A DNA stretch of 64,000 bases from Alphaproteobacteria bacterium (GTDB lineage: Bacteria; Pseudomonadota; Alphaproteobacteria; SP197). The position numbers and the translations under genes were made by a program. The notes below the pieces were generated by a model that worked only from the letters and a program-made list of their open reading frames with translations, ran no database searches and was not told the origin of the DNA. Location of the stretch: the NCBI GenBank assembly GCA_964291415.2, contig OZ219917.1, positions 736,001 to 800,000 of the forward strand, given 5' to 3'. This document shows, one piece after another, positions 1 through 64,000 of the stretch. Each line of letters starts with the position of its first letter. Positions within the stretch are counted from its first letter, which is position 1.

Positions 1-74
1 CGGCCGGCACCACCCCGAAGACCGCTGCAATGGAGACTATCGACATCTTTCGAGCCGGTCTGCGAAGGCCTTGA
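1..74 (+). CDS. 3' end of a gene entering the window, possibly a TetR-family regulator C-terminus
   Basis: Frame from nt 3 reads AGTTPKTAAMETIDIFRAGLRRP*. The '..IDIFxxGL' tail is typical of TetR C-termini, but the fragment is too short to be sure. Confidence 0.25.
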   Translation, partial: AGTTPKTAAMETIDIFRAGLRRP

Positions 75-207
75 CCATAGGTCCTGATCGGCCGGCGCGC
101 CTGTAGCGGGGCGCTGGCGAGACAGGCCGGATCCGGTGCGAGATTGCCGCAAGCCGGATCCCCCTCTACTGTCCGGGCGCATCGCCACAACCCTGGAGCG
201 AGGAACA

Positions 208-843
208 ATGGAGAGGTCCGGGCGTTTCAGCGACGTCGTGACGACGTCGGATGAACTGCGGGAGATCGTGGGCGAGGTCATTCCGGCTGCGGTCACCAAG
301 GTGATCGATCACCTTGACGGCTTCTGCATCGATTTCATCCGCCATGCGCCGTTCTTCGTCATCGGTTCGGGAGGGGGTTCACGCGATGTCGATGTCTCGC
401 CGAAAGGCGATCCCGCAGGATTCGTGAGGATCATCGACAGCACGACCCTCGCCATCCCCGACCGGCCGGGCAATGCCCGCATGGACACGTTCCTCAACGT
501 GCTCGAGAATCCGAAGGTGGCCCTCATCTTCCTGGTTCCCGGGCGCAAGGACACGCTGAGGGTGGCCGGTCGGGCGGAGATCGTGGCCGACGAGGCCCTG
601 CGGCGCTCCATGACCGAACACGGGAAGGTACCCCGACTTGTCATGATCGTTCATGTCGAGCACGCCTTCTTCCATTGCACGAAGTGCATGGTTCGCTCGA
701 ACCTGTGGAAGCCCGAGGCATGGCCGGACACCTCCGGCATGCAGAGTTTCGGCGCCGCGATCGTTGCCCAGGCGAAGCTCAAGGAGACGGCGAGCGAGGC
801 CGATGCTTCCATGAAGGACGCCGAGCAGAACAGGCTCTACTGA
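208..843 (+). CDS. Pyridoxamine 5'-phosphate oxidase-like FMN-binding protein (MSMEG_1061 type)
   Basis: Motifs DVSPKGDPAGFV, IPDRPGNxRxDT, 'LIFLVPG..TLRVxG' and 'FFHCxKC..RSxLW'. ATG at 208 follows GAGGA. Confidence 0.85.
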   Translation: MERSGRFSDVVTTSDELREIVGEVIPAAVTKVIDHLDGFCIDFIRHAPFFVIGSGGGSRDVDVSPKGDPAGFVRIIDSTTLAIPDRPGNARMDTFLNVLENPKVALIFLVPGRKDTLRVAGRAEIVADEALRRSMTEHGKVPRLVMIVHVEHAFFHCTKCMVRSNLWKPEAWPDTSGMQSFGAAIVAQAKLKETASEADASMKDAEQNRLY

Positions 844-1071
844 TGCCGCGGTCCGCCGCTGCTGACGGACCATCACGGCGCGAGAGCGTGGTGATACGTG
901 CGTGATGCAGGCACCTCCGGCGGTAGCCGGGACAGGCATGTGGCGTCAGCCGGCGTCCGGAGTGCGCACCTGTTCTGCTGACTGGAGTGTCCGGCTCGCC
1001 GGTTTGGCAAGGCGCGAGCCCCCTGAAGCCGCCGCCGGGGCAATCTTGGCCGGAAGAGGTCGTTCGCCCCG

Positions 1072-1944
1072 TTATCGTGCTGGCCGCGTTCCGGAGATGA
1101 AGCGGTAGGTGAACAAGCCTTGCGACAGTCCCGAAGCGTAGGAGACGGATGCGTCCATCCAGTCCAGCAAGTCCGGATTGGTCTTGCCGAGATGAGGGTT
1201 CAGGAACGACATCGTCAGGTACGTCCGGCGGATTTCCTCTGTCGACGGGATCGCCTCGGCGGAGAGGTCCCGTTCCTCGATGTCCTCGAAGCCCGCTTCT
1301 TCCAGCACCGTGCATGTATCACGCCACGTGCCCATCGGCGCCAGGCGCCAGTTTCGCTCCACGGCCTCGACAAGCGCCCGATGTTCGTCCGGCACCGGTG
1401 CTCTCTTCAGAAAGCCGCCGTCCAGGGCCTGCCAGCGCCCGCCGGGCTTCAACACCCGGTAGACACCCCGGAGATACGCTGGTTTGTCGTACGCATGGCA
1501 GAAGGACTCCTGGTTCAGGACCGCATCGAAGCAGGCGTTGGAAAACGGCAGTTCCATGAAGTCACCGCAGAGAAACTCCACCAGATGGCCGACCCCGCGC
1601 TCTTGCGCGCATCGCGCCGCCAGGGCGACATGGGGCGCGCAGTTCGTCAACCCGGTGACCCGGACGCCATGCGTCTGCGCCAGGGCGATTGCCGTGGCGC
1701 CCGCGCCGCAGCCGGCATCCAGTACATGCCGTCCCGGACCGAGGGGGCATCCTTGGGTCAGAATGTCGTTGGCGCGTTCCAGGCTTTCCCGCCTGGTCCT
1801 CGTACCCGGCCCCCAGAGGCCGCGATGAAGATGGGGCGGCTCCTCGCGTTCTGTCGACAGAAGCCCGGTCAGCGAGGCATACAGTTCGGCAACCGAACCC
1901 TGCGTTCCGGTACTGCCGGACGAATCCGCTCCCTCAGCGTCCAT
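1072..1944 (-). CDS. Class I SAM-dependent methyltransferase (gamma-tocopherol MT/RebM-like)
   Basis: HxHxGLW N-terminal motif, VLDAGCGAG motif I, GDFMELPF, FDAV..ES and RVLKPGG. Confidence 0.9.
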   Translation of the reverse strand: MDAEGADSSGSTGTQGSVAELYASLTGLLSTEREEPPHLHRGLWGPGTRTRRESLERANDILTQGCPLGPGRHVLDAGCGAGATAIALAQTHGVRVTGLTNCAPHVALAARCAQERGVGHLVEFLCGDFMELPFSNACFDAVLNQESFCHAYDKPAYLRGVYRVLKPGGRWQALDGGFLKRAPVPDEHRALVEAVERNWRLAPMGTWRDTCTVLEEAGFEDIEERDLSAEAIPSTEEIRRTYLTMSFLNPHLGKTNPDLLDWMDASVSYASGLSQGLFTYRFISGTRPAR

Positions 1945-2007
1945 TCCGGATCACTCCGGCAGAGGGTTCCCACAACGCGGAATGCTGTCGGGAGCCGTGT
2001 GTTGCCC

Positions 2008-3273
2008 TCAGCTCCATTCGACTGTCAGTTGCTTCAGCCCGCGAAACGTGATTGTCCGGAAAATGTCCGGCGAACCGCCGTCCGCCAGTCTCATGCCGGG
2101 CAGGCGGCTGGTCAGTTCTTCCAGGGCGATCTTCATCTCAAGCCGGGCGAGCTGTGCCCCGAGACAGAAATGCGCGCCATGGCCGAACGAGAGATGGTCC
2201 CGGGCATTCTTGCGCTCGATGTCCATCGTCTCGCCGTCCGGGAAAACGGTCTCGTCGCGGTTGCCGGAGGCGAGCAGCAGCAGGATTGTCGCGCCCGACG
2301 GAATCTGCCGCCCGGCGATCTCGGCGTCGCGCGTGGCGAGGCGGGGGAATGCCAGAAGAGGGGTGCCGAGGCGCAGGATTTCCTCGACCGCGTTGGGGAT
2401 GAGGCCGGTGTCGGCACAAAGGCGCCCCCACACGTTTCCGTCCGCCAGCATGGCCCTGATGCCGTGGGCCAGCGAATGGCTCTGGTTGTCCGCCCCCGCG
2501 GTCTGCAGCAGGAACACGAAGTTGTGGAGATAGTTGTCGGTGAAGAGCGACGGGGTCGCCCGGCGCGTCCGCACGATGTCGCCGAGATAGTTGTCGCCGG
2601 GATTCTCGATAGCGGCCCTGGCCAGCCCGCCGCTGAACGACCACAGCCGGACAACCATTTCCATCAGGGAGACCTGCGCGGCTTCGGTCACGGTCCCCCA
2701 GGTTTCGACCCGCCGCATTCCGCCTGGCCACCTGGCGAGGTCGAACTCCTCGTCGTCGCCGCCAAGAAGGTGGAAGGTCATCCGGGCGGCAGCCGGCTGC
2801 AGGAACCGGGCGATCAGGTCGGCGCGGCCATCCTCGATGAAGCTGTCGATCTGACTCGAAACGATCGCGCGAATTCTCGGCTCGTATTGCGCCACGCTGC
2901 GTGCGGAAAGGCCGTCTGCGAAGATACGCCGGTTGTCACGGTGAGAGGCCGGCTCCTCGTCCGCCAGAGTAGGTTCCAGCCGCACTCCGGCCGAGCGATA
3001 CACTTCCTCTGCCCTGGGGCATAGCGGCACGGGGGGCTGACGCACATTGGCCGAAGAGAAGGTTTCCTGATCCCGGAAGACTGCGCGGATATCGCTGTAC
3101 CGGGCGACCGTCCACCAGCCGGTTTCGGGAACATGCAGAACCGGCGCCTCGGCTCTGGCCCAGGCGAAGAAGCGGTAGGGATCGGCATAGTACTCGGCAT
3201 GCCGCGAACCGTGCGGCGTGCCGGCGTGCGCCGCCAGCATCTCGTCGAACCGAGTCGCATTGGCTTCCGGCAT
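2008..3273 (-). CDS. Cytochrome P450 (CYP116-like heme domain, no fused reductase), copy 1
   Basis: EEILR (ExxR), heme motif HLSFGHGAHFCLG, I-helix AGADNQ. ATG 3273 is preceded by GGAGAAGGAG; the ORF track extends to 3471. Confidence 0.93.
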   Translation of the reverse strand: MPEANATRFDEMLAAHAGTPHGSRHAEYYADPYRFFAWARAEAPVLHVPETGWWTVARYSDIRAVFRDQETFSSANVRQPPVPLCPRAEEVYRSAGVRLEPTLADEEPASHRDNRRIFADGLSARSVAQYEPRIRAIVSSQIDSFIEDGRADLIARFLQPAAARMTFHLLGGDDEEFDLARWPGGMRRVETWGTVTEAAQVSLMEMVVRLWSFSGGLARAAIENPGDNYLGDIVRTRRATPSLFTDNYLHNFVFLLQTAGADNQSHSLAHGIRAMLADGNVWGRLCADTGLIPNAVEEILRLGTPLLAFPRLATRDAEIAGRQIPSGATILLLLASGNRDETVFPDGETMDIERKNARDHLSFGHGAHFCLGAQLARLEMKIALEELTSRLPGMRLADGGSPDIFRTITFRGLKQLTVEWS

Positions 3274-3495
3274 CTCCTTCTCCGCGACAGCGATCCTGCT
3301 CGATCCGTCGAAAACAGTAGCGCGCCAGCCTGGAGACGGACAAGTCTGTCTCCCTGTCCGTCCGGTGTTGAAACTCCTTCCCGGCCGATGGCAGAGCCGT
3401 CCCCGGGCGGGGCGTGTGGTCGATCTGCGAGGTGAGAATTCAGGGGTTCCCACGCCGCGTTCTTGAGCCATTGCACCGCCGCCGCGGAACCAGGG

Positions 3496-4761
3496 TCAAC
3501 TCCAGTCGACCGTCAGGTGCTTCAGTCCGCGGAAACTGAAGGTCCGGAAGACTTCCGGTGGCCTGTCATCCGCCAGCCTCATGTCGGGCAGACGGCGGGT
3601 CAGTTCCTCCAGAATGACCTTCATCTGGAGCCGGGCGAGCGGCGCCCCAAGGCAGTAATGCACGCCATGGCCGAACGTCAGGTGATCCCGTGCGTTCTCC
3701 CGGTCGATGTCCATCGTCCCGCCGTCCGGGAACACCGTCTCGTCGCGGTTGCCCGAAGCGAGGAGCAACAGGACCCGGGCACCAGCCGGAATCCGCCGCC
3801 CGGCGACTTCAACGTCCCGGGTTGCGAGCCGCGGGAACATCAGCGTGGGCGTGCACAGGCGCAGGATCTCTTCGGCCGCGTTGGGGATGAGGCCGGGATC
3901 GGCGCAAAGGCGTGCCCACATGTCACCGTTCGCCAGCATGGCCCGGATGCCGTGGGCAAGCGAGTGGCTCTGGGTGTCCGCCCCCGCCATCTGGAGCGCG
4001 ATCACGACATTGTGGAGATAGTTGTCCGTGAACAGGGACGGGTCCGCCCGGCGCGACCGGACGATATCGCCGAGATAGTTGTCGCCGGGCTCCTCGATGG
4101 CGGCTTCGAGCAACGAGCCGCCGAACGACCACAACCGGACGACCATGTTGACCAGGGAGATTTGAGCTGCCTCGCTCGGGGCGCCCAGGATCTGGACCCT
4201 CGGGATGCCGCCCGGCCAGTCGGCGAGGTCGAAATTCTCGTCGTCACCGCCGAGCAGGTGGAACGTCATCCTGCTCGCGACAGGATGGAGGAACCGGATG
4301 ATGAGGTCCACCCGACCTTCGTCGGCGAGGCCGTCGATCAGTTGCGAAACGATCGCGCGGATCTTTGGTTCGTACTGCTTGACGATGCGCGCGGAGAGAC
4401 CTTTGCCGAAAAGACGCCGGCTGCGGCGGTGGGCGGTCGAATCCTCGTCGATCAGCGCGGGCTCCAGCCGCACACCGGCGGAGCGGTAGATCTCCATCGC
4501 CCTCGGGCAGAGCGGCACGGGGAACTGGCGGACGTTGGCCGACGAGAATGTCTCCGGGTCCCGGAAAACCGCGCGAATGTCGTCAAAGCGGGAGACCGCC
4601 CACGCGTCGAGCTCCGGAATGTGCAGAACGGGCGCTTCGGCCCGGGCCCAGGCGAAGAAGCGGTATGGATCGGCGAAGTACTCGGCATACCGCGAACCGC
4701 GCAGAGTGCCGGCATGCGAGGTGAGCATCTCGTCGAACCGCACCGCGCCTTGTTCGGACAT
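3496..4761 (-). CDS. Cytochrome P450, copy 2 (close paralog of copy 1)
   Basis: EEILR, HLTFGHGVHYCLG, I-helix AGADTQ. Collinear with copy 1 over the full length. ATG 4761 follows GGAG. Confidence 0.93.
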   Translation of the reverse strand: MSEQGAVRFDEMLTSHAGTLRGSRYAEYFADPYRFFAWARAEAPVLHIPELDAWAVSRFDDIRAVFRDPETFSSANVRQFPVPLCPRAMEIYRSAGVRLEPALIDEDSTAHRRSRRLFGKGLSARIVKQYEPKIRAIVSQLIDGLADEGRVDLIIRFLHPVASRMTFHLLGGDDENFDLADWPGGIPRVQILGAPSEAAQISLVNMVVRLWSFGGSLLEAAIEEPGDNYLGDIVRSRRADPSLFTDNYLHNVVIALQMAGADTQSHSLAHGIRAMLANGDMWARLCADPGLIPNAAEEILRLCTPTLMFPRLATRDVEVAGRRIPAGARVLLLLASGNRDETVFPDGGTMDIDRENARDHLTFGHGVHYCLGAPLARLQMKVILEELTRRLPDMRLADDRPPEVFRTFSFRGLKHLTVDWS

Positions 4762-5255
4762 TTGCGTCTCCGCATCAGACTTCGCTGCGCCGTCAGCCGC
4801 CGGGACCGCGCCCCGGGCTGTGATGGAGGCCCCCGGCGACCATCGCGGCATCCGGCGTGCAGGGCCGACTCGTTCAGGTTGCCACGGTAAGCAACTTGAG
4901 GGCGAGAGTGTCGCTTACGGGGTCGGAGGATTCCAGAGTGGAACGGACCGTTCCGGCGGACCTCGTGATTCGCGAGTCATGCTTCGCAGAGAGGGCGTTC
5001 CGTGCCTTCGCCAGGGAGCGGCTGACAGGTCGCTCGGATTGCGGCGCATCTGTGGGTCGCGATGTCCGCGAGGAGACTGCCCTGGTTTCGATGGCGCGGG
5101 CGGGGCGGAACACGTTCGCACCCGCAGGCGGCTGGAGATCAGGGAGGTGCAGGCGAACGTCGTGCAGCAGCCGGTGGTGAAGTGGTTTTCAAATGTCATC
5201 GCTTCTGGCAGGGTGACGGCCTTGCTGTTGCACATGTCCTCGAAGGAGAACAACG

Positions 5256-5534
5256 ATGACCAAGGCGATCGAAACCAGCCAAGGGGCGATGACGGCATCC
5301 CAGGTCCGCGAACAACTCCTCGCGCAGGCGGCCGAGAGCGAAGAGTTTCGCGCGCGGTTGCTTGCAGACCCTCGGGCAACCCTGAGGGAAGACTACGGCA
5401 TCGTGTTGCCGGAGAACCTGAAAGTGTGCGTCCACGAGGAGGATGCGACAACGGCGCACCTGGTGTTGCCGCCTTCGAAGAGGCTTACCGACGCCGAACT
5501 GGAAGCAGCATCAGGCAGCGGCGGCTATTACTGA
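5256..5534 (+). CDS. NHLP (nitrile hydratase leader) RiPP precursor; predicted core GGYY
   Basis: Leader hallmarks 'A..seEFRARLLADPRA.L...GI.LP..LKV.VHEE......LVLP' and the C39 recognition helix LTDAELEAASGS. RBS GAAGGAG at 5242-5248. Lies upstream of the NHLM transporters. Confidence 0.9.
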   Translation: MTKAIETSQGAMTASQVREQLLAQAAESEEFRARLLADPRATLREDYGIVLPENLKVCVHEEDATTAHLVLPPSKRLTDAELEAASGSGGYY

Positions 5535-5603
5535 TTTCGCCTCCGGGTCCTGTCGTCGCCTGCGTGTCCGCGCAGCGACGTAGCCGGTGCGTCCCTTGTC
5601 CGG

Positions 5604-6671
5604 TTGACCGGAATGACCGGAGGCCGGCTCCCCTCAGGCCGCGGCAAGTCATCTCACGATAACGATGCGGCGAGTTTCGCCGATGTCATCGAGCTGGTCC
5701 GCTGTGTGTTGCCCGCAGGGCTCATCGACGGCCGCGGCTGGGAGCAGCTGGCGGAACGGGCCGGACGGTTGCCGATGTCGGCGGCTGACGCCATGTTCGG
5801 CTTCGAGTGCCGCCTTGATGATTCGGAAGCTTCGGCCGATTTGCTGCTCTCCGTTCTCAAGGACACGCCATTTGTCGAGGTGCTCGTCCAGGAGGGCGCG
5901 GTCGCCGGTTCGAGAGCAGCGGCGCTGGCTCGATTCCTGACCGAAGTGCGGCAGCCGGATTCCTCACTGGGAGCGGCCGTCGGCCAGGTGGCGCTGGAGT
6001 ACGACATCGTCGGAATGAAGGACTTTCCGGCTCCGGGCATTTTCTTTTGCAGCGCTGACGAGAGCGGATACACCGATCCCGGATTGTTGGCGTCAGCGGG
6101 CGCGCTGGCCGCGGGCTGGAACGAGAATGCGTCCGAGCGTCGCGGGATCGAGCGCATCCTGGCCGCCCTGCCACGAGGTGCCGCGGTGCGTTGGGCTGGC
6201 GTGTTCCCGGATCGGAAGATACGGGCGGTGCGGCTGCTGGTTCGCGCCCTGGGCGACGCCCGGCCGGCGTTCCTGGAGCAGATGGGCTGGTCGGGCGATG
6301 CGGACGCCATCGAGGGAATTGTCTCGGCGTTCCGTTCCCGGGACGTGGAGAATCCCGTTCTCGCCCTCGATGTGGCCGGAGACCGCGTTTCGACGGGGCT
6401 TGGTCTGGAGCTGTCCCGGCAGGGGCGCAGCAGTGGCTGGCGTGAGGCGCTCGACATGATGACGCGCCGCGGCTGGTGCCTGCCCGAGAAAGCGGTCGCG
6501 CTGGGCTGCGTCTCCGGTAGCGAGCGGATTTACTCGTCTGGCGGAGCGTGGGACCTTCATTGTGGACTCCACCATGTCAAGCTCGCTGTTTCCGCAGGCG
6601 GTCCTCGGTTCAAGAACTATGCCGCGCGGGCGAAAGGCTATATTACCTGCGTTCTTCGCTCCGTGCCGTGA
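5604..6671 (+). CDS. Conserved hypothetical protein, candidate RiPP maturase A (possible ABBA prenyltransferase-like barrel)
   Basis: Directly follows the precursor. Shares FGFExRL, EYD, PGxF, GLEL, GxCLPEK, HVK and AKxY blocks with 12668-13711. The fold assignment is inference. Confidence 0.6.
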   Translation: MTGMTGGRLPSGRGKSSHDNDAASFADVIELVRCVLPAGLIDGRGWEQLAERAGRLPMSAADAMFGFECRLDDSEASADLLLSVLKDTPFVEVLVQEGAVAGSRAAALARFLTEVRQPDSSLGAAVGQVALEYDIVGMKDFPAPGIFFCSADESGYTDPGLLASAGALAAGWNENASERRGIERILAALPRGAAVRWAGVFPDRKIRAVRLLVRALGDARPAFLEQMGWSGDADAIEGIVSAFRSRDVENPVLALDVAGDRVSTGLGLELSRQGRSSGWREALDMMTRRGWCLPEKAVALGCVSGSERIYSSGGAWDLHCGLHHVKLAVSAGGPRFKNYAARAKGYITCVLRSVP

Positions 6672-6686
6672 TCGAGGGAGAGGTCC

Positions 6687-7484
6687 TTGGCTGAACTAGG
6701 CGAAAGCCAGTTTCGTGAGAGCGCGTTCGCCCGCAACGCAGAGCCCGAGCCGCTGGACGACCGAGCGCAACTGACTGCTCCGCATGAGTGGGTTGTGCTG
6801 GCGTGCCTGGGACTGGTCGCGGCGGCCATCATTGCCTGGGGCGTATTCGGCAGCGTGGAGCGAACAGTGCGGTCAGACGGCGTGCTGGTCCTGTCCGGCG
6901 ATCGGCATACCGTGCTGTCCGAAGAGTCCGGTGTGGTAGTCGAAGTCCTGACGCCGGCGGGGAATCGGGTGGATTCGGGTCAGCCGATCGTCAGGATCGC
7001 CGCTTCCGGTCCCGAACGGACAGAGGGCGACGTCACGAGTCCCGGCGATGGGGTGATTGCAACGCTCCATGTCGCACGCGGCCGGACGGTCCTGGCCGGT
7101 ACCCCGGTCGCCGAGGTGGTGTCCGGAGGCGCCCACGTGCTCGACGCCGTCGCTTTCGTGCCGCGCCAGGAGTCGTGGCGGCTCGCCCCCGGCATGGCCG
7201 GCCGCGTGACCGTGGAATCGTCCGGATCGGTCGGATCCTTCAGGGTCAACCTCACCACTGTCGGGACGCGTGCCGCAGAACCTCCGGATTGGCTTGTGCG
7301 GATGCAGCCGAGTGTCGCAGCCGGGGGCCGGGGTCATCTCCTCCGGCTCACGTTTTCGGACCCTGTGCTTCCCGCGAGCTCGACCGGGAACGCCCTGCCA
7401 GGAAGCCTTGAGGACGGGACACCCTGCCGGATCGAGATTGTCCTTGAGCGCACATCTCCATTCGGCCTGCTGCTCCGGCTCTAG
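6687..7484 (+). CDS. NHLM-system HlyD-like membrane fusion protein (short form)
   Basis: N-terminal 'FRESA......PEPLD' plus TM helix 'WGVFGSV', lipoyl half-motifs (GNRVDSGQPI / VTSPGDGVI) and C-terminal 'SPFGLLL'. TTG start after GGAGAGG. Confidence 0.85.
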   Translation: MAELGESQFRESAFARNAEPEPLDDRAQLTAPHEWVVLACLGLVAAAIIAWGVFGSVERTVRSDGVLVLSGDRHTVLSEESGVVVEVLTPAGNRVDSGQPIVRIAASGPERTEGDVTSPGDGVIATLHVARGRTVLAGTPVAEVVSGGAHVLDAVAFVPRQESWRLAPGMAGRVTVESSGSVGSFRVNLTTVGTRAAEPPDWLVRMQPSVAAGGRGHLLRLTFSDPVLPASSTGNALPGSLEDGTPCRIEIVLERTSPFGLLLRL

Positions 7485-7520
7485 GAACGCGCCGCGGGAA
7501 ACGGAGACGCAACCCGGACA

Positions 7521-9728
7521 ATGTCTGCTTACGCCCATGGCCTGAGAGAACGGTGGCGGCATCTGTTCACGGGCCGCGTGCGCACACCTCTTGTGCTTCA
7601 GATTGAGGCGACCGAATGCGGAGCAGCCTGTCTGGCTTCGGTTCTCCGCCATTTCGGATGCTGGGTGTCGCTGGAGGAGATGCGCGAGGCGTGCGCCGTC
7701 AGCCGCGATGGCTGTTCGGCCGCCGACATCGCGCGCGCGGCGCGGCAGTACGGACTTGAAACAACGGGCTGGAAGCAGGAGATCGGAGACCTTCCCGGCC
7801 TCTCTCTTCCGGCCATTTTGTTCTGGGAATTCCGTCATTTCGTTGTTCTGGAGGGTATCGGGAAGGGACGATACCTCATCAACGATCCGGGCCGTGGCCG
7901 GCGCGTGATCGACGAAGACGGCTTCGATCGCGCCTTTACCGGTGTGGCACTGGAACTCAAGCCCAGCGGGTCGTTTTGCCGCAAGGCGCCGCCACCGGGT
8001 GTGCTGCGCCGGCTGTGGCCCTGGATAAGCGGCTTCAGATCGTCACTCCTGTTCTCGCTGCTGGCCGGGTTGCTGCTTGCGATTCCGGGAATTGCGGCTC
8101 CGGTGCTGCTTGGACTCTTCGTCGATGCTGTTCTCAGAGGCGGGCAGCACGACTGGGGCGGCACATTGATCGGCGCGATGACCGCTGCCGGCATTGCCGT
8201 CTACATCCTCACCTGGCTTCGCGAGAGGTCGTTGCGGCGTCTGGCGGTCGCCGTCGCCGTCCGTCAGGCGGACCGCTTCGTCGGCCGCCTGTTGAGCAGG
8301 TCGGCCCAGTTCTTCGCCCGGCGCATGGCGGGAGATCTGCTGTCGCGGGCGCAGTCGATCGAGCAGGTCGTCGCCATCGGCGTCGTTCAGCTCGTGGGCG
8401 TGGCCGCTGATCTGGCAATGAGTCTCGCCTTCCTGTCGCTGATGGTCGTTTACGATGCCGGACTCGCGGCTGTGGTGATCTTCATCGCGGCGGCGTGCGC
8501 CGCCGCGGCGCGTTTCACCAGCCGCTACCGGACCGATGAAAGCCATGGCCTGCAGCGCGAACAGGGTCTGTGGATCGGCGTCGGCCTCGCCGGACTGCGC
8601 AACGTCGAGGCCCTGCGCGCGACCGCGTCCGAGAACGATTTCTTCTCCCGCTGGAGCGGCCATCAGGCACGCGAGCTGAACGCCCGGCAGAGGTTCGAGG
8701 AACTCGGTCACGTCACGGAAGCCGTCCCGGTCCTGTTCACCGCGCTTGCCGGAACAGCAGTGCTCGGGATTGGCGGCTGGCAGATGATTCACGCCGAGAT
8801 GACGCTGGGCAGCCTCATGGCGTTCTACATGCTGGCCTGGGGATTCCTCCAACCGATTGGCCGGTTCGTGCAGTTCGCGGAACTGTTGCGCACGCTGGAC
8901 GCGGAGTTGGCACGGCTCGAGGAGGTGCTCGACGCTCCGAGCTCCCGAAACGACGCGGCATCGACCATCGCGCCTCGGATTGCCACTGTTGACGGGAGGC
9001 TGCGGCTGCGCGGACACCTCGAGATGCGCAACGTCACTTTCGGATTCAGGCGCTACCGGCCGCCGTTGATCGAAGGATTCAACCTCGTGATCGAACCCGG
9101 TCAGCGAATTGCCATCGTCGGGCCGAGTGGATCGGGCAAGTCCACCCTGTCGCTGCTGGCGGCGGGGATCCACCGGCCCTGGTCCGGCGAAATCCTGTTC
9201 GACGGCATTCGCCGCGACGAGGTCCCGCGCGACGTCCTCAACGATTCGATTTCGGTCGTGTCCCAGGATACGGCGCTCATCGAGGGCTCATTGCGCGACA
9301 ATCTCACCCTGTGGAATCCGACCGTCCCCGATTCGCAGCTGATCGCCGCGGCCCGGGACGCGGCGATCCATGACGACATCATGGCCAGAGTCCACGGTTA
9401 CGACGCCGAGGTCGAGGAAGGAGGGCTCAATTTCAGCGGCGGCCAGCGCCAGCGGCTGGAAATCGCCCGCGCGCTGGTTCACGGTCCCTCGTTGCTGATT
9501 CTCGACGAGGCCACGGCAGCGCTCGATGCGATCACCGAGAACCGGATCGACGACGCATTGCGCCGTCGCGGCTGCTCCTGCCTGATTGTCGCCCACCGCC
9601 TGAGCACGATCCGTGACAGCGACCGGATCATCGTGCTCGACCATGGACGTGTGGTTCAGGACGGTACCCACGACGAACTGATCGCCTCCGAGGACGGTCT
9701 CTATGCGGAGCTGGTTCATGCCTCCTGA
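7521..9728 (+). CDS. NHLM bacteriocin ABC transporter, C39 peptidase/permease/ATPase
   Basis: C39 triad QxxxxECGAACL / HFVV / NDP, TM domain, Walker A GPSGSGKST, FSGGQRQR and LILDEAT. Confidence 0.95.
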   Translation: MSAYAHGLRERWRHLFTGRVRTPLVLQIEATECGAACLASVLRHFGCWVSLEEMREACAVSRDGCSAADIARAARQYGLETTGWKQEIGDLPGLSLPAILFWEFRHFVVLEGIGKGRYLINDPGRGRRVIDEDGFDRAFTGVALELKPSGSFCRKAPPPGVLRRLWPWISGFRSSLLFSLLAGLLLAIPGIAAPVLLGLFVDAVLRGGQHDWGGTLIGAMTAAGIAVYILTWLRERSLRRLAVAVAVRQADRFVGRLLSRSAQFFARRMAGDLLSRAQSIEQVVAIGVVQLVGVAADLAMSLAFLSLMVVYDAGLAAVVIFIAAACAAAARFTSRYRTDESHGLQREQGLWIGVGLAGLRNVEALRATASENDFFSRWSGHQARELNARQRFEELGHVTEAVPVLFTALAGTAVLGIGGWQMIHAEMTLGSLMAFYMLAWGFLQPIGRFVQFAELLRTLDAELARLEEVLDAPSSRNDAASTIAPRIATVDGRLRLRGHLEMRNVTFGFRRYRPPLIEGFNLVIEPGQRIAIVGPSGSGKSTLSLLAAGIHRPWSGEILFDGIRRDEVPRDVLNDSISVVSQDTALIEGSLRDNLTLWNPTVPDSQLIAAARDAAIHDDIMARVHGYDAEVEEGGLNFSGGQRQRLEIARALVHGPSLLILDEATAALDAITENRIDDALRRRGCSCLIVAHRLSTIRDSDRIIVLDHGRVVQDGTHDELIASEDGLYAELVHAS

Positions 9729-12651
9729 CCGCAGGGACAGACCGCAGCCGGATGGTCTCCCAGCCGGCGGCCCGGATCGCCGGTCCCTCGCTGAAATGGC
9801 CATGGCGCTGGGTGAGTCGGTCGTTGCCGGCAACCGTTTCCTGCCGCTCGACGATCCCGCAAGCCTGTGGTTTGTCGAGAGCGGCGCCCTCGACGTCTTC
9901 CTGGTCGGAGTCAGTGACGGACTGGACGAAGCGCCCTTTCGCCATGTGCTGAGGCTGGAGGCCGGCGGCCTCGCCTTTGGCGCCACCAGCAACGAGGAGC
10001 TGCGCCTTGCGGCCAAGGGCCTGCCGGACACGGTCCTGCGGCGCATACCAGCAGCCGGTCTCATCGCGGGCGCTGCCGGCGATGCCGATGGTTGGCAGCG
10101 CATCGTGGCGGAGGACGCCGACAACTGGGTCGCCGGCATCATCGCCGCAGTCGCCGCCGGGGTCGAGGTGCGCCCGCGTTCCGACATGCTGCTGTGCGAA
10201 GGGACTGTGACCGGGGCCAGCGGCATCCTGACGAGCAACGAAGGCGTGTTCTGGATCGAGGGCGCGCCGGCGCTGTTCTTCGGCACCGAGGATCCGATGG
10301 AAGGAGAACTCGTGGCGGTCGCGCCGGACGGTTGGGTGGCGCTGCACGGCCGCGCCGACATCACGGTCCTGTCTTCGCGGACGCTCGGGGCCGAAGCGCT
10401 GCTGTCCCGGGCCCTGCCGGGCTTCCACCGCCTGGCGTTCGCCGCTCAGATGTTCAATCGCCGGATGCTGCTGGCTGATCAGGCCGGTCTTCAGGTCGAA
10501 CGTACGATATGGCGCCGGCGCGACGAGAACCAAGCGCGGAGGAACCTGTTCACGCTTCACGCGTCGACCCGCCCCGCCGCCTCCGGCGGCGGGGCTCTGA
10601 TGGCAGCGCTGTGCGCAGTCGGACGCCATGAGGGAATTGCCATCCGGGAGCCTGGCAACCGCTCGGATGAGCCGCCGGTGCTGGCCGACCTGTTGCACGC
10701 ATCGGGAGTTCGGGCACGGCGGATACGCCTGGTGTCCGGGGAACGCTGGTGGCGCGGCGACAGCGGCGCCATTCTGGCCTTCCGGCGCGACAGCGGCGAG
10801 CCTGTTGCTCTCCTGCCCGGCGTCATGGGGCGTTACCGCCTCTTCGACCCGGCAACCGCTGAGTCGTCGCTGGTCGGACGAAGTGACACAGCCACTCTTG
10901 CCCCGGATGGTTATGTCCTCTACCGGCCGCTGCCCGATGACCGGCCCCTTGGCACGTGGACCCTGCTGGCGGGTGCCGCCGGCCGGTTCGGCGCAGATCT
11001 CGCCCGTGTCATTGCTGCCGGCCTGGCGGCTGGTGTCCTGGCCCTGGCGCCGGCGGCTGGCATCGGCGTGCTGCTCGACCGCGTGGTTCCCTCGGGCGAC
11101 GGCGGTGCGCTCCTGCAGCTCACGCTGGTGCTGGTCCTACTCGCGCTCGCGGCGGCGCTGACCCATGTGCTGCGCGGCACGGCGGTCATGCGTATCGAGG
11201 GTCGGCTCGCCGCGCGCGCGACTGCCGCCCTGTGGGACCGTCTGCTGCGGCTGCAAACCAGTTTCTACCGCCAGTACAGTTCCGGCGAGATATCCATGAG
11301 GGCGCTGGCTTTCCAGACGCTGCGCGACCGGCTCTCCGGCGCGACCGGGACCGCGGTGCTGTCCCTCCTGTTTCTCATTCCTTCGATCATCCTCGTGTTC
11401 CTGTGCGACGCCGCACTCGGCTGGGCAACTCTGGGCATCGGCATTGCCGCGCTCGCCGTAACGGTCGCATTCGGGGTAGCGCAGATGGCCGCGCAGCGCC
11501 TCCGGTTTCGCGAGGAGCGCGTGCTCGCCGGCCATCTCCTGCAGCTCATCGACTGCGTTCGCAAGCTGCAGGCCGCTGGAGCGGAAGGGTCGGCCCGGGC
11601 GTCCTGGGCGCGGCGCTACAGGAAACAGAAACAGGCCGAGATTCGCGTCGGCATCCTGAACGAGCACCTCAAGGCGTTCAGTGCCGCGGTGCCCCTGGTG
11701 GCGGCGGCGACGCTTCTTGCCGTTGCCGCCACGCGGGAAGACGGCATGCTCGATGTCGGCGAATTCCTCGTCGCCTATGTCGCCTCGATGATGTTCTACG
11801 CCTCCATCGTCGCGCTTGGCGCGGCGTTCGAGGCCATTGCCTCGTTCGGACCGGTCTGTGAACAGGTCCTGCCCATTCTCGCAGGCACACCCGACTCCCG
11901 GCCGAAGCCAGGCCCGCCACCCGTGCTCGGCGGCGCGCTTCGCTTCGAATCCGTGAGCTTCCGCTATGGTGACGACGGCCCGCTGATTCTCGATCAGGTC
12001 TCCATCGAGGCCCAGCCGGGTGAATTCGTCGCTGTTGTCGGCGAGTCCGGCGCCGGCAAGAGCACGCTCATTCGCCTCGCGCTCGGCCTCGAGATGCCCA
12101 CAAGTGGCGCGGTCTATTACGACGAGCGCGATCTTGCCCATCTCGATCCGGTTGTGGTGCGCCGGCAGGTCGGCGCGGTCCTCCAGGATTCCGGCACGCA
12201 AATCGGCACCGTTCTCAACAACATCATCAGCCTGGACCAGTCCCTGACCGCAGACGACGCCTGGCGCGCCGCACGCAAGGCAACGGTTGACCGCGACATC
12301 GCGGCAATGCCGATGCGGATGCACACCAGCATGGGGGAACGCGCGGTCGTCGTGTCCGGTGGGCAGAGTCAGCGAATCCGCATCGCTCAGGCGCTGGTCC
12401 GCGACCCACGCATCGTCTTGCTCGACGAGGCCACCAACTGGCTGGACCGTCGGAACCAGGCGGCCCTGATGAAGGGAATTCGCGACTCGACCGCCACGAG
12501 GGTGGTGGTCGCCCACCGAATATCGACGATCCGCGAAGCGCACCGAATCTATGTGCTCAAGGCCGGAAGAGTTGTTCAGGTCGGGCGCTTCGATGAACTT
12601 GCCAGCACGGACGGCCCGTTCCGCGAACTGGTGAGCCGGCAGATGTCGTGA
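9718..12651 (+). CDS. NHLM bacteriocin ABC transporter permease/ATPase (second, peptidase-less subunit)
   Basis: N-terminal cNMP-like domain (WFVESGALDVF), 'WWRGDSGAILAF', GESGAGKST, VSGGQSQR and LLDEAT. Overlaps the preceding gene's stop. Confidence 0.93.
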   Translation: MPPDRRDRPQPDGLPAGGPDRRSLAEMAMALGESVVAGNRFLPLDDPASLWFVESGALDVFLVGVSDGLDEAPFRHVLRLEAGGLAFGATSNEELRLAAKGLPDTVLRRIPAAGLIAGAAGDADGWQRIVAEDADNWVAGIIAAVAAGVEVRPRSDMLLCEGTVTGASGILTSNEGVFWIEGAPALFFGTEDPMEGELVAVAPDGWVALHGRADITVLSSRTLGAEALLSRALPGFHRLAFAAQMFNRRMLLADQAGLQVERTIWRRRDENQARRNLFTLHASTRPAASGGGALMAALCAVGRHEGIAIREPGNRSDEPPVLADLLHASGVRARRIRLVSGERWWRGDSGAILAFRRDSGEPVALLPGVMGRYRLFDPATAESSLVGRSDTATLAPDGYVLYRPLPDDRPLGTWTLLAGAAGRFGADLARVIAAGLAAGVLALAPAAGIGVLLDRVVPSGDGGALLQLTLVLVLLALAAALTHVLRGTAVMRIEGRLAARATAALWDRLLRLQTSFYRQYSSGEISMRALAFQTLRDRLSGATGTAVLSLLFLIPSIILVFLCDAALGWATLGIGIAALAVTVAFGVAQMAAQRLRFREERVLAGHLLQLIDCVRKLQAAGAEGSARASWARRYRKQKQAEIRVGILNEHLKAFSAAVPLVAAATLLAVAATREDGMLDVGEFLVAYVASMMFYASIVALGAAFEAIASFGPVCEQVLPILAGTPDSRPKPGPPPVLGGALRFESVSFRYGDDGPLILDQVSIEAQPGEFVAVVGESGAGKSTLIRLALGLEMPTSGAVYYDERDLAHLDPVVVRRQVGAVLQDSGTQIGTVLNNIISLDQSLTADDAWRAARKATVDRDIAAMPMRMHTSMGERAVVVSGGQSQRIRIAQALVRDPRIVLLDEATNWLDRRNQAALMKGIRDSTATRVVVAHRISTIREAHRIYVLKAGRVVQVGRFDELASTDGPFRELVSRQMS

Positions 12652-12667
12652 GGCCCGCGCAGGGCCT

Positions 12668-13711
12668 TCATAGCGAGAGGATGTCGGATCCGATGGACTC
12701 GAAGGGAAGATAACCGGCGGCCGGATAGGCCTTGGCCTCGATCGCGTTCTCACCGTCTCGCGCCTCGAAGGACACCTTGACGTGAGCGAGGGAGGTCAAC
12801 AGGCCAAACGTCTTGCCTCCACAGAACACCAGTTCCCGTCCCGGCCAGGCCATCAGCCCGTCCATCTTCTCCGGAAGGCACAGTCCGCGTTCGCACAACC
12901 GGGCGAGGAAGGCCCCCCACGGACCTGCGCCCGAGTGGGTCAACGTCCCCGTCTTGCCCTGAAACAGCTCCAGCCCGACGCGCGGCAGGATGGCTTGCGC
13001 GGTCACGTCGAACGAGATCCGGAGCGCGTGGAACATCCCTTCGAACCGGGAAAGAAAGTCGGCAACTGCGTCGGCGGGCCCGTTCCAACCCAGGTCCTCC
13101 AGGACCGGCAATACGCGCGCCGGCTCCATCGACCGGCTGATGACCCTGTACGCTCGTGTCGGCCGGCCCGGCATGATCCCGAGATACTCGACCGCCGCGC
13201 CGTCCGCCGACATCCTGTCGAACGTCCGGCCGAGCACCCGGCGCTCCAGCCGCCAGCCGACCACGCCCGCGAGCCATTCCGCCACCGTGTCCATGGCATC
13301 GGTTCCGGTCCGGATCTTCACGAACAGTCCGGGAGGCGTGCCGTGCGGACCACCCGCTGCATCATACTCGACCGCAAGGAGTCCGAACCCGGACGCGCCG
13401 TCCCCGATCGCGGCAGGACCGGTGCCGAACTCGCCTTCCCATTCGCCGTGCCGCATGTAGTGTTCTGCAAGCGCCCCGGTTCGTGGCAGCATGACAAAGA
13501 TGTCCGCGTTGGCTGCCGTCTCGCCAAGCCGAAGCTCGAAACCGAAACCGGCGCCGGGCTCGACGGGCAGTCCCCGAACCGTCTCGTGCAGGCGGTGCCA
13601 GCCGACAGCGTCGATCAGCGCCGGGGATACCGCGCCCGAGAGGGCGTCGAGGATTGCGCCGAACGCGAAAGCGGCGTCTTCCGCCGACAGATCCGCCCGT
13701 GCTTTCCCCAT
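12668..13711 (-). CDS. Conserved hypothetical protein, candidate RiPP maturase B (paralog of 5604-6671)
   Basis: LIDxxGW, FGFELRL, VEYD, PPGLF, VGLEL, GLCLPEK, LAHVK and EAKAY occur in the same order as in the paralog. Confidence 0.6.
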   Translation of the reverse strand: MGKARADLSAEDAAFAFGAILDALSGAVSPALIDAVGWHRLHETVRGLPVEPGAGFGFELRLGETAANADIFVMLPRTGALAEHYMRHGEWEGEFGTGPAAIGDGASGFGLLAVEYDAAGGPHGTPPGLFVKIRTGTDAMDTVAEWLAGVVGWRLERRVLGRTFDRMSADGAAVEYLGIMPGRPTRAYRVISRSMEPARVLPVLEDLGWNGPADAVADFLSRFEGMFHALRISFDVTAQAILPRVGLELFQGKTGTLTHSGAGPWGAFLARLCERGLCLPEKMDGLMAWPGRELVFCGGKTFGLLTSLAHVKVSFEARDGENAIEAKAYPAAGYLPFESIGSDILSL

Positions 13712-13882
13712 GGGCGGCACGGTTCAGGTCGAGGTGGCGGGTGTCAAGCCCGTCCGGCCCCAATGCCCCATCCCTATGGCGAACAGACGTTGTCCGGCTG
13801 ACCGGTCCTCCGGGGCCGCCTTGCTCGCTGTTCGGGCGCACATTGGACGCCAACGGACTCGACGCAACCCGGCCCCTTGCCT

Positions 13883-14863
13883 TCAGGGGATGAGGACCGT
13901 GGATCCGGTTGTGTTCCTCTCCTCCATCAATTCGTGGGCCTTTGCGATGTCGGCGAGGTCGAAGGTCTGGCCGATGGTGACCTTCACCTTTCCGGTTCCC
14001 ACCATGTCGAAGACGCGCCGGGCGCAGGCTTCGAGCTCGAGGCGCGTCGCCGTGTAGTCGTCGAGCGTCGGCCGGGTGACGAAGATCGATCCCCTGGCCG
14101 CGAGCAGCAGCATGCGGAAGGGCTCCGGTTCGCCGGAGGACTGGCCGAAGGACACCAGGGTGCCGCGGGGGGCGAGGCATGCGAGACTGGATTCGAAACT
14201 CGTCCGGCCAATCGAATCGAACACCACCGGAACACCCCTGCCGGCCGTTTCGGCGCTCACCACCTCTTCTAGCGTGTCCTGGCCCCATATGACAGGGACG
14301 TGACAGCCGTTCATGCGCGCGAGGCGCGCCTTGGCGTCGCTGGAGACGGTGCCGATCACACGGGCGCCAAGCGCTCTCGCCCACTGGCAGGCAATGAGAC
14401 CGACACCGCCTGCCGCCGCATGGAAGACGATGGTCTGGCCGCGGCGCACGGGGACGCATCGCTCCAGCAGGTACTCGACCGTCATCGCCTTGGTCATCAT
14501 GGCGGCGGCTATGGTCTCCTCCATGTCCGCGGGCAGCCGCACGACCCGGGAGGCGTCGGCGTTCATGGCCTCGGCACAGTTCCCCGGGCCCGAGAGAACG
14601 GCGACGCGGTCGCCTTCGGCGAGGTGCTGGACGCCGGCGCCGAGCGCCTCCACCACGCCTGCCGACTCCGAGCCGGGCGTGACGGGAAGATCGACGGGAT
14701 AGAGTCCCCTGCGTTCGTAGATGTCGTAGAAGTTGAGAGCGATCGCGGTATTGCGCACCCGCACCTCGCCGGCGCCCGGAGGATCAAGGACCGTGTCGGC
14801 GAGTTCCAGAACCTGAGGGCCGCCACAACGCGCAAGGCGCACCGCCCTTATGGTTGCGCTCAC
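13883..14863 (-). CDS. qor: NADPH:quinone oxidoreductase (zeta-crystallin/MDR family), copy 2
   Basis: AIALNFYDIYERRGLY, HAAAGGVG, VSFGQSSG and TTGSTVL. The GTG start overlaps the upstream TGA. Confidence 0.88.
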   Translation of the reverse strand: MSATIRAVRLARCGGPQVLELADTVLDPPGAGEVRVRNTAIALNFYDIYERRGLYPVDLPVTPGSESAGVVEALGAGVQHLAEGDRVAVLSGPGNCAEAMNADASRVVRLPADMEETIAAAMMTKAMTVEYLLERCVPVRRGQTIVFHAAAGGVGLIACQWARALGARVIGTVSSDAKARLARMNGCHVPVIWGQDTLEEVVSAETAGRGVPVVFDSIGRTSFESSLACLAPRGTLVSFGQSSGEPEPFRMLLLAARGSIFVTRPTLDDYTATRLELEACARRVFDMVGTGKVKVTIGQTFDLADIAKAHELMEERNTTGSTVLIP

Positions 14864-15831
14864 GGGAGGAGAACCGTCGAACCCGTCGTTCGACGGCCTT
14901 CGAGATCGCGATGGGCTCGCTCGACGTCGTCCAGACGATAGGTCTGGTTGACCTCGATACGCACCTTGCCCGAGTCGACCATGGAGAAGAGGCGCTGTGC
15001 CGAAAGGTCGAGTTCCTCGCGGCTGGCAATGTAGTGGGCGAGGCCGGGCCGCGTGTAGTAGAGCGAGCCGCCGGCGGCAAGCCGCGCCGGATTGAAGCTC
15101 TCGACCGCGCCTGACGACTGACCGAAGGAGACCAGGGTGCCGCGAGACGCCAGCACCTCGAGCGACGCATCGAAGGTGTCCCTGCCGATCGAATCGTAGA
15201 CGACCGGAACACCCTTGCCGCCGGTGATGTCCATCACCCTTTCGACGATGTCCTCGCTGGACGTCACGATCGGATGGTGGCATCCGTGGGCGGCGGCGAG
15301 AGCCGCCTTTTCCGCGGTCGACACGGTGCCGATCACCTGGGCGCCCAGCGCCCGGGCCCACTGGCAGGCGATGAGACCGACGCCGCCTGCCGCGGCGTGA
15401 AAGAGAATGGTCTGTCCTTCCTGAACGGCGAATGTCCGCATGAGCAGGTACTCCACGGTCATGCCCTTCAGCATCATGGCGGCGGCGGTCTCGTCCGAGA
15501 CGCCGTCGGGGATCTTGACCAGCCGGTCCGCCGGCATGATGCGCTCGCCGGCGTAGGCCCCGGCAGTCATCGGGTAAGCGACCCTGTCGCCGACGCCGGG
15601 ATCCGTGACGCCGGAACCAACCGCCTCGACGACCCCGGCGGCCTCCATGCCCAGGGTCGCCGGCAGGGCGAGGGGATAGAGGCCCGAACGCTGATAGGTG
15701 TCGATGAAGTTGAGGCCGATCGCGGTCTGGCGGATCAGCACCTCGCCCGCCCCGGGTCGACCGGCATCGACCGTCTCGAGAGTCAGGACGTCGGGGCCAC
15801 CGGTCCTGTGGATACGCACGGCACGTGTCAT
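14860..15831 (-). CDS. qor: NADPH:quinone oxidoreductase, copy 1
   Basis: AIGLNFIDTYQRSGLY, HAAAGGVGLIACQWA and TTGSTVLLP. Confidence 0.92.
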   Translation of the reverse strand: MTRAVRIHRTGGPDVLTLETVDAGRPGAGEVLIRQTAIGLNFIDTYQRSGLYPLALPATLGMEAAGVVEAVGSGVTDPGVGDRVAYPMTAGAYAGERIMPADRLVKIPDGVSDETAAAMMLKGMTVEYLLMRTFAVQEGQTILFHAAAGGVGLIACQWARALGAQVIGTVSTAEKAALAAAHGCHHPIVTSSEDIVERVMDITGGKGVPVVYDSIGRDTFDASLEVLASRGTLVSFGQSSGAVESFNPARLAAGGSLYYTRPGLAHYIASREELDLSAQRLFSMVDSGKVRIEVNQTYRLDDVERAHRDLEGRRTTGSTVLLP

Positions 15832-15876
15832 GGGTGTCTCCTTCAATCCCCGGATGACCTCCGGGAGGTGGTGGCG

Positions 15877-16869
15877 TCAGTGCACGGAATCGCGGACCAG
15901 CGGACAGGTGGAGCAGTGGATGCCGCCACCGTTGAGATAGACCTTGTCGTAGTCGATCTCGATGATCTCGATGTTCATCGAGGCGAGAGTGTCGGCTGTC
16001 CGGTTGGAGATGCCGCGCGGCATGACGACACGGCCGGGCCGGACCGCCAGGCAGTTGATGATGGCGTGGCTGTCCTGCGCCGTGATCTCGACGGTGCGGA
16101 TGCCGAGTTCCTTCAGTTTCTCGAGAAAGGCAAAGGGAAGCATGTCGGGATCGATGATGGCGACGTCGACGTCGATCATCGTCATGGCGCCGTCGATGTG
16201 GATCGAATAGCCGGTGAGGTCGACACGCAGCAGTTCGACACCCTGCCAGGCGAGCACTTCCTCGAGCTGGCGGGCGCCCTCCTCGTTGACGCAGATGGAC
16301 CGGCCGATGACGGCTGTGCGATGATTGAGCCAGGCGAAGCTGCCGCCTTCCACCATGCCGGTGCCGTGGATCGTGCGCAGGACCGGCATGCCAAGGCCGG
16401 CGATCGTCTTCGTGACGTGAGCCTCCTCGCCACGCCGGATCGAGCGCGCCAGGCGGCAGATCACGCTGCCCCCCTTGATGGCAATCGACGAATCGCGCGT
16501 GTAGATGGACTTCAGCCCGTCGGGTTCGATGCTGTCCAGAAAGACCACCTCGACACCCTCGCCCTGCAGCGTGCGGACCAGGCCGTCGTGCTGGGCGCGG
16601 AACTCGTCCCAGTCGGGAACCGTGTCGCTCTGGAAGTACCAGCCCTTTTCGAGGTCTCCGAATGAACCGATCTCCTCGATCCTCCGGTTGCGGTCAACGA
16701 TCTCCATCTCGGTGCCGGGACGGTGCATGAGGCAGACCCGCAGGGCGCCGACGTCGTTGTCGCATCCCCATTGCCTGCCCCACACGGAGGTCTGCCCGGC
16801 CTCGCTCTCGAAGGCAGGCTCCGGGTGCGAGCCGAAGAGCTTGATGGTCTGACCGTAGATGCTCGTCAT
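15877..16869 (-). CDS. Amidinotransferase/DDAH/arginine deiminase family hydrolase
   Basis: YTRDS, RRGEE, VEGGS, HID and terminal GGGIHCSTCPLVRD (catalytic Cys). Confidence 0.9.
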   Translation of the reverse strand: MTSIYGQTIKLFGSHPEPAFESEAGQTSVWGRQWGCDNDVGALRVCLMHRPGTEMEIVDRNRRIEEIGSFGDLEKGWYFQSDTVPDWDEFRAQHDGLVRTLQGEGVEVVFLDSIEPDGLKSIYTRDSSIAIKGGSVICRLARSIRRGEEAHVTKTIAGLGMPVLRTIHGTGMVEGGSFAWLNHRTAVIGRSICVNEEGARQLEEVLAWQGVELLRVDLTGYSIHIDGAMTMIDVDVAIIDPDMLPFAFLEKLKELGIRTVEITAQDSHAIINCLAVRPGRVVMPRGISNRTADTLASMNIEIIEIDYDKVYLNGGGIHCSTCPLVRDSVH

Positions 16870-17064
16870 GGTGCTGGTCCGGCTGTCCTCAGAGTGTGCC
16901 GTCTTTCTCACCCGTCGACAGGCACCGGGTCAAGTGTCGTCAGACCGCAGGTGCGTCGGGAATGAAACCGCATTCCGGCGGCGGCACGACAAATGGAAGT
17001 TGCCGAGGTGTCCCGTTCTCTGGAATGATCCCCCTCGATCAGGTGACAAGGGAGCAGGTCCGAC

Positions 17065-17931
17065 ATGCGGTACGAAGCACCGCGAACACTTTCCGCTGCC
17101 ACCGGAATGCTGGCATCGTGCCAGGGAGTGGCGCGGGTCCTTGCCGGCGGCACCGATCTTCTCGTCGCCCTGCGTTCGGGTCTCGTTGAGCCGGAACTCG
17201 TTGTCGACATCAAGCGAATCCCTGGAATGGCGGACATCGTTGCCGAGGATGGCGGCTGGCGCGTCGGCGCCGCGGTTCCGGGAGCGGTGCTGGGGCACCA
17301 TGACGGCGTGTGTCGCGCCTGGCCCGGCGTCGTCGAGGCGGTGGAGCTGATCGGTTCGACGCAGATTCAGGGCCGCGCCACCATGGCCGGGAATCTCTGC
17401 AATGCGTCGCCGGCGGCCGACAGTGTGCCGGCGATGATGGCAGCCGGCGCACTCGCGCGCATTGCCGGACCGGACGGCAGGGAACGCGATGTTCCGGTCG
17501 GTGACGTGGCGACGGGCCCCGGAGTCACCTCGCTCGCTCCGGGAGAACTGGTGACGTCGATCTTCCTGCCGGCGGCCCCGGCGCGGTCCGGAGACGCCTA
17601 TCTCAGACTCATTCCGCGAACCGAGATGGACATTGCCGTGGTCGGCGCTGCGGTCAGCCTGACGCTGGATGAAGGCGGTTGCTGCACCGCAGCGAGAGTG
17701 GTGCTCGGCGCCGTCGGACCACGGGCCCTGGTGGTGGAGGATGGCGCCGCAGCCATCATGGGAACGACCCTCGATGACGAAGCCCTGGCGGCGCTCGAGA
17801 GGGCGGCCTCGGCAGCGGCCCGGCCGATCGACGACAAGCGCGGCACCGCGCCCTACCGCAGGAAGGTGGCCGGCGTACTCGCCCGCCGGGCGGCGCACAT
17901 TGCGGGGATCCGAGCCGGAGAGAAATCATGA
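17065..17931 (+). CDS. Xanthine dehydrogenase family FAD-binding subunit
   Basis: LAGGTDL, IGSTQI.GRATMAGNLCNASPAAD and PIDDKRG. Confidence 0.92.
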   Translation: MRYEAPRTLSAATGMLASCQGVARVLAGGTDLLVALRSGLVEPELVVDIKRIPGMADIVAEDGGWRVGAAVPGAVLGHHDGVCRAWPGVVEAVELIGSTQIQGRATMAGNLCNASPAADSVPAMMAAGALARIAGPDGRERDVPVGDVATGPGVTSLAPGELVTSIFLPAAPARSGDAYLRLIPRTEMDIAVVGAAVSLTLDEGGCCTAARVVLGAVGPRALVVEDGAAAIMGTTLDDEALAALERAASAAARPIDDKRGTAPYRRKVAGVLARRAAHIAGIRAGEKS

Positions 17932-18404
17932 GTCTTCAACATGTCACGACAACGGTGAACGGCGATGCGGCGGAGTTCCTGTGCGAGGCGACGGAAACCC
18001 TGCTCGATGCCCTGCGCGATCGCCTCGGTCTCACCGGATCGAAGGAAGGGTGCGCATCGGGTGACTGCGGCGCCTGTTCGGTGATGCTCGACGGCCGCCT
18101 CGTGTGTTCCTGCCTGGTGCTGGCGGCAGAGGCGGACGGCGGCGAGGTCGAGACCATCGAAGGCATGGCCGGAACCGGGGAACTCCACCCGCTGCAGACG
18201 AAGTTCCTCGAACTCGGGGCGCTGCAGTGCGGAATCTGCACTCCGGGCTTCCTCGTTGCCGCGAAGGCGTTGCTGGACGAGAATCCCGATCCCGACGAGA
18301 CCGAGGTGCGCTACTGGCTCGCCGGCAACCTGTGCCGCTGCACGGGCTACGACAAGATCATTCGCGCGGTCCTGGAGACCGCCGCCGACCTGAGGGAAGA
18401 GTGA
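17928..18404 (+). CDS. Xanthine dehydrogenase family 2x[2Fe-2S] subunit
   Basis: GCASGDCGAC..C, QCGICTPG and GNLCRCTGY. Confidence 0.95.
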   Translation: MSLQHVTTTVNGDAAEFLCEATETLLDALRDRLGLTGSKEGCASGDCGACSVMLDGRLVCSCLVLAAEADGGEVETIEGMAGTGELHPLQTKFLELGALQCGICTPGFLVAAKALLDENPDPDETEVRYWLAGNLCRCTGYDKIIRAVLETAADLREE

Positions 18405-18407
18405 GCC

Positions 18408-20684
18408 ATGGAACTCGAATTCACCACCCGGACAACATTCGACAAGGTCGGAACCCGTCCGCCCCGGCCCGACGGCACGGACAAGGTCACCGGCCGGGCG
18501 CTCTATGGAGCCGACCTCGCCGGAGCCGACATGCTTGTCGGCAAGGTGCTGCGGAGTCCCCATGCCCACGCCCGAATCCTGGCCATTGACACCTCCAGGG
18601 CCGAGACCCTGCCGGGCGTCAAGGCGATCGTGACCCGCGACGACTTTCCGGACATCGGCCCGGATGGAACGGTGAAGGGAGAGGTCGAGGAGAGCGTTTG
18701 GGACGTGGCCCGCAACGTCATGGCCCGGGACAAGGCGCTCTATGAAGGCCATGCGGTCGCCGCCGTGGCGGCGACATCGACGGCGGTGGCCCGCCAGGCG
18801 CTCAAGCTCATCGACATCACCTGGCAGGTATTGCCCCATGTCACGGATGTCGACGAGGCCATGAGGCCCGGCGCACCCCTGGTGCACGAGGACATGATCA
18901 CGGCCGGCATGGACCCGGCGCCCGAAGAGCCGTCCAACATCGCCGAGTATCGGAAGGTCGAAATGGGCGACATCGAAGCCGGATTCGCCGCGGCCGATGT
19001 CATCGTCGAGCAGACGTTCAGGACCGAGGCAGCCCACCAGGGCTACATCGAGCCCCATGCCTGCGTGGCCTCGGCTTCCGAGGATGGCGTCGCCGAGTTG
19101 TGGTGCTGCACCCAGGGTCACTTCTCCGTCCGAGACATGTGCGCCAACATCCTGGGCATGGATCTGGCAAGCCTGCGCGTGACCTCCTCGGAGATCGGCG
19201 GCGGTTTCGGCGGCAAGACCACCGTCTTTCTCGAGCCCGTGGCTCTCCTGCTGTCGCGCAAGTCCGGCCGGCCGGTGAAGATGACGATGAGCCGTGACGA
19301 GGTTTTCCGTGGATCCGGGCCCACCTCTTCGACGAGCATCACGGCCCGCATCGGCGCCACCCGCGATGGCCGGATCACCGCCTGCGACGCCACCTTCAGA
19401 TACCAGGGAGGCGCATTCCCGGGATCGCCCGTGGGCATCGGAGCCGTGTGCGGCATGGCTGCCTACGACTGTCCGAACGTGGTTCTCCACTGCTATGACG
19501 TGGTGGTGAACCGTCCCAAGGCCGCCGCCTACCGCGCGCCGGGCGCGCCGATGGCTTCCTTCGCCATCGAATCCCTTCTCGATGACATCGCCCGAAAGCT
19601 CGACATCGATCCTGTCGAACTGCGTCTGAGGAACGCCGTGAAGGAAGGCTCGAGCTCCGTCTATGGCCCGACGTTCGGACCCATCGGCTTCGTGGAGTGC
19701 CTCGAGGCGGCGCGGGACCACTCTTCGCTCGAGGCCGTCCCCGGACCCAACCAGGCGAGGGGCATCGCAGCCGGCTTCTGGCCGAACTTCGGCGGCCAGA
19801 CCAGCGTGACGGTCAATGTCAACACCGACGGCACCGTTCTCGTATCGCTGGGCACGCCCGACATCGGCGGCAGCCGCGCCAGCATGTGCCTGATGGCCGC
19901 CGAGGAACTCCAGATTCCCTATGAAAGGGTGAAGGCGATCATCGCCGACACCAGTGCGCTGGGGCACAACGACACCACCGGCGGCAGCCGGGTCACCCAT
20001 TCGGCGGGCCTCGCCACCATCGAGGCATCGCGCAAGGTCATCGATATCATGAAGCAGCGCGCCGCCGCCGTGTGGGACATCGATGTCGACGCCGTGGTCT
20101 GGGACCAGGGGTGCGTGCGTCCTTCAGGCGCAAATGCCGGCGACCACGAGCCGCTGACCTTCGATGCGATTGCCGCCATGGCGTCCGCCACCGGCGGACC
20201 GATCGCCGGCCATGCGGAAATCAATGCCGAGGGTGCCGGCGCGAGCTTTGCCGTGCATGTCTGCGATCTCGAGGTGGACCCGGAAACCGGTCGGGTCACC
20301 GTCCTGCGCTACCTCGCGGTTCAGGATGCCGGCAAGGCCATCCATCCCGACTACGTCGAGGGCCAGTACCAGGGCGGCGTGACTCAGGGCATCGGCTGGG
20401 CTCTCAACGAGGAGTACATCTACGGCGGCGACGGCGTCCTGCAGAACCCGGGTTTTCTCGACTACCGCATTCCCGTTGCGTCCGATCTGCCGATGATCGA
20501 CACCGTGATCGTCGAAGTGCCCAACCCGGGCCACCCCTATGGCGTGCGTGGTGTCGGAGAAACGCCGATCGTGCCGCCACTTGCGGCGGTGGCCAATGCC
20601 GTGTCGCGCGCCATCGACCGACGCATGACCGAGACCCCGATGTCGCCTCCGCGCATCCTTGCGGCCATCGACGGGGCGTCATGA
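18408..20684 (+). CDS. Xanthine dehydrogenase family molybdopterin-binding subunit (not CoxL)
   Basis: KVTG.A.Y, RSPHAHARI, GGGFGGK, AYRAPG and GVRGVGE. Confidence 0.93.
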   Translation: MELEFTTRTTFDKVGTRPPRPDGTDKVTGRALYGADLAGADMLVGKVLRSPHAHARILAIDTSRAETLPGVKAIVTRDDFPDIGPDGTVKGEVEESVWDVARNVMARDKALYEGHAVAAVAATSTAVARQALKLIDITWQVLPHVTDVDEAMRPGAPLVHEDMITAGMDPAPEEPSNIAEYRKVEMGDIEAGFAAADVIVEQTFRTEAAHQGYIEPHACVASASEDGVAELWCCTQGHFSVRDMCANILGMDLASLRVTSSEIGGGFGGKTTVFLEPVALLLSRKSGRPVKMTMSRDEVFRGSGPTSSTSITARIGATRDGRITACDATFRYQGGAFPGSPVGIGAVCGMAAYDCPNVVLHCYDVVVNRPKAAAYRAPGAPMASFAIESLLDDIARKLDIDPVELRLRNAVKEGSSSVYGPTFGPIGFVECLEAARDHSSLEAVPGPNQARGIAAGFWPNFGGQTSVTVNVNTDGTVLVSLGTPDIGGSRASMCLMAAEELQIPYERVKAIIADTSALGHNDTTGGSRVTHSAGLATIEASRKVIDIMKQRAAAVWDIDVDAVVWDQGCVRPSGANAGDHEPLTFDAIAAMASATGGPIAGHAEINAEGAGASFAVHVCDLEVDPETGRVTVLRYLAVQDAGKAIHPDYVEGQYQGGVTQGIGWALNEEYIYGGDGVLQNPGFLDYRIPVASDLPMIDTVIVEVPNPGHPYGVRGVGETPIVPPLAAVANAVSRAIDRRMTETPMSPPRILAAIDGAS

Positions 20685-20926
20685 TCGACGTCCGGCTCGG
20701 TGCAACGCTGCGCTCCATGGCGGGAGGACGGCAGTCGTTCCCGGTCGAGGCCGGCACGGTCAGGCAGGTGCTCGAGCGTCTCCAGGGCGCCTACCCTGAA
20801 CTTTCGCCTGTATTCGATCAGGGCGTGGCGGTTGCCATCGATGGCCGCATCTATCGCGATGCGCTGCTGCAGCCCGTGCCCGATGGTGCGGAGGTCTATC
20901 TCATGCCCCGTGTCGCCGGAGGGTAG
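20681..20926 (+). CDS. MoaD/ThiS ubiquitin-like sulfur carrier
   Basis: 81 aa MIDVRLGATL...VAVAIDG...LMPRVAGG* with C-terminal GG. ATGA overlap with the Mo subunit. Confidence 0.88.
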   Translation: MIDVRLGATLRSMAGGRQSFPVEAGTVRQVLERLQGAYPELSPVFDQGVAVAIDGRIYRDALLQPVPDGAEVYLMPRVAGG

Positions 20927-20928
20927 GC

Positions 20929-21759
20929 ATGGCGGTCCATGATCCGGTCACGCCGGGAGGGGTGGACTCGGTGGAGGCGTTCCGCAGGGATGGTGTCGTC
21001 TGTCTGCGCGGTGTCTTCGCCGAGTGGGTCGACATGCTTCGCCTGGGGATCGAGAAGAACCTCGACGAACCGGGAACGGACGCGAAGCTCTACCGCGACG
21101 AAGCCGGCAGGCTGTTCATGAGCGACTACTGCAATTGGCAGAGAATTGCGGAATACGAGACCTTCGCGCGGCACGGGCCCGGCGCCAGGATCGCGGCCGA
21201 ACTCATGGACTCCGCCACGGTCCGCCTCTTCCACGAGCACGTGCTGGTCAAGGAGGCCGGCGCCGGTCTCGGGACGCCATGGCACCACGACCAGCCCTAC
21301 TATTGCGTCGACGGTCGGCAGAATGTCTCCATGTGGGTGCCGGTGGATCCGGTGGCGCGCGACACCAGCCCGGAGTTCATCGCCGGCTCGCACCGCTGGC
21401 AGCGCACCTTCACGCCCGAGCGGTTCAACGGCCAGCCGCTCTATGGAGATGACGACGACAACGAACCGCTGCCGGATGTCGACGCCGACCGTTCGGCGTT
21501 CGACATCCGGGGCTTCGATCTCGAACCGGGCGACGCCGTCTGCTTCCACTTCCTGACGGTCCATGGCGCGCCGGCCAACCGTTCCCTGGTGACGCCGAGG
21601 CGGGCCATCTCCATGCGATGGATCGGTGACGATGCGCGCTTTGCGGTGCGGCCTGGTCCGACCTCCCCGCCCTTCCAGGGCGTCACCCTCGATCCGGGCG
21701 ACGACATGATCGCGCCCGAGTTCCCGCTCTGCTGGTCCCGGGCGTCGTGCGTCACCTGA
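20929..21759 (+). CDS. Phytanoyl-CoA dioxygenase (PhyH) family Fe(II)/2OG oxygenase
   Basis: TPWHHD (HxD), 'PGDAVCFHFLTVHGA..N' and RRAIS. Confidence 0.9.
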   Translation: MAVHDPVTPGGVDSVEAFRRDGVVCLRGVFAEWVDMLRLGIEKNLDEPGTDAKLYRDEAGRLFMSDYCNWQRIAEYETFARHGPGARIAAELMDSATVRLFHEHVLVKEAGAGLGTPWHHDQPYYCVDGRQNVSMWVPVDPVARDTSPEFIAGSHRWQRTFTPERFNGQPLYGDDDDNEPLPDVDADRSAFDIRGFDLEPGDAVCFHFLTVHGAPANRSLVTPRRAISMRWIGDDARFAVRPGPTSPPFQGVTLDPGDDMIAPEFPLCWSRASCVT

Positions 21760-22757
21760 CCACTGGCTTGAGCCGGACCCGTCTCTTCACGCCCGATGCG
21801 GGCGATACCGCTGCGGCCGTCGGCAACCCCGGGGTCGACGTGGCGGCGACGGTGACACTGATTCTCTGGATGGAAGAAGTGTGCGGCGACCTCCTGCACC
21901 CGGCGCTCGAGGACGGCGAGGCATCCGTTGGCGCGCGGGTCGCCGTCGATCACACCGGCCCCGCCCGGGCGGCACGGCCGGTCACCGTCGAGGCAAGGGT
22001 CGCGGCGGTCGAAGGACGCAGGATCGCCTTTGCCGTGGCCGCCCGCCAGGACGGCCGCGAGGTGATGACAGGGGAGCACCACCGGGTTGTCGTGTCCCTT
22101 GCCCGGTTCCTCGAGGGCGCCTCCCGCGAGGGTTCGGGATCCACGCCTGCGGCAGGTGAACGGGTCTCCTTCTGGTTCGACGTCATCTCCCCCTGGTCCT
22201 ACCTCGCCTCGCTCACCATTGGCCGGCTGGCGCGACGCCGGGGTGTCGGCGTCGACTGGCGTCCGCTCCATCTCGGCAATCTCATGACCGCGGTCGATGG
22301 CATGAGGCCCATGGAACAGAATCCGCGGCGTCGCGCCTGGTATCTCCAGGACATCGAGGATCGCATGGCCGCGGCAGGCCTGCCCTACCATCCGCATGCC
22401 GGGCAGCCGATGAGGCCGTCGCGGGCGCTGCGCTGCATGGCCCATGCCGCCGACTCAGGACTTGCGGAACCCTTCGTGGCGCAGGTGATGCGCGGCTACT
22501 GGGCCGAAGGCGCGGACATCACCGATCCGGATGTTCTCCAGCAGATGGCGGACCGGGTGGATCTCGGTCCCCGGTCCATGGCGGATATCGCTGCCGATCC
22601 CCACTACAAGGAGGTCATTGCCGCCAACACCCGCGATGCTGCCGAGGCCGGCCTCTTCGGCGTTCCCGCCTTCATCTTCCGCGACAAGCTCTATTTCGGC
22701 AGCGACCGCATGGACATGCTCGACGCGGCCATGGCGCTGCCGGCGGTCACGCCATAG
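21747..22757 (+). CDS. Fusion of a fluoroacetyl-CoA-type hotdog thioesterase and a DsbA/HCCA-isomerase (kappa-GST) domain
   Basis: N-half 'V.AT..LI.WME...SVG..V.V.H..PA'; C-half 'FWFDVISPWSYL...W.P..LG...GLFGVP.F....YFG.DR'. Confidence 0.8.
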   Translation: MRHLTTGLSRTRLFTPDAGDTAAAVGNPGVDVAATVTLILWMEEVCGDLLHPALEDGEASVGARVAVDHTGPARAARPVTVEARVAAVEGRRIAFAVAARQDGREVMTGEHHRVVVSLARFLEGASREGSGSTPAAGERVSFWFDVISPWSYLASLTIGRLARRRGVGVDWRPLHLGNLMTAVDGMRPMEQNPRRRAWYLQDIEDRMAAAGLPYHPHAGQPMRPSRALRCMAHAADSGLAEPFVAQVMRGYWAEGADITDPDVLQQMADRVDLGPRSMADIAADPHYKEVIAANTRDAAEAGLFGVPAFIFRDKLYFGSDRMDMLDAAMALPAVTP

Positions 22758-22777
22758 GGCAACACATCACCGGATGC

Positions 22778-23149
22778 TCAGGCCAGGTTCAGTCCGAACG
22801 GGGCAAACCGGTTGAAGTCTCCCGGATTGGAGGTCGCGACGGCCGCACCCTCCGCCAGAGCCGCTGCCGCGATCATGCAATCGATCATTGAGCCCCGCCT
22901 GCGTCCTGCGCCATTGAAGAGCATTGCGGCCATGCCAGCCATCTCTCCGGTGAAGGGGGACAGGCGCTCCACCACGACAGAGGCAGCGGCGCGTACGGCA
23001 TCATCGACGGGGCCGCGCAGAAATTCGGCCCAGGCGATCGTACTCATGACGAGCGACTCGTTTGCCATCAGCCACTCACGGATCTGCGCATCCTCGCGCG
23101 AGCCGCGACGGAGTGCATGGATGAGGAAACTGGTGTCCAGGTGAATCAC
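22778..23149 (-). CDS. vapC: VapC PIN-domain toxin
   Basis: LDTSFLI, AEFL, DCMIAAAA and ATSNPGDF. Confidence 0.88.
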   Translation of the reverse strand: MIHLDTSFLIHALRRGSREDAQIREWLMANESLVMSTIAWAEFLRGPVDDAVRAAASVVVERLSPFTGEMAGMAAMLFNGAGRRRGSMIDCMIAAAALAEGAAVATSNPGDFNRFAPFGLNLA

Positions 23150-23433
23150 TCGAACGTCCGTGGCGTGCCCCGGTTCCCGCTGGCCTTGCGTTCCTGCATG
23201 GCCTCATCCGCCCAGGCGTGTGCCGAATCGTGTTCGAGCGCAAGCATGTCCTGCAGGTGGTCGAGCGCATCAAGCGCTTCGTTGTAATCCAGGCGCACCC
23301 CTGCCGCCGCCGACCGGATGGCGCGGCGCAGTGCCCCGGATTTCGATGTGTTCCAGTGCTTCGCGAGGTTGTCCAGCTGCCGCACGGTGTCGACATCGAG
23401 CGAGTAGGTCGACTTGATGGTCATGGTGGCCAT
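23146..23433 (-). CDS. Ribbon-helix-helix (CopG-like) antitoxin
   Basis: 'KSTYSLD.DTVRQLD.LA..W..SKSGALRRAI'. Overlaps the vapC start. Palindrome TATGGCCATA at 23444-23453 upstream. Confidence 0.78.
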   Translation of the reverse strand: MATMTIKSTYSLDVDTVRQLDNLAKHWNTSKSGALRRAIRSAAAGVRLDYNEALDALDHLQDMLALEHDSAHAWADEAMQERKASGNRGTPRTFE

Positions 23434-23464
23434 AAGTTGAATATATGGCCATAATATTGCCTGG

Positions 23465-23641
23465 TCAACCCACGACTGATGGCGGAAACCCCCGCGCCCG
23501 GCGGACGAACTCGGGCTTGAGCACTGCGCCGTCGTCACAGGTCCCGTATCCCGACTCCGTCCGGGGCGATGCCGGGACCAGCCCGATATCGGCACAATGG
23601 CGCACCGTCTTCACCGGCAGGCCCGCGGCCGTGATGTTCAT
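23465..23641 (-). pseudogene. Degenerate CueR/MerR regulator (HTH remnant)
   Basis: MNITAAGLPVKTVRHCADIGLV...RTESGYGTCDD...FVRRARGF* is an eroded MerR HTH lacking the metal-binding C-terminus. Confidence 0.75.
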
Positions 23642-23651
23642 CGTCAGCTCA

Positions 23652-23682
23652 TTGACTTTCCTGCATCCGGAATCACGATGCT
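23652..23682 (+). promoter_or_regulatory. MerR/CueR-type promoter with 19-bp spacer and CueR-like dyad
   Basis: TTGACT(23652)-19 nt-GATGCT, with ACTTTCC-N7-GGAATCA (23655-23675) resembling ACCTTCC-N7-GGAAGGT. Confidence 0.6.
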
Positions 23683-23689
23683 GACTGAC

Positions 23690-24104
23690 ATGACCGCTGC
23701 AACCGCACTCATTGCCATTGACTGGCACAGTCGCCAGGCCTCGAGGAACACGGCCTGGTGCCTGGTCGGCTGCATCATCGCAGGCATCGGCGCCATCGCC
23801 TTCTTCCGGTTCACCGGAACTCCCTGGTCGACACCGGTGATCATGGGCCTTGCGGTCCTCAATGGCCTTGTGACCCCGATTTCCCTCGAGACCGCCTCCC
23901 TGGCCCGCCAGATGGACCTGAGGACCGGCCGGTCGGCATGTCCTGCATCGCGATGATTGCCGTGGAGACCATGATGAACCGGGTACTGACCGGGGCCCCG
24001 GAGCTGACGTGGCGGGTCTGCCGATCGTGCTGGCCGCGGCATTCGTCACCCCGTTGCCCTACAATTGCTGACGGCTGAAGGCGCTGGGGAAGACATGTCA
24101 CTGA
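23690..24104 (+). pseudogene. DUF4396 membrane protein, frameshifted
   Basis: NTAWCLVGC..G..I...SLET, GMS.I.MIA.E..MN and FVTPLPYN.*RLKALGKTCH* are distributed over different frames with an internal stop. Confidence 0.72.
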
Positions 24105-24520
24105 AACGGTCCGCGATTATCCTGCTTATCCTGGCGGCCACCGTCGGCGTCGCCGGCTATCACCATCTCGGCGAGAGCGACGATTCCGTCGGCAGCGGAC
24201 CGCCGATCGCGGCGGTCAGCGTGCCGGAAGCTCTCTCGGCGCGGGCGCTGGCCGGGCAGAAGTCCTACGAGGCCAACTGCGCCTCCTGCCACGGCCGCAA
24301 CGCGGCGGGACAGCAGGAAATCGCCCCACCGCTGGTCCACATCATCTACGAACCCGGCCATCATGGCGACGAGTCGTTTCAGCGCGCCGTCGCGCTCGGT
24401 GTGCGCGCCCATCACTGGCCATTCGGCGACATGCCACCGGTCGAGGGTCTGAGCCGGAGCGACGTGGCGGAGATCATCGCCTATGTCCGCGAGCTCCAGC
24501 GCGCCAACGGCATCCGTTGA
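24095..24520 (+). CDS. Monoheme c-type cytochrome
   Basis: Signal/TM segment, CASCH, 'PPLVH.IYEP.HHGD.SF..A...GVRAHHW.FG.MP'. Confidence 0.9.
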   Translation: MSLKRSAIILLILAATVGVAGYHHLGESDDSVGSGPPIAAVSVPEALSARALAGQKSYEANCASCHGRNAAGQQEIAPPLVHIIYEPGHHGDESFQRAVALGVRAHHWPFGDMPPVEGLSRSDVAEIIAYVRELQRANGIR

Positions 24521-24592
24521 AGGCGACCCCGACGGCTGGTTGGACCGCACGGTCGGAGACGACGGCACCTCCCCGATCCCGTCCCGACGCGC

Positions 24593-25456
24593 TCAGGAGC
24601 CCGGGGCGCGGCGAGCGAGGATGATCCCGGCAACGGCGATCAGCGTCATGCCGATGGCCACCATGACGGTCGGGACGTCGCCGAAGACGAGGTAGCCCAG
24701 GGCCACCGCCACCAGGAGGGACGAGTACTCGAAGGGGACGACGAAACTCGCCTCTCCCTTGCGGTAGGCGAAGATGATGAGGAAGTGGGCGGAGCCGGCG
24801 AGCAGGCCGGCCAGAACGATGAACCAGAGGTTGATTCCCCCGGCCATCTGCCAGGTGCCGGGGACGACCAGAACCGGCACGAGACCTGTCAGGGCAAAGG
24901 CGACGGTGGTGTAGAAGGCGGTCACCGGCGCCGGCTCCGTCGCCCCCAGGCGTCGCGCCAGCAGCACCGTGACGGCCACCGAGATGGCTGCGCCGATGCC
25001 CCACAGCGCCGCCGGCCTGAAGGCGTCGCTGCCCGGCTGCACGATGACGAGGGCGCCTGCGAAGCCGACGGAGATCGCCGCCCAGCGGATCAGCGAGACC
25101 CGTTCCCCCAGGACGATGCGGCTCAGGATCGCCACGACAAAGGGTGACGAGTAGGTGACGGCGGTGGCATCGGCGATGGGAAGTTCCATGATGGCCCGCA
25201 GGTAGAAGGTGTAGGCCAGTGCCATGGCCATGCCGCGGCAGGCCTGCCCCCAGGGGCGCCGGGTCCTGAGGTATCGCCAGGTGCGGCTGATGGAAAGCGC
25301 GACGAAGACCGGCAGGAACGCGATGCAGCTCCTCAGCAGTATGAAACTGAAGGGGTCCATGTCCTGCGTCACCGTCTTGGCAAGGACGTCGCAGACGGTG
25401 AGCAGACAGACGCCGGCGATCACCGAGGCAATGGCAAGTCCGGGCTGGTCATTCAT
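24593..25456 (-). CDS. DMT/EamA family transporter
   Basis: About 10 hydrophobic segments, 'LGERV...RW.A..VGF.G.L....PG' and 'PFEYS.L'. Confidence 0.9.
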   Translation of the reverse strand: MNDQPGLAIASVIAGVCLLTVCDVLAKTVTQDMDPFSFILLRSCIAFLPVFVALSISRTWRYLRTRRPWGQACRGMAMALAYTFYLRAIMELPIADATAVTYSSPFVVAILSRIVLGERVSLIRWAAISVGFAGALVIVQPGSDAFRPAALWGIGAAISVAVTVLLARRLGATEPAPVTAFYTTVAFALTGLVPVLVVPGTWQMAGGINLWFIVLAGLLAGSAHFLIIFAYRKGEASFVVPFEYSSLLVAVALGYLVFGDVPTVMVAIGMTLIAVAGIILARRAPGS

Positions 25457-25498
25457 GGCAATCGCGGGTGCCGGTAGGGGCAGGCGGTTTAACCTGCC

Positions 25499-25514
25499 TT
25501 GACTTTGTCGACAA
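25499..25514 (+). promoter_or_regulatory. Putative -35 box plus palindromic operator upstream of glnT
   Basis: TTGACT (25499) immediately followed by perfect palindrome TTGTCGACAA (25505-25514), resembling GntR/FCD-type boxes. Confidence 0.4.
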
Positions 25515-25554
25515 TTGCGGGTGTTGTTCCGCAGCCGGTGCTGAGAGAGGGTGT

Positions 25555-26925
25555 GTGAAGAAGTCCGTTTCCCGGTTCCAGACAAGCAGTCTTGATGACC
25601 TGAAATCTGTCCTGGTTGATTCTGGCGTAAGGTTTCTGCTGCCTTCCTACGTCGACATGCACGGCGTGTCGAAGTCGAAGATGGTGCCCATGAGCCACTT
25701 CGACCGGGCCATGGAAGGCTCGGAACTGTGCACCGGTGCGGCGGTGGACGGCGTACCGCAGGACATCAGTGACGAGGAGGTGGCGGCCCATCCGGATCCC
25801 GCCTCGTGCACGATCCAGCCGTGGATGCCCGATGTCGCGTGGTTCGCCAGCAATCTCCACTGTGAGGGAAAACCCTTCGAGCCATGCAGCCGGAACATTC
25901 TCGGCCGTGTCGTCAGCGAGGCCGAATCCCTCGGTCTCGGCATGAATCTCGGTGTCGAGACGGAGTTCTTCGTGTTCCGTGATGATGGTTCGCTGTGCCA
26001 GCCGATGAGTCCGCGGCACAATCTCGACAAGCCCGCCTACGACACCTCGCGACTGCTGGACAACATCGGCTGGATGGGCGAACTCGTCGACGCCATGAAT
26101 GCATTGGGCTGGGACGTTTACAGCTTCGATCACGAAGACGGCATCGGCCAGTTCGAAATCGACTTTTCCTATGCCGACGTCATGACCATGGCCGACCGTG
26201 TCGTCTTCTTCCGCCGCATGGCCAACGAGATCGCGAGGCGCCATGGCGGCTTTGCCTCGTTCATGCCCAAGCCTTTCGGCGACTACGCCGGAAGCGGTGC
26301 GCATTTCAACATGTCGCTATGCGACGCGGCGAGCGATGCCAATCTGTTTGTTGCGGACGATGACCCGAGGGATTGCGGTCTTTCCGCGCTAGGCTATCAC
26401 TTCGTTGCCGGGTTGCTGCGCCACCTGCCCGCCATATCGGCGGTCGTGGCGCCGACGGTCAACAGCTACAAGCGTCTCATCCTCAAGGGCAGCAATTCGG
26501 GGTTCACCTGGGCGCCCGTCTTCTGTTCGTACGGCAACAACAACCGCACCAACACCATCCGCATTCCCGGTGGCGGAGGGCGCGTCGAACTGCGCCTCGC
26601 CGACTCGTCCGGCAATCCCTATCTTGGCGCCGCCATGGTGTTGGCGGCTGGCCTCGAGGGCATTCGCGAGGAACTCGATCCCGGTGAGCCGCACCGCGAG
26701 AATCTCTATGTCACCACCGAGGACGAGCGTCGCAAGACCGGCGTCGACACCCTGCCGCGCACGCTTGGCGAGGCTCTTGATGCCTTTGCGTCGAGCGACT
26801 TGGCGCGCAGGACATTCGGAGAAACCATGTTCGGGGCCTGGCTCGCGTACAAGCGGGACGAGTGGCTGGCCTATCTCAACCATGTCAGCGAGTGGGAGCG
26901 CGACCGGTACCTGCGCTTCTTCTGA
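25555..26925 (+). CDS. glnT: Type III glutamate-ammonia ligase (GlnT/gamma-glutamylamide synthetase-like)
   Basis: GVETEFF, DHEDG.GQFE, FMPKPF...GSGAHFN, PTVNSYKRL, YGNNNRT, RVELR and NPYL. Confidence 0.88.
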   Translation: MKKSVSRFQTSSLDDLKSVLVDSGVRFLLPSYVDMHGVSKSKMVPMSHFDRAMEGSELCTGAAVDGVPQDISDEEVAAHPDPASCTIQPWMPDVAWFASNLHCEGKPFEPCSRNILGRVVSEAESLGLGMNLGVETEFFVFRDDGSLCQPMSPRHNLDKPAYDTSRLLDNIGWMGELVDAMNALGWDVYSFDHEDGIGQFEIDFSYADVMTMADRVVFFRRMANEIARRHGGFASFMPKPFGDYAGSGAHFNMSLCDAASDANLFVADDDPRDCGLSALGYHFVAGLLRHLPAISAVVAPTVNSYKRLILKGSNSGFTWAPVFCSYGNNNRTNTIRIPGGGGRVELRLADSSGNPYLGAAMVLAAGLEGIREELDPGEPHRENLYVTTEDERRKTGVDTLPRTLGEALDAFASSDLARRTFGETMFGAWLAYKRDEWLAYLNHVSEWERDRYLRFF

Positions 26926-27004
26926 CGTCCGCGGCCCGGCGGCCGGCTAATCCGAGGAGGAGCCGGAAAGGGAGCATTCAACACTGCAAAGAGGGTTCAA
27001 CTAC

Positions 27005-28306
27005 ATGACTCCTGAAGAACTTCAAGCGGCAGTCGAGTGGTCGACGAAGATCAGTGCCGAAGGGTACTACTGGTGGTCGATCGGTCTCATGGTCGCCATT
27101 CATGCGGGATTCCTGATGTACGAGATGGGAGCCTCCCGGGTGAAGAACACACTGGCGTCGGGATGCAAGAACATTCTCGCCTTCGCCTTCATCATTCCGA
27201 CGATGTTCATGTTCGGCTGGTGGGTCTATCTCGCCTTCCCGCACGGCATCGTCCCCAACATGGAGTACGGATTGTTCGGGGAACCGTGGAACGAGTTCAT
27301 GGGCCCCAATCTCTCCGACAACATCACCGGTGTCATCTGGGGTGCCTTTGTGCTGTTCTCGGCCACCACCGCCTCGATCATGTCCGGCTCCGTCATCGAA
27401 CGCATCCGCATGGGATCGTTCATCATCCTCGCCGTGGCCCTGGGCTCCTTCGCCTGGCTGATTGGCGCCTCGTGGGGATGGCATCCGGAAGGCTGGCTGG
27501 TTACCGAATTCGGTTACCATGATGTCGGTGCGTCCGGCGTGGTGCACATCATCTCCGGCTTCTTCGCGCTTGGCGTGCTGATCAACCTCGGTCCGCGTAT
27601 CGGCAAGTTCGGTCCCAATGGCGAGATCAACAATCTCCAGGGCCACAGCGTGCCGATGACGATTGCCGGCCTGATGATCATCATCATCGGTTTCGTTGGC
27701 TTCATGGGCGCCTGCCTGCTCTACAACGGCACCGGCCAATGGGGGAACATCTATGGTGGCCCGACGACGCTTTCGGCGTGGTCGTTCAACCTTCTGATGA
27801 GCTTTGGTGGCGGAATCATCGGCGCCTACGCGGTCACCCGTGATCCATTCTGGATGATGTCGGGGGCGCTCGGCGGCATCTTTGCGGCCGCTGCCGGTCT
27901 CGATCTCTACTATCCACCACTCGCTTTCGCCCTCGGCTTTGCCGGCGGTGTGCTGATTCCCTATGGCCAGCGCTTCCTCGAGAAGTTGCGCATCGACGAC
28001 GCGGTCGGCGCCGTGTCGGTGCACGGTTTCTGCGGAATCCTCGGTGTGCTGGCGTGCGGCATCTTCCTCGACGGCTATCCGGCCGTCTCGGAGTCCATAC
28101 CGGGCATCACCTTCTGGGGTCAGCTTGTCGGTTGCGTGGTCATGATCCTCATCGGCTTCGTGCCGGGTTACGTGCTGTCGCTGATTCTCAAGATGCTGGG
28201 CATTCTGCGTGCAAGCGACGAAATCCAGCAGGTCGGAATGGATCTGGAGATTCCGTCTCCTGCCTATCCCGAGCAGATCACCTCACACCTTCACTGGCGC
28301 GGCTGA
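27005..28306 (+). CDS. amt: Ammonium/methylamine transporter (Amt family)
   Basis: AGFLMYE.G..R.KN, SGSVIER, WGW...GWL, D.G.SGVVH and DDAVGAVSVHG (twin His). Confidence 0.92.
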   Translation: MTPEELQAAVEWSTKISAEGYYWWSIGLMVAIHAGFLMYEMGASRVKNTLASGCKNILAFAFIIPTMFMFGWWVYLAFPHGIVPNMEYGLFGEPWNEFMGPNLSDNITGVIWGAFVLFSATTASIMSGSVIERIRMGSFIILAVALGSFAWLIGASWGWHPEGWLVTEFGYHDVGASGVVHIISGFFALGVLINLGPRIGKFGPNGEINNLQGHSVPMTIAGLMIIIIGFVGFMGACLLYNGTGQWGNIYGGPTTLSAWSFNLLMSFGGGIIGAYAVTRDPFWMMSGALGGIFAAAAGLDLYYPPLAFALGFAGGVLIPYGQRFLEKLRIDDAVGAVSVHGFCGILGVLACGIFLDGYPAVSESIPGITFWGQLVGCVVMILIGFVPGYVLSLILKMLGILRASDEIQQVGMDLEIPSPAYPEQITSHLHWRG

Positions 28307-28344
28307 GCTGCGTTCAGGGCAGATAATCTGAAAGGAGAACTATC

Positions 28345-28530
28345 ATGTTTGGTGGAAGTCCGATCGAGTCCTGGGAAGGAGCCACCGCGATCTACAGTTA
28401 TGCCGGATCCGGCGGCGTCCATCTCTTCCTGTGGATTTCGGTCCTCCTGTGTGTCGGCACGGTCGTCGCGTCGATCATCGCGGAGAACCGTGCAGAGGCA
28501 GAAGCAAAGCGTCTGTCCGAGGAACAGTAG
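28345..28530 (+). CDS. Small single-TM hypothetical protein co-transcribed with amt
   Basis: 61 aa, strong RBS AAGGAG, one hydrophobic helix, followed by a hairpin. Confidence 0.7.
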   Translation: MFGGSPIESWEGATAIYSYAGSGGVHLFLWISVLLCVGTVVASIIAENRAEAEAKRLSEEQ

Positions 28531-28545
28531 TAACCTCTTGTTCGA

Positions 28546-28573
28546 AGGGCAGCCGGCTCCGGCCGGCTGCCCT
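28546..28573. terminator. Hairpin between convergent genes (likely bidirectional terminator)
   Basis: AGGGCAGCCGGC-TCCG-GCCGGCTGCCCT, a perfect 12-bp stem. Confidence 0.7.
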
Positions 28574-28580
28574 CCGGATT

Positions 28581-30620
28581 CTACAAGACGCCCACAAGGC
28601 GCACGGCGTCGTAGACCGCGGCGTGAATGTTGCGGCTCTCGACGGCGTCGCCGAGGCGGAAGAGCTGGAAGGCGCCCTCGGGATTGCTGCGGATCTCCTG
28701 GGGCCGGCGCTGGATCAGCGCCTCGTAGTCCACCTCCCCGCGATTGACCGAGAGGTCGCGCAGTTCGAAGTAGAGATCGTCGGCGGGAAGGGTGCCGTGC
28801 TCGATCACCACCTGATCGACCAGGCGCTCGCCGACGTCGCCCCCGGTGAATTCGCTGAACAGCGTCGCCCGCAGTCGGTTGCCCCGGCGTTCCAGTCTCG
28901 AGACCCTGGTGTTGATGGTGATGGTGACGCCGTGCTCCTGGAAGAACTCGGCATAGGGCGCATGGGTGAGCGCTCCCAGTTCGGGCGCGAACGTGCGTTC
29001 CGGCGAGACGACTTCCACCCTTGAACCGGCGTCGGCCGCCAGCCAGGCGGCCTGCATGCCCGGCTGATGGCCGTTGTCGTCGAAGACCAGAACCTCCGCT
29101 GCCGGAGCGACGGTTCCGGCAAGCAGGTCCCAGGAGCTGACGGCAAGACCGGAACCGTCGTCGAGGATCTCCTTGTTGGGTACGCCGCCCGTACAGACAA
29201 GAACGACGTCGGGGTCGAGGGCCAGCACGTCGTCCGCGCCCGCCAGCACGTTGCAGCGCACGTCGATACCCAGCCGCGTCAGGCGGGCAAGGCGCCAGTC
29301 GACGATGCCGATCAGGTCCTTGCGGTTGGGCGTGCGCGCCGCCAGGAGAATCTGGCCGCCAGGCCGGTTCGCCGCCTCCAGCACGACCACGTCGTGGCCG
29401 CGTTCGCCGGCGACGCGGGCGGCCTCCAGGCCGGCCGGTCCGGCGCCCACCACGACGATGCGCCGTCGAGGTCCCGAACGCGGTTCCACCAGCTGCGGCA
29501 GCGAGGCTTCGCGGCCCGTCGACGGATTATGAACACAGAGAGCGCCGGTTCCCGCATAGACGCTCTCGAGGCAGTAGGTGGCGCCGACACAGGGCCGGAT
29601 GTCGTCCTCGCGACCCTCGACGATGCGGTTGACGATATGGGGATCGGCGATGTGCGCCCGGGTCATGCCCACCATGTCGAGCTGGCCGGCGGCGATGGCG
29701 TGGCGTGCCGTGGCGATGTCGGCAATCTTGTTGGCGTGGAAGACCGGAAAGCGTGTCTCGGCGCGGATGCCGCCGGCAAACTCGAGGTGGGGAGAGGCCG
29801 CCATGCCGGCCACCGGAATGATGTCGGTGAGGGCCCGGTCGTGGTCGATGTGGCCCTTGATGACGTTCAGGAAGTCGATCTTGCCCGTGGCGATGAAGCG
29901 CCGGGCGATCTCGAGGCCGGCGGCGCGCCCGTAGCCCTTGCGCCAGTCTTCGTCCAGGGACATGCGGAGGCCGACGATGAAGTCGGGGCCGACGGCGCTG
30001 CGCACCTCGCCCAGCACCGCCATGGCAAAGCGCAACCGGTTGTCGAGACTGCCGCCCCACTGATCGCCGCGCCGGTTGGTGGCGGGAGACCAGAACTGGT
30101 CCATCAGGTGGCCGTAGGCCTCGAACTCGATGCCGTCGAGTCCCGCGTCGGCCATGCGCGCGGCGGCCAGTCCGTAGTCCCGCACGACCCTCTCGATGTC
30201 CCAGTCCTCCATTTCCTTGGGAAACGCGCGGTGGGCCGGTTCGCGCACCATGGAGGGCGCCAGGACGGGGAGCCAGTGCTCCTTGTTCCAGTTGGTGCGC
30301 CGGCCGAGATGGGTGAGCTGGATCATCACCGCCGTGCCATGGTCGTGGCAGGCTTCCGTGAGCCGGCGCAGGCCTGACACCACCTCGTCCTTCCACGCCT
30401 GGACGTTCATGAAGGCCTGGGCCGAATCCTTCGAGACCACGGTGGAGCCGGCGATCATGGTGAGAGCGATGCCGCCCCTTGCCTTCTCCTCGTGGTAGCG
30501 CACGTAGCGCTCTCCCACGAGACCGTCCTCGGTGTAGCCGGGCTCATGGGCCGTCGACATGATCCGGTTCTTCAACGTGAGATGCTTCAGACGGTAGGGC
30601 TGGAGCAGGGGGTCATTCAT
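28581..30620 (-). CDS. NADH:flavin oxidoreductase (OYE + Fe-S + FAD), N-methylproline demethylase-like
   Basis: DPLLQPY.LKHLTLKNRIMST.HEP, QFWSP.TN.R.D.WGG, RPCVGA.YC...C and VVGAGPAGLEAA. Confidence 0.88.
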   Translation of the reverse strand: MNDPLLQPYRLKHLTLKNRIMSTAHEPGYTEDGLVGERYVRYHEEKARGGIALTMIAGSTVVSKDSAQAFMNVQAWKDEVVSGLRRLTEACHDHGTAVMIQLTHLGRRTNWNKEHWLPVLAPSMVREPAHRAFPKEMEDWDIERVVRDYGLAAARMADAGLDGIEFEAYGHLMDQFWSPATNRRGDQWGGSLDNRLRFAMAVLGEVRSAVGPDFIVGLRMSLDEDWRKGYGRAAGLEIARRFIATGKIDFLNVIKGHIDHDRALTDIIPVAGMAASPHLEFAGGIRAETRFPVFHANKIADIATARHAIAAGQLDMVGMTRAHIADPHIVNRIVEGREDDIRPCVGATYCLESVYAGTGALCVHNPSTGREASLPQLVEPRSGPRRRIVVVGAGPAGLEAARVAGERGHDVVVLEAANRPGGQILLAARTPNRKDLIGIVDWRLARLTRLGIDVRCNVLAGADDVLALDPDVVLVCTGGVPNKEILDDGSGLAVSSWDLLAGTVAPAAEVLVFDDNGHQPGMQAAWLAADAGSRVEVVSPERTFAPELGALTHAPYAEFFQEHGVTITINTRVSRLERRGNRLRATLFSEFTGGDVGERLVDQVVIEHGTLPADDLYFELRDLSVNRGEVDYEALIQRRPQEIRSNPEGAFQLFRLGDAVESRNIHAAVYDAVRLVGVL

Positions 30621-31137
30621 GGGCCTGGATCCACGCAATCCATCATGCATAGCACACTTCGCGAAGCGGTTGATCTGGCGGGATATCCTGGCGCACGTGG
30701 AGCAGGGCACCCCCTCTCCCGGCACGAATCGTCGCCCGTCAGTCAACCGACCGCGGACGGACACGTGTCAAGTTGCAGGGGGAACGGAACAACGGTCGTC
30801 CACGTGCGTCGATCCTGCATCCATGGTGACGGGGACATGGTGGACAGCACTTCCAGGCGGTTTTCGACCTGCGGCACGATTTTGAATGCTGTTTCGATTG
30901 TCGTGACTGTTTTTCGACGGGCCCAGAAAGGCCCCGGTTCCTTCCGACCGATGGAACCGGGTCGCGAAGCGCCCCGGCATTCCGCGATCGCCGTGCCGGT
31001 CACAGAGATCGGGCGAACGACATCCCGAGTTAACCGGCAAGGTGGCAGCGGGCTCGCTGCCCGTGCCTCACCCGAGATTGCCGTGCGCCCTTTCTTCGCC
31101 CAGACTTGCGCGCCAGAGCCAGGGAAGAGGATGGACC

Positions 31138-31914
31138 ATGGGTGGACGGCTTGACGGGAAAACCGCGCTTGTCACCGGGGGCGGACGCGGTATCGGTGCC
31201 GGCATCGCCAGGGTTTTCGCGGCGGAAGGCGCGCGGATCGTGATCGCGACGCGCACTGTTGGTCGAGGAGAGGCGGTGGCCCGCGGGATCTCGAAGGCTG
31301 GTGGAGAGGCCTGGGCGATGGCGACCGATGTCGCCGACGCGGATCAGGTCAGAACCATGATCGCCGAGGCCCGCAAACGCCTCGGCGTGATCGACATCGT
31401 CGCCCACAACGCCGGCGTTTTCCCGTCATCGACGATCGCCAGAATGAAGGAAGCCGAGTGGGATCACGTGCTCGACACGAACCTCAAGAGCCTCTTTCTG
31501 ATTGCGAAGGCCGTTCTCCCCCACATGGTTCGCCGCCATTACGGGCGGATCGTCGTGACGTCATCGATCTCAGGTCCGCGGGTGGCCATGCCCGGATGGA
31601 GCCACTACTGCGCTTCGAAGGCCGGTGTGAACGGATTCATCAAGGCCGCGGCCCTGGAAGTCGCCCGGCAAGGCATCACGATCAACGCCGTCGAACCCGG
31701 CAACATCCTCATCCGCCGCCCCGGGTCCCGCGAGGCCAGGGAGCATGAGGACGCGATGGTTCCCGCCATTCCCATGGGAGAACTCGGCACGCCCGAGGAT
31801 ATCGCCCATGCAGCACTTTACCTCGCCAGCGACGAAGCGCGTTACGTGACCGGCCAGACCATCGTCGTCGACGGCGGCCAGGTCCTTCCCGAAAGCCAGG
31901 CCGGAGTGCTTTAG
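31138..31914 (+). CDS. SDR oxidoreductase (FabG-like)
   Basis: TGGGRGIG, HNAG, SS, YCASK and GQTIVVDGG. Confidence 0.92.
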   Translation: MGGRLDGKTALVTGGGRGIGAGIARVFAAEGARIVIATRTVGRGEAVARGISKAGGEAWAMATDVADADQVRTMIAEARKRLGVIDIVAHNAGVFPSSTIARMKEAEWDHVLDTNLKSLFLIAKAVLPHMVRRHYGRIVVTSSISGPRVAMPGWSHYCASKAGVNGFIKAAALEVARQGITINAVEPGNILIRRPGSREAREHEDAMVPAIPMGELGTPEDIAHAALYLASDEARYVTGQTIVVDGGQVLPESQAGVL

Positions 31915-31979
31915 CACGGCATCCGCCACGAACGCAGACAGCGGCCGCTCTGATCCTGGCCCTCAGCCGAACCTGACCG

Positions 31980-32008
31980 GTGACCATGGATGTCGGCTTC
32001 TACTACAT
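31980..32008 (+). promoter_or_regulatory. Putative sigma70 promoter for the candidate ncRNA
   Basis: GTGACC-17 nt-CTACAT; the -10 resembles the alphaproteobacterial CTANAT form. Confidence 0.35.
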
Positions 32009-32014
32009 GTCCAA

Positions 32015-32549
32015 CGCCGCTGGGCGCCTTGTCGCGCGTCACACGGTTGCGGCGGGCATGACGGCCATGAGCCGGGTATTCGCCGGCACGCTCAGCCGCC
32101 GCGCCGACATGGGAGGGGAACGGAAGAATGAAACCGATGCGCGAGGTTGAAGTGCCGGAAGCCGGGTTTGTGTTCCGGAACCAGGAGCTCCGGCCCGAAA
32201 GGCGGCGCACGGCTGGTATCGATGCAGGGAACTCGGAAGGCCCGGTCGATCCGGCGTTTCCGCCCTGGATCGGAGCGCAACGGGAGCCTGACGGCAGACG
32301 ATGCGGTGGTGCGCGACGTTGAAGGCCTGCAGGAAGGGCAATCGGTCAGGGTCGGCGCTGACGCTGGCTGCGGAGACGCCCGATCCTTGAGGTCGGCAGG
32401 GATCCTGACTAAAGTGTTCCGCGAACGTTTGCGAGGTTGATCGGCATGACAGCGACAACCGTAGTCTTGGGAGCTTGGCGCTTGGACCGGTAACGGACTC
32501 CAAACCGAGACCCTGTGCGCCTCCGACCATGATCGGGGGCGTTTTTTTT
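32015..32549 (+). ncRNA. Candidate large structured non-coding RNA (ROOL-like by recollection, unverified)
   Basis: No credible ORF. Many nested helices and GNRA loops, a long-range helix 32204-32212/32513-32521, and an intrinsic terminator at the end. Confidence 0.55.
32518..32549 (+). terminator. Rho-independent terminator
   Basis: CGCCTCCGA-ccatga-TCGGGGGCG followed by T8. Confidence 0.85.
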
Positions 32550-32594
32550 GCCTGCTCTGACGCTTGTCCTGCGATCCGGAATGAAACGAGACAG

Positions 32595-33806
32595 ATGCCA
32601 CAAGACAATCCGAATGCACCAAGGTTCATGACGCTGATTGTGCTGAGTGGCCTGTCGGTCCTCTCGCTCAACATGTTCCTGCCGTCGCTGTCGAACATCG
32701 CGACGGACTTTGCAGCGCCCTACGCTCTCGTCAATCTGGCCATTGCCGGCTACGCAGGGGCTACCGTGGCCCTGCAGCTGATCGCCGGTCCGTTGTCCGA
32801 CCGTTTTGGCCGGCGGCCTGTGATGTTGGCCGCGCTGTTCATTTTCTGCCTGGCCTCATGCGGCTGCCTGTTGGCCAGCGATGTCTGGACCTTCCTGCTG
32901 TTTCGCATGATTCAGGCGGCCATCATTTCAGGCTACACGGTGTCGCTCGCCATCGTCAGGGATACCGCCGGCTCGCAGCGCGCGGCGAGTCTGATCGGCT
33001 ATCTGGCCATGGCCTGGGCCGTGGCGCCGATGCTGGGACCGATGCTCGGCGGCCTCCTGGACGAACTCTTCGGCTGGCGCGCCAACTTCTGGGCTTTCCT
33101 GGGATTCGGCACACTTGCCCTGGCCCTTTGCTGGATCGACCTGCGCGAAACCAATCAGTCACCTTGCGAGACGCTGACAAGGCAGTTCCGGGCCTATCCC
33201 GAACTGCTGCGCTCGCACCGCTTCTGGGGTTATGCGCTCTGCATGGCCTTCTCGACCGGCGGCTTCTACGCCTTTCTCAGCGGCGCGCCCCTGGTTGCCA
33301 GCGCGCTGTTCGATGTGCCCCCTGCGCTGCTTGGAGTGTACATCGGGAGCATCACGGCAGGATTTGTGCTCGGCAGCTATCTTTCCGGCCGCCTTGCCGC
33401 GCGACATTCGCTCACCTCCATGATGCTGGGCGGGCGGGTCGTCGCCTGTCTCGGCCTGACCCTCGGGCTGTTGGTCCTGGCATTGGGTGTCGTGCATGAG
33501 GTGACCCTGTTCGGTGCGTGCATGTGCGTCGGCATCGGCAATGGCATCACCATGCCGAGCGCCAGTTCCGGCGCCATGTCGGTGCGACCGACCCTGGCCG
33601 GAAGCGCCTCGGGCCTGTCCGGCGCGCTGACCGTGGCGGTGGGAGCGGCAATCGCGGCGGTCACCGGAGCCGTCTTGACGGCGCACAATGCGGCCTACGG
33701 GTTGCTCGGCATGATGCTGCTGTCTTCAGCCTTGGGTTTGGCAGCCGCACTTCACGTGCTGTGGCTGGATCGTTCGGAAGCACGGCGGCGCCAATCGATC
33801 GCCTGA
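32595..33806 (+). CDS. Bcr/CflA family MFS efflux transporter
   Basis: 'LNMFLPSL', GPLSDRFGRRPV, 'P.LGP.LGG.L...FGWR' and 'ET' loop; about 12 TM segments. Confidence 0.92.
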   Translation: MPQDNPNAPRFMTLIVLSGLSVLSLNMFLPSLSNIATDFAAPYALVNLAIAGYAGATVALQLIAGPLSDRFGRRPVMLAALFIFCLASCGCLLASDVWTFLLFRMIQAAIISGYTVSLAIVRDTAGSQRAASLIGYLAMAWAVAPMLGPMLGGLLDELFGWRANFWAFLGFGTLALALCWIDLRETNQSPCETLTRQFRAYPELLRSHRFWGYALCMAFSTGGFYAFLSGAPLVASALFDVPPALLGVYIGSITAGFVLGSYLSGRLAARHSLTSMMLGGRVVACLGLTLGLLVLALGVVHEVTLFGACMCVGIGNGITMPSASSGAMSVRPTLAGSASGLSGALTVAVGAAIAAVTGAVLTAHNAAYGLLGMMLLSSALGLAAALHVLWLDRSEARRRQSIA

Positions 33807-33828
33807 CGCACCGGAACGCCATCGGGTC

Positions 33829-33873
33829 TCAGGCGGGCGGAAGCACAAGCGGCGCGGAACTGTCGACGATCAC
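33829..33873 (-). pseudogene. vapC remnant (first PIN strand only)
   Basis: GTG overlapping the vapB stop reads VIVDSSAPLVLPPA*, matching the 'MIVDSSA' start of VapC toxins. Confidence 0.55.
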
Positions 33874-34127
33874 CTGGGCAGACCCTGATCATCATGGAGC
33901 AGGTCACCATGTTCGACAGACGGCCGCCCGGGCCCCATGAGTTTCGCACAACGCTCCGCGATGGCGCGAAGTTCCCCGGCCCGGGCTTCCACGCTGCGGC
34001 GACGTTGCTCACGTTCCAGACGTTCGCGCAGTGCGACAGTTGTCGCGTGCGTCATGGTCTCTCCAGTCAACGTGGCGAACTCTCTGGCCAGCGAGCACGT
34101 CTCGCTGTTCTTGATGTTCGGGCCCAT
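33870..34127 (-). CDS. vapB: VapB antitoxin (Rv0623-like)
   Basis: NIKNSET..LA.E.A.LTGETMT.A..VALRERL...DLL.DD.GLP*. Confidence 0.8.
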   Translation of the reverse strand: MGPNIKNSETCSLAREFATLTGETMTHATTVALRERLEREQRRRSVEARAGELRAIAERCAKLMGPGRPSVEHGDLLHDDQGLPR

Positions 34128-34495
34128 CGCTCTTCCTGGTAGAACAGTTATGATCTGTCCACCATGTGCATTTTCGTTAGCCGTTTCAACGCCGGCCAGC
34201 GGGGTCATGTTACCGTGGCGGGTGTTTGTGCGTCGTGGGTCGCCAACGCCGCACCGCATCCCGTCAGACCCGCCTTGGTCTCGGTTCGACGGGACGTTGA
34301 CTGGTTACGCCGCCAACGGTGCGATGTCCGCCCGGTTGCACGATGCTCCGGTAACGAGCGCCCTCGATGAGCGGCGCGACGCATCGTCTGATGGAGGGCG
34401 CCATGCTATGTTGGCGTGCACTTCTGCAGGGCCTTCCAGGACCACGCCGGTGGTTCGCGAGGGCATGCCAGGGCTGACGGGAGAGAGACCGGACG

Positions 34496-35824
34496 ATGCC
34501 GGATGCACGCAGGATCGGGATACTGCCGGTCAACGACACGACCAACGGCTGGAGCCGCATTCTCGGGCCACGGACGCCGCGTTCGGCACTTGCCGGGGAT
34601 GTGGTGGCCGACTGGGTGGTCGTGGGGGCGGGATGGGCCGGGCTGGCGGCGGCGCGGCGTCTCGCCGAAAACAGGCCGGACGACAGCATTGTCCTTCTCG
34701 AGGCGGACGAGGCGGGGGAGAACGCGTCGGGACGCAACAGCGGCTTTGCCATCGACCTTCCCCACAACGTCGGCGATTCGCTGGCCGAACTCGAGGGCAG
34801 CCATCGCTTCATGGCCCTGGCGCGGGCCGCCATCGATCACCTCGAGGAGGCCGTGAGATGTCACGGCATCGATTGCGACTGGAGCCGGCGAGGCAAGTAT
34901 CACGCCGCCCGTTCGCAGAGGGGAAAGGGGGAGATTCTCGAGCCCTTCGCCCGGGAACTCGAGGCGCTCGGCGAGCCTTTCCGCTGGCTGGAGCGGGACG
35001 CGCTTGCGGGCGAGGTCGGGACACCGGCCTTCCACGCGGCGGTCTATACGCCGGGCTGCGTCCTCTTCAATCCGGCGGCGCTGACCCGCGGCCTGGCCGA
35101 TCACCTTCCCGAGGGGGTCAGCCTCTACGAGAACACGCCCGTCACGTCGTTGACGTTGCGAAACGGCGTGGAACTCGCGACACCGGGGGGCAACGTGCGG
35201 GCGGCGCGCATGATTCTCGCCACCAACGGCTTTGCCCGCGAGTTCGGGTTCTTCCGGCGCCATCTCGTGCCGATTGCCGCCCATGCCAGCCTGACGCGCC
35301 CCTTGAACGAGGCGGAGCGGCAGGCGCTCGGGGGCGAGGACGACTGGGGGATCACGCCGGCCAATGCCATTGCCGGCGTCACCATGCGGTTCACCAGGGA
35401 TCACCGCATCCTGATTCGCCAGGGGTTCCGCTACGCACCGGAGTTCCGGATTGCCGGATCGGAGCAGTTGGCGGCACGGCGCGACCACGAGGCCTGTTTC
35501 CGGTCCCGGTTTCCCATGCTCGGCGACGTCACGATGGAGCATACCTGGACCGGGTTCATCTGCCTCTCGCGCAACGGTGCGCCGGGCTTTGGCCAGGTCG
35601 CCGGCAACGTGTGGGCCGCCGTTTGCCAGAACGCGGTCGGCGTCACCAAGGGCACCATCGGCGGGCTGCTCGCCGCCGACATGGCGAGCGGGCGCGACAA
35701 CGATCTCATCTCCTACATGGAGAGTCTCGGGACTCCCCGGGCGCTGCCCCCTGCCTTCCTCACGCGTCTCGGCGTCACGCTGCGCCTGGCCGGAGAAGTC
35801 TGGTTCAACCGGCACGAGAAGTAG
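34496..35824 (+). CDS. FAD-dependent oxidoreductase (DAO family, PuuB-like amine oxidase)
   Basis: VVGAGWAGL, GENASGRNSG, LYENTPV, ILATNG and TWTG. Confidence 0.88.
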   Translation: MPDARRIGILPVNDTTNGWSRILGPRTPRSALAGDVVADWVVVGAGWAGLAAARRLAENRPDDSIVLLEADEAGENASGRNSGFAIDLPHNVGDSLAELEGSHRFMALARAAIDHLEEAVRCHGIDCDWSRRGKYHAARSQRGKGEILEPFARELEALGEPFRWLERDALAGEVGTPAFHAAVYTPGCVLFNPAALTRGLADHLPEGVSLYENTPVTSLTLRNGVELATPGGNVRAARMILATNGFAREFGFFRRHLVPIAAHASLTRPLNEAERQALGGEDDWGITPANAIAGVTMRFTRDHRILIRQGFRYAPEFRIAGSEQLAARRDHEACFRSRFPMLGDVTMEHTWTGFICLSRNGAPGFGQVAGNVWAAVCQNAVGVTKGTIGGLLAADMASGRDNDLISYMESLGTPRALPPAFLTRLGVTLRLAGEVWFNRHEK

Positions 35825-35836
35825 GGAGGCGGCCTC

Positions 35837-36931
35837 TCACTCGATGCTTTCCAGGAGCGTCCCGACACGCCCGTATTCGCTCGTCGACGGCTCGAAGAGG
35901 TCCCTGAGGCGCGTCCAACGCTCGCGGGCCCTCGCGGCATCGCCCTCGATCGCCGCCGCGAGACCGGTGACGTAGAGGGCATGGGGGTTGTCGGGACGGG
36001 TTTCGAGGACCCCTTCCATGTCGGCAAGGACGCTGGCGGACACACCTGTTGTCCGGTCGACGGGCGCGGCGACCGCGGCCGCGAAGCCGTCCACGAGGTC
36101 AGAGTCACCGGGAGCGAGTTCGAGGGCGCGCTCGTAGGCCAGACGGGCCTTCGGCCAGTCCTCCAGCACGGTGTAGGAGTGGGCGAGGCGCTTCCATCCC
36201 TCGAGATCGTCCGGCTCGTCCTCGAGCCGCCGGGCAAGGCCCTCGACCATGCCCGTGATCATGGCCTGGGTGTCGTCTCCGGAGTCACCTGCCGATCCCC
36301 CTGCATCCGAGATGTGACGGCGCAGTTCACCCATCCAGGGCGCGTCCGCGGGTGAATCGTCGAGAAGATCGCGCCAGACAACCAGAGCTCCGCCCGTATC
36401 GCCGGCCTGCGCCAGGGCAACGCCGCCGTAGAAGCGCGCCACCGGCTGACTGGCGTCGATGCCGAGGGACCGTGCGAACAGGAGCCGGGCTGCAGGAGTC
36501 ACGAGTCCGCCGTGGGCGAGCACGATGAACTCGCCCTGCCGGGCGAGAAGTTCCGCATTGCCGGGATCCAGGACCGCCGCCTCGGCCATGGCGAGTGCCG
36601 CTTCGCCGTAGCGTCTGGAGAGACCCTGGGCATTGGCGATCCAGATCCAGGCATCGATATCCGTCGGCTCCTCGGCCAGGCGGCTCCGGGCGCGCTCCAG
36701 GTGAGCGGCAAGTTCGGGGTCGCTGCTGGCGACATCGCGACCGGCAAGGGGCTGGTCGGCCAGTTGCGGCGATCCGATTGCGGCATAGATGGCGATCGCT
36801 CCGGCGATGACGGCGAAGGAGACCGCGACGACCAGGCCGCGGCGTCGCAGACCGTCGCCCCGGGAGAGAAGGGGCAGTGCCAGCAGGACGAGGGCCGCCA
36901 CGATGATGTTGGCGAACGCCAGGTGGATCAT
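35837..36931 (-). CDS. ccmI: Cytochrome c maturation TPR protein CcmI/CycH
   Basis: 'Y...GSP.L.DQPL..R', TPR repeats, 'MI..MV..LA.RL...P.D.EGW.RL..SY.VL'; follows ccmH. Confidence 0.82.
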   Translation of the reverse strand: MIHLAFANIIVAALVLLALPLLSRGDGLRRRGLVVAVSFAVIAGAIAIYAAIGSPQLADQPLAGRDVASSDPELAAHLERARSRLAEEPTDIDAWIWIANAQGLSRRYGEAALAMAEAAVLDPGNAELLARQGEFIVLAHGGLVTPAARLLFARSLGIDASQPVARFYGGVALAQAGDTGGALVVWRDLLDDSPADAPWMGELRRHISDAGGSAGDSGDDTQAMITGMVEGLARRLEDEPDDLEGWKRLAHSYTVLEDWPKARLAYERALELAPGDSDLVDGFAAAVAAPVDRTTGVSASVLADMEGVLETRPDNPHALYVTGLAAAIEGDAARARERWTRLRDLFEPSTSEYGRVGTLLESIE

Positions 36932-37392
36932 GGCCCGTCCCCGTTCCCCGCATGCCGGTTGCGGCGCAGGGCGAAGAAGACCACCAGGGCGCCTGCCGCG
37001 AGCGCCGCCAGCGGTGCTCCCCAGAGTATGATCGTGTCACCGCGCAGCGGCGGCTTGAGGAGGACGTAGTCGCCGTAGCGCTCGACGATCCAGGCGACGG
37101 CCGCCTCGTCGCTGTCTCCCGCCTCGATACGCTGGCGCAGGATCACCCTCAGATCACGCGCCAGGGGCGCATCGGAATCCTCGATCGACTGGTTCTGGCA
37201 GACCAGGCAGCGCAGTTCGCGCCCCAGATCACGGGCCCGGGCTTCCATGGCGGGGTCGGCGAGGATCTCGTCCGGCTCCACGGCGTGGAGAGGCTCCACC
37301 GCGGTGAGGAGCAGCAGGCCGGAAAGAATGAGGGGGCGCAGCACGGCACGCCAGCCGGCCCCGCAAGTCCGGCGTCGCTGACCGCCGGTCAT
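36928..37392 (-). CDS. ccmH: Cytochrome c biogenesis protein CcmH/CycL
   Basis: LRCLVCQNQSIEDSDA.LA.DLR and RYGDYVLLKPP. Confidence 0.95.
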   Translation of the reverse strand: MTGGQRRRTCGAGWRAVLRPLILSGLLLLTAVEPLHAVEPDEILADPAMEARARDLGRELRCLVCQNQSIEDSDAPLARDLRVILRQRIEAGDSDEAAVAWIVERYGDYVLLKPPLRGDTIILWGAPLAALAAGALVVFFALRRNRHAGNGDGP

Positions 37393-39326
37393 GACGGCCC
37401 ACCTCTCCGGCGGACGAGGCCGATGGCGCCTCCTGCCGCCATCAGCAAGGCGCCGCCCCAGATCCAGGGAACCAGGGGGTTGTGGTAGAGGCGCACGACA
37501 TGGGCGCCGTCACCGACGGCATCGCCGATGACGACGTAGAGATCGGCCAGAAGCGTGGTGTGAATGGCGGCTTCCGTCGTCTGCGTCGCCTGGACGAGGT
37601 AGGAGCGCCGCTCCGGTTCGAGGCGGGTAATGTGGCGGCCGTCGGCCATGACCAGGAACGTCCCGCGCTCGGCATCGTAGTTGGGCCCCGCCACCATCTG
37701 CGCTCCCTCGAAGACGAGCGTGTACCCGGCGATCTCCTGGCGATCGCCTGCCGCCATGGTGCGGATGATCTCCGTCTGCCAGGCCGAGGACGCCGTCACG
37801 CCGGCGACGAAGACCGCCAGACCGAGATGGGCGAGGTGCATCGCATGGGATGCTGCAGGCAGTCGCCGTGCCCGTTGCCAGCTCTGCCGCAGGGGGCACC
37901 TGAAGATCCTGATTCGCTCCCCGTACTCGAGGATCACCGACCCGGCGATCCAGACCGAAAGGGCGATGCCGAAGGCCGGGAGAGGCGATGTCTGCAGGGT
38001 CCACCACCACGCGATCCCCCAGGTTGCCACGGCGACCAGCGCCAGCAGTTTCAGGCGCGACAGCACGCCCGCGAGATCGGCCCGTTTCCAGGGCGCCATC
38101 ATGCCGAGGGCAACGAGGATGAGGAGCGGAACCATGAGGGGGACGAAGACGATTTCGAAGTAGGGCGGACCGACGGAAACGGTGGCGCCGCCGACGACGT
38201 CGAGGAGCAGGGGGTAGAGGGTTCCCGTCAGCACCGTGAAACAGCCGGCGGCGAGGAACAGGTTGTTGAGAACCAGCGCGCCCTCGCGGCTCACCGGGGC
38301 GAAGAGGCCTCCTGGCCGCAGCGACGGCGCCCGCATCGCATAGAGCGCCAGGGCCCCGCCGATGGCCGCTGTCAGGATGGCGAGTATGAAGATGCCGCGC
38401 GCCGGGTCGACCGCGAAGGCATGGACGGAGGTGAGGACGCCGGAACGCACCAGGAACGTTCCCAGCAGGCTGAGCGAGAACGCGAGGATGGCCAGCAGGA
38501 TGGTCCAGCTCTTCAGGGCCTCACGCTTCCCGGTCACGATCGTCGAATGGAGAAGGGCGGTGGCTGCCAACCACGGCATGAAGGAGGCATTCTCCACCGG
38601 ATCCCAGAACCACCATCCCCCCCATCCGAGTTCGTAGTAGGCCCACCAGCTTCCCAGCGCGATTCCGGTGGTGAGGAAGGTCCATGAGGCGAGCGTGAAG
38701 GGGCGCACCCACTGGGCCCAGCGCCGGTCGACCCGGCCCTCGATGAGGGCCGCCACGGCAAAGGCGAATGTCACCGAAAGACCGACATAGCCGAGATAGA
38801 GAAACGGCGGATGGAAGGCGAGACCGGGGTCCTGGAGGATGGGGTTGAGATCGCGGCCGTCCACCGGCGGCGGGGCGAGGCGTTCGAAGGGATTGGAGGT
38901 GAAGAGGGAAAACGCGAGGAAGCTCGCGGCGATGAGGCCCAGGACACCGAGAACCCTTGCCTTCGTCTCAAGCGGCAAGCGGTCGCCGCGAACGGCGACC
39001 GCGAGGGCAAAGAGGGCAAGGATGAAGACCCAGAGAACGAGGGATCCCTCGTGATTTCCCCACACGCCGGTCACCTTGTAGAGCATCGGCTTGAGGGAAT
39101 GGGAGTTCTCGAAGACGTTGCGCAGAGAGAAATCCGAGTGGATGTAGGCCAGGGTGAGGGCGGTGAAGGCGATCATCGTCATGGCCGCCTGGGCGAGCGC
39201 GGCGCCGGTTGCAAGTTTCATCCACGCCTCATGGCCGCGGGCCGCACCGGCAAGCGGCAGCGTACCCTGCAGGAGGGCAAGGCAAAGGGCCAGGATCAGT
39301 GCAAAATGACCGGTTTCCGCGATCAA
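37389..39326 (-). CDS. ccmF: Heme lyase CcmF
   Basis: WGNHEGS, HPPFLYLGY, WAYYELGWGGWWFWDPVEN and SVHAFA. Confidence 0.97.
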   Translation of the reverse strand: MIAETGHFALILALCLALLQGTLPLAGAARGHEAWMKLATGAALAQAAMTMIAFTALTLAYIHSDFSLRNVFENSHSLKPMLYKVTGVWGNHEGSLVLWVFILALFALAVAVRGDRLPLETKARVLGVLGLIAASFLAFSLFTSNPFERLAPPPVDGRDLNPILQDPGLAFHPPFLYLGYVGLSVTFAFAVAALIEGRVDRRWAQWVRPFTLASWTFLTTGIALGSWWAYYELGWGGWWFWDPVENASFMPWLAATALLHSTIVTGKREALKSWTILLAILAFSLSLLGTFLVRSGVLTSVHAFAVDPARGIFILAILTAAIGGALALYAMRAPSLRPGGLFAPVSREGALVLNNLFLAAGCFTVLTGTLYPLLLDVVGGATVSVGPPYFEIVFVPLMVPLLILVALGMMAPWKRADLAGVLSRLKLLALVAVATWGIAWWWTLQTSPLPAFGIALSVWIAGSVILEYGERIRIFRCPLRQSWQRARRLPAASHAMHLAHLGLAVFVAGVTASSAWQTEIIRTMAAGDRQEIAGYTLVFEGAQMVAGPNYDAERGTFLVMADGRHITRLEPERRSYLVQATQTTEAAIHTTLLADLYVVIGDAVGDGAHVVRLYHNPLVPWIWGGALLMAAGGAIGLVRRRGGPS

Positions 39327-39342
39327 GGCGCCAGGTTTCCCG

Positions 39343-39867
39343 TCAACGCAGTTTCCTCAGGTAGAGGTAGTAGGCGCCATCGCCCCCGTGCTGCGGTCTG
39401 GCCGGTGCCAGAGCGACGATGCGCCGGCGCATGCCGGGTTCGTTGAGCCACTGCGGCACCAGGCGGCGGAGAACACCGGTGCGCTCCTCGAGCGGACCCC
39501 TCTGTCCCTTGCCGGTGATCAGGAGGACGACCCGGTGGCGCTGCTCCTGGGAGCGGGCGAGAAAGGCCTGAAGTTCCGCATGGGCCTCACGCTGGGTGAA
39601 TCCATGAAGATCAAGGCGGTTCTCGATAGCCAGCTGGCCACGCCTGAACCGATCCGCCTGGCGGCGGTCGAGCCCGTCGACGGCACCGGGAACAAGCGTT
39701 CTGGCAACCGTCTTGCGGGGTGCGGCTGGCGCCGGTTGCCGGTGGCGGGTGGCAGCGGCCGGCCTTTCCGGTTCCACTGGCGGCTCGGCACCCGGCGGCC
39801 GGTTCCTGAGCGGCGTCACCGAACGCGTCACCCGGCTCCACAGGGCGTCGTCATCGTCGCAGTTCAT
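39343..39867 (-). CDS. Smr/MutS domain protein
   Basis: LDLHG.T..EA, LITGKG, GVLR..VP.WL and HGGDGAYY. Confidence 0.9.
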   Translation of the reverse strand: MNCDDDDALWSRVTRSVTPLRNRPPGAEPPVEPERPAAATRHRQPAPAAPRKTVARTLVPGAVDGLDRRQADRFRRGQLAIENRLDLHGFTQREAHAELQAFLARSQEQRHRVVLLITGKGQRGPLEERTGVLRRLVPQWLNEPGMRRRIVALAPARPQHGGDGAYYLYLRKLR

Positions 39868-41000
39868 GTCAGCCTCCTGGCGAGATAGCGCCAGAACTCC
39901 CACAGGGTCCTCTCCTTGGGGCAAAGCGGTCCGGGCTGGACGTGATCACTCTTCAGATTGCGGGCGATCGATTCGACGATTCGCCTGTCCTCGAGATTCA
40001 CGGCTTCGAATGTCACTCTCATGTCATCCTGAAAGGCGGCATATCCATCGGCATCCGCCGGAACCATCGATCGTGCAACGGTCACGCCCCAGAGCACCCT
40101 GACGTGATCGATGCCGTCGGGCTGCAATGACATCCAGAAACCGCGCGCCAGGCTGGTTGATACCACGTGACAAGGATAGATGTGCATGAGGGGAAAGCGC
40201 CGTCGGGCCTCATCGCTGGCCTCGGGCCGGGTCTTCTCCGCCGGCCGCGTGGTTTCCATCCAGTGGATGTTCCAGTCCGCTTCTCCCGGTTCACACTCAA
40301 CCCCCTGGGTCGGAGTGTAGGGTTGCAGGGTTTCGCGGTGACTGGAGAAGAGGTGGTAGCTCTCCGTGAAGTTCTCGGCGAGCGTCTTCCAGTTGCAGGC
40401 CCAGGTCTCGTTGGCGCGCCAGACCATGACATGGTCCGCCGGATACCAGGGGGCGATTCGCGACGACAGGCTGCCAAGCCGTGACGACATTGGCGCCACG
40501 TCGTCATCGAGCGTGACGTAGATCCATCCCTCCCAGATGTCGGTCCGCACCTGAGGCAGGGAGATGGACGACAGATCGGGCCTGTCCCCGCTGAACGGCG
40601 CGCCAAGCAGGGCCCCCTCAAGATCATAGGTCCAGGCGTGGTAGGGACAGACGATCCGTTCGGCGTGACCGCACCCGTCAAGAAGTCGGGCGCCGCGATG
40701 GCGGCAAATGTTGACCAGCGCGGCGAGAGTGCCGTCCCGCTGGCGGATCACGGCCACGGGCGTGTCGACGATGCGGTGGGTGATGTAGTCGCCGGGTTCG
40801 GGAATCTCGTCCACCCGGCCAACACAGACCCAGTCTGCGAGAAACAGCCGGCGGATCTCGAGGGCAGCGAAGTCCGGGTCGACGTAGGCCCCGCGGGGCA
40901 ACGTCACGGCGTCCGCAAAGGGCCGTGCGGCAGTGCGGGCGACAGAGGCGAGAAGATCGTCGATACCGGACATGAAGGGCGGGCCTCCGACGGCTGTCAC
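39864..41000 (-). CDS. Rieske non-heme iron oxygenase alpha subunit (quaternary amine/choline monooxygenase-like)
   Basis: NICRHRG...CPYHAW, NWK...ENF.ESYH....H and terminal ED. Confidence 0.9.
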   Translation of the reverse strand: MTAVGGPPFMSGIDDLLASVARTAARPFADAVTLPRGAYVDPDFAALEIRRLFLADWVCVGRVDEIPEPGDYITHRIVDTPVAVIRQRDGTLAALVNICRHRGARLLDGCGHAERIVCPYHAWTYDLEGALLGAPFSGDRPDLSSISLPQVRTDIWEGWIYVTLDDDVAPMSSRLGSLSSRIAPWYPADHVMVWRANETWACNWKTLAENFTESYHLFSSHRETLQPYTPTQGVECEPGEADWNIHWMETTRPAEKTRPEASDEARRRFPLMHIYPCHVVSTSLARGFWMSLQPDGIDHVRVLWGVTVARSMVPADADGYAAFQDDMRVTFEAVNLEDRRIVESIARNLKSDHVQPGPLCPKERTLWEFWRYLARRLT

Positions 41001-41665
41001 GTCTCCTTCACGAGAACGATGTGAAGGTGTCGCGGCCCGTGCACACCGGTCTGGATGGTCTGCTCGATGTCACCGGTGCGGCTGACGCCGGTGATCATGT
41101 TGACGGTACGGGGCAGGGACCCTGCCGAGGCACGACCGGAGGCTCTCAGCCGGTCCCAGACGTCCTCGGCGGCGCCGACTATATCGCTTTCCCTCAGGAC
41201 GGCAATATGCGTCTCCGGCAGAAAGTTCATCGTCGACGGGCTGTCGGGGCCCGAGGTCATGATGAGCGTGCCTGTCTCGGCGACTGCACAGAAGGCCCGG
41301 TTGACCCCGCAGTGATCGCTGTCGAGGGGTTTGCGCGGTTCGGCGGTGATGGCCATCGCCGTCCAGTCCATGGATTCGAGATCGTTATGGGGGGCGACAG
41401 CGACGCGGGCAGGAAGATTGCGCTGGCGCAGGTAGCGGGACACTTCCGACGGCACGTCCTCGAGGCCTGCCACGCGCATCACGCTCGCCTGGACAGCTTC
41501 GGCCTTGCTGACGAAGACGTCGATGAGTTCGGCATCCGACGACTGGGCGCACTCCGGCTGCAGGTTGCGCCGGTGCCGTTTGAGCCTTGCCGTCGCGTCG
41601 CGTTCCCGACCTTGAAGGGACGCCTCGCGAATGCGCGACAGGATGTCGTGACGGGCGTCGCTCAT
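40997..41665 (-). CDS. lutC: Lactate utilization protein C (LUD domain)
   Basis: AETGT, LPETHIA and ITG.SRTGDIEQ....GVHGP. Confidence 0.85.
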   Translation of the reverse strand: MSDARHDILSRIREASLQGRERDATARLKRHRRNLQPECAQSSDAELIDVFVSKAEAVQASVMRVAGLEDVPSEVSRYLRQRNLPARVAVAPHNDLESMDWTAMAITAEPRKPLDSDHCGVNRAFCAVAETGTLIMTSGPDSPSTMNFLPETHIAVLRESDIVGAAEDVWDRLRASGRASAGSLPRTVNMITGVSRTGDIEQTIQTGVHGPRHLHIVLVKET

Positions 41666-43086
41666 GGCCGTTCTCCCGCCTTCCACCGGCTCTGGAACGT
41701 CGCACCGGCAGGGCTCGCGAGGTCCCGTGTCCGCGTCCACGCACGCGTCAAGGGCAGACGTGGCAGGTACCCCCGGCGTCGTCCCAAGGCGGCGAGGAGG
41801 CGTGTCGTGATCGAGGTGAGGGGGCGGTAGAGCCATGGCCGGGCAGCGATCACCGACCACATCTGAAGGCCGGTGCGCATGACCGGTGGCGACGCGCCGC
41901 GCTCGGCCTCCTCGTTGCGCAGGCGACGCAGGATGCCGGGCAAGGGGATCCTCATCGGGCAGACTTCCTCGCAGCGTCCGCACAATGACGAGGCGTTGGG
42001 CAGGTGGGAGGTGCGGGCGAGTCCGTCGAGGGACGGTGTCAGAGCGGCGCCCACGGGACCGGAGTAGGGAGAGCCGTAGGCGTGCCCGCCGACCTTGGCG
42101 TAGACCGGGCAGGCATTGAGACAGCACCCGCAACGGATGCAGCGCAGGAGATCGCGGTTCGGCCCGCCCAGCAGGCCCGTGCGCCCGTTGTCGACCAGGA
42201 CGACATGAAAGGCGTCGGGACCGTCATGGTCGTCCTGGCGCCGGGGTCCCGCCGAAAAGGTCGTGTAGGACGTCATGTCCTGGCCGGTCGCCGAACGAGC
42301 GAGAAGGCGCAGCAAGGTGGAGGCGTCTTCCAGCGTCGGGACGATCTTCTCGATTCCTGCCAGCACCACATGGACGCCGGAGAGAAGCTGGGTGAGATCC
42401 CCGTTGCCCTCATTGGTCACGATCACCGTCTGACCCGTTTCGGCGATCAGGAAGTTGGCACCGGTGATTCCGACGTCAGCCTCCAGAAAGCGGCCACGCA
42501 GCATCTGCCTCGCATCGGCGAGAAGTCCATCGAGGTCGTCGGCTTCTCGGTCCGGGAGGTTCGTGTGGTGGTGATTGAAGAGGGTGCTGATCTGGCGGCG
42601 GTTCTTGTGGATGGCGGGGGCGATGATGTGGCTTGGCGTCTCGCCGGCGAGCTGCACGATGTATTCGCCAAGATCGGTCTCCACCGCCTCGATGCCGGCG
42701 TCCTCAAGCCAGTCGTTGAGGCCGATCTCCTCGCTCACCATGGTCTTTCCCTTGGTGACGGTCGATGCCCCGGCGTCGCGGCAGATGTTCAGCACGATGC
42801 GGCGCGCCTCGGCGTCGTCGCGCGCCCAGTGGACCGTCCCTCCCGACGCCTCGACGGCATCCTCGAAGGCGACGAGATAGGTGTCGAGGTGATCCAGGAC
42901 GTGATTCTTGATGCCGACCGCTTCGTCGACAAGCTCATCGAACTCCGGCATCGACTCCCGGGCACGGGCCCGTCTCGCCAGAAAATTGCCCCTGAGCCTG
43001 GCGAGATTGGCCTGCAACTCGGCATCCGCGAGGGCCTCGTCGGCGCCTTCTCGAAACCGCTCGCTCTTGAGCCGGTGAAGCGTCAC
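41662..43086 (-). CDS. lutB: Lactate utilization Fe-S protein B
   Basis: ETDLGEYI.QL, PSHIIAPA.H, NEGN, CIRCGCCLNACP and SLCGRCEEVCP. Confidence 0.92.
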   Translation of the reverse strand: MTLHRLKSERFREGADEALADAELQANLARLRGNFLARRARARESMPEFDELVDEAVGIKNHVLDHLDTYLVAFEDAVEASGGTVHWARDDAEARRIVLNICRDAGASTVTKGKTMVSEEIGLNDWLEDAGIEAVETDLGEYIVQLAGETPSHIIAPAIHKNRRQISTLFNHHHTNLPDREADDLDGLLADARQMLRGRFLEADVGITGANFLIAETGQTVIVTNEGNGDLTQLLSGVHVVLAGIEKIVPTLEDASTLLRLLARSATGQDMTSYTTFSAGPRRQDDHDGPDAFHVVLVDNGRTGLLGGPNRDLLRCIRCGCCLNACPVYAKVGGHAYGSPYSGPVGAALTPSLDGLARTSHLPNASSLCGRCEEVCPMRIPLPGILRRLRNEEAERGASPPVMRTGLQMWSVIAARPWLYRPLTSITTRLLAALGRRRGYLPRLPLTRAWTRTRDLASPAGATFQSRWKAGERP

Positions 43087-43844
43087 GGGTCCGGCTCGCC
43101 GATGGCAGGACCCGCCGTGTCGTCGGCCAGCACCTCGGCCACGTGCCGTACCTTCATGGGCGAGGCCTGGCGCCGCAGAATGCCGGCAATGTTGAGCAGG
43201 CAACCGAGATCGGCCGAGAGAACCATGTCGGCGCCAGTTTCCTCGAGCCTGGCCGCCTTGTCCTCGGCCATGGCGGTGGAGATGGCGGGATACTTGACGG
43301 CGAAGGTGCCGCCGAATCCGCAACAGACCTCCCGATCCCGGGCCTCCTTCAGGACCGTGCCCTCGACAGCCCCCAGCAGGGTCCTCGGGGCCTCCCGGGT
43401 GCCGGCCTCGCGCAGGCAAGAGCATGAATCATGCCAGGTGACCGTCCCATCGTAGCGGCTTCCGGTCGTCGTCATCCCCCGAACCTCGACGAGAAAGCGG
43501 GTGAGTTCGAAGGTCCGCCGGGCGAGGGCGCGGGCGCGTTCCTCGTCACGGGTTCCCTCGAAGAGAGCGGGGTAGTGCCGTGTCACCATCCCTGTGCATG
43601 AGCCCGAGGGTGCGACCACGTAATCATAGGGCTCCAGCGCATCGAGCATGGTCCGGGCGACCTTCATGGCAAGGTGCCGCTCACCGGAATTGTAGGCCGG
43701 TTGACCGCAGCACGACTGCGTCGGGACCTCGACATCGCACCCGGCATCCTCAAGCAGGCGCACCGTGGCAAACCCGACCGATGGACGGAAGAGGTCGACG
43801 AGACAGGTGACGAGAAGCGCCACCCGGGGGCGGGTCTCGCTCAT
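43083..43844 (-). CDS. lutA: Lactate utilization CCG-domain protein A
   Basis: TCLVD, CCGQPAYNSG, SGSC, HDSC, CCGFGGTFAVK and DLGCL. Confidence 0.92.
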   Translation of the reverse strand: MSETRPRVALLVTCLVDLFRPSVGFATVRLLEDAGCDVEVPTQSCCGQPAYNSGERHLAMKVARTMLDALEPYDYVVAPSGSCTGMVTRHYPALFEGTRDEERARALARRTFELTRFLVEVRGMTTTGSRYDGTVTWHDSCSCLREAGTREAPRTLLGAVEGTVLKEARDREVCCGFGGTFAVKYPAISTAMAEDKAARLEETGADMVLSADLGCLLNIAGILRRQASPMKVRHVAEVLADDTAGPAIGEPDP

Positions 43845-44938
43845 GGTTCGGCAGCGGCCATGAGCGAGACCGCGATCGTCGCCGGCAGCAGGATCCAGGA
43901 GCGTCCCGGCGAGTTCATGGCCCCGGCCATGCCGGCGGCCCAGTCCCCGGCGCCGAAGAAGATGTCGCCGCGCACCGCGCCGATGATGGCACTGCCGGTG
44001 TCCTGGGCGATCATGAGACGCTGCCACGGTGCGCCGTCGGGCAGTGTCGTCTCCAGCCAGACTGGCACGCCGTAGGCGAGATAGGCGTCGTCCACGGCGA
44101 GACTGCGCCCCGGCGTCAGGGGGACACCCTGGGCCCCCACCGGTCCTTCGCCCTCGAGTTCGTGAAAGAAGACATAGCTGCGGTTGACGGCCATGAGGCC
44201 GGCCGCCTCGTCCGGGCGGGAGGCAAGCCAGGCACGGATCGACGCCATGGAGATGTCATCGGCCGCGATCTCGCCGCGCCGGATGAGTTCCTTGCCGATC
44301 GACGTGTAGGGGTGGCCGTTGCCGCCGGCGTATCCGACCAGGATTTCGCTGCCGTCCTCGAGGCGCACCCTGCCGCTTCCCTGGACATGCAGGAAGAAGG
44401 CATCGACAGGGTCGTCCACCCAGAGGAGTTCGAGGCCCATGCCGTCAAGGGCGCCGTCATCGATGGCGGCACGGTCGGGAAGCGGCGAGAGGTTGTCCGG
44501 CATACGGTAGAGCGGCCAGCGCCAGGGCCCGCCTCCTGTCCTCGAACCGGACAGAAGGGGTTCGAAATACCCGGTGAAGAGACTTCCGCCGGCCCCGGTG
44601 ACGCGCCAGGGGCGGAACCAGGTCTCGAAGAAGGCCCTCGCGTTACTGCCAGCCGTGTTGCGGGCCAGCCGGCATCGTTCCTTCCACAGCGAGACTGTCG
44701 CCATGGCGGGCTTGCGGCCGAGGGAGGCGTCCGGGTCCTGCCTTTCGATGGCCTCGCAGGATGTCACGAAGGCGTCGAGGGCTTCCGCGTGGTTGTCCTC
44801 ACCCCAGCCCGGGAGGTCGGCAAAGTGCGCATCCTCGAGAACGAAGGCCGGCTGACGGTCTCTCGCATGATCACAACCGGCGACGGCGAGCATGAGACCA
44901 AGAAGTGCCGGGGCGGCCAGCCGGCGAAATCCCGCCAC
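43841..44938 (-). CDS. mltA: Membrane-bound lytic murein transglycosylase A
   Basis: Lipobox AVAGC, FTGYFEP, VQGSG, N.SYVFF and QDTGSAI.G.VRGD.FFG.G. Confidence 0.92.
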   Translation of the reverse strand: MAGFRRLAAPALLGLMLAVAGCDHARDRQPAFVLEDAHFADLPGWGEDNHAEALDAFVTSCEAIERQDPDASLGRKPAMATVSLWKERCRLARNTAGSNARAFFETWFRPWRVTGAGGSLFTGYFEPLLSGSRTGGGPWRWPLYRMPDNLSPLPDRAAIDDGALDGMGLELLWVDDPVDAFFLHVQGSGRVRLEDGSEILVGYAGGNGHPYTSIGKELIRRGEIAADDISMASIRAWLASRPDEAAGLMAVNRSYVFFHELEGEGPVGAQGVPLTPGRSLAVDDAYLAYGVPVWLETTLPDGAPWQRLMIAQDTGSAIIGAVRGDIFFGAGDWAAGMAGAMNSPGRSWILLPATIAVSLMAAAEP

Positions 44939-44939
44939 G

Positions 44940-45650
44940 TCAGGCGGGGCTGCGGGTGGCGACCAGCAGCCAGTTGGGATCACGCGCACGGGTGTCGCGG
45001 GAGAAAGTCCAGATGTCCGTCACCTCGATGGTGCTCGTCGGATCTCCGGCGATGATCCGGTTCTCGCTGTCCTTCACCACGTCGATCTGGTTGGAACGGA
45101 AGCGCACCGTGATGCTCGCCTGGCGGCTGTTCATGACGGCCTCGATGGCCTCGCAGTCGACGATGGCCACCAGTTCGATCTGCCGCTTGGTCCCGTGCTG
45201 GTCGCGATCGGAGATGGCCTGGCTGAAACTGCGATGGACCTCGTCGTCAAGGAATTCCCGAACGGGTTCGAGGTCGCCCTTGTGGAAGGCGTCGAGGATC
45301 ATGCCGAACGCCTGGCGCGCCCCGGCATGGAATTCATCCACGTTGAAGCCGCGGTCGGCGCGCCTGATCCTGTCGAGGCCCTGGACCAGCGGATCCCCTG
45401 ATTCGTCCGCCTCGCCTTCGTCCGTCTCCTCGCGCCTGAAGGGCAGCACGGTTCCCTGATCATCGTTGTCGGCGACCGGGCCGGGCATCGGTGCTGGCGG
45501 CGGCTGTTCGTTTCCGGTCCGCCGTCCAAGGACATTGAACAGTTTGAAGAAGATCACTGCCGCCAGTACGGCGAAGATCAGAATGTCCACGAATCCGCCC
45601 GCCACGTCGAATCGTCGTCCGGCAGCATGCACGATGCCGCCCCCCGGCAA
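44940..45650 (-). CDS. Tim44/TimA family protein
   Basis: 'L..VLGRRTG.E', 'F..GA..AF.MI..AF..GD' and 'D.WTF.R......PNW.L.AT'; start uncertain. Confidence 0.9.
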   Translation of the reverse strand: MPGGGIVHAAGRRFDVAGGFVDILIFAVLAAVIFFKLFNVLGRRTGNEQPPPAPMPGPVADNDDQGTVLPFRREETDEGEADESGDPLVQGLDRIRRADRGFNVDEFHAGARQAFGMILDAFHKGDLEPVREFLDDEVHRSFSQAISDRDQHGTKRQIELVAIVDCEAIEAVMNSRQASITVRFRSNQIDVVKDSENRIIAGDPTSTIEVTDIWTFSRDTRARDPNWLLVATRSPA

Positions 45651-45738
45651 TCTAGTCCCTTGCCGCGCCGGGGTCGAGTCACCAGTGGCGCGGAGGGGCC
45701 AACACCCCTATAGATGGGTAGCCAGAGACCTTTGCGCC

Positions 45739-46185
45739 ATGCCTGTCCTTCTCCTCGCCCTTTTCATCGGCCTTCCCCTCGTCGAGGTATGGCTGCTCGT
45801 CGAGGTCGGCGGTTTCGTAGGCGCCTGGTGGACCGTCGCCCTGTGCATCGCGACGGCCGTTGGCGGCGCGGCGCTCGTGCGCCACCAGGGCCGCTCGACC
45901 CTCGAACGGGTGCGCACCACCCTGCGTCAGGGCAGGATGCCTCTGGGCGACCTGTTCGCCGGCGCCTGCATTCTCGTGGCCGGCGTGATGCTCCTGCTCC
46001 CGGGTTTCTTCAGCGATGCGGCAGGATTCCTGCTCCTCCTGCCGCCGTTCCGCGGCCTCCTCGCTCTCGCTCTAGGCCGCTTCATCCACGTCGCCGCCAC
46101 GCAGTCCCGCCCCGGCGGCCGCACCATCGAAGGCGAATGGGAGCCCGTCGACGACCCCCCGAGCGGGCGACTCGACCGCCCCTGA
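45739..46185 (+). CDS. fxsA: FxsA family membrane protein
   Basis: P..E...L..VG...G.W.T, R.QG and LLLPGFFSD..G.LLL.P. Confidence 0.9.
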   Translation: MPVLLLALFIGLPLVEVWLLVEVGGFVGAWWTVALCIATAVGGAALVRHQGRSTLERVRTTLRQGRMPLGDLFAGACILVAGVMLLLPGFFSDAAGFLLLLPPFRGLLALALGRFIHVAATQSRPGGRTIEGEWEPVDDPPSGRLDRP

Positions 46186-46199
46186 TTCCACTGCCCGAC

Positions 46200-47290
46200 G
46201 GCAAAGTCGGGCATTGGCCATGTCGTTCCCGACCTGTTCCCGGACGTCCGGCAATGGCAGGAGATCCTGCACATCGCCCGGCAGGCCCTTGCGCCCCCGA
46301 TCCGCCGCCTTGCGCCAGGCCGGCCCCCGGGCGCGCAGTTCCTCCCAGGCATCCTGGAGTTCTTCCGGGCGGTCGCGCGCCAGCACCCGCGCAAGGAGCG
46401 CAGCCTGCTCAAGGTCCTTCTTCGCCTTGGCGCGGCTTGCCGGGTCCGCAGGTCTGCGCGCTGCGACGAGCAGCTTGTGGACGGCAAAGCGTTCCGGGGA
46501 GGGTGTCCTGACGGGGATTCCCGTCCCATGAAGCACCAGGGCCTCGATCTCCCGGTACAAGAGGAAGTCGAGGAAACGGAGCGGTTGGGCGTCGCCTTCC
46601 AGGGCGGGGAGATGTATGGGCCCGTCCCGCGGCGGACCCCGCACAGGCGCGAGCACGTCTACGACGAATCTCTGCGCGTTCGGGCCCCGGATCGCGTAAC
46701 GAAGGGTCCGGCGCGGATCGAAGGGCGACGGGACGGCCTCGAATGCGGGATCGACGCTCTTCAGGACGGACAAGAGATTCGGCTCGATCCGGTCGTCCAC
46801 GGCGATCGAGATGGCGGGGAACTGTCCATTATCCACGTCACCCGCGCGCGCCGTCGCGCCCCGCACCTTGAAACCGAGCATGGGCGCGTAGCACTGGAAG
46901 GCGACGGATCCGACAACCACGGAAGGCACCGGCCTCGGACAGGGCGGCCAGCACGTTGCCGCTGAGGCCGTCAGGGGCGGGCACGCCCCCTGCGCGCAGG
47001 GCCCGGACCATGCCGATCCGGTCCTTGCGGGCCTCGGCGCGTTCCACCCGAGTCTCGATCCTGCGACGGATTTCAGGCGTGTCCGGACCGAGATATCTGG
47101 CCGGGGGCCGGTAACCGTTGCGGGTTGCGGGGTGCCAGTACCAGTAGGCCCGCCCCTTGACGACGCGCTTGTGTGGCGTTCCTCCGGCATCCATGATCTC
47201 CTGGAAACTGCCGGACCAGGCCCGGTCCGCCAGTTCCGCGTAGACCGTCTGCATCGCGACAGGCAGGCGTTGAAAGGTTTTCAGGGGAGA
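46200..47290 (-). pseudogene. GSU2403-family nucleotidyltransferase-fold gene, frameshifted
   Basis: N-part (QTVYAEL, GRAYWYW, RYLGPD, LSEAGAFR) and C-part (VVVGSVAFQCY, GDVD, AQPLRFLDFL, PSPERFAVHKL, KAKKDLEQA) are in different frames; the junction is near 46925. Ends are approximate. Confidence 0.75.
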
Positions 47291-47577
47291 ATTCTCCCTT
47301 GTTGTAAACAATGTTGCATTTTGTTTGTAACCATTCTCCAGGAGAGTCAGGTCTGTCCCGCGATGCCCCGGACTGCTCCCTGCAAGACCCGCACCTGCGT
47401 CCGCTTCTCCTGAGCCGGTCGAACAGGAAGATCGCAGCCTTTGGGGTTTCGGTTCCCTCAAGCCGGACGCACCTCGCGTTCCGCGACACCGGCCAGACCA
47501 TGTCTCCCCGTTTCCGGCTTGCCTTGACGCTTCCGGATGACGGACATTGACGGGAAACCGAAGCGAGGGACCCTGTC

Positions 47578-48066
47578 ATGCTGCTCGAAGGTTCGTGCCA
47601 TTGCGGCGCCATCCGCTTCCGTGTCCGTTCCGCCCACCCCTATCCCTTCAACCTCTGCTACTGCAACATCTGTCGAAAGACCGGCGGGGGCGGGGGCTAT
47701 GCGATCAACCTCGGCGCCGAGTACGAGAGCCTGGAGGTCGAGGGAGACGACAATCGCAGCGTCTACCATGCGGTGATGCGCGAGGATGGAGGCGAAGAGA
47801 TCAGCCCGGCGGAACGGAGCTTTTGCGCTCTGTGTGGCACATCGCTATGGCTGTGGGACCCGCGCTGGCCGGACCTCGTGCATCCCCTCGCCTCCGCCAT
47901 CGACACAGAGCTCCCTGTCCCTCCCGAACGCACCCACCTGCTGCTCTCCGACAAGCCCGCCTGGGTCGAGGTTCACCTCGGGCCGAAGGACCGGCAGTTC
48001 GACGGCTACCCGGAGGAGTCGCTGGCTGAGTGGCACGAGCGCCTGGGTCTCTCCCGCCCCGACTGA
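47578..48066 (+). CDS. GFA/CENP-V family Zn-binding protein
   Basis: GSCHCG, CYCNICRK and RSFCALCG. Confidence 0.92.
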   Translation: MLLEGSCHCGAIRFRVRSAHPYPFNLCYCNICRKTGGGGGYAINLGAEYESLEVEGDDNRSVYHAVMREDGGEEISPAERSFCALCGTSLWLWDPRWPDLVHPLASAIDTELPVPPERTHLLLSDKPAWVEVHLGPKDRQFDGYPEESLAEWHERLGLSRPD

Positions 48067-48314
48067 CCACTCCTGAAGTGCCCCCTCGGTCCTGTCGACG
48101 AGGAAGGATGAAGTGGCGACTGGAGGGATTGGCACTATCCGTGCAGGTATGACTCAAGGGCACAAGAAGGCGGTGCCGGCAAGAGAGGACGCCGCCGTCG
48201 AACTGCAGCGGGGAAACAGCCGCAAAGGCGCGAGGAGCGTGGCGAGGTGCATGTCGCCCTTCGGCCAACAATGGGCTATGTACGGGCCGTCAGTGCAACC
48301 GGGAGTGTCGATGC

Positions 48315-48797
48315 ATGGCTGAGGAAACCGCGGCCACAGAACGGGTACAGGCCAAGCTTCGGCTGCACACGCAGTTCCTGCAGGACCTCTCTTTCGAGAG
48401 TCCCCGGGGTGCGGCGAGCGTTGCCGCGTCAGCGGACAACAAGCCCGAGATCGAGGTCAACCTCAACATCGACTCGCGCCAGCTTCAGGAGGCGTTCTAC
48501 GAGGTGGCGCTGAGAATCGCGGTCAATGCGGCAAGGGACGAAGAGCCCTGGTTTCTGGCCGAACTCGACTACCGGGGTGTGTTCTCACTGGCCGATGTCG
48601 ATGACGAGGCGCGCGCGCCCATACTCCTGATCGAGGGTCCGAGGATGCTCTTTCCCTTCGCCAGGCGGATCATTGCCGATGTCGTGCGCGATGGCGGTTT
48701 TCCGCCACTCCTCATGGAGCCGGTCGACTTCGTCGGGCTCTTTCGCCAGCACGCTCTCGCCCGCCAGGAACAAGACAAGGAAGCTGAGAGCGATTGA
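48315..48797 (+). CDS. secB: Protein-export chaperone SecB
   Basis: QF..DLSFESP, LFPFARRII and GGFPPL...PVDF. Confidence 0.95.
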   Translation: MAEETAATERVQAKLRLHTQFLQDLSFESPRGAASVAASADNKPEIEVNLNIDSRQLQEAFYEVALRIAVNAARDEEPWFLAELDYRGVFSLADVDDEARAPILLIEGPRMLFPFARRIIADVVRDGGFPPLLMEPVDFVGLFRQHALARQEQDKEAESD

Positions 48798-48804
48798 CCC
48801 ATCG

Positions 48805-49848
48805 TCAGGGCAGGCGGTCTCCGCGCACCGGAACGCCGAGATCACGCGCCAGGATCTCATGCATGTGAACGACGCCCCGCAGACGGCCTCCATCCTCGCA
48901 GACGAGGAACGTGAAGCGGTTTTCTTCCATCAGCCGCAGAGCATCGAACATCAGCGCATCGGTGGTGATCGCCATGGGCGAGGCGGTCATGATCGAAGCC
49001 GCGGTCAGGGCGCCAAATCCGGTGCGGTCGGCAAGCGCGCGGCGGATGTCGCCATCGGAGATGACGCCGACCGAACCGACAGGTGGTGCTGAGGCAGGGT
49101 CCGCCTCGCAGACCACGGCAAAGCCGCGGGCGCCGGTCGTGACGACATCGAGCACCTTCCAGATCGAGGATTCCGGCTTCACCCAGGGTAGCGTGGACGC
49201 CTTCAGCATGACCTCGCGAACCGTCATCAGGCCGCGGCCGAGAAGGCCTCCCGGATGAAGACCGCGAAACTGTTCGGGCGTGAACCCGCGAATGGTGAGA
49301 CTCGCAGTCATCAGCGCATCGCACAGGGAGAGTGTGGTGGTCGAAGACGATGTGGGCGCCAGTCGGTGCAGCCCGGCCTCGGCCTTGACCCTGGTCTCGA
49401 TCACCCAGTCGCTGTGTTCGGCGAGGAGACAGTCCCTGAAGGCCGTTATGGTGGCGATGCGGGCGCCGAAATCCTTCAGGTAGGGAGTGAGGATGCGCAG
49501 CTCGTCCGTCGCGCCGGAGTGGGTGAGCAGAACGGCGAGGGTCGCGTCCCGGGCCTGTCCGAGATCACCGTGAAGCGCTTCCTGGGGATGGATGAAGGCG
49601 GCGCGGTGACCGGTCGACACCAGGCTGGCGACGAACTTCGTGCCGATATGGCCAGACTTGCCGACGCCGAGCACCACCGTGCGGCTTTCCGGCGCGCCGA
49701 GCGCTTCGGCCGTGGCGAGGAAGTCAGGACCGATGGCGTTGGCCGCCGCGCCGAGACATGTGGCCGCTTCGTTCAGAACCTCGCGCGCCGCTTCGAGCGG
49801 TGCAGTCAGGGAGGGTTGGTCCAAGGTATGCCTGGAGAGGTCGTCCAT
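48805..49848 (-). CDS. KpsF/GutQ sugar-phosphate isomerase (SIS + 2 CBS)
   Basis: GVGKSGHIG, HP.EA.HGDLG, APTSS.T, HPGG.LG and G.ISDGD.RR. Confidence 0.92.
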   Translation of the reverse strand: MDDLSRHTLDQPSLTAPLEAAREVLNEAATCLGAAANAIGPDFLATAEALGAPESRTVVLGVGKSGHIGTKFVASLVSTGHRAAFIHPQEALHGDLGQARDATLAVLLTHSGATDELRILTPYLKDFGARIATITAFRDCLLAEHSDWVIETRVKAEAGLHRLAPTSSSTTTLSLCDALMTASLTIRGFTPEQFRGLHPGGLLGRGLMTVREVMLKASTLPWVKPESSIWKVLDVVTTGARGFAVVCEADPASAPPVGSVGVISDGDIRRALADRTGFGALTAASIMTASPMAITTDALMFDALRLMEENRFTFLVCEDGGRLRGVVHMHEILARDLGVPVRGDRLP

Positions 49849-50019
49849 GTCCGCGAACCCGCACTCCCGGGAACCTTCGTGAGGGCAACAGTATAGACGC
49901 CCCGAAATCGGTGGCCAATCGAGCTGCGCGAATGATTGGCGGATCGTCACGACGCCATGGAGCGAGGCCTCCGGCGTACCTATAGTGAACGCTTCGTGAT
50001 GACAATGGGGTGTCGGGTC

Positions 50020-50934
50020 ATGGCAGGCTACGTCGCCACTTTCTCCTATCAGGCCGCAGTTTCCCATGCGCCGCAGTTCTCTCCGGGGACATACCGCCAC
50101 TTCTCCGTTGCACCGGCGACGGGCGCGATCGGCGCGGTGATCGAGGGAATCGATCTGGCGAACGCCTCCGACGAGGCGATCGGCGAACTCGAACAGGCGC
50201 TCACTGATCACATCGCCCTTATGATTCGCGATCAGGATCTCGACCCGGCCGGCCAGGTGAATCTGGCGCGACGTCTCGGTACGCCGCTGCCGTGGCCCTA
50301 TGCGCGGAAGATGGAGGGCTTTCCGGAGATCACCGAACTCATCCAGGAACCTGGTGACAAGTATGCCTTCGGCGGCAGCTGGCACTCGGATTCATGCAAT
50401 TTCGAACGTCCGCCGAAGTTCACGATGGCCTATGCCATCGCCTGTCCGCCGGTCGGAGGGGACACGGCCTTCTCCAACCAGTACCTTGCCTGGGAAACGC
50501 TCGACGAAACGCTGAAGACCGAGCTCACGAGTGTCCGCTGCGTCAACTCCTCGGCGCTGGGGTACGGCACCGCGTCAATCGATCAGGAAGTGACCGGCAA
50601 CACGGCGACGCCCATCGTCTACTCCGCAGACGAGTTCAATGAAGTTCTGCACCCGATCTGCCGCACCCATCCGGTCACGGGCCGCAAGGCGCTCTACACG
50701 AATGATTCCTTCACCGCCCGCTTCGAGGGAAGGTCGCAGCAGGAAAGCCTCCCGCTGCTGCGCCGTCTCTGGAGGCACTCCATCATTCCCGAATTCACCT
50801 GCAGGCTCAGCTGGAAGCCGAAATCCCTGGCGATCTGGGACAACCGCTGCTGCCTCCATTACGCCCACAGCGACTATCCGGGCCACCGCCGCCACCTGAG
50901 ACGCATCGTCATCGAAGGCGAACGGCCGTTCTAG
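50020..50934 (+). CDS. TauD/TfdA family 2OG dioxygenase
   Basis: IGA.I.G.DL, WHSD, GGDT.F, HP..RTHP.TGRK and WDNR...H...D....R; start uncertain. Confidence 0.92.
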   Translation: MAGYVATFSYQAAVSHAPQFSPGTYRHFSVAPATGAIGAVIEGIDLANASDEAIGELEQALTDHIALMIRDQDLDPAGQVNLARRLGTPLPWPYARKMEGFPEITELIQEPGDKYAFGGSWHSDSCNFERPPKFTMAYAIACPPVGGDTAFSNQYLAWETLDETLKTELTSVRCVNSSALGYGTASIDQEVTGNTATPIVYSADEFNEVLHPICRTHPVTGRKALYTNDSFTARFEGRSQQESLPLLRRLWRHSIIPEFTCRLSWKPKSLAIWDNRCCLHYAHSDYPGHRRHLRRIVIEGERPF

Positions 50935-51033
50935 CCGCAGCTCAAGCATGGCGAAGCGAAATCTCCGAACTCGCATGGCACGGCGACAAACCTGTCGGTT
51001 TGCTCAGTGCCGTCTCCCGGAGCATGCTTCTCG

Positions 51034-52056
51034 TCAGTGGACCATGTTTCCGGGCATGAGCAGCCGTTTGCCCTCTTCTTCGGCGACGACCGGGTCGAGG
51101 AAGGCGTTGCAGTCTTCCAGCTCGCTTGTGGTTCCTCCGACGGAAGTCCAGCTGATGGCTGCGGTCCATCTCTGCGCATAGTCCAACATGCGAATGAGGG
51201 GCTGGGGCCGGCCGGATTGCGAGAGCGCCTTCAGCGCGGAGAGATAGTTGGCACGGTACACGGTGGGCACAACGATGCGCTCCTCGCCTGCCGCCGCCAG
51301 TTCGGCGTTCATCATGATCCGTGCTGTCCTGCCGTTCCCGTCGGAGAATGGATGGACTTCGGAGATCAGGAACTTCATGAACACCGCACGCTGGAAAGGT
51401 GTTTCCAGGCTCCGACAAAGGTTGAATCCCTGTTCCAATGTGCCTGTGACGAGGTCCGGGGCGACGAATACAGTCGAGCCGGCGCGATTCTCCGCGTGCT
51501 TGAAGCTCCCCGGCCGCTGATCGGGTCGACCTTCCATGATTGATGCGTGGCGGGCCTTGAGAAGCGTTTCGAGTGCGGAAGCACTCGCGGGAGTGCGGGA
51601 CATTTCGCGGTAATCGGATACGATGCGCCAGGTTCCCAGCACATCGTGCGCATCCGCGGGCCGTTCGTTGGGGATGACGCCGCGGAACACGATGTCAGCG
51701 GCCTCTTCGACGGCGAACTCCGTGCCCTCGATGAAATTCGAGAAGTAGGCTTCGAAGAAGGCCAGCGTCGCCTGGCTTCCGGGTTCTCGAATGGGCGCCA
51801 TGCGGGAAAGCGGAGGATGGTCCCGCAGAGCCGCATGAAGGGCCTGGAACAGGATCAGACGGTCCGGATCGTAGGGACGGCCCAGACGGCGGGCGACCGC
51901 CGGGGGCGCGGTCAAGTCCATCTCGCGGGTGCCGAGCAAGGCACCGATCATCGCATCGAGGGTCAGGGCTTCCTTCTCGAGGTCGAGAGCAGGGGCCAGG
52001 AAGCGGATCTCGTCACGCAGACGGTTCGTCGCTTCCTCGCCCGAACGGCGGATCAA
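51034..52056 (-). pseudogene. Fic family protein, probably N-terminally truncated
   Basis: FFEAYFSNFIEGT and the intact Fic motif HPFSDGNGRTAR. The ORF begins mid-domain directly against the hipA remnant, with no clear RBS/ATG. Confidence 0.7.
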
Positions 52057-52107
52057 GGTATCGAGCCGTTCCTCGATCTCGGGTCGGCGCCTGCTCGACG
52101 ATCCGCA

Positions 52108-52587
52108 TCAGCGCGCGCGCTGGAGTTGTTCGAGGTCCAGAGTTCGATTGAACCGGCGACGCGGTCCAGGCGACACGGCACCGGGCCCGAAGCTCAACGT
52201 GCACCGGCGCGATCGTCCGGTCCCTGCATCAGATAGCCGAACTCGGTGAGCTCCTGCAGGCCGGCATGGCGTTCGATCACCCGTCGCCCCCAGTAGTCCG
52301 GCATCGAATCCCGGATCGCACCGAAGAACCCGTTCATGCGGACCATGTCTCGTAGATCCGCCCGGAAAGACGGAGTTCGACCGGATCGAGCTCGACCGCA
52401 TCAGCCCGCGCCCGGTACGAACGTCCGGCCGTACACGAATTGGCCGAGCCTGCCGGCGCGATCGTCCACGTCCACCGGAACCTGCCGATCGCGCTCGCCC
52501 GTTCCTGCTCGCCTATCTCGGGGCAGTTACGAACTCCGTCGCGTCCGGCAGCACAATGTAGACGTAGCATTCGCGTTCAGAAGTCAT
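52108..52587 (-). pseudogene. hipA-like kinase toxin, N-terminal remnant with several frameshifts
   Basis: MTSERECYVYIVLP..TEFVTA / GRF / FVYGR / DAVELDPVELRL / FFGAIRDSMPDYWGRRVI / PDDRAGA / FNRTLDL lie in shifting frames; the kinase domain is absent. Confidence 0.75.
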
Positions 52588-52918
52588 CGCTCAGCTCCCG
52601 GCGACGGCCTGCCCTCCTTGGGCCGCGCGCACGCTCCAGGGTCTTGCCCTCGTCATCGCGATCGGGATCGGCTACCTCGCGCATGTGGCCGAGCAGGCCC
52701 AGTATCCACAGCGCGCCCAGGTATGCCGCAACACCGGTCGTTGGCTTGCCTCTCTCGACGTCGGCGATCACGAACCGGGAGACGCCCCTACGTTCTGCCA
52801 GCTCGACCTGCGAGAGCTTGCGGCGCAGTCGAGCCGTCCGGATGTTCCGGCCCAGCTGCCGCAGGGACTCCTCGACAGCGGCCGGCGGAGAACTGCCAAT
52901 CTTCGTCGGTCGCGGCAT
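52577..52918 (-). CDS. XRE-family HTH protein (HipB-like antitoxin)
   Basis: LG.NIRTARLRR.LSQ.ELAER.GVSR......E.G; overlaps the hipA start. AT-rich near-palindrome TTGTAATATACAA upstream. Confidence 0.85.
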   Translation of the reverse strand: MPRPTKIGSSPPAAVEESLRQLGRNIRTARLRRKLSQVELAERRGVSRFVIADVERGKPTTGVAAYLGALWILGLLGHMREVADPDRDDEGKTLERARGPRRAGRRRELSDDF

Positions 52919-53369
52919 GTAGTTTTACAACTCCATAAATGTCGTTAATGTTGCTTGTAATATACAACAAGATGCGCGTTTCGCAAAGAAGGTGGAGAGG
53001 AGCCAGGGCCCAGGGGGTCTGGATTGACATTCGGGACAGAACATCAATCAATCGACAGGATCGAACCTGCGGTTCGCAAGCGAGCGCCGGCCGTAGTCAG
53101 ACCATCGACAACTGACAGAGGGATGGCCGCTGAAAGGTTGCGCAAACCACGACAAGGAGTGATGGCAAACAGATCTGACCACGATCAGCCAAGACTGCAT
53201 GGTGCTAGGGGCAAGAGGCCCGCGGGAGAGATGATTCGTGGACCGGCGGATTGCATCAGGACCGGCGGCTAGAGGGCCCGCGTCAACAGACCGGATTCAA
53301 CACCGCAATCTGCCTGCCTGTCACAACCATGTTGAACGTTGCTTTCCGGGAGGTGTCCAGACAAACGCC

Positions 53370-54544
53370 ATGATCGACGTCGCACGTGCCGGGCCGACAC
53401 GCCCACCGTGAAGAATCTGGCTTTCTTCTACAGCTGTGGCGCGGGCCTGATGCCGCGGCCGGTGCTCGACGCGCTGCACGGCCATCTCGAACTCGAGGCC
53501 CGCATCGGCGGTTACGCGGCCGAGGACGAGGCGAAGCCCGCGGTACGGGCGACCTACGCCTCGATCGCGCGTCTGCTGAACTGCCTGGAGGAAGAGGTCG
53601 CGCTCGTCGAGAACGCTACCGTGGCCTGGCGCCAGGCCTTCTACGGCCTGGCCCAGGACATGAAACCGGGCGACAACATCGTGACGGCGATCCCGGAGTA
53701 CGCCTCGAACTTCATCGCCTTCCTGCAGACCGCGCGGCGCCGGGGCGTGGACATCGTCGTCGCACCGAACGACGGTACGGGCCAGGTCGATGTCGCGGCG
53801 CTGGAGGGGTTGGTGGACGGCCACACGAAGCTCATCGCCATGACCCATGTGCCGACCTCGGGAGGCCTCGTCACGCCGGCGGCGGAGGTCGGCCGGATCG
53901 CGCGTGGGCGAGGGGTGCCCTATCTGCTCGACGCCTGCCAGTCGGTCGGGCAGCTTCCGCTCGATGTCGAGGAGATCGGCTGCGATTTCCTGTCGGCCAC
54001 GGGGCGGAAGTTCCTGCGCGGTCCCCGCGGCACGGGGTTTCTCTACGCCCGCAAGACCGCCATGGCGGCGTGCGAGCCCCCGATGCTCGACCTGCTCTCG
54101 GCTACCTGGGTGGCCGCCGACCGCTACGAACTCGACCCCAGCGCGCGCCGCTACGAAAACTGGGAGGGCTTCGTCGCCGGCAAGGCTGCCCTCGGCGTTG
54201 CCGTCGACTATGCCCTGACGCTCGGGCTGGACGCCATCGCCGAGCGCAACCGCGATCTGGCCGCGGACCTGCGCGAACGTCTGGCCGCGATTCCCGGCGT
54301 TACCCTGCGCGACGCCGGCGGGGACCGTTGCGCCATCGTCACCTTCACCCACGACCGTTTCGCGCCTGACGATCTCGTTGCCCGGCTGGCCGCCCGGAAC
54401 ATCGTCATCGGCAGCTCACGGCCCTCGTCGACCCTGCTCGACTTCGAGAGCCGCAACCTGCCGCCGCTGTGCCGTGCGGCGGTGCATTATCTCAACACCG
54501 CCGAGGAGGTCGCCCGCCTGGCCGACGCGGTCGCAGAACTCTAG
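53370..54544 (+). CDS. Class V PLP aminotransferase/cysteine desulfurase-like, with an apparent 1-nt frameshift near the start
   Basis: ENAT, EYASN, THVPT, DACQSVGQ, ATGRKFLRGPRGTG (PLP Lys) and HY.N..EEV. ATG 53370 (MIDVARA) is out of frame with the body. Confidence 0.8.
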
Positions 54545-54701
54545 GGTTGGGCCTCCATCAGGTTCGCCATGCTCTTGCAGCAACGGGGAAGACGGCGCGT
54601 CGCGAATCGCTCTCCGTGCTCACGCCATCCTTCAGGCGGCAGGCAGCGCCTTATCCGCCTTGTGATGTCTTGCCGGAGTCAGGGCACGTGGTCGGTTCAG
54701 A

Positions 54702-55550
54702 TCACTCCCGGCCGCGAAGCCTCTCCGAGCGTCGGCGCAGCAGCTCGAGGACGATCAGCAGACACACCGACAGCAGGATCAGCAGCGTCGCCACGGCCAG
54801 AATGGTCGGATTGATCTGTTCTCGCAGGCCGGAGAACATCTGCCGCGGAATCGTGCGTTGGTCCGGTCCTGCGAGAAACAACACCAGAACCACTTCATCG
54901 AACGACGTCACGAAGGCGAAGAGGGCGCCCGAAATCACGCCGGGCCGGATCAGCGGGAACACCACCTCGAAGAAGGTTCGAACGGGGTTGGTCCCCAGGC
55001 TCAGCCCGGCGTTGTAGAGTGCGCGATCGAAGCCGACGAGCGTTGCCGTGACCGTCACGACGACGAAGGGAATGCCCAGCGCCGCGTGTGCGATCACGAG
55101 TCCGGGGAGCGTGCCGACCAGTCCGAACCGCGTATAAAAGAAGAACATGCCGGCCGCGATGATGATCAGCGGCACGATCATCGGCGACAGCAGCAGCGCC
55201 GTGATGATGCGCTTGAACGGCATGTGTGCGCTCGCCAGACCCACCGCCGCCACGGTGCCCAGAACGGTCGCGAGAATTGTCGCGAAAAACCCGATGATGA
55301 AGCTGTTCTTGATTGCCAGGATCCAGTTGGGGCTGTCCAGGATCTTCTGATACCACCTGAGCGAGTAGGCATCCGCGTCGAGCGCCAGCATTCCCTCCGT
55401 GAACGTGAAGTAGGGCTGGCTGTTGAACGACAGCGGCACCATGACGAGGATGGGCATGATCAGAAAGAACAGCGCCGCAGCGGCCCAGAACCGCAGCATG
55501 TAGACGCCCGCTTTGTGCTTCCAGTTGTAGTAGGCCGGGAACTCCGCCAT
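54702..55550 (-). CDS. Polyamine-type ABC permease (PotC-like)
   Basis: YSLRWY, P.IVP.II and FVTSFDEV. Confidence 0.9.
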   Translation of the reverse strand: MAEFPAYYNWKHKAGVYMLRFWAAAALFFLIMPILVMVPLSFNSQPYFTFTEGMLALDADAYSLRWYQKILDSPNWILAIKNSFIIGFFATILATVLGTVAAVGLASAHMPFKRIITALLLSPMIVPLIIIAAGMFFFYTRFGLVGTLPGLVIAHAALGIPFVVVTVTATLVGFDRALYNAGLSLGTNPVRTFFEVVFPLIRPGVISGALFAFVTSFDEVVLVLFLAGPDQRTIPRQMFSGLREQINPTILAVATLLILLSVCLLIVLELLRRRSERLRGRE

Positions 55551-55553
55551 GGC

Positions 55554-56825
55554 TCAGCCGAGCTTGATGTTTCCGGCCCCGACCATGCGGTCATAGGCCC
55601 AGTAGAGACAGACGATCACGACGAGGAGCAGCGTGCCGAGTGCAGCCGCGAGTTCCCAGTTGTTCGACTGCTGCATGTGGAACGCAATCACATTGGAAAT
55701 CATCTGGCCGTCGGTTCCGCCGACCAGCGCGGGCGTGATGTAGTAGCCGACCGAGATGATGAAGACCAGCAGCCCGCCGGCCGACAGGCCCGCGAGCGTC
55801 ATCGGGAAATAGACCCTCAGGAACGATGGAATCGGCCGTGCCCCCAGCGACAGGGATGCCCGCATCAGGCTGGGATCGATGCCCTTCATGACGCTGTAGA
55901 GCGGCAGCACCATGAACGGAAGCAGGACATGGGTCATCGCGACGATCGTCGCGAATTCCGTGTACATCATCTCGATGGGCTGCGTCGTGATCCCGATGCC
56001 CATGAGCAGCGAATTGATCACGCCGTTGGTCTGCAGAAGTGCGATCCACGATGTCGTCCTCACCAGAAGCGATGTCCAGAACGGGAGCAGGATGAAGATC
56101 AGCATCGTGTTGGCGACCCTTGGAGACGAGTTCGCCATCATGTAGGCAAGCGGGTAACCGAGCAGGAATGTGAGGAACGTGATGATCAGCGCCATCTTGA
56201 TGGTCTTGACGTAGAGTTGGATGTAGATGCGCGCCGACTCCCGGCGCTGAATCTCGCCGGCGGGACCCCGCTCAAGGTCCAGTGCGGTCAGGAAGTTCCT
56301 CTCGGAGTATCGTTTGCCGGCCTCGCGAACCGTGCGCCACAGATCCGGACTGCTCCATCTGTCATGGGCCTCGAGAAGGAGTGCGGCGCCGAGAGACGGA
56401 AGATCATGGTCCGCCACATTCCGGAGTTTTCGGGCCGTTGCCTTCACGACGCTGGAGGTTCCGGGCAGCCCGCGATTGAGTTCCTCGGCGAGCTTGCCGG
56501 CCGTGCGATCGTTCGCGAGGCGCTTCAGGTCGACCGCCATCGTCGCCAGGACCGAGTCGTCCGGCGTGCCGTGTCCGTCCCAGTCCTGCAGGCTGGCCAG
56601 GGTGTCGGGAATGAGCTCGGCCACGGTCGGATTGTAGACGCCCTGGTGCAGCATGGTCGTGATCGGTGCGACGAAGGCGAAGCCGATGAACGCGAGCAAC
56701 GGCACGACGAGGGCAAACGCGGTGAGACGCCGGCGGTTCAGGGCGCGGGTGGCGACGGCCATCTCTTCGCGCGTCAGCGTGCCACCGGCCGGGGACGTGC
56801 GATCTTGAAGTGAGGCTGCGGTCAT
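55554..56825 (-). CDS. Polyamine-type ABC permease (PotB-like, long periplasmic loop)
   Basis: LLPFWTSLLVR, LPFMVLPLY and GYYITPALVGG. Confidence 0.9.
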   Translation of the reverse strand: MTAASLQDRTSPAGGTLTREEMAVATRALNRRRLTAFALVVPLLAFIGFAFVAPITTMLHQGVYNPTVAELIPDTLASLQDWDGHGTPDDSVLATMAVDLKRLANDRTAGKLAEELNRGLPGTSSVVKATARKLRNVADHDLPSLGAALLLEAHDRWSSPDLWRTVREAGKRYSERNFLTALDLERGPAGEIQRRESARIYIQLYVKTIKMALIITFLTFLLGYPLAYMMANSSPRVANTMLIFILLPFWTSLLVRTTSWIALLQTNGVINSLLMGIGITTQPIEMMYTEFATIVAMTHVLLPFMVLPLYSVMKGIDPSLMRASLSLGARPIPSFLRVYFPMTLAGLSAGGLLVFIISVGYYITPALVGGTDGQMISNVIAFHMQQSNNWELAAALGTLLLVVIVCLYWAYDRMVGAGNIKLG

Positions 56826-56834
56826 CGTCTGGAG

Positions 56835-56873
56835 CGCAATGGGCGCCGCATGTCGCTGGCGGCGCCCATTGCG
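56835..56873. repeat. 15-bp perfect inverted repeat after the binding-protein gene (mRNA stabiliser or attenuator)
   Basis: CGCAATGGGCGCCGC-9 nt-GCGGCGCCCATTGCG, with no U tract. Confidence 0.75.
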
Positions 56874-56880
56874 GCAAAGG

Positions 56881-57939
56881 CTACTTCAGGAGCCACTCGT
56901 TGAACTTCTCGCCGAGTGATTCGCCGTAGTCGGCCCAAAAGATGCCGTCGGCCTTCAGGCCCTTGTCGATGTGCGCCGTCGGCAGGTCGTTCACGACGGC
57001 AGGATCGACCAGCGCCGCAGCCGACCGTCGCGTCGGACCGTAAGCGACGTCCTGCATGCCCGAGAGCGGCACGGTGCTCGTCGCGAACTTCACGAAATCG
57101 AGCGCCAGCTCCATATTCGGAGTTCCCTTCGTGATGGCCCATACGTCGAGGTCGAACACGTGGCTGTCCCAGACCATGACGAACGGCCGGCCGTGATCCT
57201 GGATGTCCTTGAAGATGCGGCCGTTGGCGGATTGAACCATCACGGCGCCGCCGTCGTTCAGGAGCTGGGGCGCCTGGGACCAGGACTCGTACCAGACGAG
57301 GTCGTCCCTGATGGTGTCGAGCTTGGCGAACGCGCGCGTCTGTCCCTCGTCCGTTGCGAGAAGGTCGTAGACCTCGTTGCGAGGAACGCCGTCGGCAATC
57401 AGCGCCCACTCGAGGTTCACCTGGGGACGTTTCCTCAGGGCGCGCTTGCCGGGGAAGGTCTCGGTGTCGAAGAAGTCGGCGATCGTGCTGGGAACGCCGC
57501 CCTCGATCGTTTCCGTGTTGTAGGCGTAGATGATTGTCCAGAAGATCACGCCCACGCCGCACTCGTTGGCCAGGGCCTCGGCGAAGAAATCCTCTTCCGC
57601 CGGAACGCCGTCGTCGCCGGGCGGCAGGATATCCCGGGGGATGATCTCCAGCAGGCCTTCGGAGCAAGCTCTCTCGAGGTCGATGACCTCGATATCGACA
57701 ACATCCCACTGGATGTTGCCCGCCTCGACCTGCGCCTTGATTTCTGCGATGCCCCCGGAATAGTCCTCGAAGAGGACGTTGTTTCCGGTCGCCTCGATGT
57801 AGGGGTCGACCATGTGCAGCTTCTGCGCCGCACCGTAAGCGCCGCCGAACGACACGGCGGTCAGATCGTCAGTCTGGCCGGCTGTCGCACCCAACGTCAG
57901 CATGGCGACAGCACTCAACAGAATACTGGGATGTTTCAT
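56881..57939 (-). CDS. Polyamine-type ABC substrate-binding protein (PotD-like)
   Basis: Signal peptide, SFGGAY, WDVVD, FPGKR.LR, LE.AL.ADGV and NGR. Confidence 0.9.
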   Translation of the reverse strand: MKHPSILLSAVAMLTLGATAGQTDDLTAVSFGGAYGAAQKLHMVDPYIEATGNNVLFEDYSGGIAEIKAQVEAGNIQWDVVDIEVIDLERACSEGLLEIIPRDILPPGDDGVPAEEDFFAEALANECGVGVIFWTIIYAYNTETIEGGVPSTIADFFDTETFPGKRALRKRPQVNLEWALIADGVPRNEVYDLLATDEGQTRAFAKLDTIRDDLVWYESWSQAPQLLNDGGAVMVQSANGRIFKDIQDHGRPFVMVWDSHVFDLDVWAITKGTPNMELALDFVKFATSTVPLSGMQDVAYGPTRRSAAALVDPAVVNDLPTAHIDKGLKADGIFWADYGESLGEKFNEWLLK

Positions 57940-58008
57940 CTCCCTCTCCCCTTGGTTGTTGTTCAATCAGAACTAACTCCGCCATGCGATCCGACACGGG
58001 ATGTCCGA

Positions 58009-59139
58009 TCAATCCGTGTTGAAGGCATAGCAGTCACTTGCTTGCCACATGAGGCCGGCAATCTCGCCTTGACCAAGTTTGGGCGCATCCAGGTCGTTCA
58101 GGAGCTTGACTGTCACTTCCGTGCCGTCGTCGAGTTCGAAGTAATAGCGAATGAAATCGCCGACATAGTGGCGCACGATGAACCTTGCCGGGATCTCGTT
58201 GTCGTACCCGGTCCGATCCGTCTTGATGAACATCTTCTCCGGCCTGACCGAAATCCTGCACGGCGCGCCGGTGGTCTTCACGTCGGCCAATCGGGCGGTG
58301 ATCTCTTTCCCGTTCGCGACGGCAACACGAACTTCGTTCCCTGCGGTCTCGACGACCTCGCCCGGCATCATGTTGTTCTCGCCGATGAAGTTGGCGACAA
58401 ACGCATTTCGGGGCCGTTCGTACAGTTCGTCAGGGGTCGCACATTGTTGAACGACGCCATCGTTGAACACCGCGATGCGGTCCGACATCGTCAGCGCTTC
58501 CGTCTGGTCGTGCGTGACGTAGATGACCGTGAAGCCCAGTTTCTGGTGCAGGCGTGTGATCTCGAACTGCATCTGCTCGCGCAGTTTCTTGTCGAGCGCG
58601 CCGAGCGGTTCGTCCATCAGGACGAGAGCCGGCTCGAAGATGAGGGCGCGCGCCAGCGCGACCCTCTGGCGCTGCCCGCCCGAAAGCTGCGCGGGATAGC
58701 GGTTGCCGAACCCGTCCAGCTCGACCAGCGACAGGTATTCCTCGACGAGCGGCGCGATCGTCGAACGGCGCATCTTCCGCGCCTTCAGGGGATAGGCGAG
58801 GTTCTCGGAGATCGTCATGTGCGGAAACAGGGCGTAGTTCTGGAACACCACGCCGATGTTGCGGTCATAGGGCGCGATGCGCGTGACCGGCACGCCGTCG
58901 ATCTCGATATCGCCCCCCGTCACGCTTTCGAAACCGGCCAGCAGCATCAGAATGGTGGTCTTGCCCGAGCCGGACGGTCCCAGAAGTGTGATGAACTCGC
59001 CCTTGGCAACGTCGAGGCTGAACCCGTTCACGACCAGGGTCTTTCGGTCGTAGCTCTTCTTGACGTCGACAAACCGGAGAAAACCCGTTTCCGTCCCGGC
59101 GAACGTCCTTTCTGCTTCCTGGTCGTTGCTGCGCGTCAT
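58009..59139 (-). CDS. Polyamine-type ABC ATPase (PotA-like)
   Basis: GPSGSGKT, FQNYALFPH, LSGGQ and LMDEPLGALD; TOBE tail. Confidence 0.93.
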   Translation of the reverse strand: MTRSNDQEAERTFAGTETGFLRFVDVKKSYDRKTLVVNGFSLDVAKGEFITLLGPSGSGKTTILMLLAGFESVTGGDIEIDGVPVTRIAPYDRNIGVVFQNYALFPHMTISENLAYPLKARKMRRSTIAPLVEEYLSLVELDGFGNRYPAQLSGGQRQRVALARALIFEPALVLMDEPLGALDKKLREQMQFEITRLHQKLGFTVIYVTHDQTEALTMSDRIAVFNDGVVQQCATPDELYERPRNAFVANFIGENNMMPGEVVETAGNEVRVAVANGKEITARLADVKTTGAPCRISVRPEKMFIKTDRTGYDNEIPARFIVRHYVGDFIRYYFELDDGTEVTVKLLNDLDAPKLGQGEIAGLMWQASDCYAFNTD

Positions 59140-59169
59140 GGGCAGGTGTTCTCGCCGCTGATGCCGTCT

Positions 59170-60669
59170 CTATTGCAGGACCGGCATGACGTACTCGGCA
59201 CCTTGCCGGATGCCGGACGGCCACCGCTCGGTAACGGTCTTCAGTCGGGTGTAGAACCGGACGCCCTCGGGGCCGTGCATGTGGTGGTCGCCGAAGAGCG
59301 ATCGCTTCCAGCCGCCGAAACTGTGATAGGCGACCGGCACCGGAATCGGCACGTTGACGCCCACCATGCCGATCCTGGCGCGGGTCGAGAAGTCGCGCGC
59401 GGCGTCGCCGTCGCGGGTGAAGATCGCCGCGCCGTTGCCAAGTTCATGGTCGTTAACGAGCCCGAGCGCTTCCTCGTAGTCGTCCGCACGCACCACCGAG
59501 AGCACGGGCCCGAAGATCTCTTCCTTGTAGATTCGCATGTCGGGTGTGACGCGGTCGAAGATCGATCCGCCAATGAAGTTGCCGTTCTCGTAGCCTTGCA
59601 GCGAGAAGCCGCGCCCGTCGACGACGAGCTCCGCGCCTTCCTCGACGCCGAGATCGATGTAGCTCCGCACTTTCTCGTAGTGCTGGCGCGTGATGAGCGG
59701 ACCCATGTCGGCATCGGGATCGGTGTAGGGACCGATGCGGAGACTCTCGACGCGCGGCTGCAGGCGCTCAATCAGGGCGTCGCCGACCTGCTGGCCGACG
59801 GTCACCGCCACCGAGACCGCCATGCAGCGCTCGCCGGCCGAGCCAAACGCTGCCCCCATCAATGCATCGGTGGCCTGCTCGAGATCGGCATCGGGCATCA
59901 CGACCATGTGGTTCTTGGCGCCGCCCAGGGCCTGCACCCGTTTCCCGTGGGCCGTGCCGGTCCGATAGACGTACTCGGCAACGGGTGTCGAGCCAACGAA
60001 GCTCACGGCCTGAACGGCGGGATCGGCCAGCAGCGCATCGACCGCGACCTTGTCGCCGTTGACCACGTTGAGAATTCCCGGTGGCGCACCGGCCTCCTCC
60101 AGCAGCTCGACCAGCCGCAGGGCACACGACGGCGCCTTCTCCGATGGCTTCAGCACGAACGCGTTGCCGCAGGCAATCGCCATCGGGAACATCCACATCG
60201 GCACCATCGCCGGAAAGTTGAACGGCGTGATGCCGGCCACAACGCCGAGCGGATGGCGCGCGGCATGGCTGTCCACGCCGGTGCCGACACTGGCACTGAA
60301 CTCTCCCTTCAGCATCTGCGAGATTCCGCAGGCGAACTCCACCACCTCGAGCCCGCGCGTCACCGATCCCCGTGCATCCGACAGCGTCTTGCCGTGCTCG
60401 CGGGACACACGCTCGGCAAGCTCGTCCATGTGCTCCTCGACAAGGTCCTTGAAGCGGTACATGACCCGCGCACGGTTCTGTGGCGTTACCGCGGCCCAGG
60501 CCGGCTGCGCCTCCGCCGCAGTGCGCACCGCCTCGGCCACGAGTGACTCCGACCCAAACGGCACGCGCGCGATCACCTCGCCGGTCGCCGGGTTCGTGAC
60601 TTCGCCCAGGAGCGCCGCGTCGCCAGGAACCCTGCGTCCGCCGACGTAGTGATGAAGCACGTCAGCCAT
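59170..60669 (-). CDS. mmsA: CoA-acylating (methyl)malonate-semialdehyde dehydrogenase
   Basis: ITPFNFPAM, KPSE, SFVGST, AKNH, GSAGERCMA, EEIFGP and GVNVPIPVP. Confidence 0.95.
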   Translation of the reverse strand: MADVLHHYVGGRRVPGDAALLGEVTNPATGEVIARVPFGSESLVAEAVRTAAEAQPAWAAVTPQNRARVMYRFKDLVEEHMDELAERVSREHGKTLSDARGSVTRGLEVVEFACGISQMLKGEFSASVGTGVDSHAARHPLGVVAGITPFNFPAMVPMWMFPMAIACGNAFVLKPSEKAPSCALRLVELLEEAGAPPGILNVVNGDKVAVDALLADPAVQAVSFVGSTPVAEYVYRTGTAHGKRVQALGGAKNHMVVMPDADLEQATDALMGAAFGSAGERCMAVSVAVTVGQQVGDALIERLQPRVESLRIGPYTDPDADMGPLITRQHYEKVRSYIDLGVEEGAELVVDGRGFSLQGYENGNFIGGSIFDRVTPDMRIYKEEIFGPVLSVVRADDYEEALGLVNDHELGNGAAIFTRDGDAARDFSTRARIGMVGVNVPIPVPVAYHSFGGWKRSLFGDHHMHGPEGVRFYTRLKTVTERWPSGIRQGAEYVMPVLQ

Positions 60670-60892
60670 CGCGCAACGCCCCGGCGGCCTCCTGCGTGAT
60701 GAACGAAATCCCCATGACGGCAATCACGGGCAAGACATGCGATGCCCCGGGTTCCGGCATCCCGGTGTTCCGCAACATCTTCGAAGTCACAGTCCGGTCC
60801 CTTCCCCTGGATCGCAGCGAGCCTTGCGAGCGATTCGGAAGGGCATCGCCGACAGTAGCGTCGACGATAGTCGGGTCACGTGCTTTCGCGCG

Positions 60893-60908
60893 TCCCCAAC
60901 CTTGGGGA
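60893..60908. promoter_or_regulatory. Palindromic operator candidate, copy 1
   Basis: TCCCCAA-cc-TTGGGGA, with perfect arms. Confidence 0.5.
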
Positions 60909-61345
60909 GAACGGGCACTTTTTTTGGAGAGTCTCCGGTGGTCTTGAGTCTGTCTGGCGAGGGCTTCGCCAGTCCTGGTTTGGAACAGGACGCAGAAACA
61001 GCGCACGTCGCGCGGAGACCGATGTTCAAGACATTTCCGGCAGTCCGGCAGGGTGGTGTTTGCGTCGGCGTTGCGGCGGAGTGGGTCCGGACCGGACCAT
61101 CGGCACCGGGCCACTCCGTCAAGAGGGTCGCGCTTCGCATGGGGACCGGTCTTGCCGCAGTGAGGCCCGGAAACGCGCGAGCATTTCTCAACACGGGTTT
61201 TCCGGATGGCGCATCCGACCCAACCCGTCGAGGAGCAGTTCTCCTTCAGCCTGCTTGCGCGGCAGGAAAACCTCTTTCCGGGCGGAAAGTGTTGGCTCGC
61301 CCTGCAGAGCGGAATCGCGCCTGCACGCGACGACCCTGCCGTGTC

Positions 61346-61361
61346 TCCCTAAAATTGGGGA
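61346..61361. promoter_or_regulatory. Palindromic operator candidate, copy 2
   Basis: TCCCTAA-aa-TTGGGGA, the same motif with one mismatch. Confidence 0.5.
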
Positions 61362-61551
61362 AGCACGCAAACACACAGTTCGAATACTCTTGCCTGTGGA
61401 GGTGCGTCATCATGCGGGCGAATGCCCTTTTCATATGGCAGCAGATCGCCGCAGGCAGCCACGTCGGCAGGGCCGGGAATGTCGGCAGCAAGGGCAGCAT
61501 TCCTAGCGAGACTGGAGGCGTCGGGGCCGCGAAGCGTCCGCCAGTGAAGCC

Positions 61552-62709
61552 GTGGCCGAAAGCGAGCTGAACGCGTTCGAGCGCATCCTCGGCGCGCTGC
61601 ACGAGGCGGCGCTCGATTCTGCCCGCTGGCCGGACGCCTCGGCGCTGATCGACGAAGCTCTCGGCACGCACGGCAGTTCCCTGGCGTGCGGCGACGGAGA
61701 GACCGACGAGGGCTTCCGGCTCTACTTCATGTGGACCTGCCTGCGCGGTCAGAGACGCCAGGACCTGGAGCGTCTCTGGATGGAGACCTACTATCCCTTG
61801 GACGAAGGGATACGCCGCCTGCGGCGCCACCCCTTCAACCGGCTGATCCCCGTCACCGACCTCTACACCGAGGAGGAGATGAAGACCTCCGAGGCCTACA
61901 ACGCGCTGCGCACCTTTGCCCATGCCGGGAACGGGATCGACGTGCGTCTGGCCGGTCCAGACGGCTCGCGGATCATGTGGCAGATCAACGACCCGGTGGA
62001 CGGGGATGGCTGGACGTCCGGGCGGCTCGACCTGATCCGGCGTCTCCAGCCGCATGTACGGCAGACCGTGCACGTCCGGCAGACGCTGGCCGGCGCCGGC
62101 GCCCTGGGTGCGGCGCTGACGGATCTGCTCGACGCCGAAGGGCTGGGCATCATACAGCTGGACGCGCGCGGACGGATCGTGGCGGTGAACGACCGCGCCC
62201 GGGACCTGTTGCGGACGGGCGACGGCCTGTTTGACGAGAACGGCTTCCTGTTCGCCCGCAATCCGAAGGACAATGACGGCCTCCAGAAACTCCTGAGCCG
62301 CACCTTGCCGCCGGTCGGAGCCCGAGGCGCCGGCGGATCGACGACGGCGAGGCGACCGGGCGTCATGCCGCCACTGGTGCTGCATGTGCACCCGGTGGGT
62401 CGCCAGGAGACGGATTATCCCGCCTGGCCGGTGGCGGCGCTCGTGCTGCTCGTCGACCCGGCGACCCGGGATGCCGTCGATCCTGCCGTTGCCGCGGCGG
62501 CACTCGATCTCACGCGCATGGAGAGCCGGGTTGCGGTGTTGCTGGCCCAGGGCATGAGCGTGAACCAGATCGCGACGGCCACGGATCGCAAGGAGAGCAC
62601 CATCCGCTCGCACGTCAAGCACATGTTCGCCAAGCACGGACTCACCCGGCAGGCGGAACTGATGCGGCTGGTACAATCCCTGGGCAGCGCTCGGGATGCC
62701 CGTGACTGA
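61552..62709 (+). CDS. LuxR-type HTH regulator with GAF/PAS-like N-terminal domains
   Basis: 'L.EAALD...W', 'LD..G.I...N..A' PAS-like segment and C-terminal LT..E..VA..LA.G.S..QIA......ST...H.K..FAK. Confidence 0.88.
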   Translation: MAESELNAFERILGALHEAALDSARWPDASALIDEALGTHGSSLACGDGETDEGFRLYFMWTCLRGQRRQDLERLWMETYYPLDEGIRRLRRHPFNRLIPVTDLYTEEEMKTSEAYNALRTFAHAGNGIDVRLAGPDGSRIMWQINDPVDGDGWTSGRLDLIRRLQPHVRQTVHVRQTLAGAGALGAALTDLLDAEGLGIIQLDARGRIVAVNDRARDLLRTGDGLFDENGFLFARNPKDNDGLQKLLSRTLPPVGARGAGGSTTARRPGVMPPLVLHVHPVGRQETDYPAWPVAALVLLVDPATRDAVDPAVAAAALDLTRMESRVAVLLAQGMSVNQIATATDRKESTIRSHVKHMFAKHGLTRQAELMRLVQSLGSARDARD

Positions 62710-62895
62710 AGGCGACCAGACTTGTCGCCCGCGAGAGTTTGACATGTCGAGGGTGCGAGGCGGAGCGACGAGCGTTAGACTTGGACTGATTGCCGAATAG
62801 GTTCACGCCGAAGAGTGGCGTAGCGACGCATTCCGGTTTGCCGCATGAGTCGTGGAACCGAACCAGTCCGCGCTGCTGCGTTCCTGGAGGGAGAC

Positions 62896-63756
62896 ATGGA
62901 CAATTCGAAGAAGACGACCGATGGGGCCGCGCTGCATTCTGCAGCGGCCGAAGCGCAGGATCGCCCCCGGAGGATCAAGAACAAGCACTACGAGCAGGAA
63001 CTGTTCCGGCTCCAGCTCGAACTCGTGAAGATGCTTGAATGGATCAAGCACAAGGGGCTCAAGGTCGTGGTGCTCTTCGAGGGGCGGGACGCCGCCGGCA
63101 AGGGCGGCGTCATCAAGCGCATCACCCAGCATCTGAGTCCGCGCATCTGCCGGGTCGTCGCCTTGCCCGCGCCGACCGAGCGCGAGCAGACCCAGTGGTA
63201 CTTCCAGCGCTATGTGCCCCACCTGCCCGCCGCCGGCGAGATGGTCCTGTTCGACCGCAGCTGGTACAACCGGGCCGGCGTCGAGCGGGTGATGGGATTC
63301 TGCACCGATGAGGAGCACCGGGAGTTCCTGCGGTCCTGCCCTGAATTCGAGCGCATGCTCGTGCGGTCCGGCATCAAGCTCATCAAGTACTGGTTCTCCG
63401 TCTCCGACGAAGAGCAGGAGAAGAGATTCCAGAGCCGGCTGGAACAGGATCACAAGCGCTGGAAGCTGAGTCCGATGGACCTGGAATCGCGGCGCAGGTG
63501 GATCGAGTACTCCAGGGCGAAGGACGAGAACTTCGCGCACACGGATATCAAGCAGGCACCGTGGTACGTCGTCGATGCGGACATCAAGAAGCACGCGCGG
63601 TTGAACTGCATCAGCCATCTGCTGAGCATGATTCCCTACGAGGACCTGACGCCGGAGCCGATCGAGCTTCCGCAGCGCACGGAGGCCGGTGCATATGTGC
63701 GACCGCCGTTTACCGATCAGACGATGGTCCCGTCGGTCTATCCCGACGAAGAGTAG
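62896..63756 (+). CDS. ppk2: Polyphosphate kinase 2 (class I)
   Basis: FEGRDAAGKGG, WYFQRY, FDRSWYNR and WKLSPMD; RBS GGAGGGAG. Confidence 0.96.
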   Translation: MDNSKKTTDGAALHSAAAEAQDRPRRIKNKHYEQELFRLQLELVKMLEWIKHKGLKVVVLFEGRDAAGKGGVIKRITQHLSPRICRVVALPAPTEREQTQWYFQRYVPHLPAAGEMVLFDRSWYNRAGVERVMGFCTDEEHREFLRSCPEFERMLVRSGIKLIKYWFSVSDEEQEKRFQSRLEQDHKRWKLSPMDLESRRRWIEYSRAKDENFAHTDIKQAPWYVVDADIKKHARLNCISHLLSMIPYEDLTPEPIELPQRTEAGAYVRPPFTDQTMVPSVYPDEE

Positions 63757-63827
63757 GCCGCACCCGACAAAGCCGTCACCGCTCAAGTGCGCCGGCGCGC
63801 TCCGACTGCGGTGAGCGGCTGATCGCG

Positions 63828-64000
63828 TCAGGCAGGCAGGGGAATGTCGCCGCCGTCCTTCACCGTGTAGACCCGCAGCGGGCGCTCGCGTCCACGAATC
63901 TCGCTCAGGTGGGATGGAATGGAGGAGAGATCGGCCCCGGCGAGACGTGCGACACGCTGCGAGAGCACCGCCTGGCAGCCGAATTCCTTGGTCATCGCCT
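63828..64000 (-). CDS. C-terminal end of a class III adenylate/guanylate cyclase (partial)
   Basis: AMTKEFGCQAVLS..V.......IRGRERPLRVY...* matches the cyclase domain tail (TK...S...+RGR..P..VY). Confidence 0.7.
   Translation of the reverse strand, partial: AMTKEFGCQAVLSQRVARLAGADLSSIPSHLSEIRGRERPLRVYTVKDGGDIPLPA

Follow-up and report, generated by a model that had tools for sequence, protein, structure and literature searches.

Mycofactocin is a small molecule made from the C-terminal Val-Tyr of its precursor, and mycocyclosin arises when CYP121 couples the two adjacent tyrosines of cyclo-Tyr-Tyr. The biarylitides come from a precursor of 5 aa, called the 'smallest reported precursor peptide', which is cross-linked by a P450 (accessible sections of PMC12951456). 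With a cargo of two or three residues, mycofactocin and the biarylitides provide a precedent for a RiPP product of dipeptide size. They rely on a radical-SAM enzyme or on a leaderless pentapeptide, whereas the locus described here has a leader of 88 residues, predicted ABBA enzymes and a double-glycine exporter. It also differs from the CYP121/mycocyclosin system, in that its P450s fall outside the CDPS-associated family and its cluster has no cyclodipeptide synthase gene. The cittilins of Myxococcus (CitA, the P450 CitB and the methyltransferase CitC) resemble our locus in being tiny, Tyr-rich ribosomal products, with the core YIYY, and in combining a P450 with a methyltransferase for tailoring (PMC10124130, in its accessible text). 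CitA, on the other hand, is a precursor of 27 aa without an NHLP leader, its core is freed by an unlinked prolyl endopeptidase, and the accessible text describes neither ABBA-fold genes nor a C39 exporter, both of which our locus has.

Closer in precursor architecture are the srp proteusins of sponge microbiomes, which spread over many symbiont phyla and, like our locus, have an NHLP precursor whose very short core, LCCCW, has an aromatic end (available portions of 10.1101/2023.06.09.544420). This LCCCW (srp) type is highly expressed in sponges. Srp chemistry consists of azol(in)e formation and Trp bromination, whereas the cluster considered here brings P450s and a methyltransferase to a YY core. 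As for prenylation, MppC, which belongs to a Nif11-leader lanthipeptide, is a leader-dependent ABBA prenyltransferase that needs a long structured leader and an L(X)4L motif (PMC12715784). MppC, PagF and LimF all use the ABBA fold on aromatic side chains of ribosomal peptides. The ABBA-fold proteins of our locus have no detectable sequence similarity to these enzymes, their activity is predicted, and they come as two paralogs for a two-residue core. Finally, in the PalX/PalQ system of Paenibacillus the conserved C-terminal Trp of an NHLP-type precursor is prenylated and the leader enhances the reaction, but PalQ has an isoprene-synthase fold, not ABBA, the core has 8 residues, and the three-gene cluster, as laid out in the available part of PMC10853753, contains no P450, methyltransferase or C39 exporter, unlike ours.

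We focus here on a locus in the window, by which we mean the whole stretch of alphaproteobacterial DNA that was analysed (64,000 nucleotides). What sets it apart is the joint presence of a leader of 88 residues, a conserved core of only two, P450s and an ABBA pair. The literature searched, whose scope stopped short of supplements and of the original srp paper (PMC8780398), holds no NHLP precursor with a YY core and no combination of NHLP, P450 and ABBA genes; the reviews on RiPP P450s that it includes mention neither NHLP, proteusin nor nitrile hydratase, and PMC12537861 has no matching passage. The preprint 10.64898/2026.08.03.742642 concerns clusters of another kind, with halogenase and adenylation genes, to judge from its accessible portion. 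The YY precursors may be among the 343 precursors of 10.1101/2023.06.09.544420 (Tables S5, S6), and the ABBA-family gene beside LCCCW precursors may already be named (e.g. PMC10858898, Supplementary Fig. 1).

A short NHLP precursor in a conserved gene cluster

The cluster appears to extend over about 849-13872 of the window. These limits are drawn from a syntenic relative, L002, which lacks 849-5186 and 5547-13872: its DNA is 86-90% identical to the left (113-848) and right (13873-22736) flanks of the window, and between the flanks it has only a decayed precursor copy of 80% identity, ending GSGSHN. The features of the cluster are the following.

1072..1944, minus strand: class I SAM methyltransferase, 290 aa (Pfam Methyltransf_11, 76.5 bits)
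2008..3273, minus strand: cytochrome P450 'a' (Pfam p450; the ORF extends to 3471)
3496..4761, minus strand: cytochrome P450 'b' (Pfam p450; the ORF extends to 4851, likely start Met 4761)
5244..5248, plus strand: putative Shine-Dalgarno AGGAG, 7 nt upstream of the precursor ATG (from sequence)
5256..5534, plus strand: NHLP-leader precursor, 92 aa (TIGR03793), ATG 5256, TGA 5532-5534
5514-5516, plus strand: precursor codon Gly87
5517-5519, plus strand: precursor codon Ser88
5520-5531, plus strand: predicted core GGYY, with Y91-Y92 at 5526-5531
5604..6671, plus strand: 'unkA', 355 aa, ABBA (PT-barrel) fold from the predicted structure, no Pfam/NCBIfam match
6687..7484, plus strand: HlyD-type adaptor, short form, 265 aa (Pfam HlyD_3; TIGR03794 below cut-off)
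7521..9728, plus strand: NHLP export ABC transporter with N-terminal C39 peptidase domain (TIGR03796, Peptidase_C39)
9703..12651, plus strand: second NHLP export ABC subunit (ABC2), 982 aa (TIGR03797 below cut-off)
12668..13720, minus strand: 'unkB', paralog of unkA, 350 aa, aligning with unkA at 29% identity

The exporter encoded at 7521-9728 scores 860.7 bits against TIGR03796 (cut-off 853.3) and 115.3 bits against Peptidase_C39. Its translation contains the stretches QIEATEC, HFVVL and NDP (Cys, His, Asp), which we take to be the C39 catalytic motifs, and its C39 domain looks intact as far as the translation can tell. ABC2, at 669.6 bits slightly under the TIGR03797 cut-off of 709.4, is clearly related but below the equivalog threshold; the HlyD adaptor is also clearly related, and its 78.7 bits stay under the TIGR03794 cut-off of 156.2 because the protein is only 265 aa long. 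The cluster contains no YcaO, halogenase or cyclodipeptide synthase gene.

The precursor scores 61.7 bits against the NHLP-leader model TIGR03793 of NCBIfam (cut-off 50.9) and is thus a member; against Pfam NHase_alpha it scores 30.9, where 27.2 is needed. With a precursor that belongs to the NHLP family by this measure, the cluster is, at the level of predicted proteins, a minimal-core proteusin. The C-terminus, translated from 5256-5534, reads ...ELEAASGSGGYY, and the 92-aa translation terminates RLTDAELEAASGSGGYY, followed by the TGA at 5532-5534. Residues 77-88 are L77-T-D-A-E-L82-E-A-A-S-G87-S88, so that Leu stands at -12 and -7 from Ser88. An 88-residue leader with a GGYY core had been proposed in a preliminary description of this DNA, and the register is right for the predicted cut after G87-S88. 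That description had offered two cut sites. G-S|GGYY is favoured, as it fits the dominant G-A|YY site of the family, while GG|YY is disfavoured, since the homologs ending ..GAIYY, ..GADGPYY and ..GGGGMYY have no double-glycine-type pair right before YY.

The TGA at 5532, singled out for confirmation in reads, recurs in public data: contigs of two runs from two studies carry identical letters across the ORF. In run X1 a contig of 2047 nt spans 4205-6251 with 0 differences to the window; in run X2 a contig spans 3400-6397 with 2 differences (3505, 6377), both outside the precursor ORF. Either X1 or X2 may be the window's own source.

The precursor family keeps a terminal Tyr-Tyr pair

A search of 5.8 billion proteins for precursor homologs gave 79 hits among 101 candidates, and the tallies that follow use 63 sequences, namely the 62 closest hits (80-117 aa, 63-95% identity to the query) and the query itself. 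The final two residues are YY in 57 members, WY in 4, FW in 1 and CY in 1. When the cores are predicted from the L(-12)/L(-7) register, YY occurs 40 times, SYY and GYY 5 times each, and GGYY, WY and GWY twice each, with GSGSYY, QFW, IYY, DGPYY, AYY, GGMYY and MCY in single members. A core of exactly two residues is thus predicted for 42 of the 63, and on this tally two residues would be the family's usual core. The pair at the cut site is GA in 46, GS in 10, GG in 6 and AG in 1. In the family alignment the linker before YY changes by insertions and deletions, and YY itself stays. The alignment thereby suggests that selection keeps the terminal aromatic-Tyr pair and that the Gly-Gly of the window is one of several short variable linkers.

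First of all, the shortness of the core could reflect a strain-specific truncation, or a sequencing error, in an ordinary NHLP bacteriocin gene. The more distant NHLP relatives (P0066-P0079) indeed have longer cores, with 7-15 residues or more following GG. However, all 62 independent homologs terminate at this same position, and YY closes 57 of the 63 sequences; because stop and YY are conserved across the family, the long-core homologs that the preliminary description had named as the sign of a truncation are not what the alignment contains, and the conservation of both that it had set out to look for is what was found. Furthermore, across the window and 12 loci whose aromatic C-terminus is conserved, the stop codon is TGA 11 times and TAA twice (L003, L005), and no conserved frame lies behind it, so that neither read-through nor TGA recoding needs to be invoked. 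The YY tally, the stop-codon comparison and the identical letters in the two run contigs together refute this reading, to which we assign practically no probability.

Second, the leader might not be removed at all, and the product could be the whole NHLP protein of about 90 residues with a lipidated or oxidised Tyr-Tyr, either exported or intracellular. By analogy this would resemble C-terminally prenylated proteins. It would also accord with the NHLP leader being a folded domain, with a rigid tertiary structure according to the available sections of PMC12426817; a profile of the precursor family finds 8tb1, a solved NHLP leader, at E 2.4e-10, the leader is strongly conserved at 74% mean column identity in the family alignment, and a core of two residues is extreme. 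Against leader retention, 62 of the 63 members have a G-[AGS] pair exactly where the L(-12)/L(-7) register puts the cut, the exporter belongs to TIGR03796, the type that carries a peptidase, and contains the Cys, His and Asp stretches, and related NHLP systems are described as leader-cleaved in the accessible text of PMC10853753. We regard a retained leader as very improbable, and cleavage after Gly87-Ser88 is the reading kept below.

Two predicted ABBA-fold paralogs in the cluster

At the sequence level, unkA and unkB match 0 Pfam or NCBIfam families, and their database homologs are named 'hypothetical protein' only. Even with the threshold relaxed to E <= 1, no Pfam prenyltransferase family is hit by any of the 45 members of their family (0/45), and the family profile run against PDB sequences retrieves no prenyltransferase, with only chance-level matches to L,D-transpeptidases. 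A database twin of unkA begins 3 residues later.

The AlphaFold2 model of unkA, built on the 45-member family alignment (A2), has a pLDDT of 90.5 and a pTM of 0.88. All Foldseek matches listed for it against the PDB are ABBA aromatic prenyltransferases (best E 2.7e-06, prob 1.00; 98 matches with E <= 0.001), at moderate TM-scores of 0.40-0.57. They comprise EpzP, PagF, TleC, AmbP1, AnaPT, LimF, IptA, CdpNPT, PirF, PatF and NphB-type enzymes, of which PagF, LimF, PirF and PatF are peptide prenyltransferases, and the ESM Atlas lead was to Trp_DMAT and PTase_Orf2 clusters. From the model we confidently predict that unkA folds as an ABBA aromatic-prenyltransferase barrel. The ABBA fold can be inactive, as PatF illustrates.

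The 45-member alignment holds E68, D79, E132, D134, H324 and K326 invariant and R204, R207, K296, K344 and Y346 near-invariant. In the model these residues lie on or beside the barrel strands, and R204, R207, K296, K326, K344, H324 and Y346 are candidates for holding the prenyl diphosphate; we know of no tie between the four invariant acidic residues and known ABBA enzymes. Aligned with unkA in A2, unkB retains every column checked, 10 of them invariant and 5 near-invariant, and since both paralogs keep the conserved residues we take unkA and unkB to be probable active enzymes. Three prediction runs for a complex of unkA with the precursor scored 0.20, 0.43 and 0.16, values that weigh neither for nor against binding.

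The ABBA-fold family is large and has no model in Pfam or NCBIfam: 4246 cluster representatives fall within E <= 0.001, and 1582 of them are left at E <= 1e-30. Its genes also adjoin other short-core, Trp-bearing NHLP precursors, including those of the LCCCW (srp) type, and the window's own genome has an LCCCW precursor with an adjoining ABBA-family gene; for a 442-aa NHLP-domain protein near the LCCCW precursor, NCBIfam gave only a sub-threshold NHLP match. Among NHLP precursors, a terminal W or Y is found in 38 of the 82 that have an ABBA-family gene no further than 8 kb away and in 18 of the 69 that have none, and the median core is 7 residues against 14; both tendencies are weak, given that the sequences are related, that contig ends truncate loci and that we devised the pattern for calling cores ourselves.

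P450s and methyltransferase

The two P450s are 74% identical to each other and score 72.7 and 71.2 bits against Pfam p450. P450 'a' likely starts at Met 3273, since alignments with its homologs begin at residue 62-67 of the ORF. It has the Cys-ligand motif FGHGAHFCLG and the I-helix sequence AGADN, while the I-helix of P450 'b' reads AGADT. The Cys-ligand loop FxxGxHxCxG is present in each of the 14 cluster P450s in the alignment, and 12 of the 14 have Asn at the usual I-helix Thr position. The phenol-coupling OxyB also has Asn in place of the I-helix Thr, and the analogy serves as a lead only.

The nearest solved relatives of the P450s are CYP116B-type heme domains (E about 1e-83, and 2e-83 for P450 'b'), and CYP121 is absent from the best 60. 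Against TIGR04538, the CDPS-associated, CYP121-like model, the two enzymes score 149.9 and 141.7 bits where the cut-off is 500, and against NF050147, the model of the known RiPP P450 ApyO, they score 60.2 and 47.2 bits where it is 525. The CYP121 precedent invoked in the preliminary description is thus reduced to an analogy. CYP116-type enzymes have hydroxylase and dealkylase activities and are not known as coupling enzymes. Because the cluster P450s lie nearest to the CYP116 type, not to CYP121, Tyr-Tyr coupling is here inferred. The cluster METHYLTRANSFERASE (1072..1944) is a generic class I enzyme, whose nearest solved relatives are 4pne, MitM, 3bus, TleD (5gm1) and BezA.

These genes bear on a third alternative, in which the ABBA proteins are not prenyltransferases and catalyse another reaction on the aromatic residues or do no more than dock the leader. 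The product would then be a Tyr-Tyr peptide that carries no lipid but is methylated and coupled by the P450s: a minimal compound in the manner of cittilin or mycocyclosin, of the kind first proposed for this DNA. The missing sequence-level link to any prenyltransferase family, the invariant acidic residues of the ABBA family and the I-helix Asn of 12 of the 14 P450s, as in OxyB, are all in keeping with it, and P450, methyltransferase and Tyr-rich core make up the cittilin gene set in the accessible text of PMC10124130. On the other hand, all the fold matches listed are prenyltransferases, the conserved Arg, Lys and Tyr would fit a diphosphate site in the model, and the ABBA family also accompanies Trp-bearing cores where there is no P450. 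We consider a pathway without prenyl transfer unlikely. Prenyl transfer by the ABBA-fold paralogs, to judge from the modelled fold, is on balance the reading we favour.

Distribution of the cluster

The locus scan took one genome per species and covered 79 loci, almost all of them in metagenome-assembled genomes. YY precursors occur in 11 loci (L001, L004-L013); the precursor of L003 ends in FW, and L002 is the relic noted above. The order methyltransferase, P450(s), precursor, unkA, HlyD, C39-ABC, ABC2, unkB is intact in L001, L005, L007 and L011; in L004, L006, L008, L009 and L012 it is rearranged or interrupted by contig ends but otherwise kept. P450 orthologs are present in 9 of the 79 loci, that is, in 9 of the 11 YY loci and in 0 of the 68 others, and methyltransferase orthologs (at least 56% identity) in 7 of the 79, each of which has a YY precursor. 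The unkA/unkB family reaches further, to 45 of the 79 loci; unkA orthologs adjoin YY precursors in 9 loci, and unkB orthologs are found in 9 loci, with one more interrupted by a contig end. YY loci have a single precursor each, whereas in other NHLP loci the number can reach 10-15. Two YY loci, L010 and L013, have no P450 or methyltransferase within 10 kb, and L006 and L012 have no methyltransferase, which argues that neither the P450 nor the methyltransferase step is obligatory.

The records of the YY loci are labelled Acidobacteria, Alphaproteobacteria, Rhodospirillales, Paracoccaceae, Spirochaetia and Pseudomonadales (Gammaproteobacteria), and the nearest intact copy of the cluster, in L001, comes from a metagenome-assembled genome labelled Acidobacteria, at 72-88% protein identity. 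At E <= 1e-50, searches for the cluster P450 gave no match in 18 further genomes of the same genus (91-100% complete) or in 12 of the same class, and a close precursor homolog occurs in 1 of 22 other same-genus genomes, where the copy is the relic described above. Since the intact cluster is found in assembled genomes of several phyla and not in the same-genus genomes searched, it appears, from these comparisons of sequence, to be an accessory unit that moves between phyla by horizontal transfer. The GC profile is flat at 63-70%, with no compositional sign of transfer.

Runs labelled as sponge metagenomes carry near-identical pieces, X3 at 4234-4451 and 7228-7484 and X6 at 5283-5454; runs X3, X4 and X5 cover small shares of the window only. 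Evidence of transcription consists of two short contigs of one RNA library (X6), both inside the precursor ORF; missing cover of other parts does not count as a sign that they are absent.

Proposed pathway and product

We consider it likely that the locus encodes a proteusin-type (NHLP-leader) RiPP pathway in which the leader is the handle and the conserved cargo is the C-terminal Tyr-Tyr only. In the predicted cores, Tyr-Tyr is preceded by zero to four small linker residues, which in the window are Gly-Gly. The folded 88-residue leader would hold the precursor on the tailoring enzymes. There, the two ABBA-fold paralogs would prenylate aromatic side chains, plausibly with one enzyme per tyrosine, the P450(s) would oxidise the Tyr-Tyr unit, and the methyltransferase would cap a hydroxyl, amine or carboxyl group. 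What the P450s do can be envisaged in three ways: phenolic coupling of Tyr-Tyr is a genuine possibility, although we would put it short of an even chance; ring hydroxylation followed by O-methylation is possible but rather unlikely; and oxidation of the prenyl group is a little more doubtful than that. Finally, the C39 domain of the exporter is predicted to cut after Gly87-Ser88 during export, which would release a modified GGYY of <1 kDa; for the majority of relatives, the pathway predicts a modified YY dipeptide.

The preliminary description had seen the product as a small-molecule-like dityrosine and not a bacteriocin. A very small product that is not a bacteriocin is the best reading, because each YY locus has one precursor and the C39 domain looks intact; the link to CYP121, on the other hand, holds as an analogy only. 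Furthermore, given the two ABBA-fold genes (5604-6671, 12668-13720) and the methyltransferase, which the preliminary description had missed, a plain dityrosine is no more likely than a product that carries prenyl and methyl groups. In a sponge microbiome, such a product would probably act as a diffusible signal or in defence.

A more far-reaching version of the pathway, which we think distinctly unlikely to hold in full, is a leader-templated ribosomal route to a prenylated, P450-coupled Tyr-Tyr, in which the freed YY may close on itself to a cyclo(Tyr-Tyr) diketopiperazine. In the relatives with exactly YY as the core (42/63), C-terminal methyl-esterification and then leader removal could allow such closure to occur spontaneously. 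On this reading, the leader-guided ABBA enzymes that serve the route would form a large family that is also part of the ubiquitous srp clusters.

Implications

The cluster brings P450s and two ABBA-fold enzymes together with an NHLP leader, a union that is not in the literature searched, and a two-residue core on an 88-residue leader lies at the lower limit of RiPP size. If the proposed pathway is true, the NHLP leader serves as a scaffold for building what is in effect a small molecule, and, should the freed dipeptide close to a diketopiperazine, the route would lead to mycocyclosin-like or herquline-like alkaloids by way of the ribosome, as an alternative to cyclodipeptide synthases. As the ABBA family is large and lies beside many short-core NHLP precursors, its reaction, once found, bears on many cryptic clusters at once. 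The apparent horizontal spread of the cluster points to a product that matters in the sponge habitat.

Limits of the cluster

The limits of the cluster are set by a natural deletion pair, formed by the window and a locus in a relative of the same genus (L002). Synteny is seen on either side of the cluster when L002:8755-19271 is compared with window 113-22736; across these intervals none of the enzyme and exporter genes of the cluster is found in L002, and the precursor copy alone has been retained. This copy is decayed, with 80% nucleotide identity and a C-terminal GSGSHN, and its reading frame is open. L086 is identical in sequence to L002:8755-19271. One gene lies at the cluster border:

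136-843, PPOX-type FMN flavoprotein (TIGR04025, 230.6 bits)

Since L002, although devoid of the cluster, also conserves this flavoprotein gene, it is a flank gene and lies outside the cluster.

Exporter adaptor and P450s

The HlyD adaptor encoded at 6687-7484 has 265 amino acids, about 40 residues fewer than its orthologs in L003, L005, L007, L010 and L011, and it scores far under the TIGR03794 cut-off; the short form is common to the window and L001. The cluster P450s were compared using those of the window (2008-4761) together with the P450 genes of L001, L004-L009, L011 and L012. The I-helix reads AGADN in 12 of these 14 proteins, Asn replacing the usual Thr, and AGADT or AGSDT occurs only in the 'b' copies (the second P450 gene, 3496-4761 in the window) of the window and L001.

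Transcription of the precursor gene

The stretch considered here is window 5240-5454. Within region 3400-7500, the sponge metatranscriptome X6 yields two short contigs only, both in the precursor ORF. One is identical to the window and the other has 10 differences, and thus comes from a relative. According to 10.1101/2023.06.09.544420, transcription in clusters of this kind is highest for the NHLP precursor genes; the X6 pattern agrees with this account, without proving it.

The ABBA-fold family

ABBA-family genes of the window and its own genome include the following:

5604-6671, unkA
12668-13720, unkB, its paralog
G000:C1:1079410-1080453 (L085), in the same genome

From modelling, we are confident in assigning a predicted ABBA prenyltransferase fold to the family of unkA and unkB, for which neither Pfam nor NCBIfam holds a model. 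The family is large (4246 cluster representatives at E <= 0.001), and in 45 of the 79 loci its genes adjoin NHLP precursors. A small number of its representatives, 679-718 amino acids long, are tandem fusions, each with two matched stretches.

Beyond the window, its own genome carries an srp-type (sponge proteusin) NHLP precursor with core LCCCW (G000:C1:1075572-1080816; L081, L082, L085), with an ABBA-family gene about 140 bp away on the opposite strand and, nearby, a 442-residue protein whose N-terminal NHLP-like domain scores 43.9 bits, below cut-off.

At L014:9155-14162, L015:9043-14391, L017 and L033, NHLP precursor genes form arrays with as many as 12 members; their cores are short and varied, most ending in Trp (e.g. 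HHTGLWG, GSHKGYYW, RGYRGNINW), and a single ABBA-family gene and the NHLP exporter accompany every array.

The sole precursor-family member with an FW end lies at L003:10001-18274. Within 10 kb we find an exporter and an ABBA gene of the unkB type only, with no unkA, P450 or methyltransferase gene found over the same distance. This gene set, a single case, would be in keeping with a separate enzyme for each prenylatable residue.
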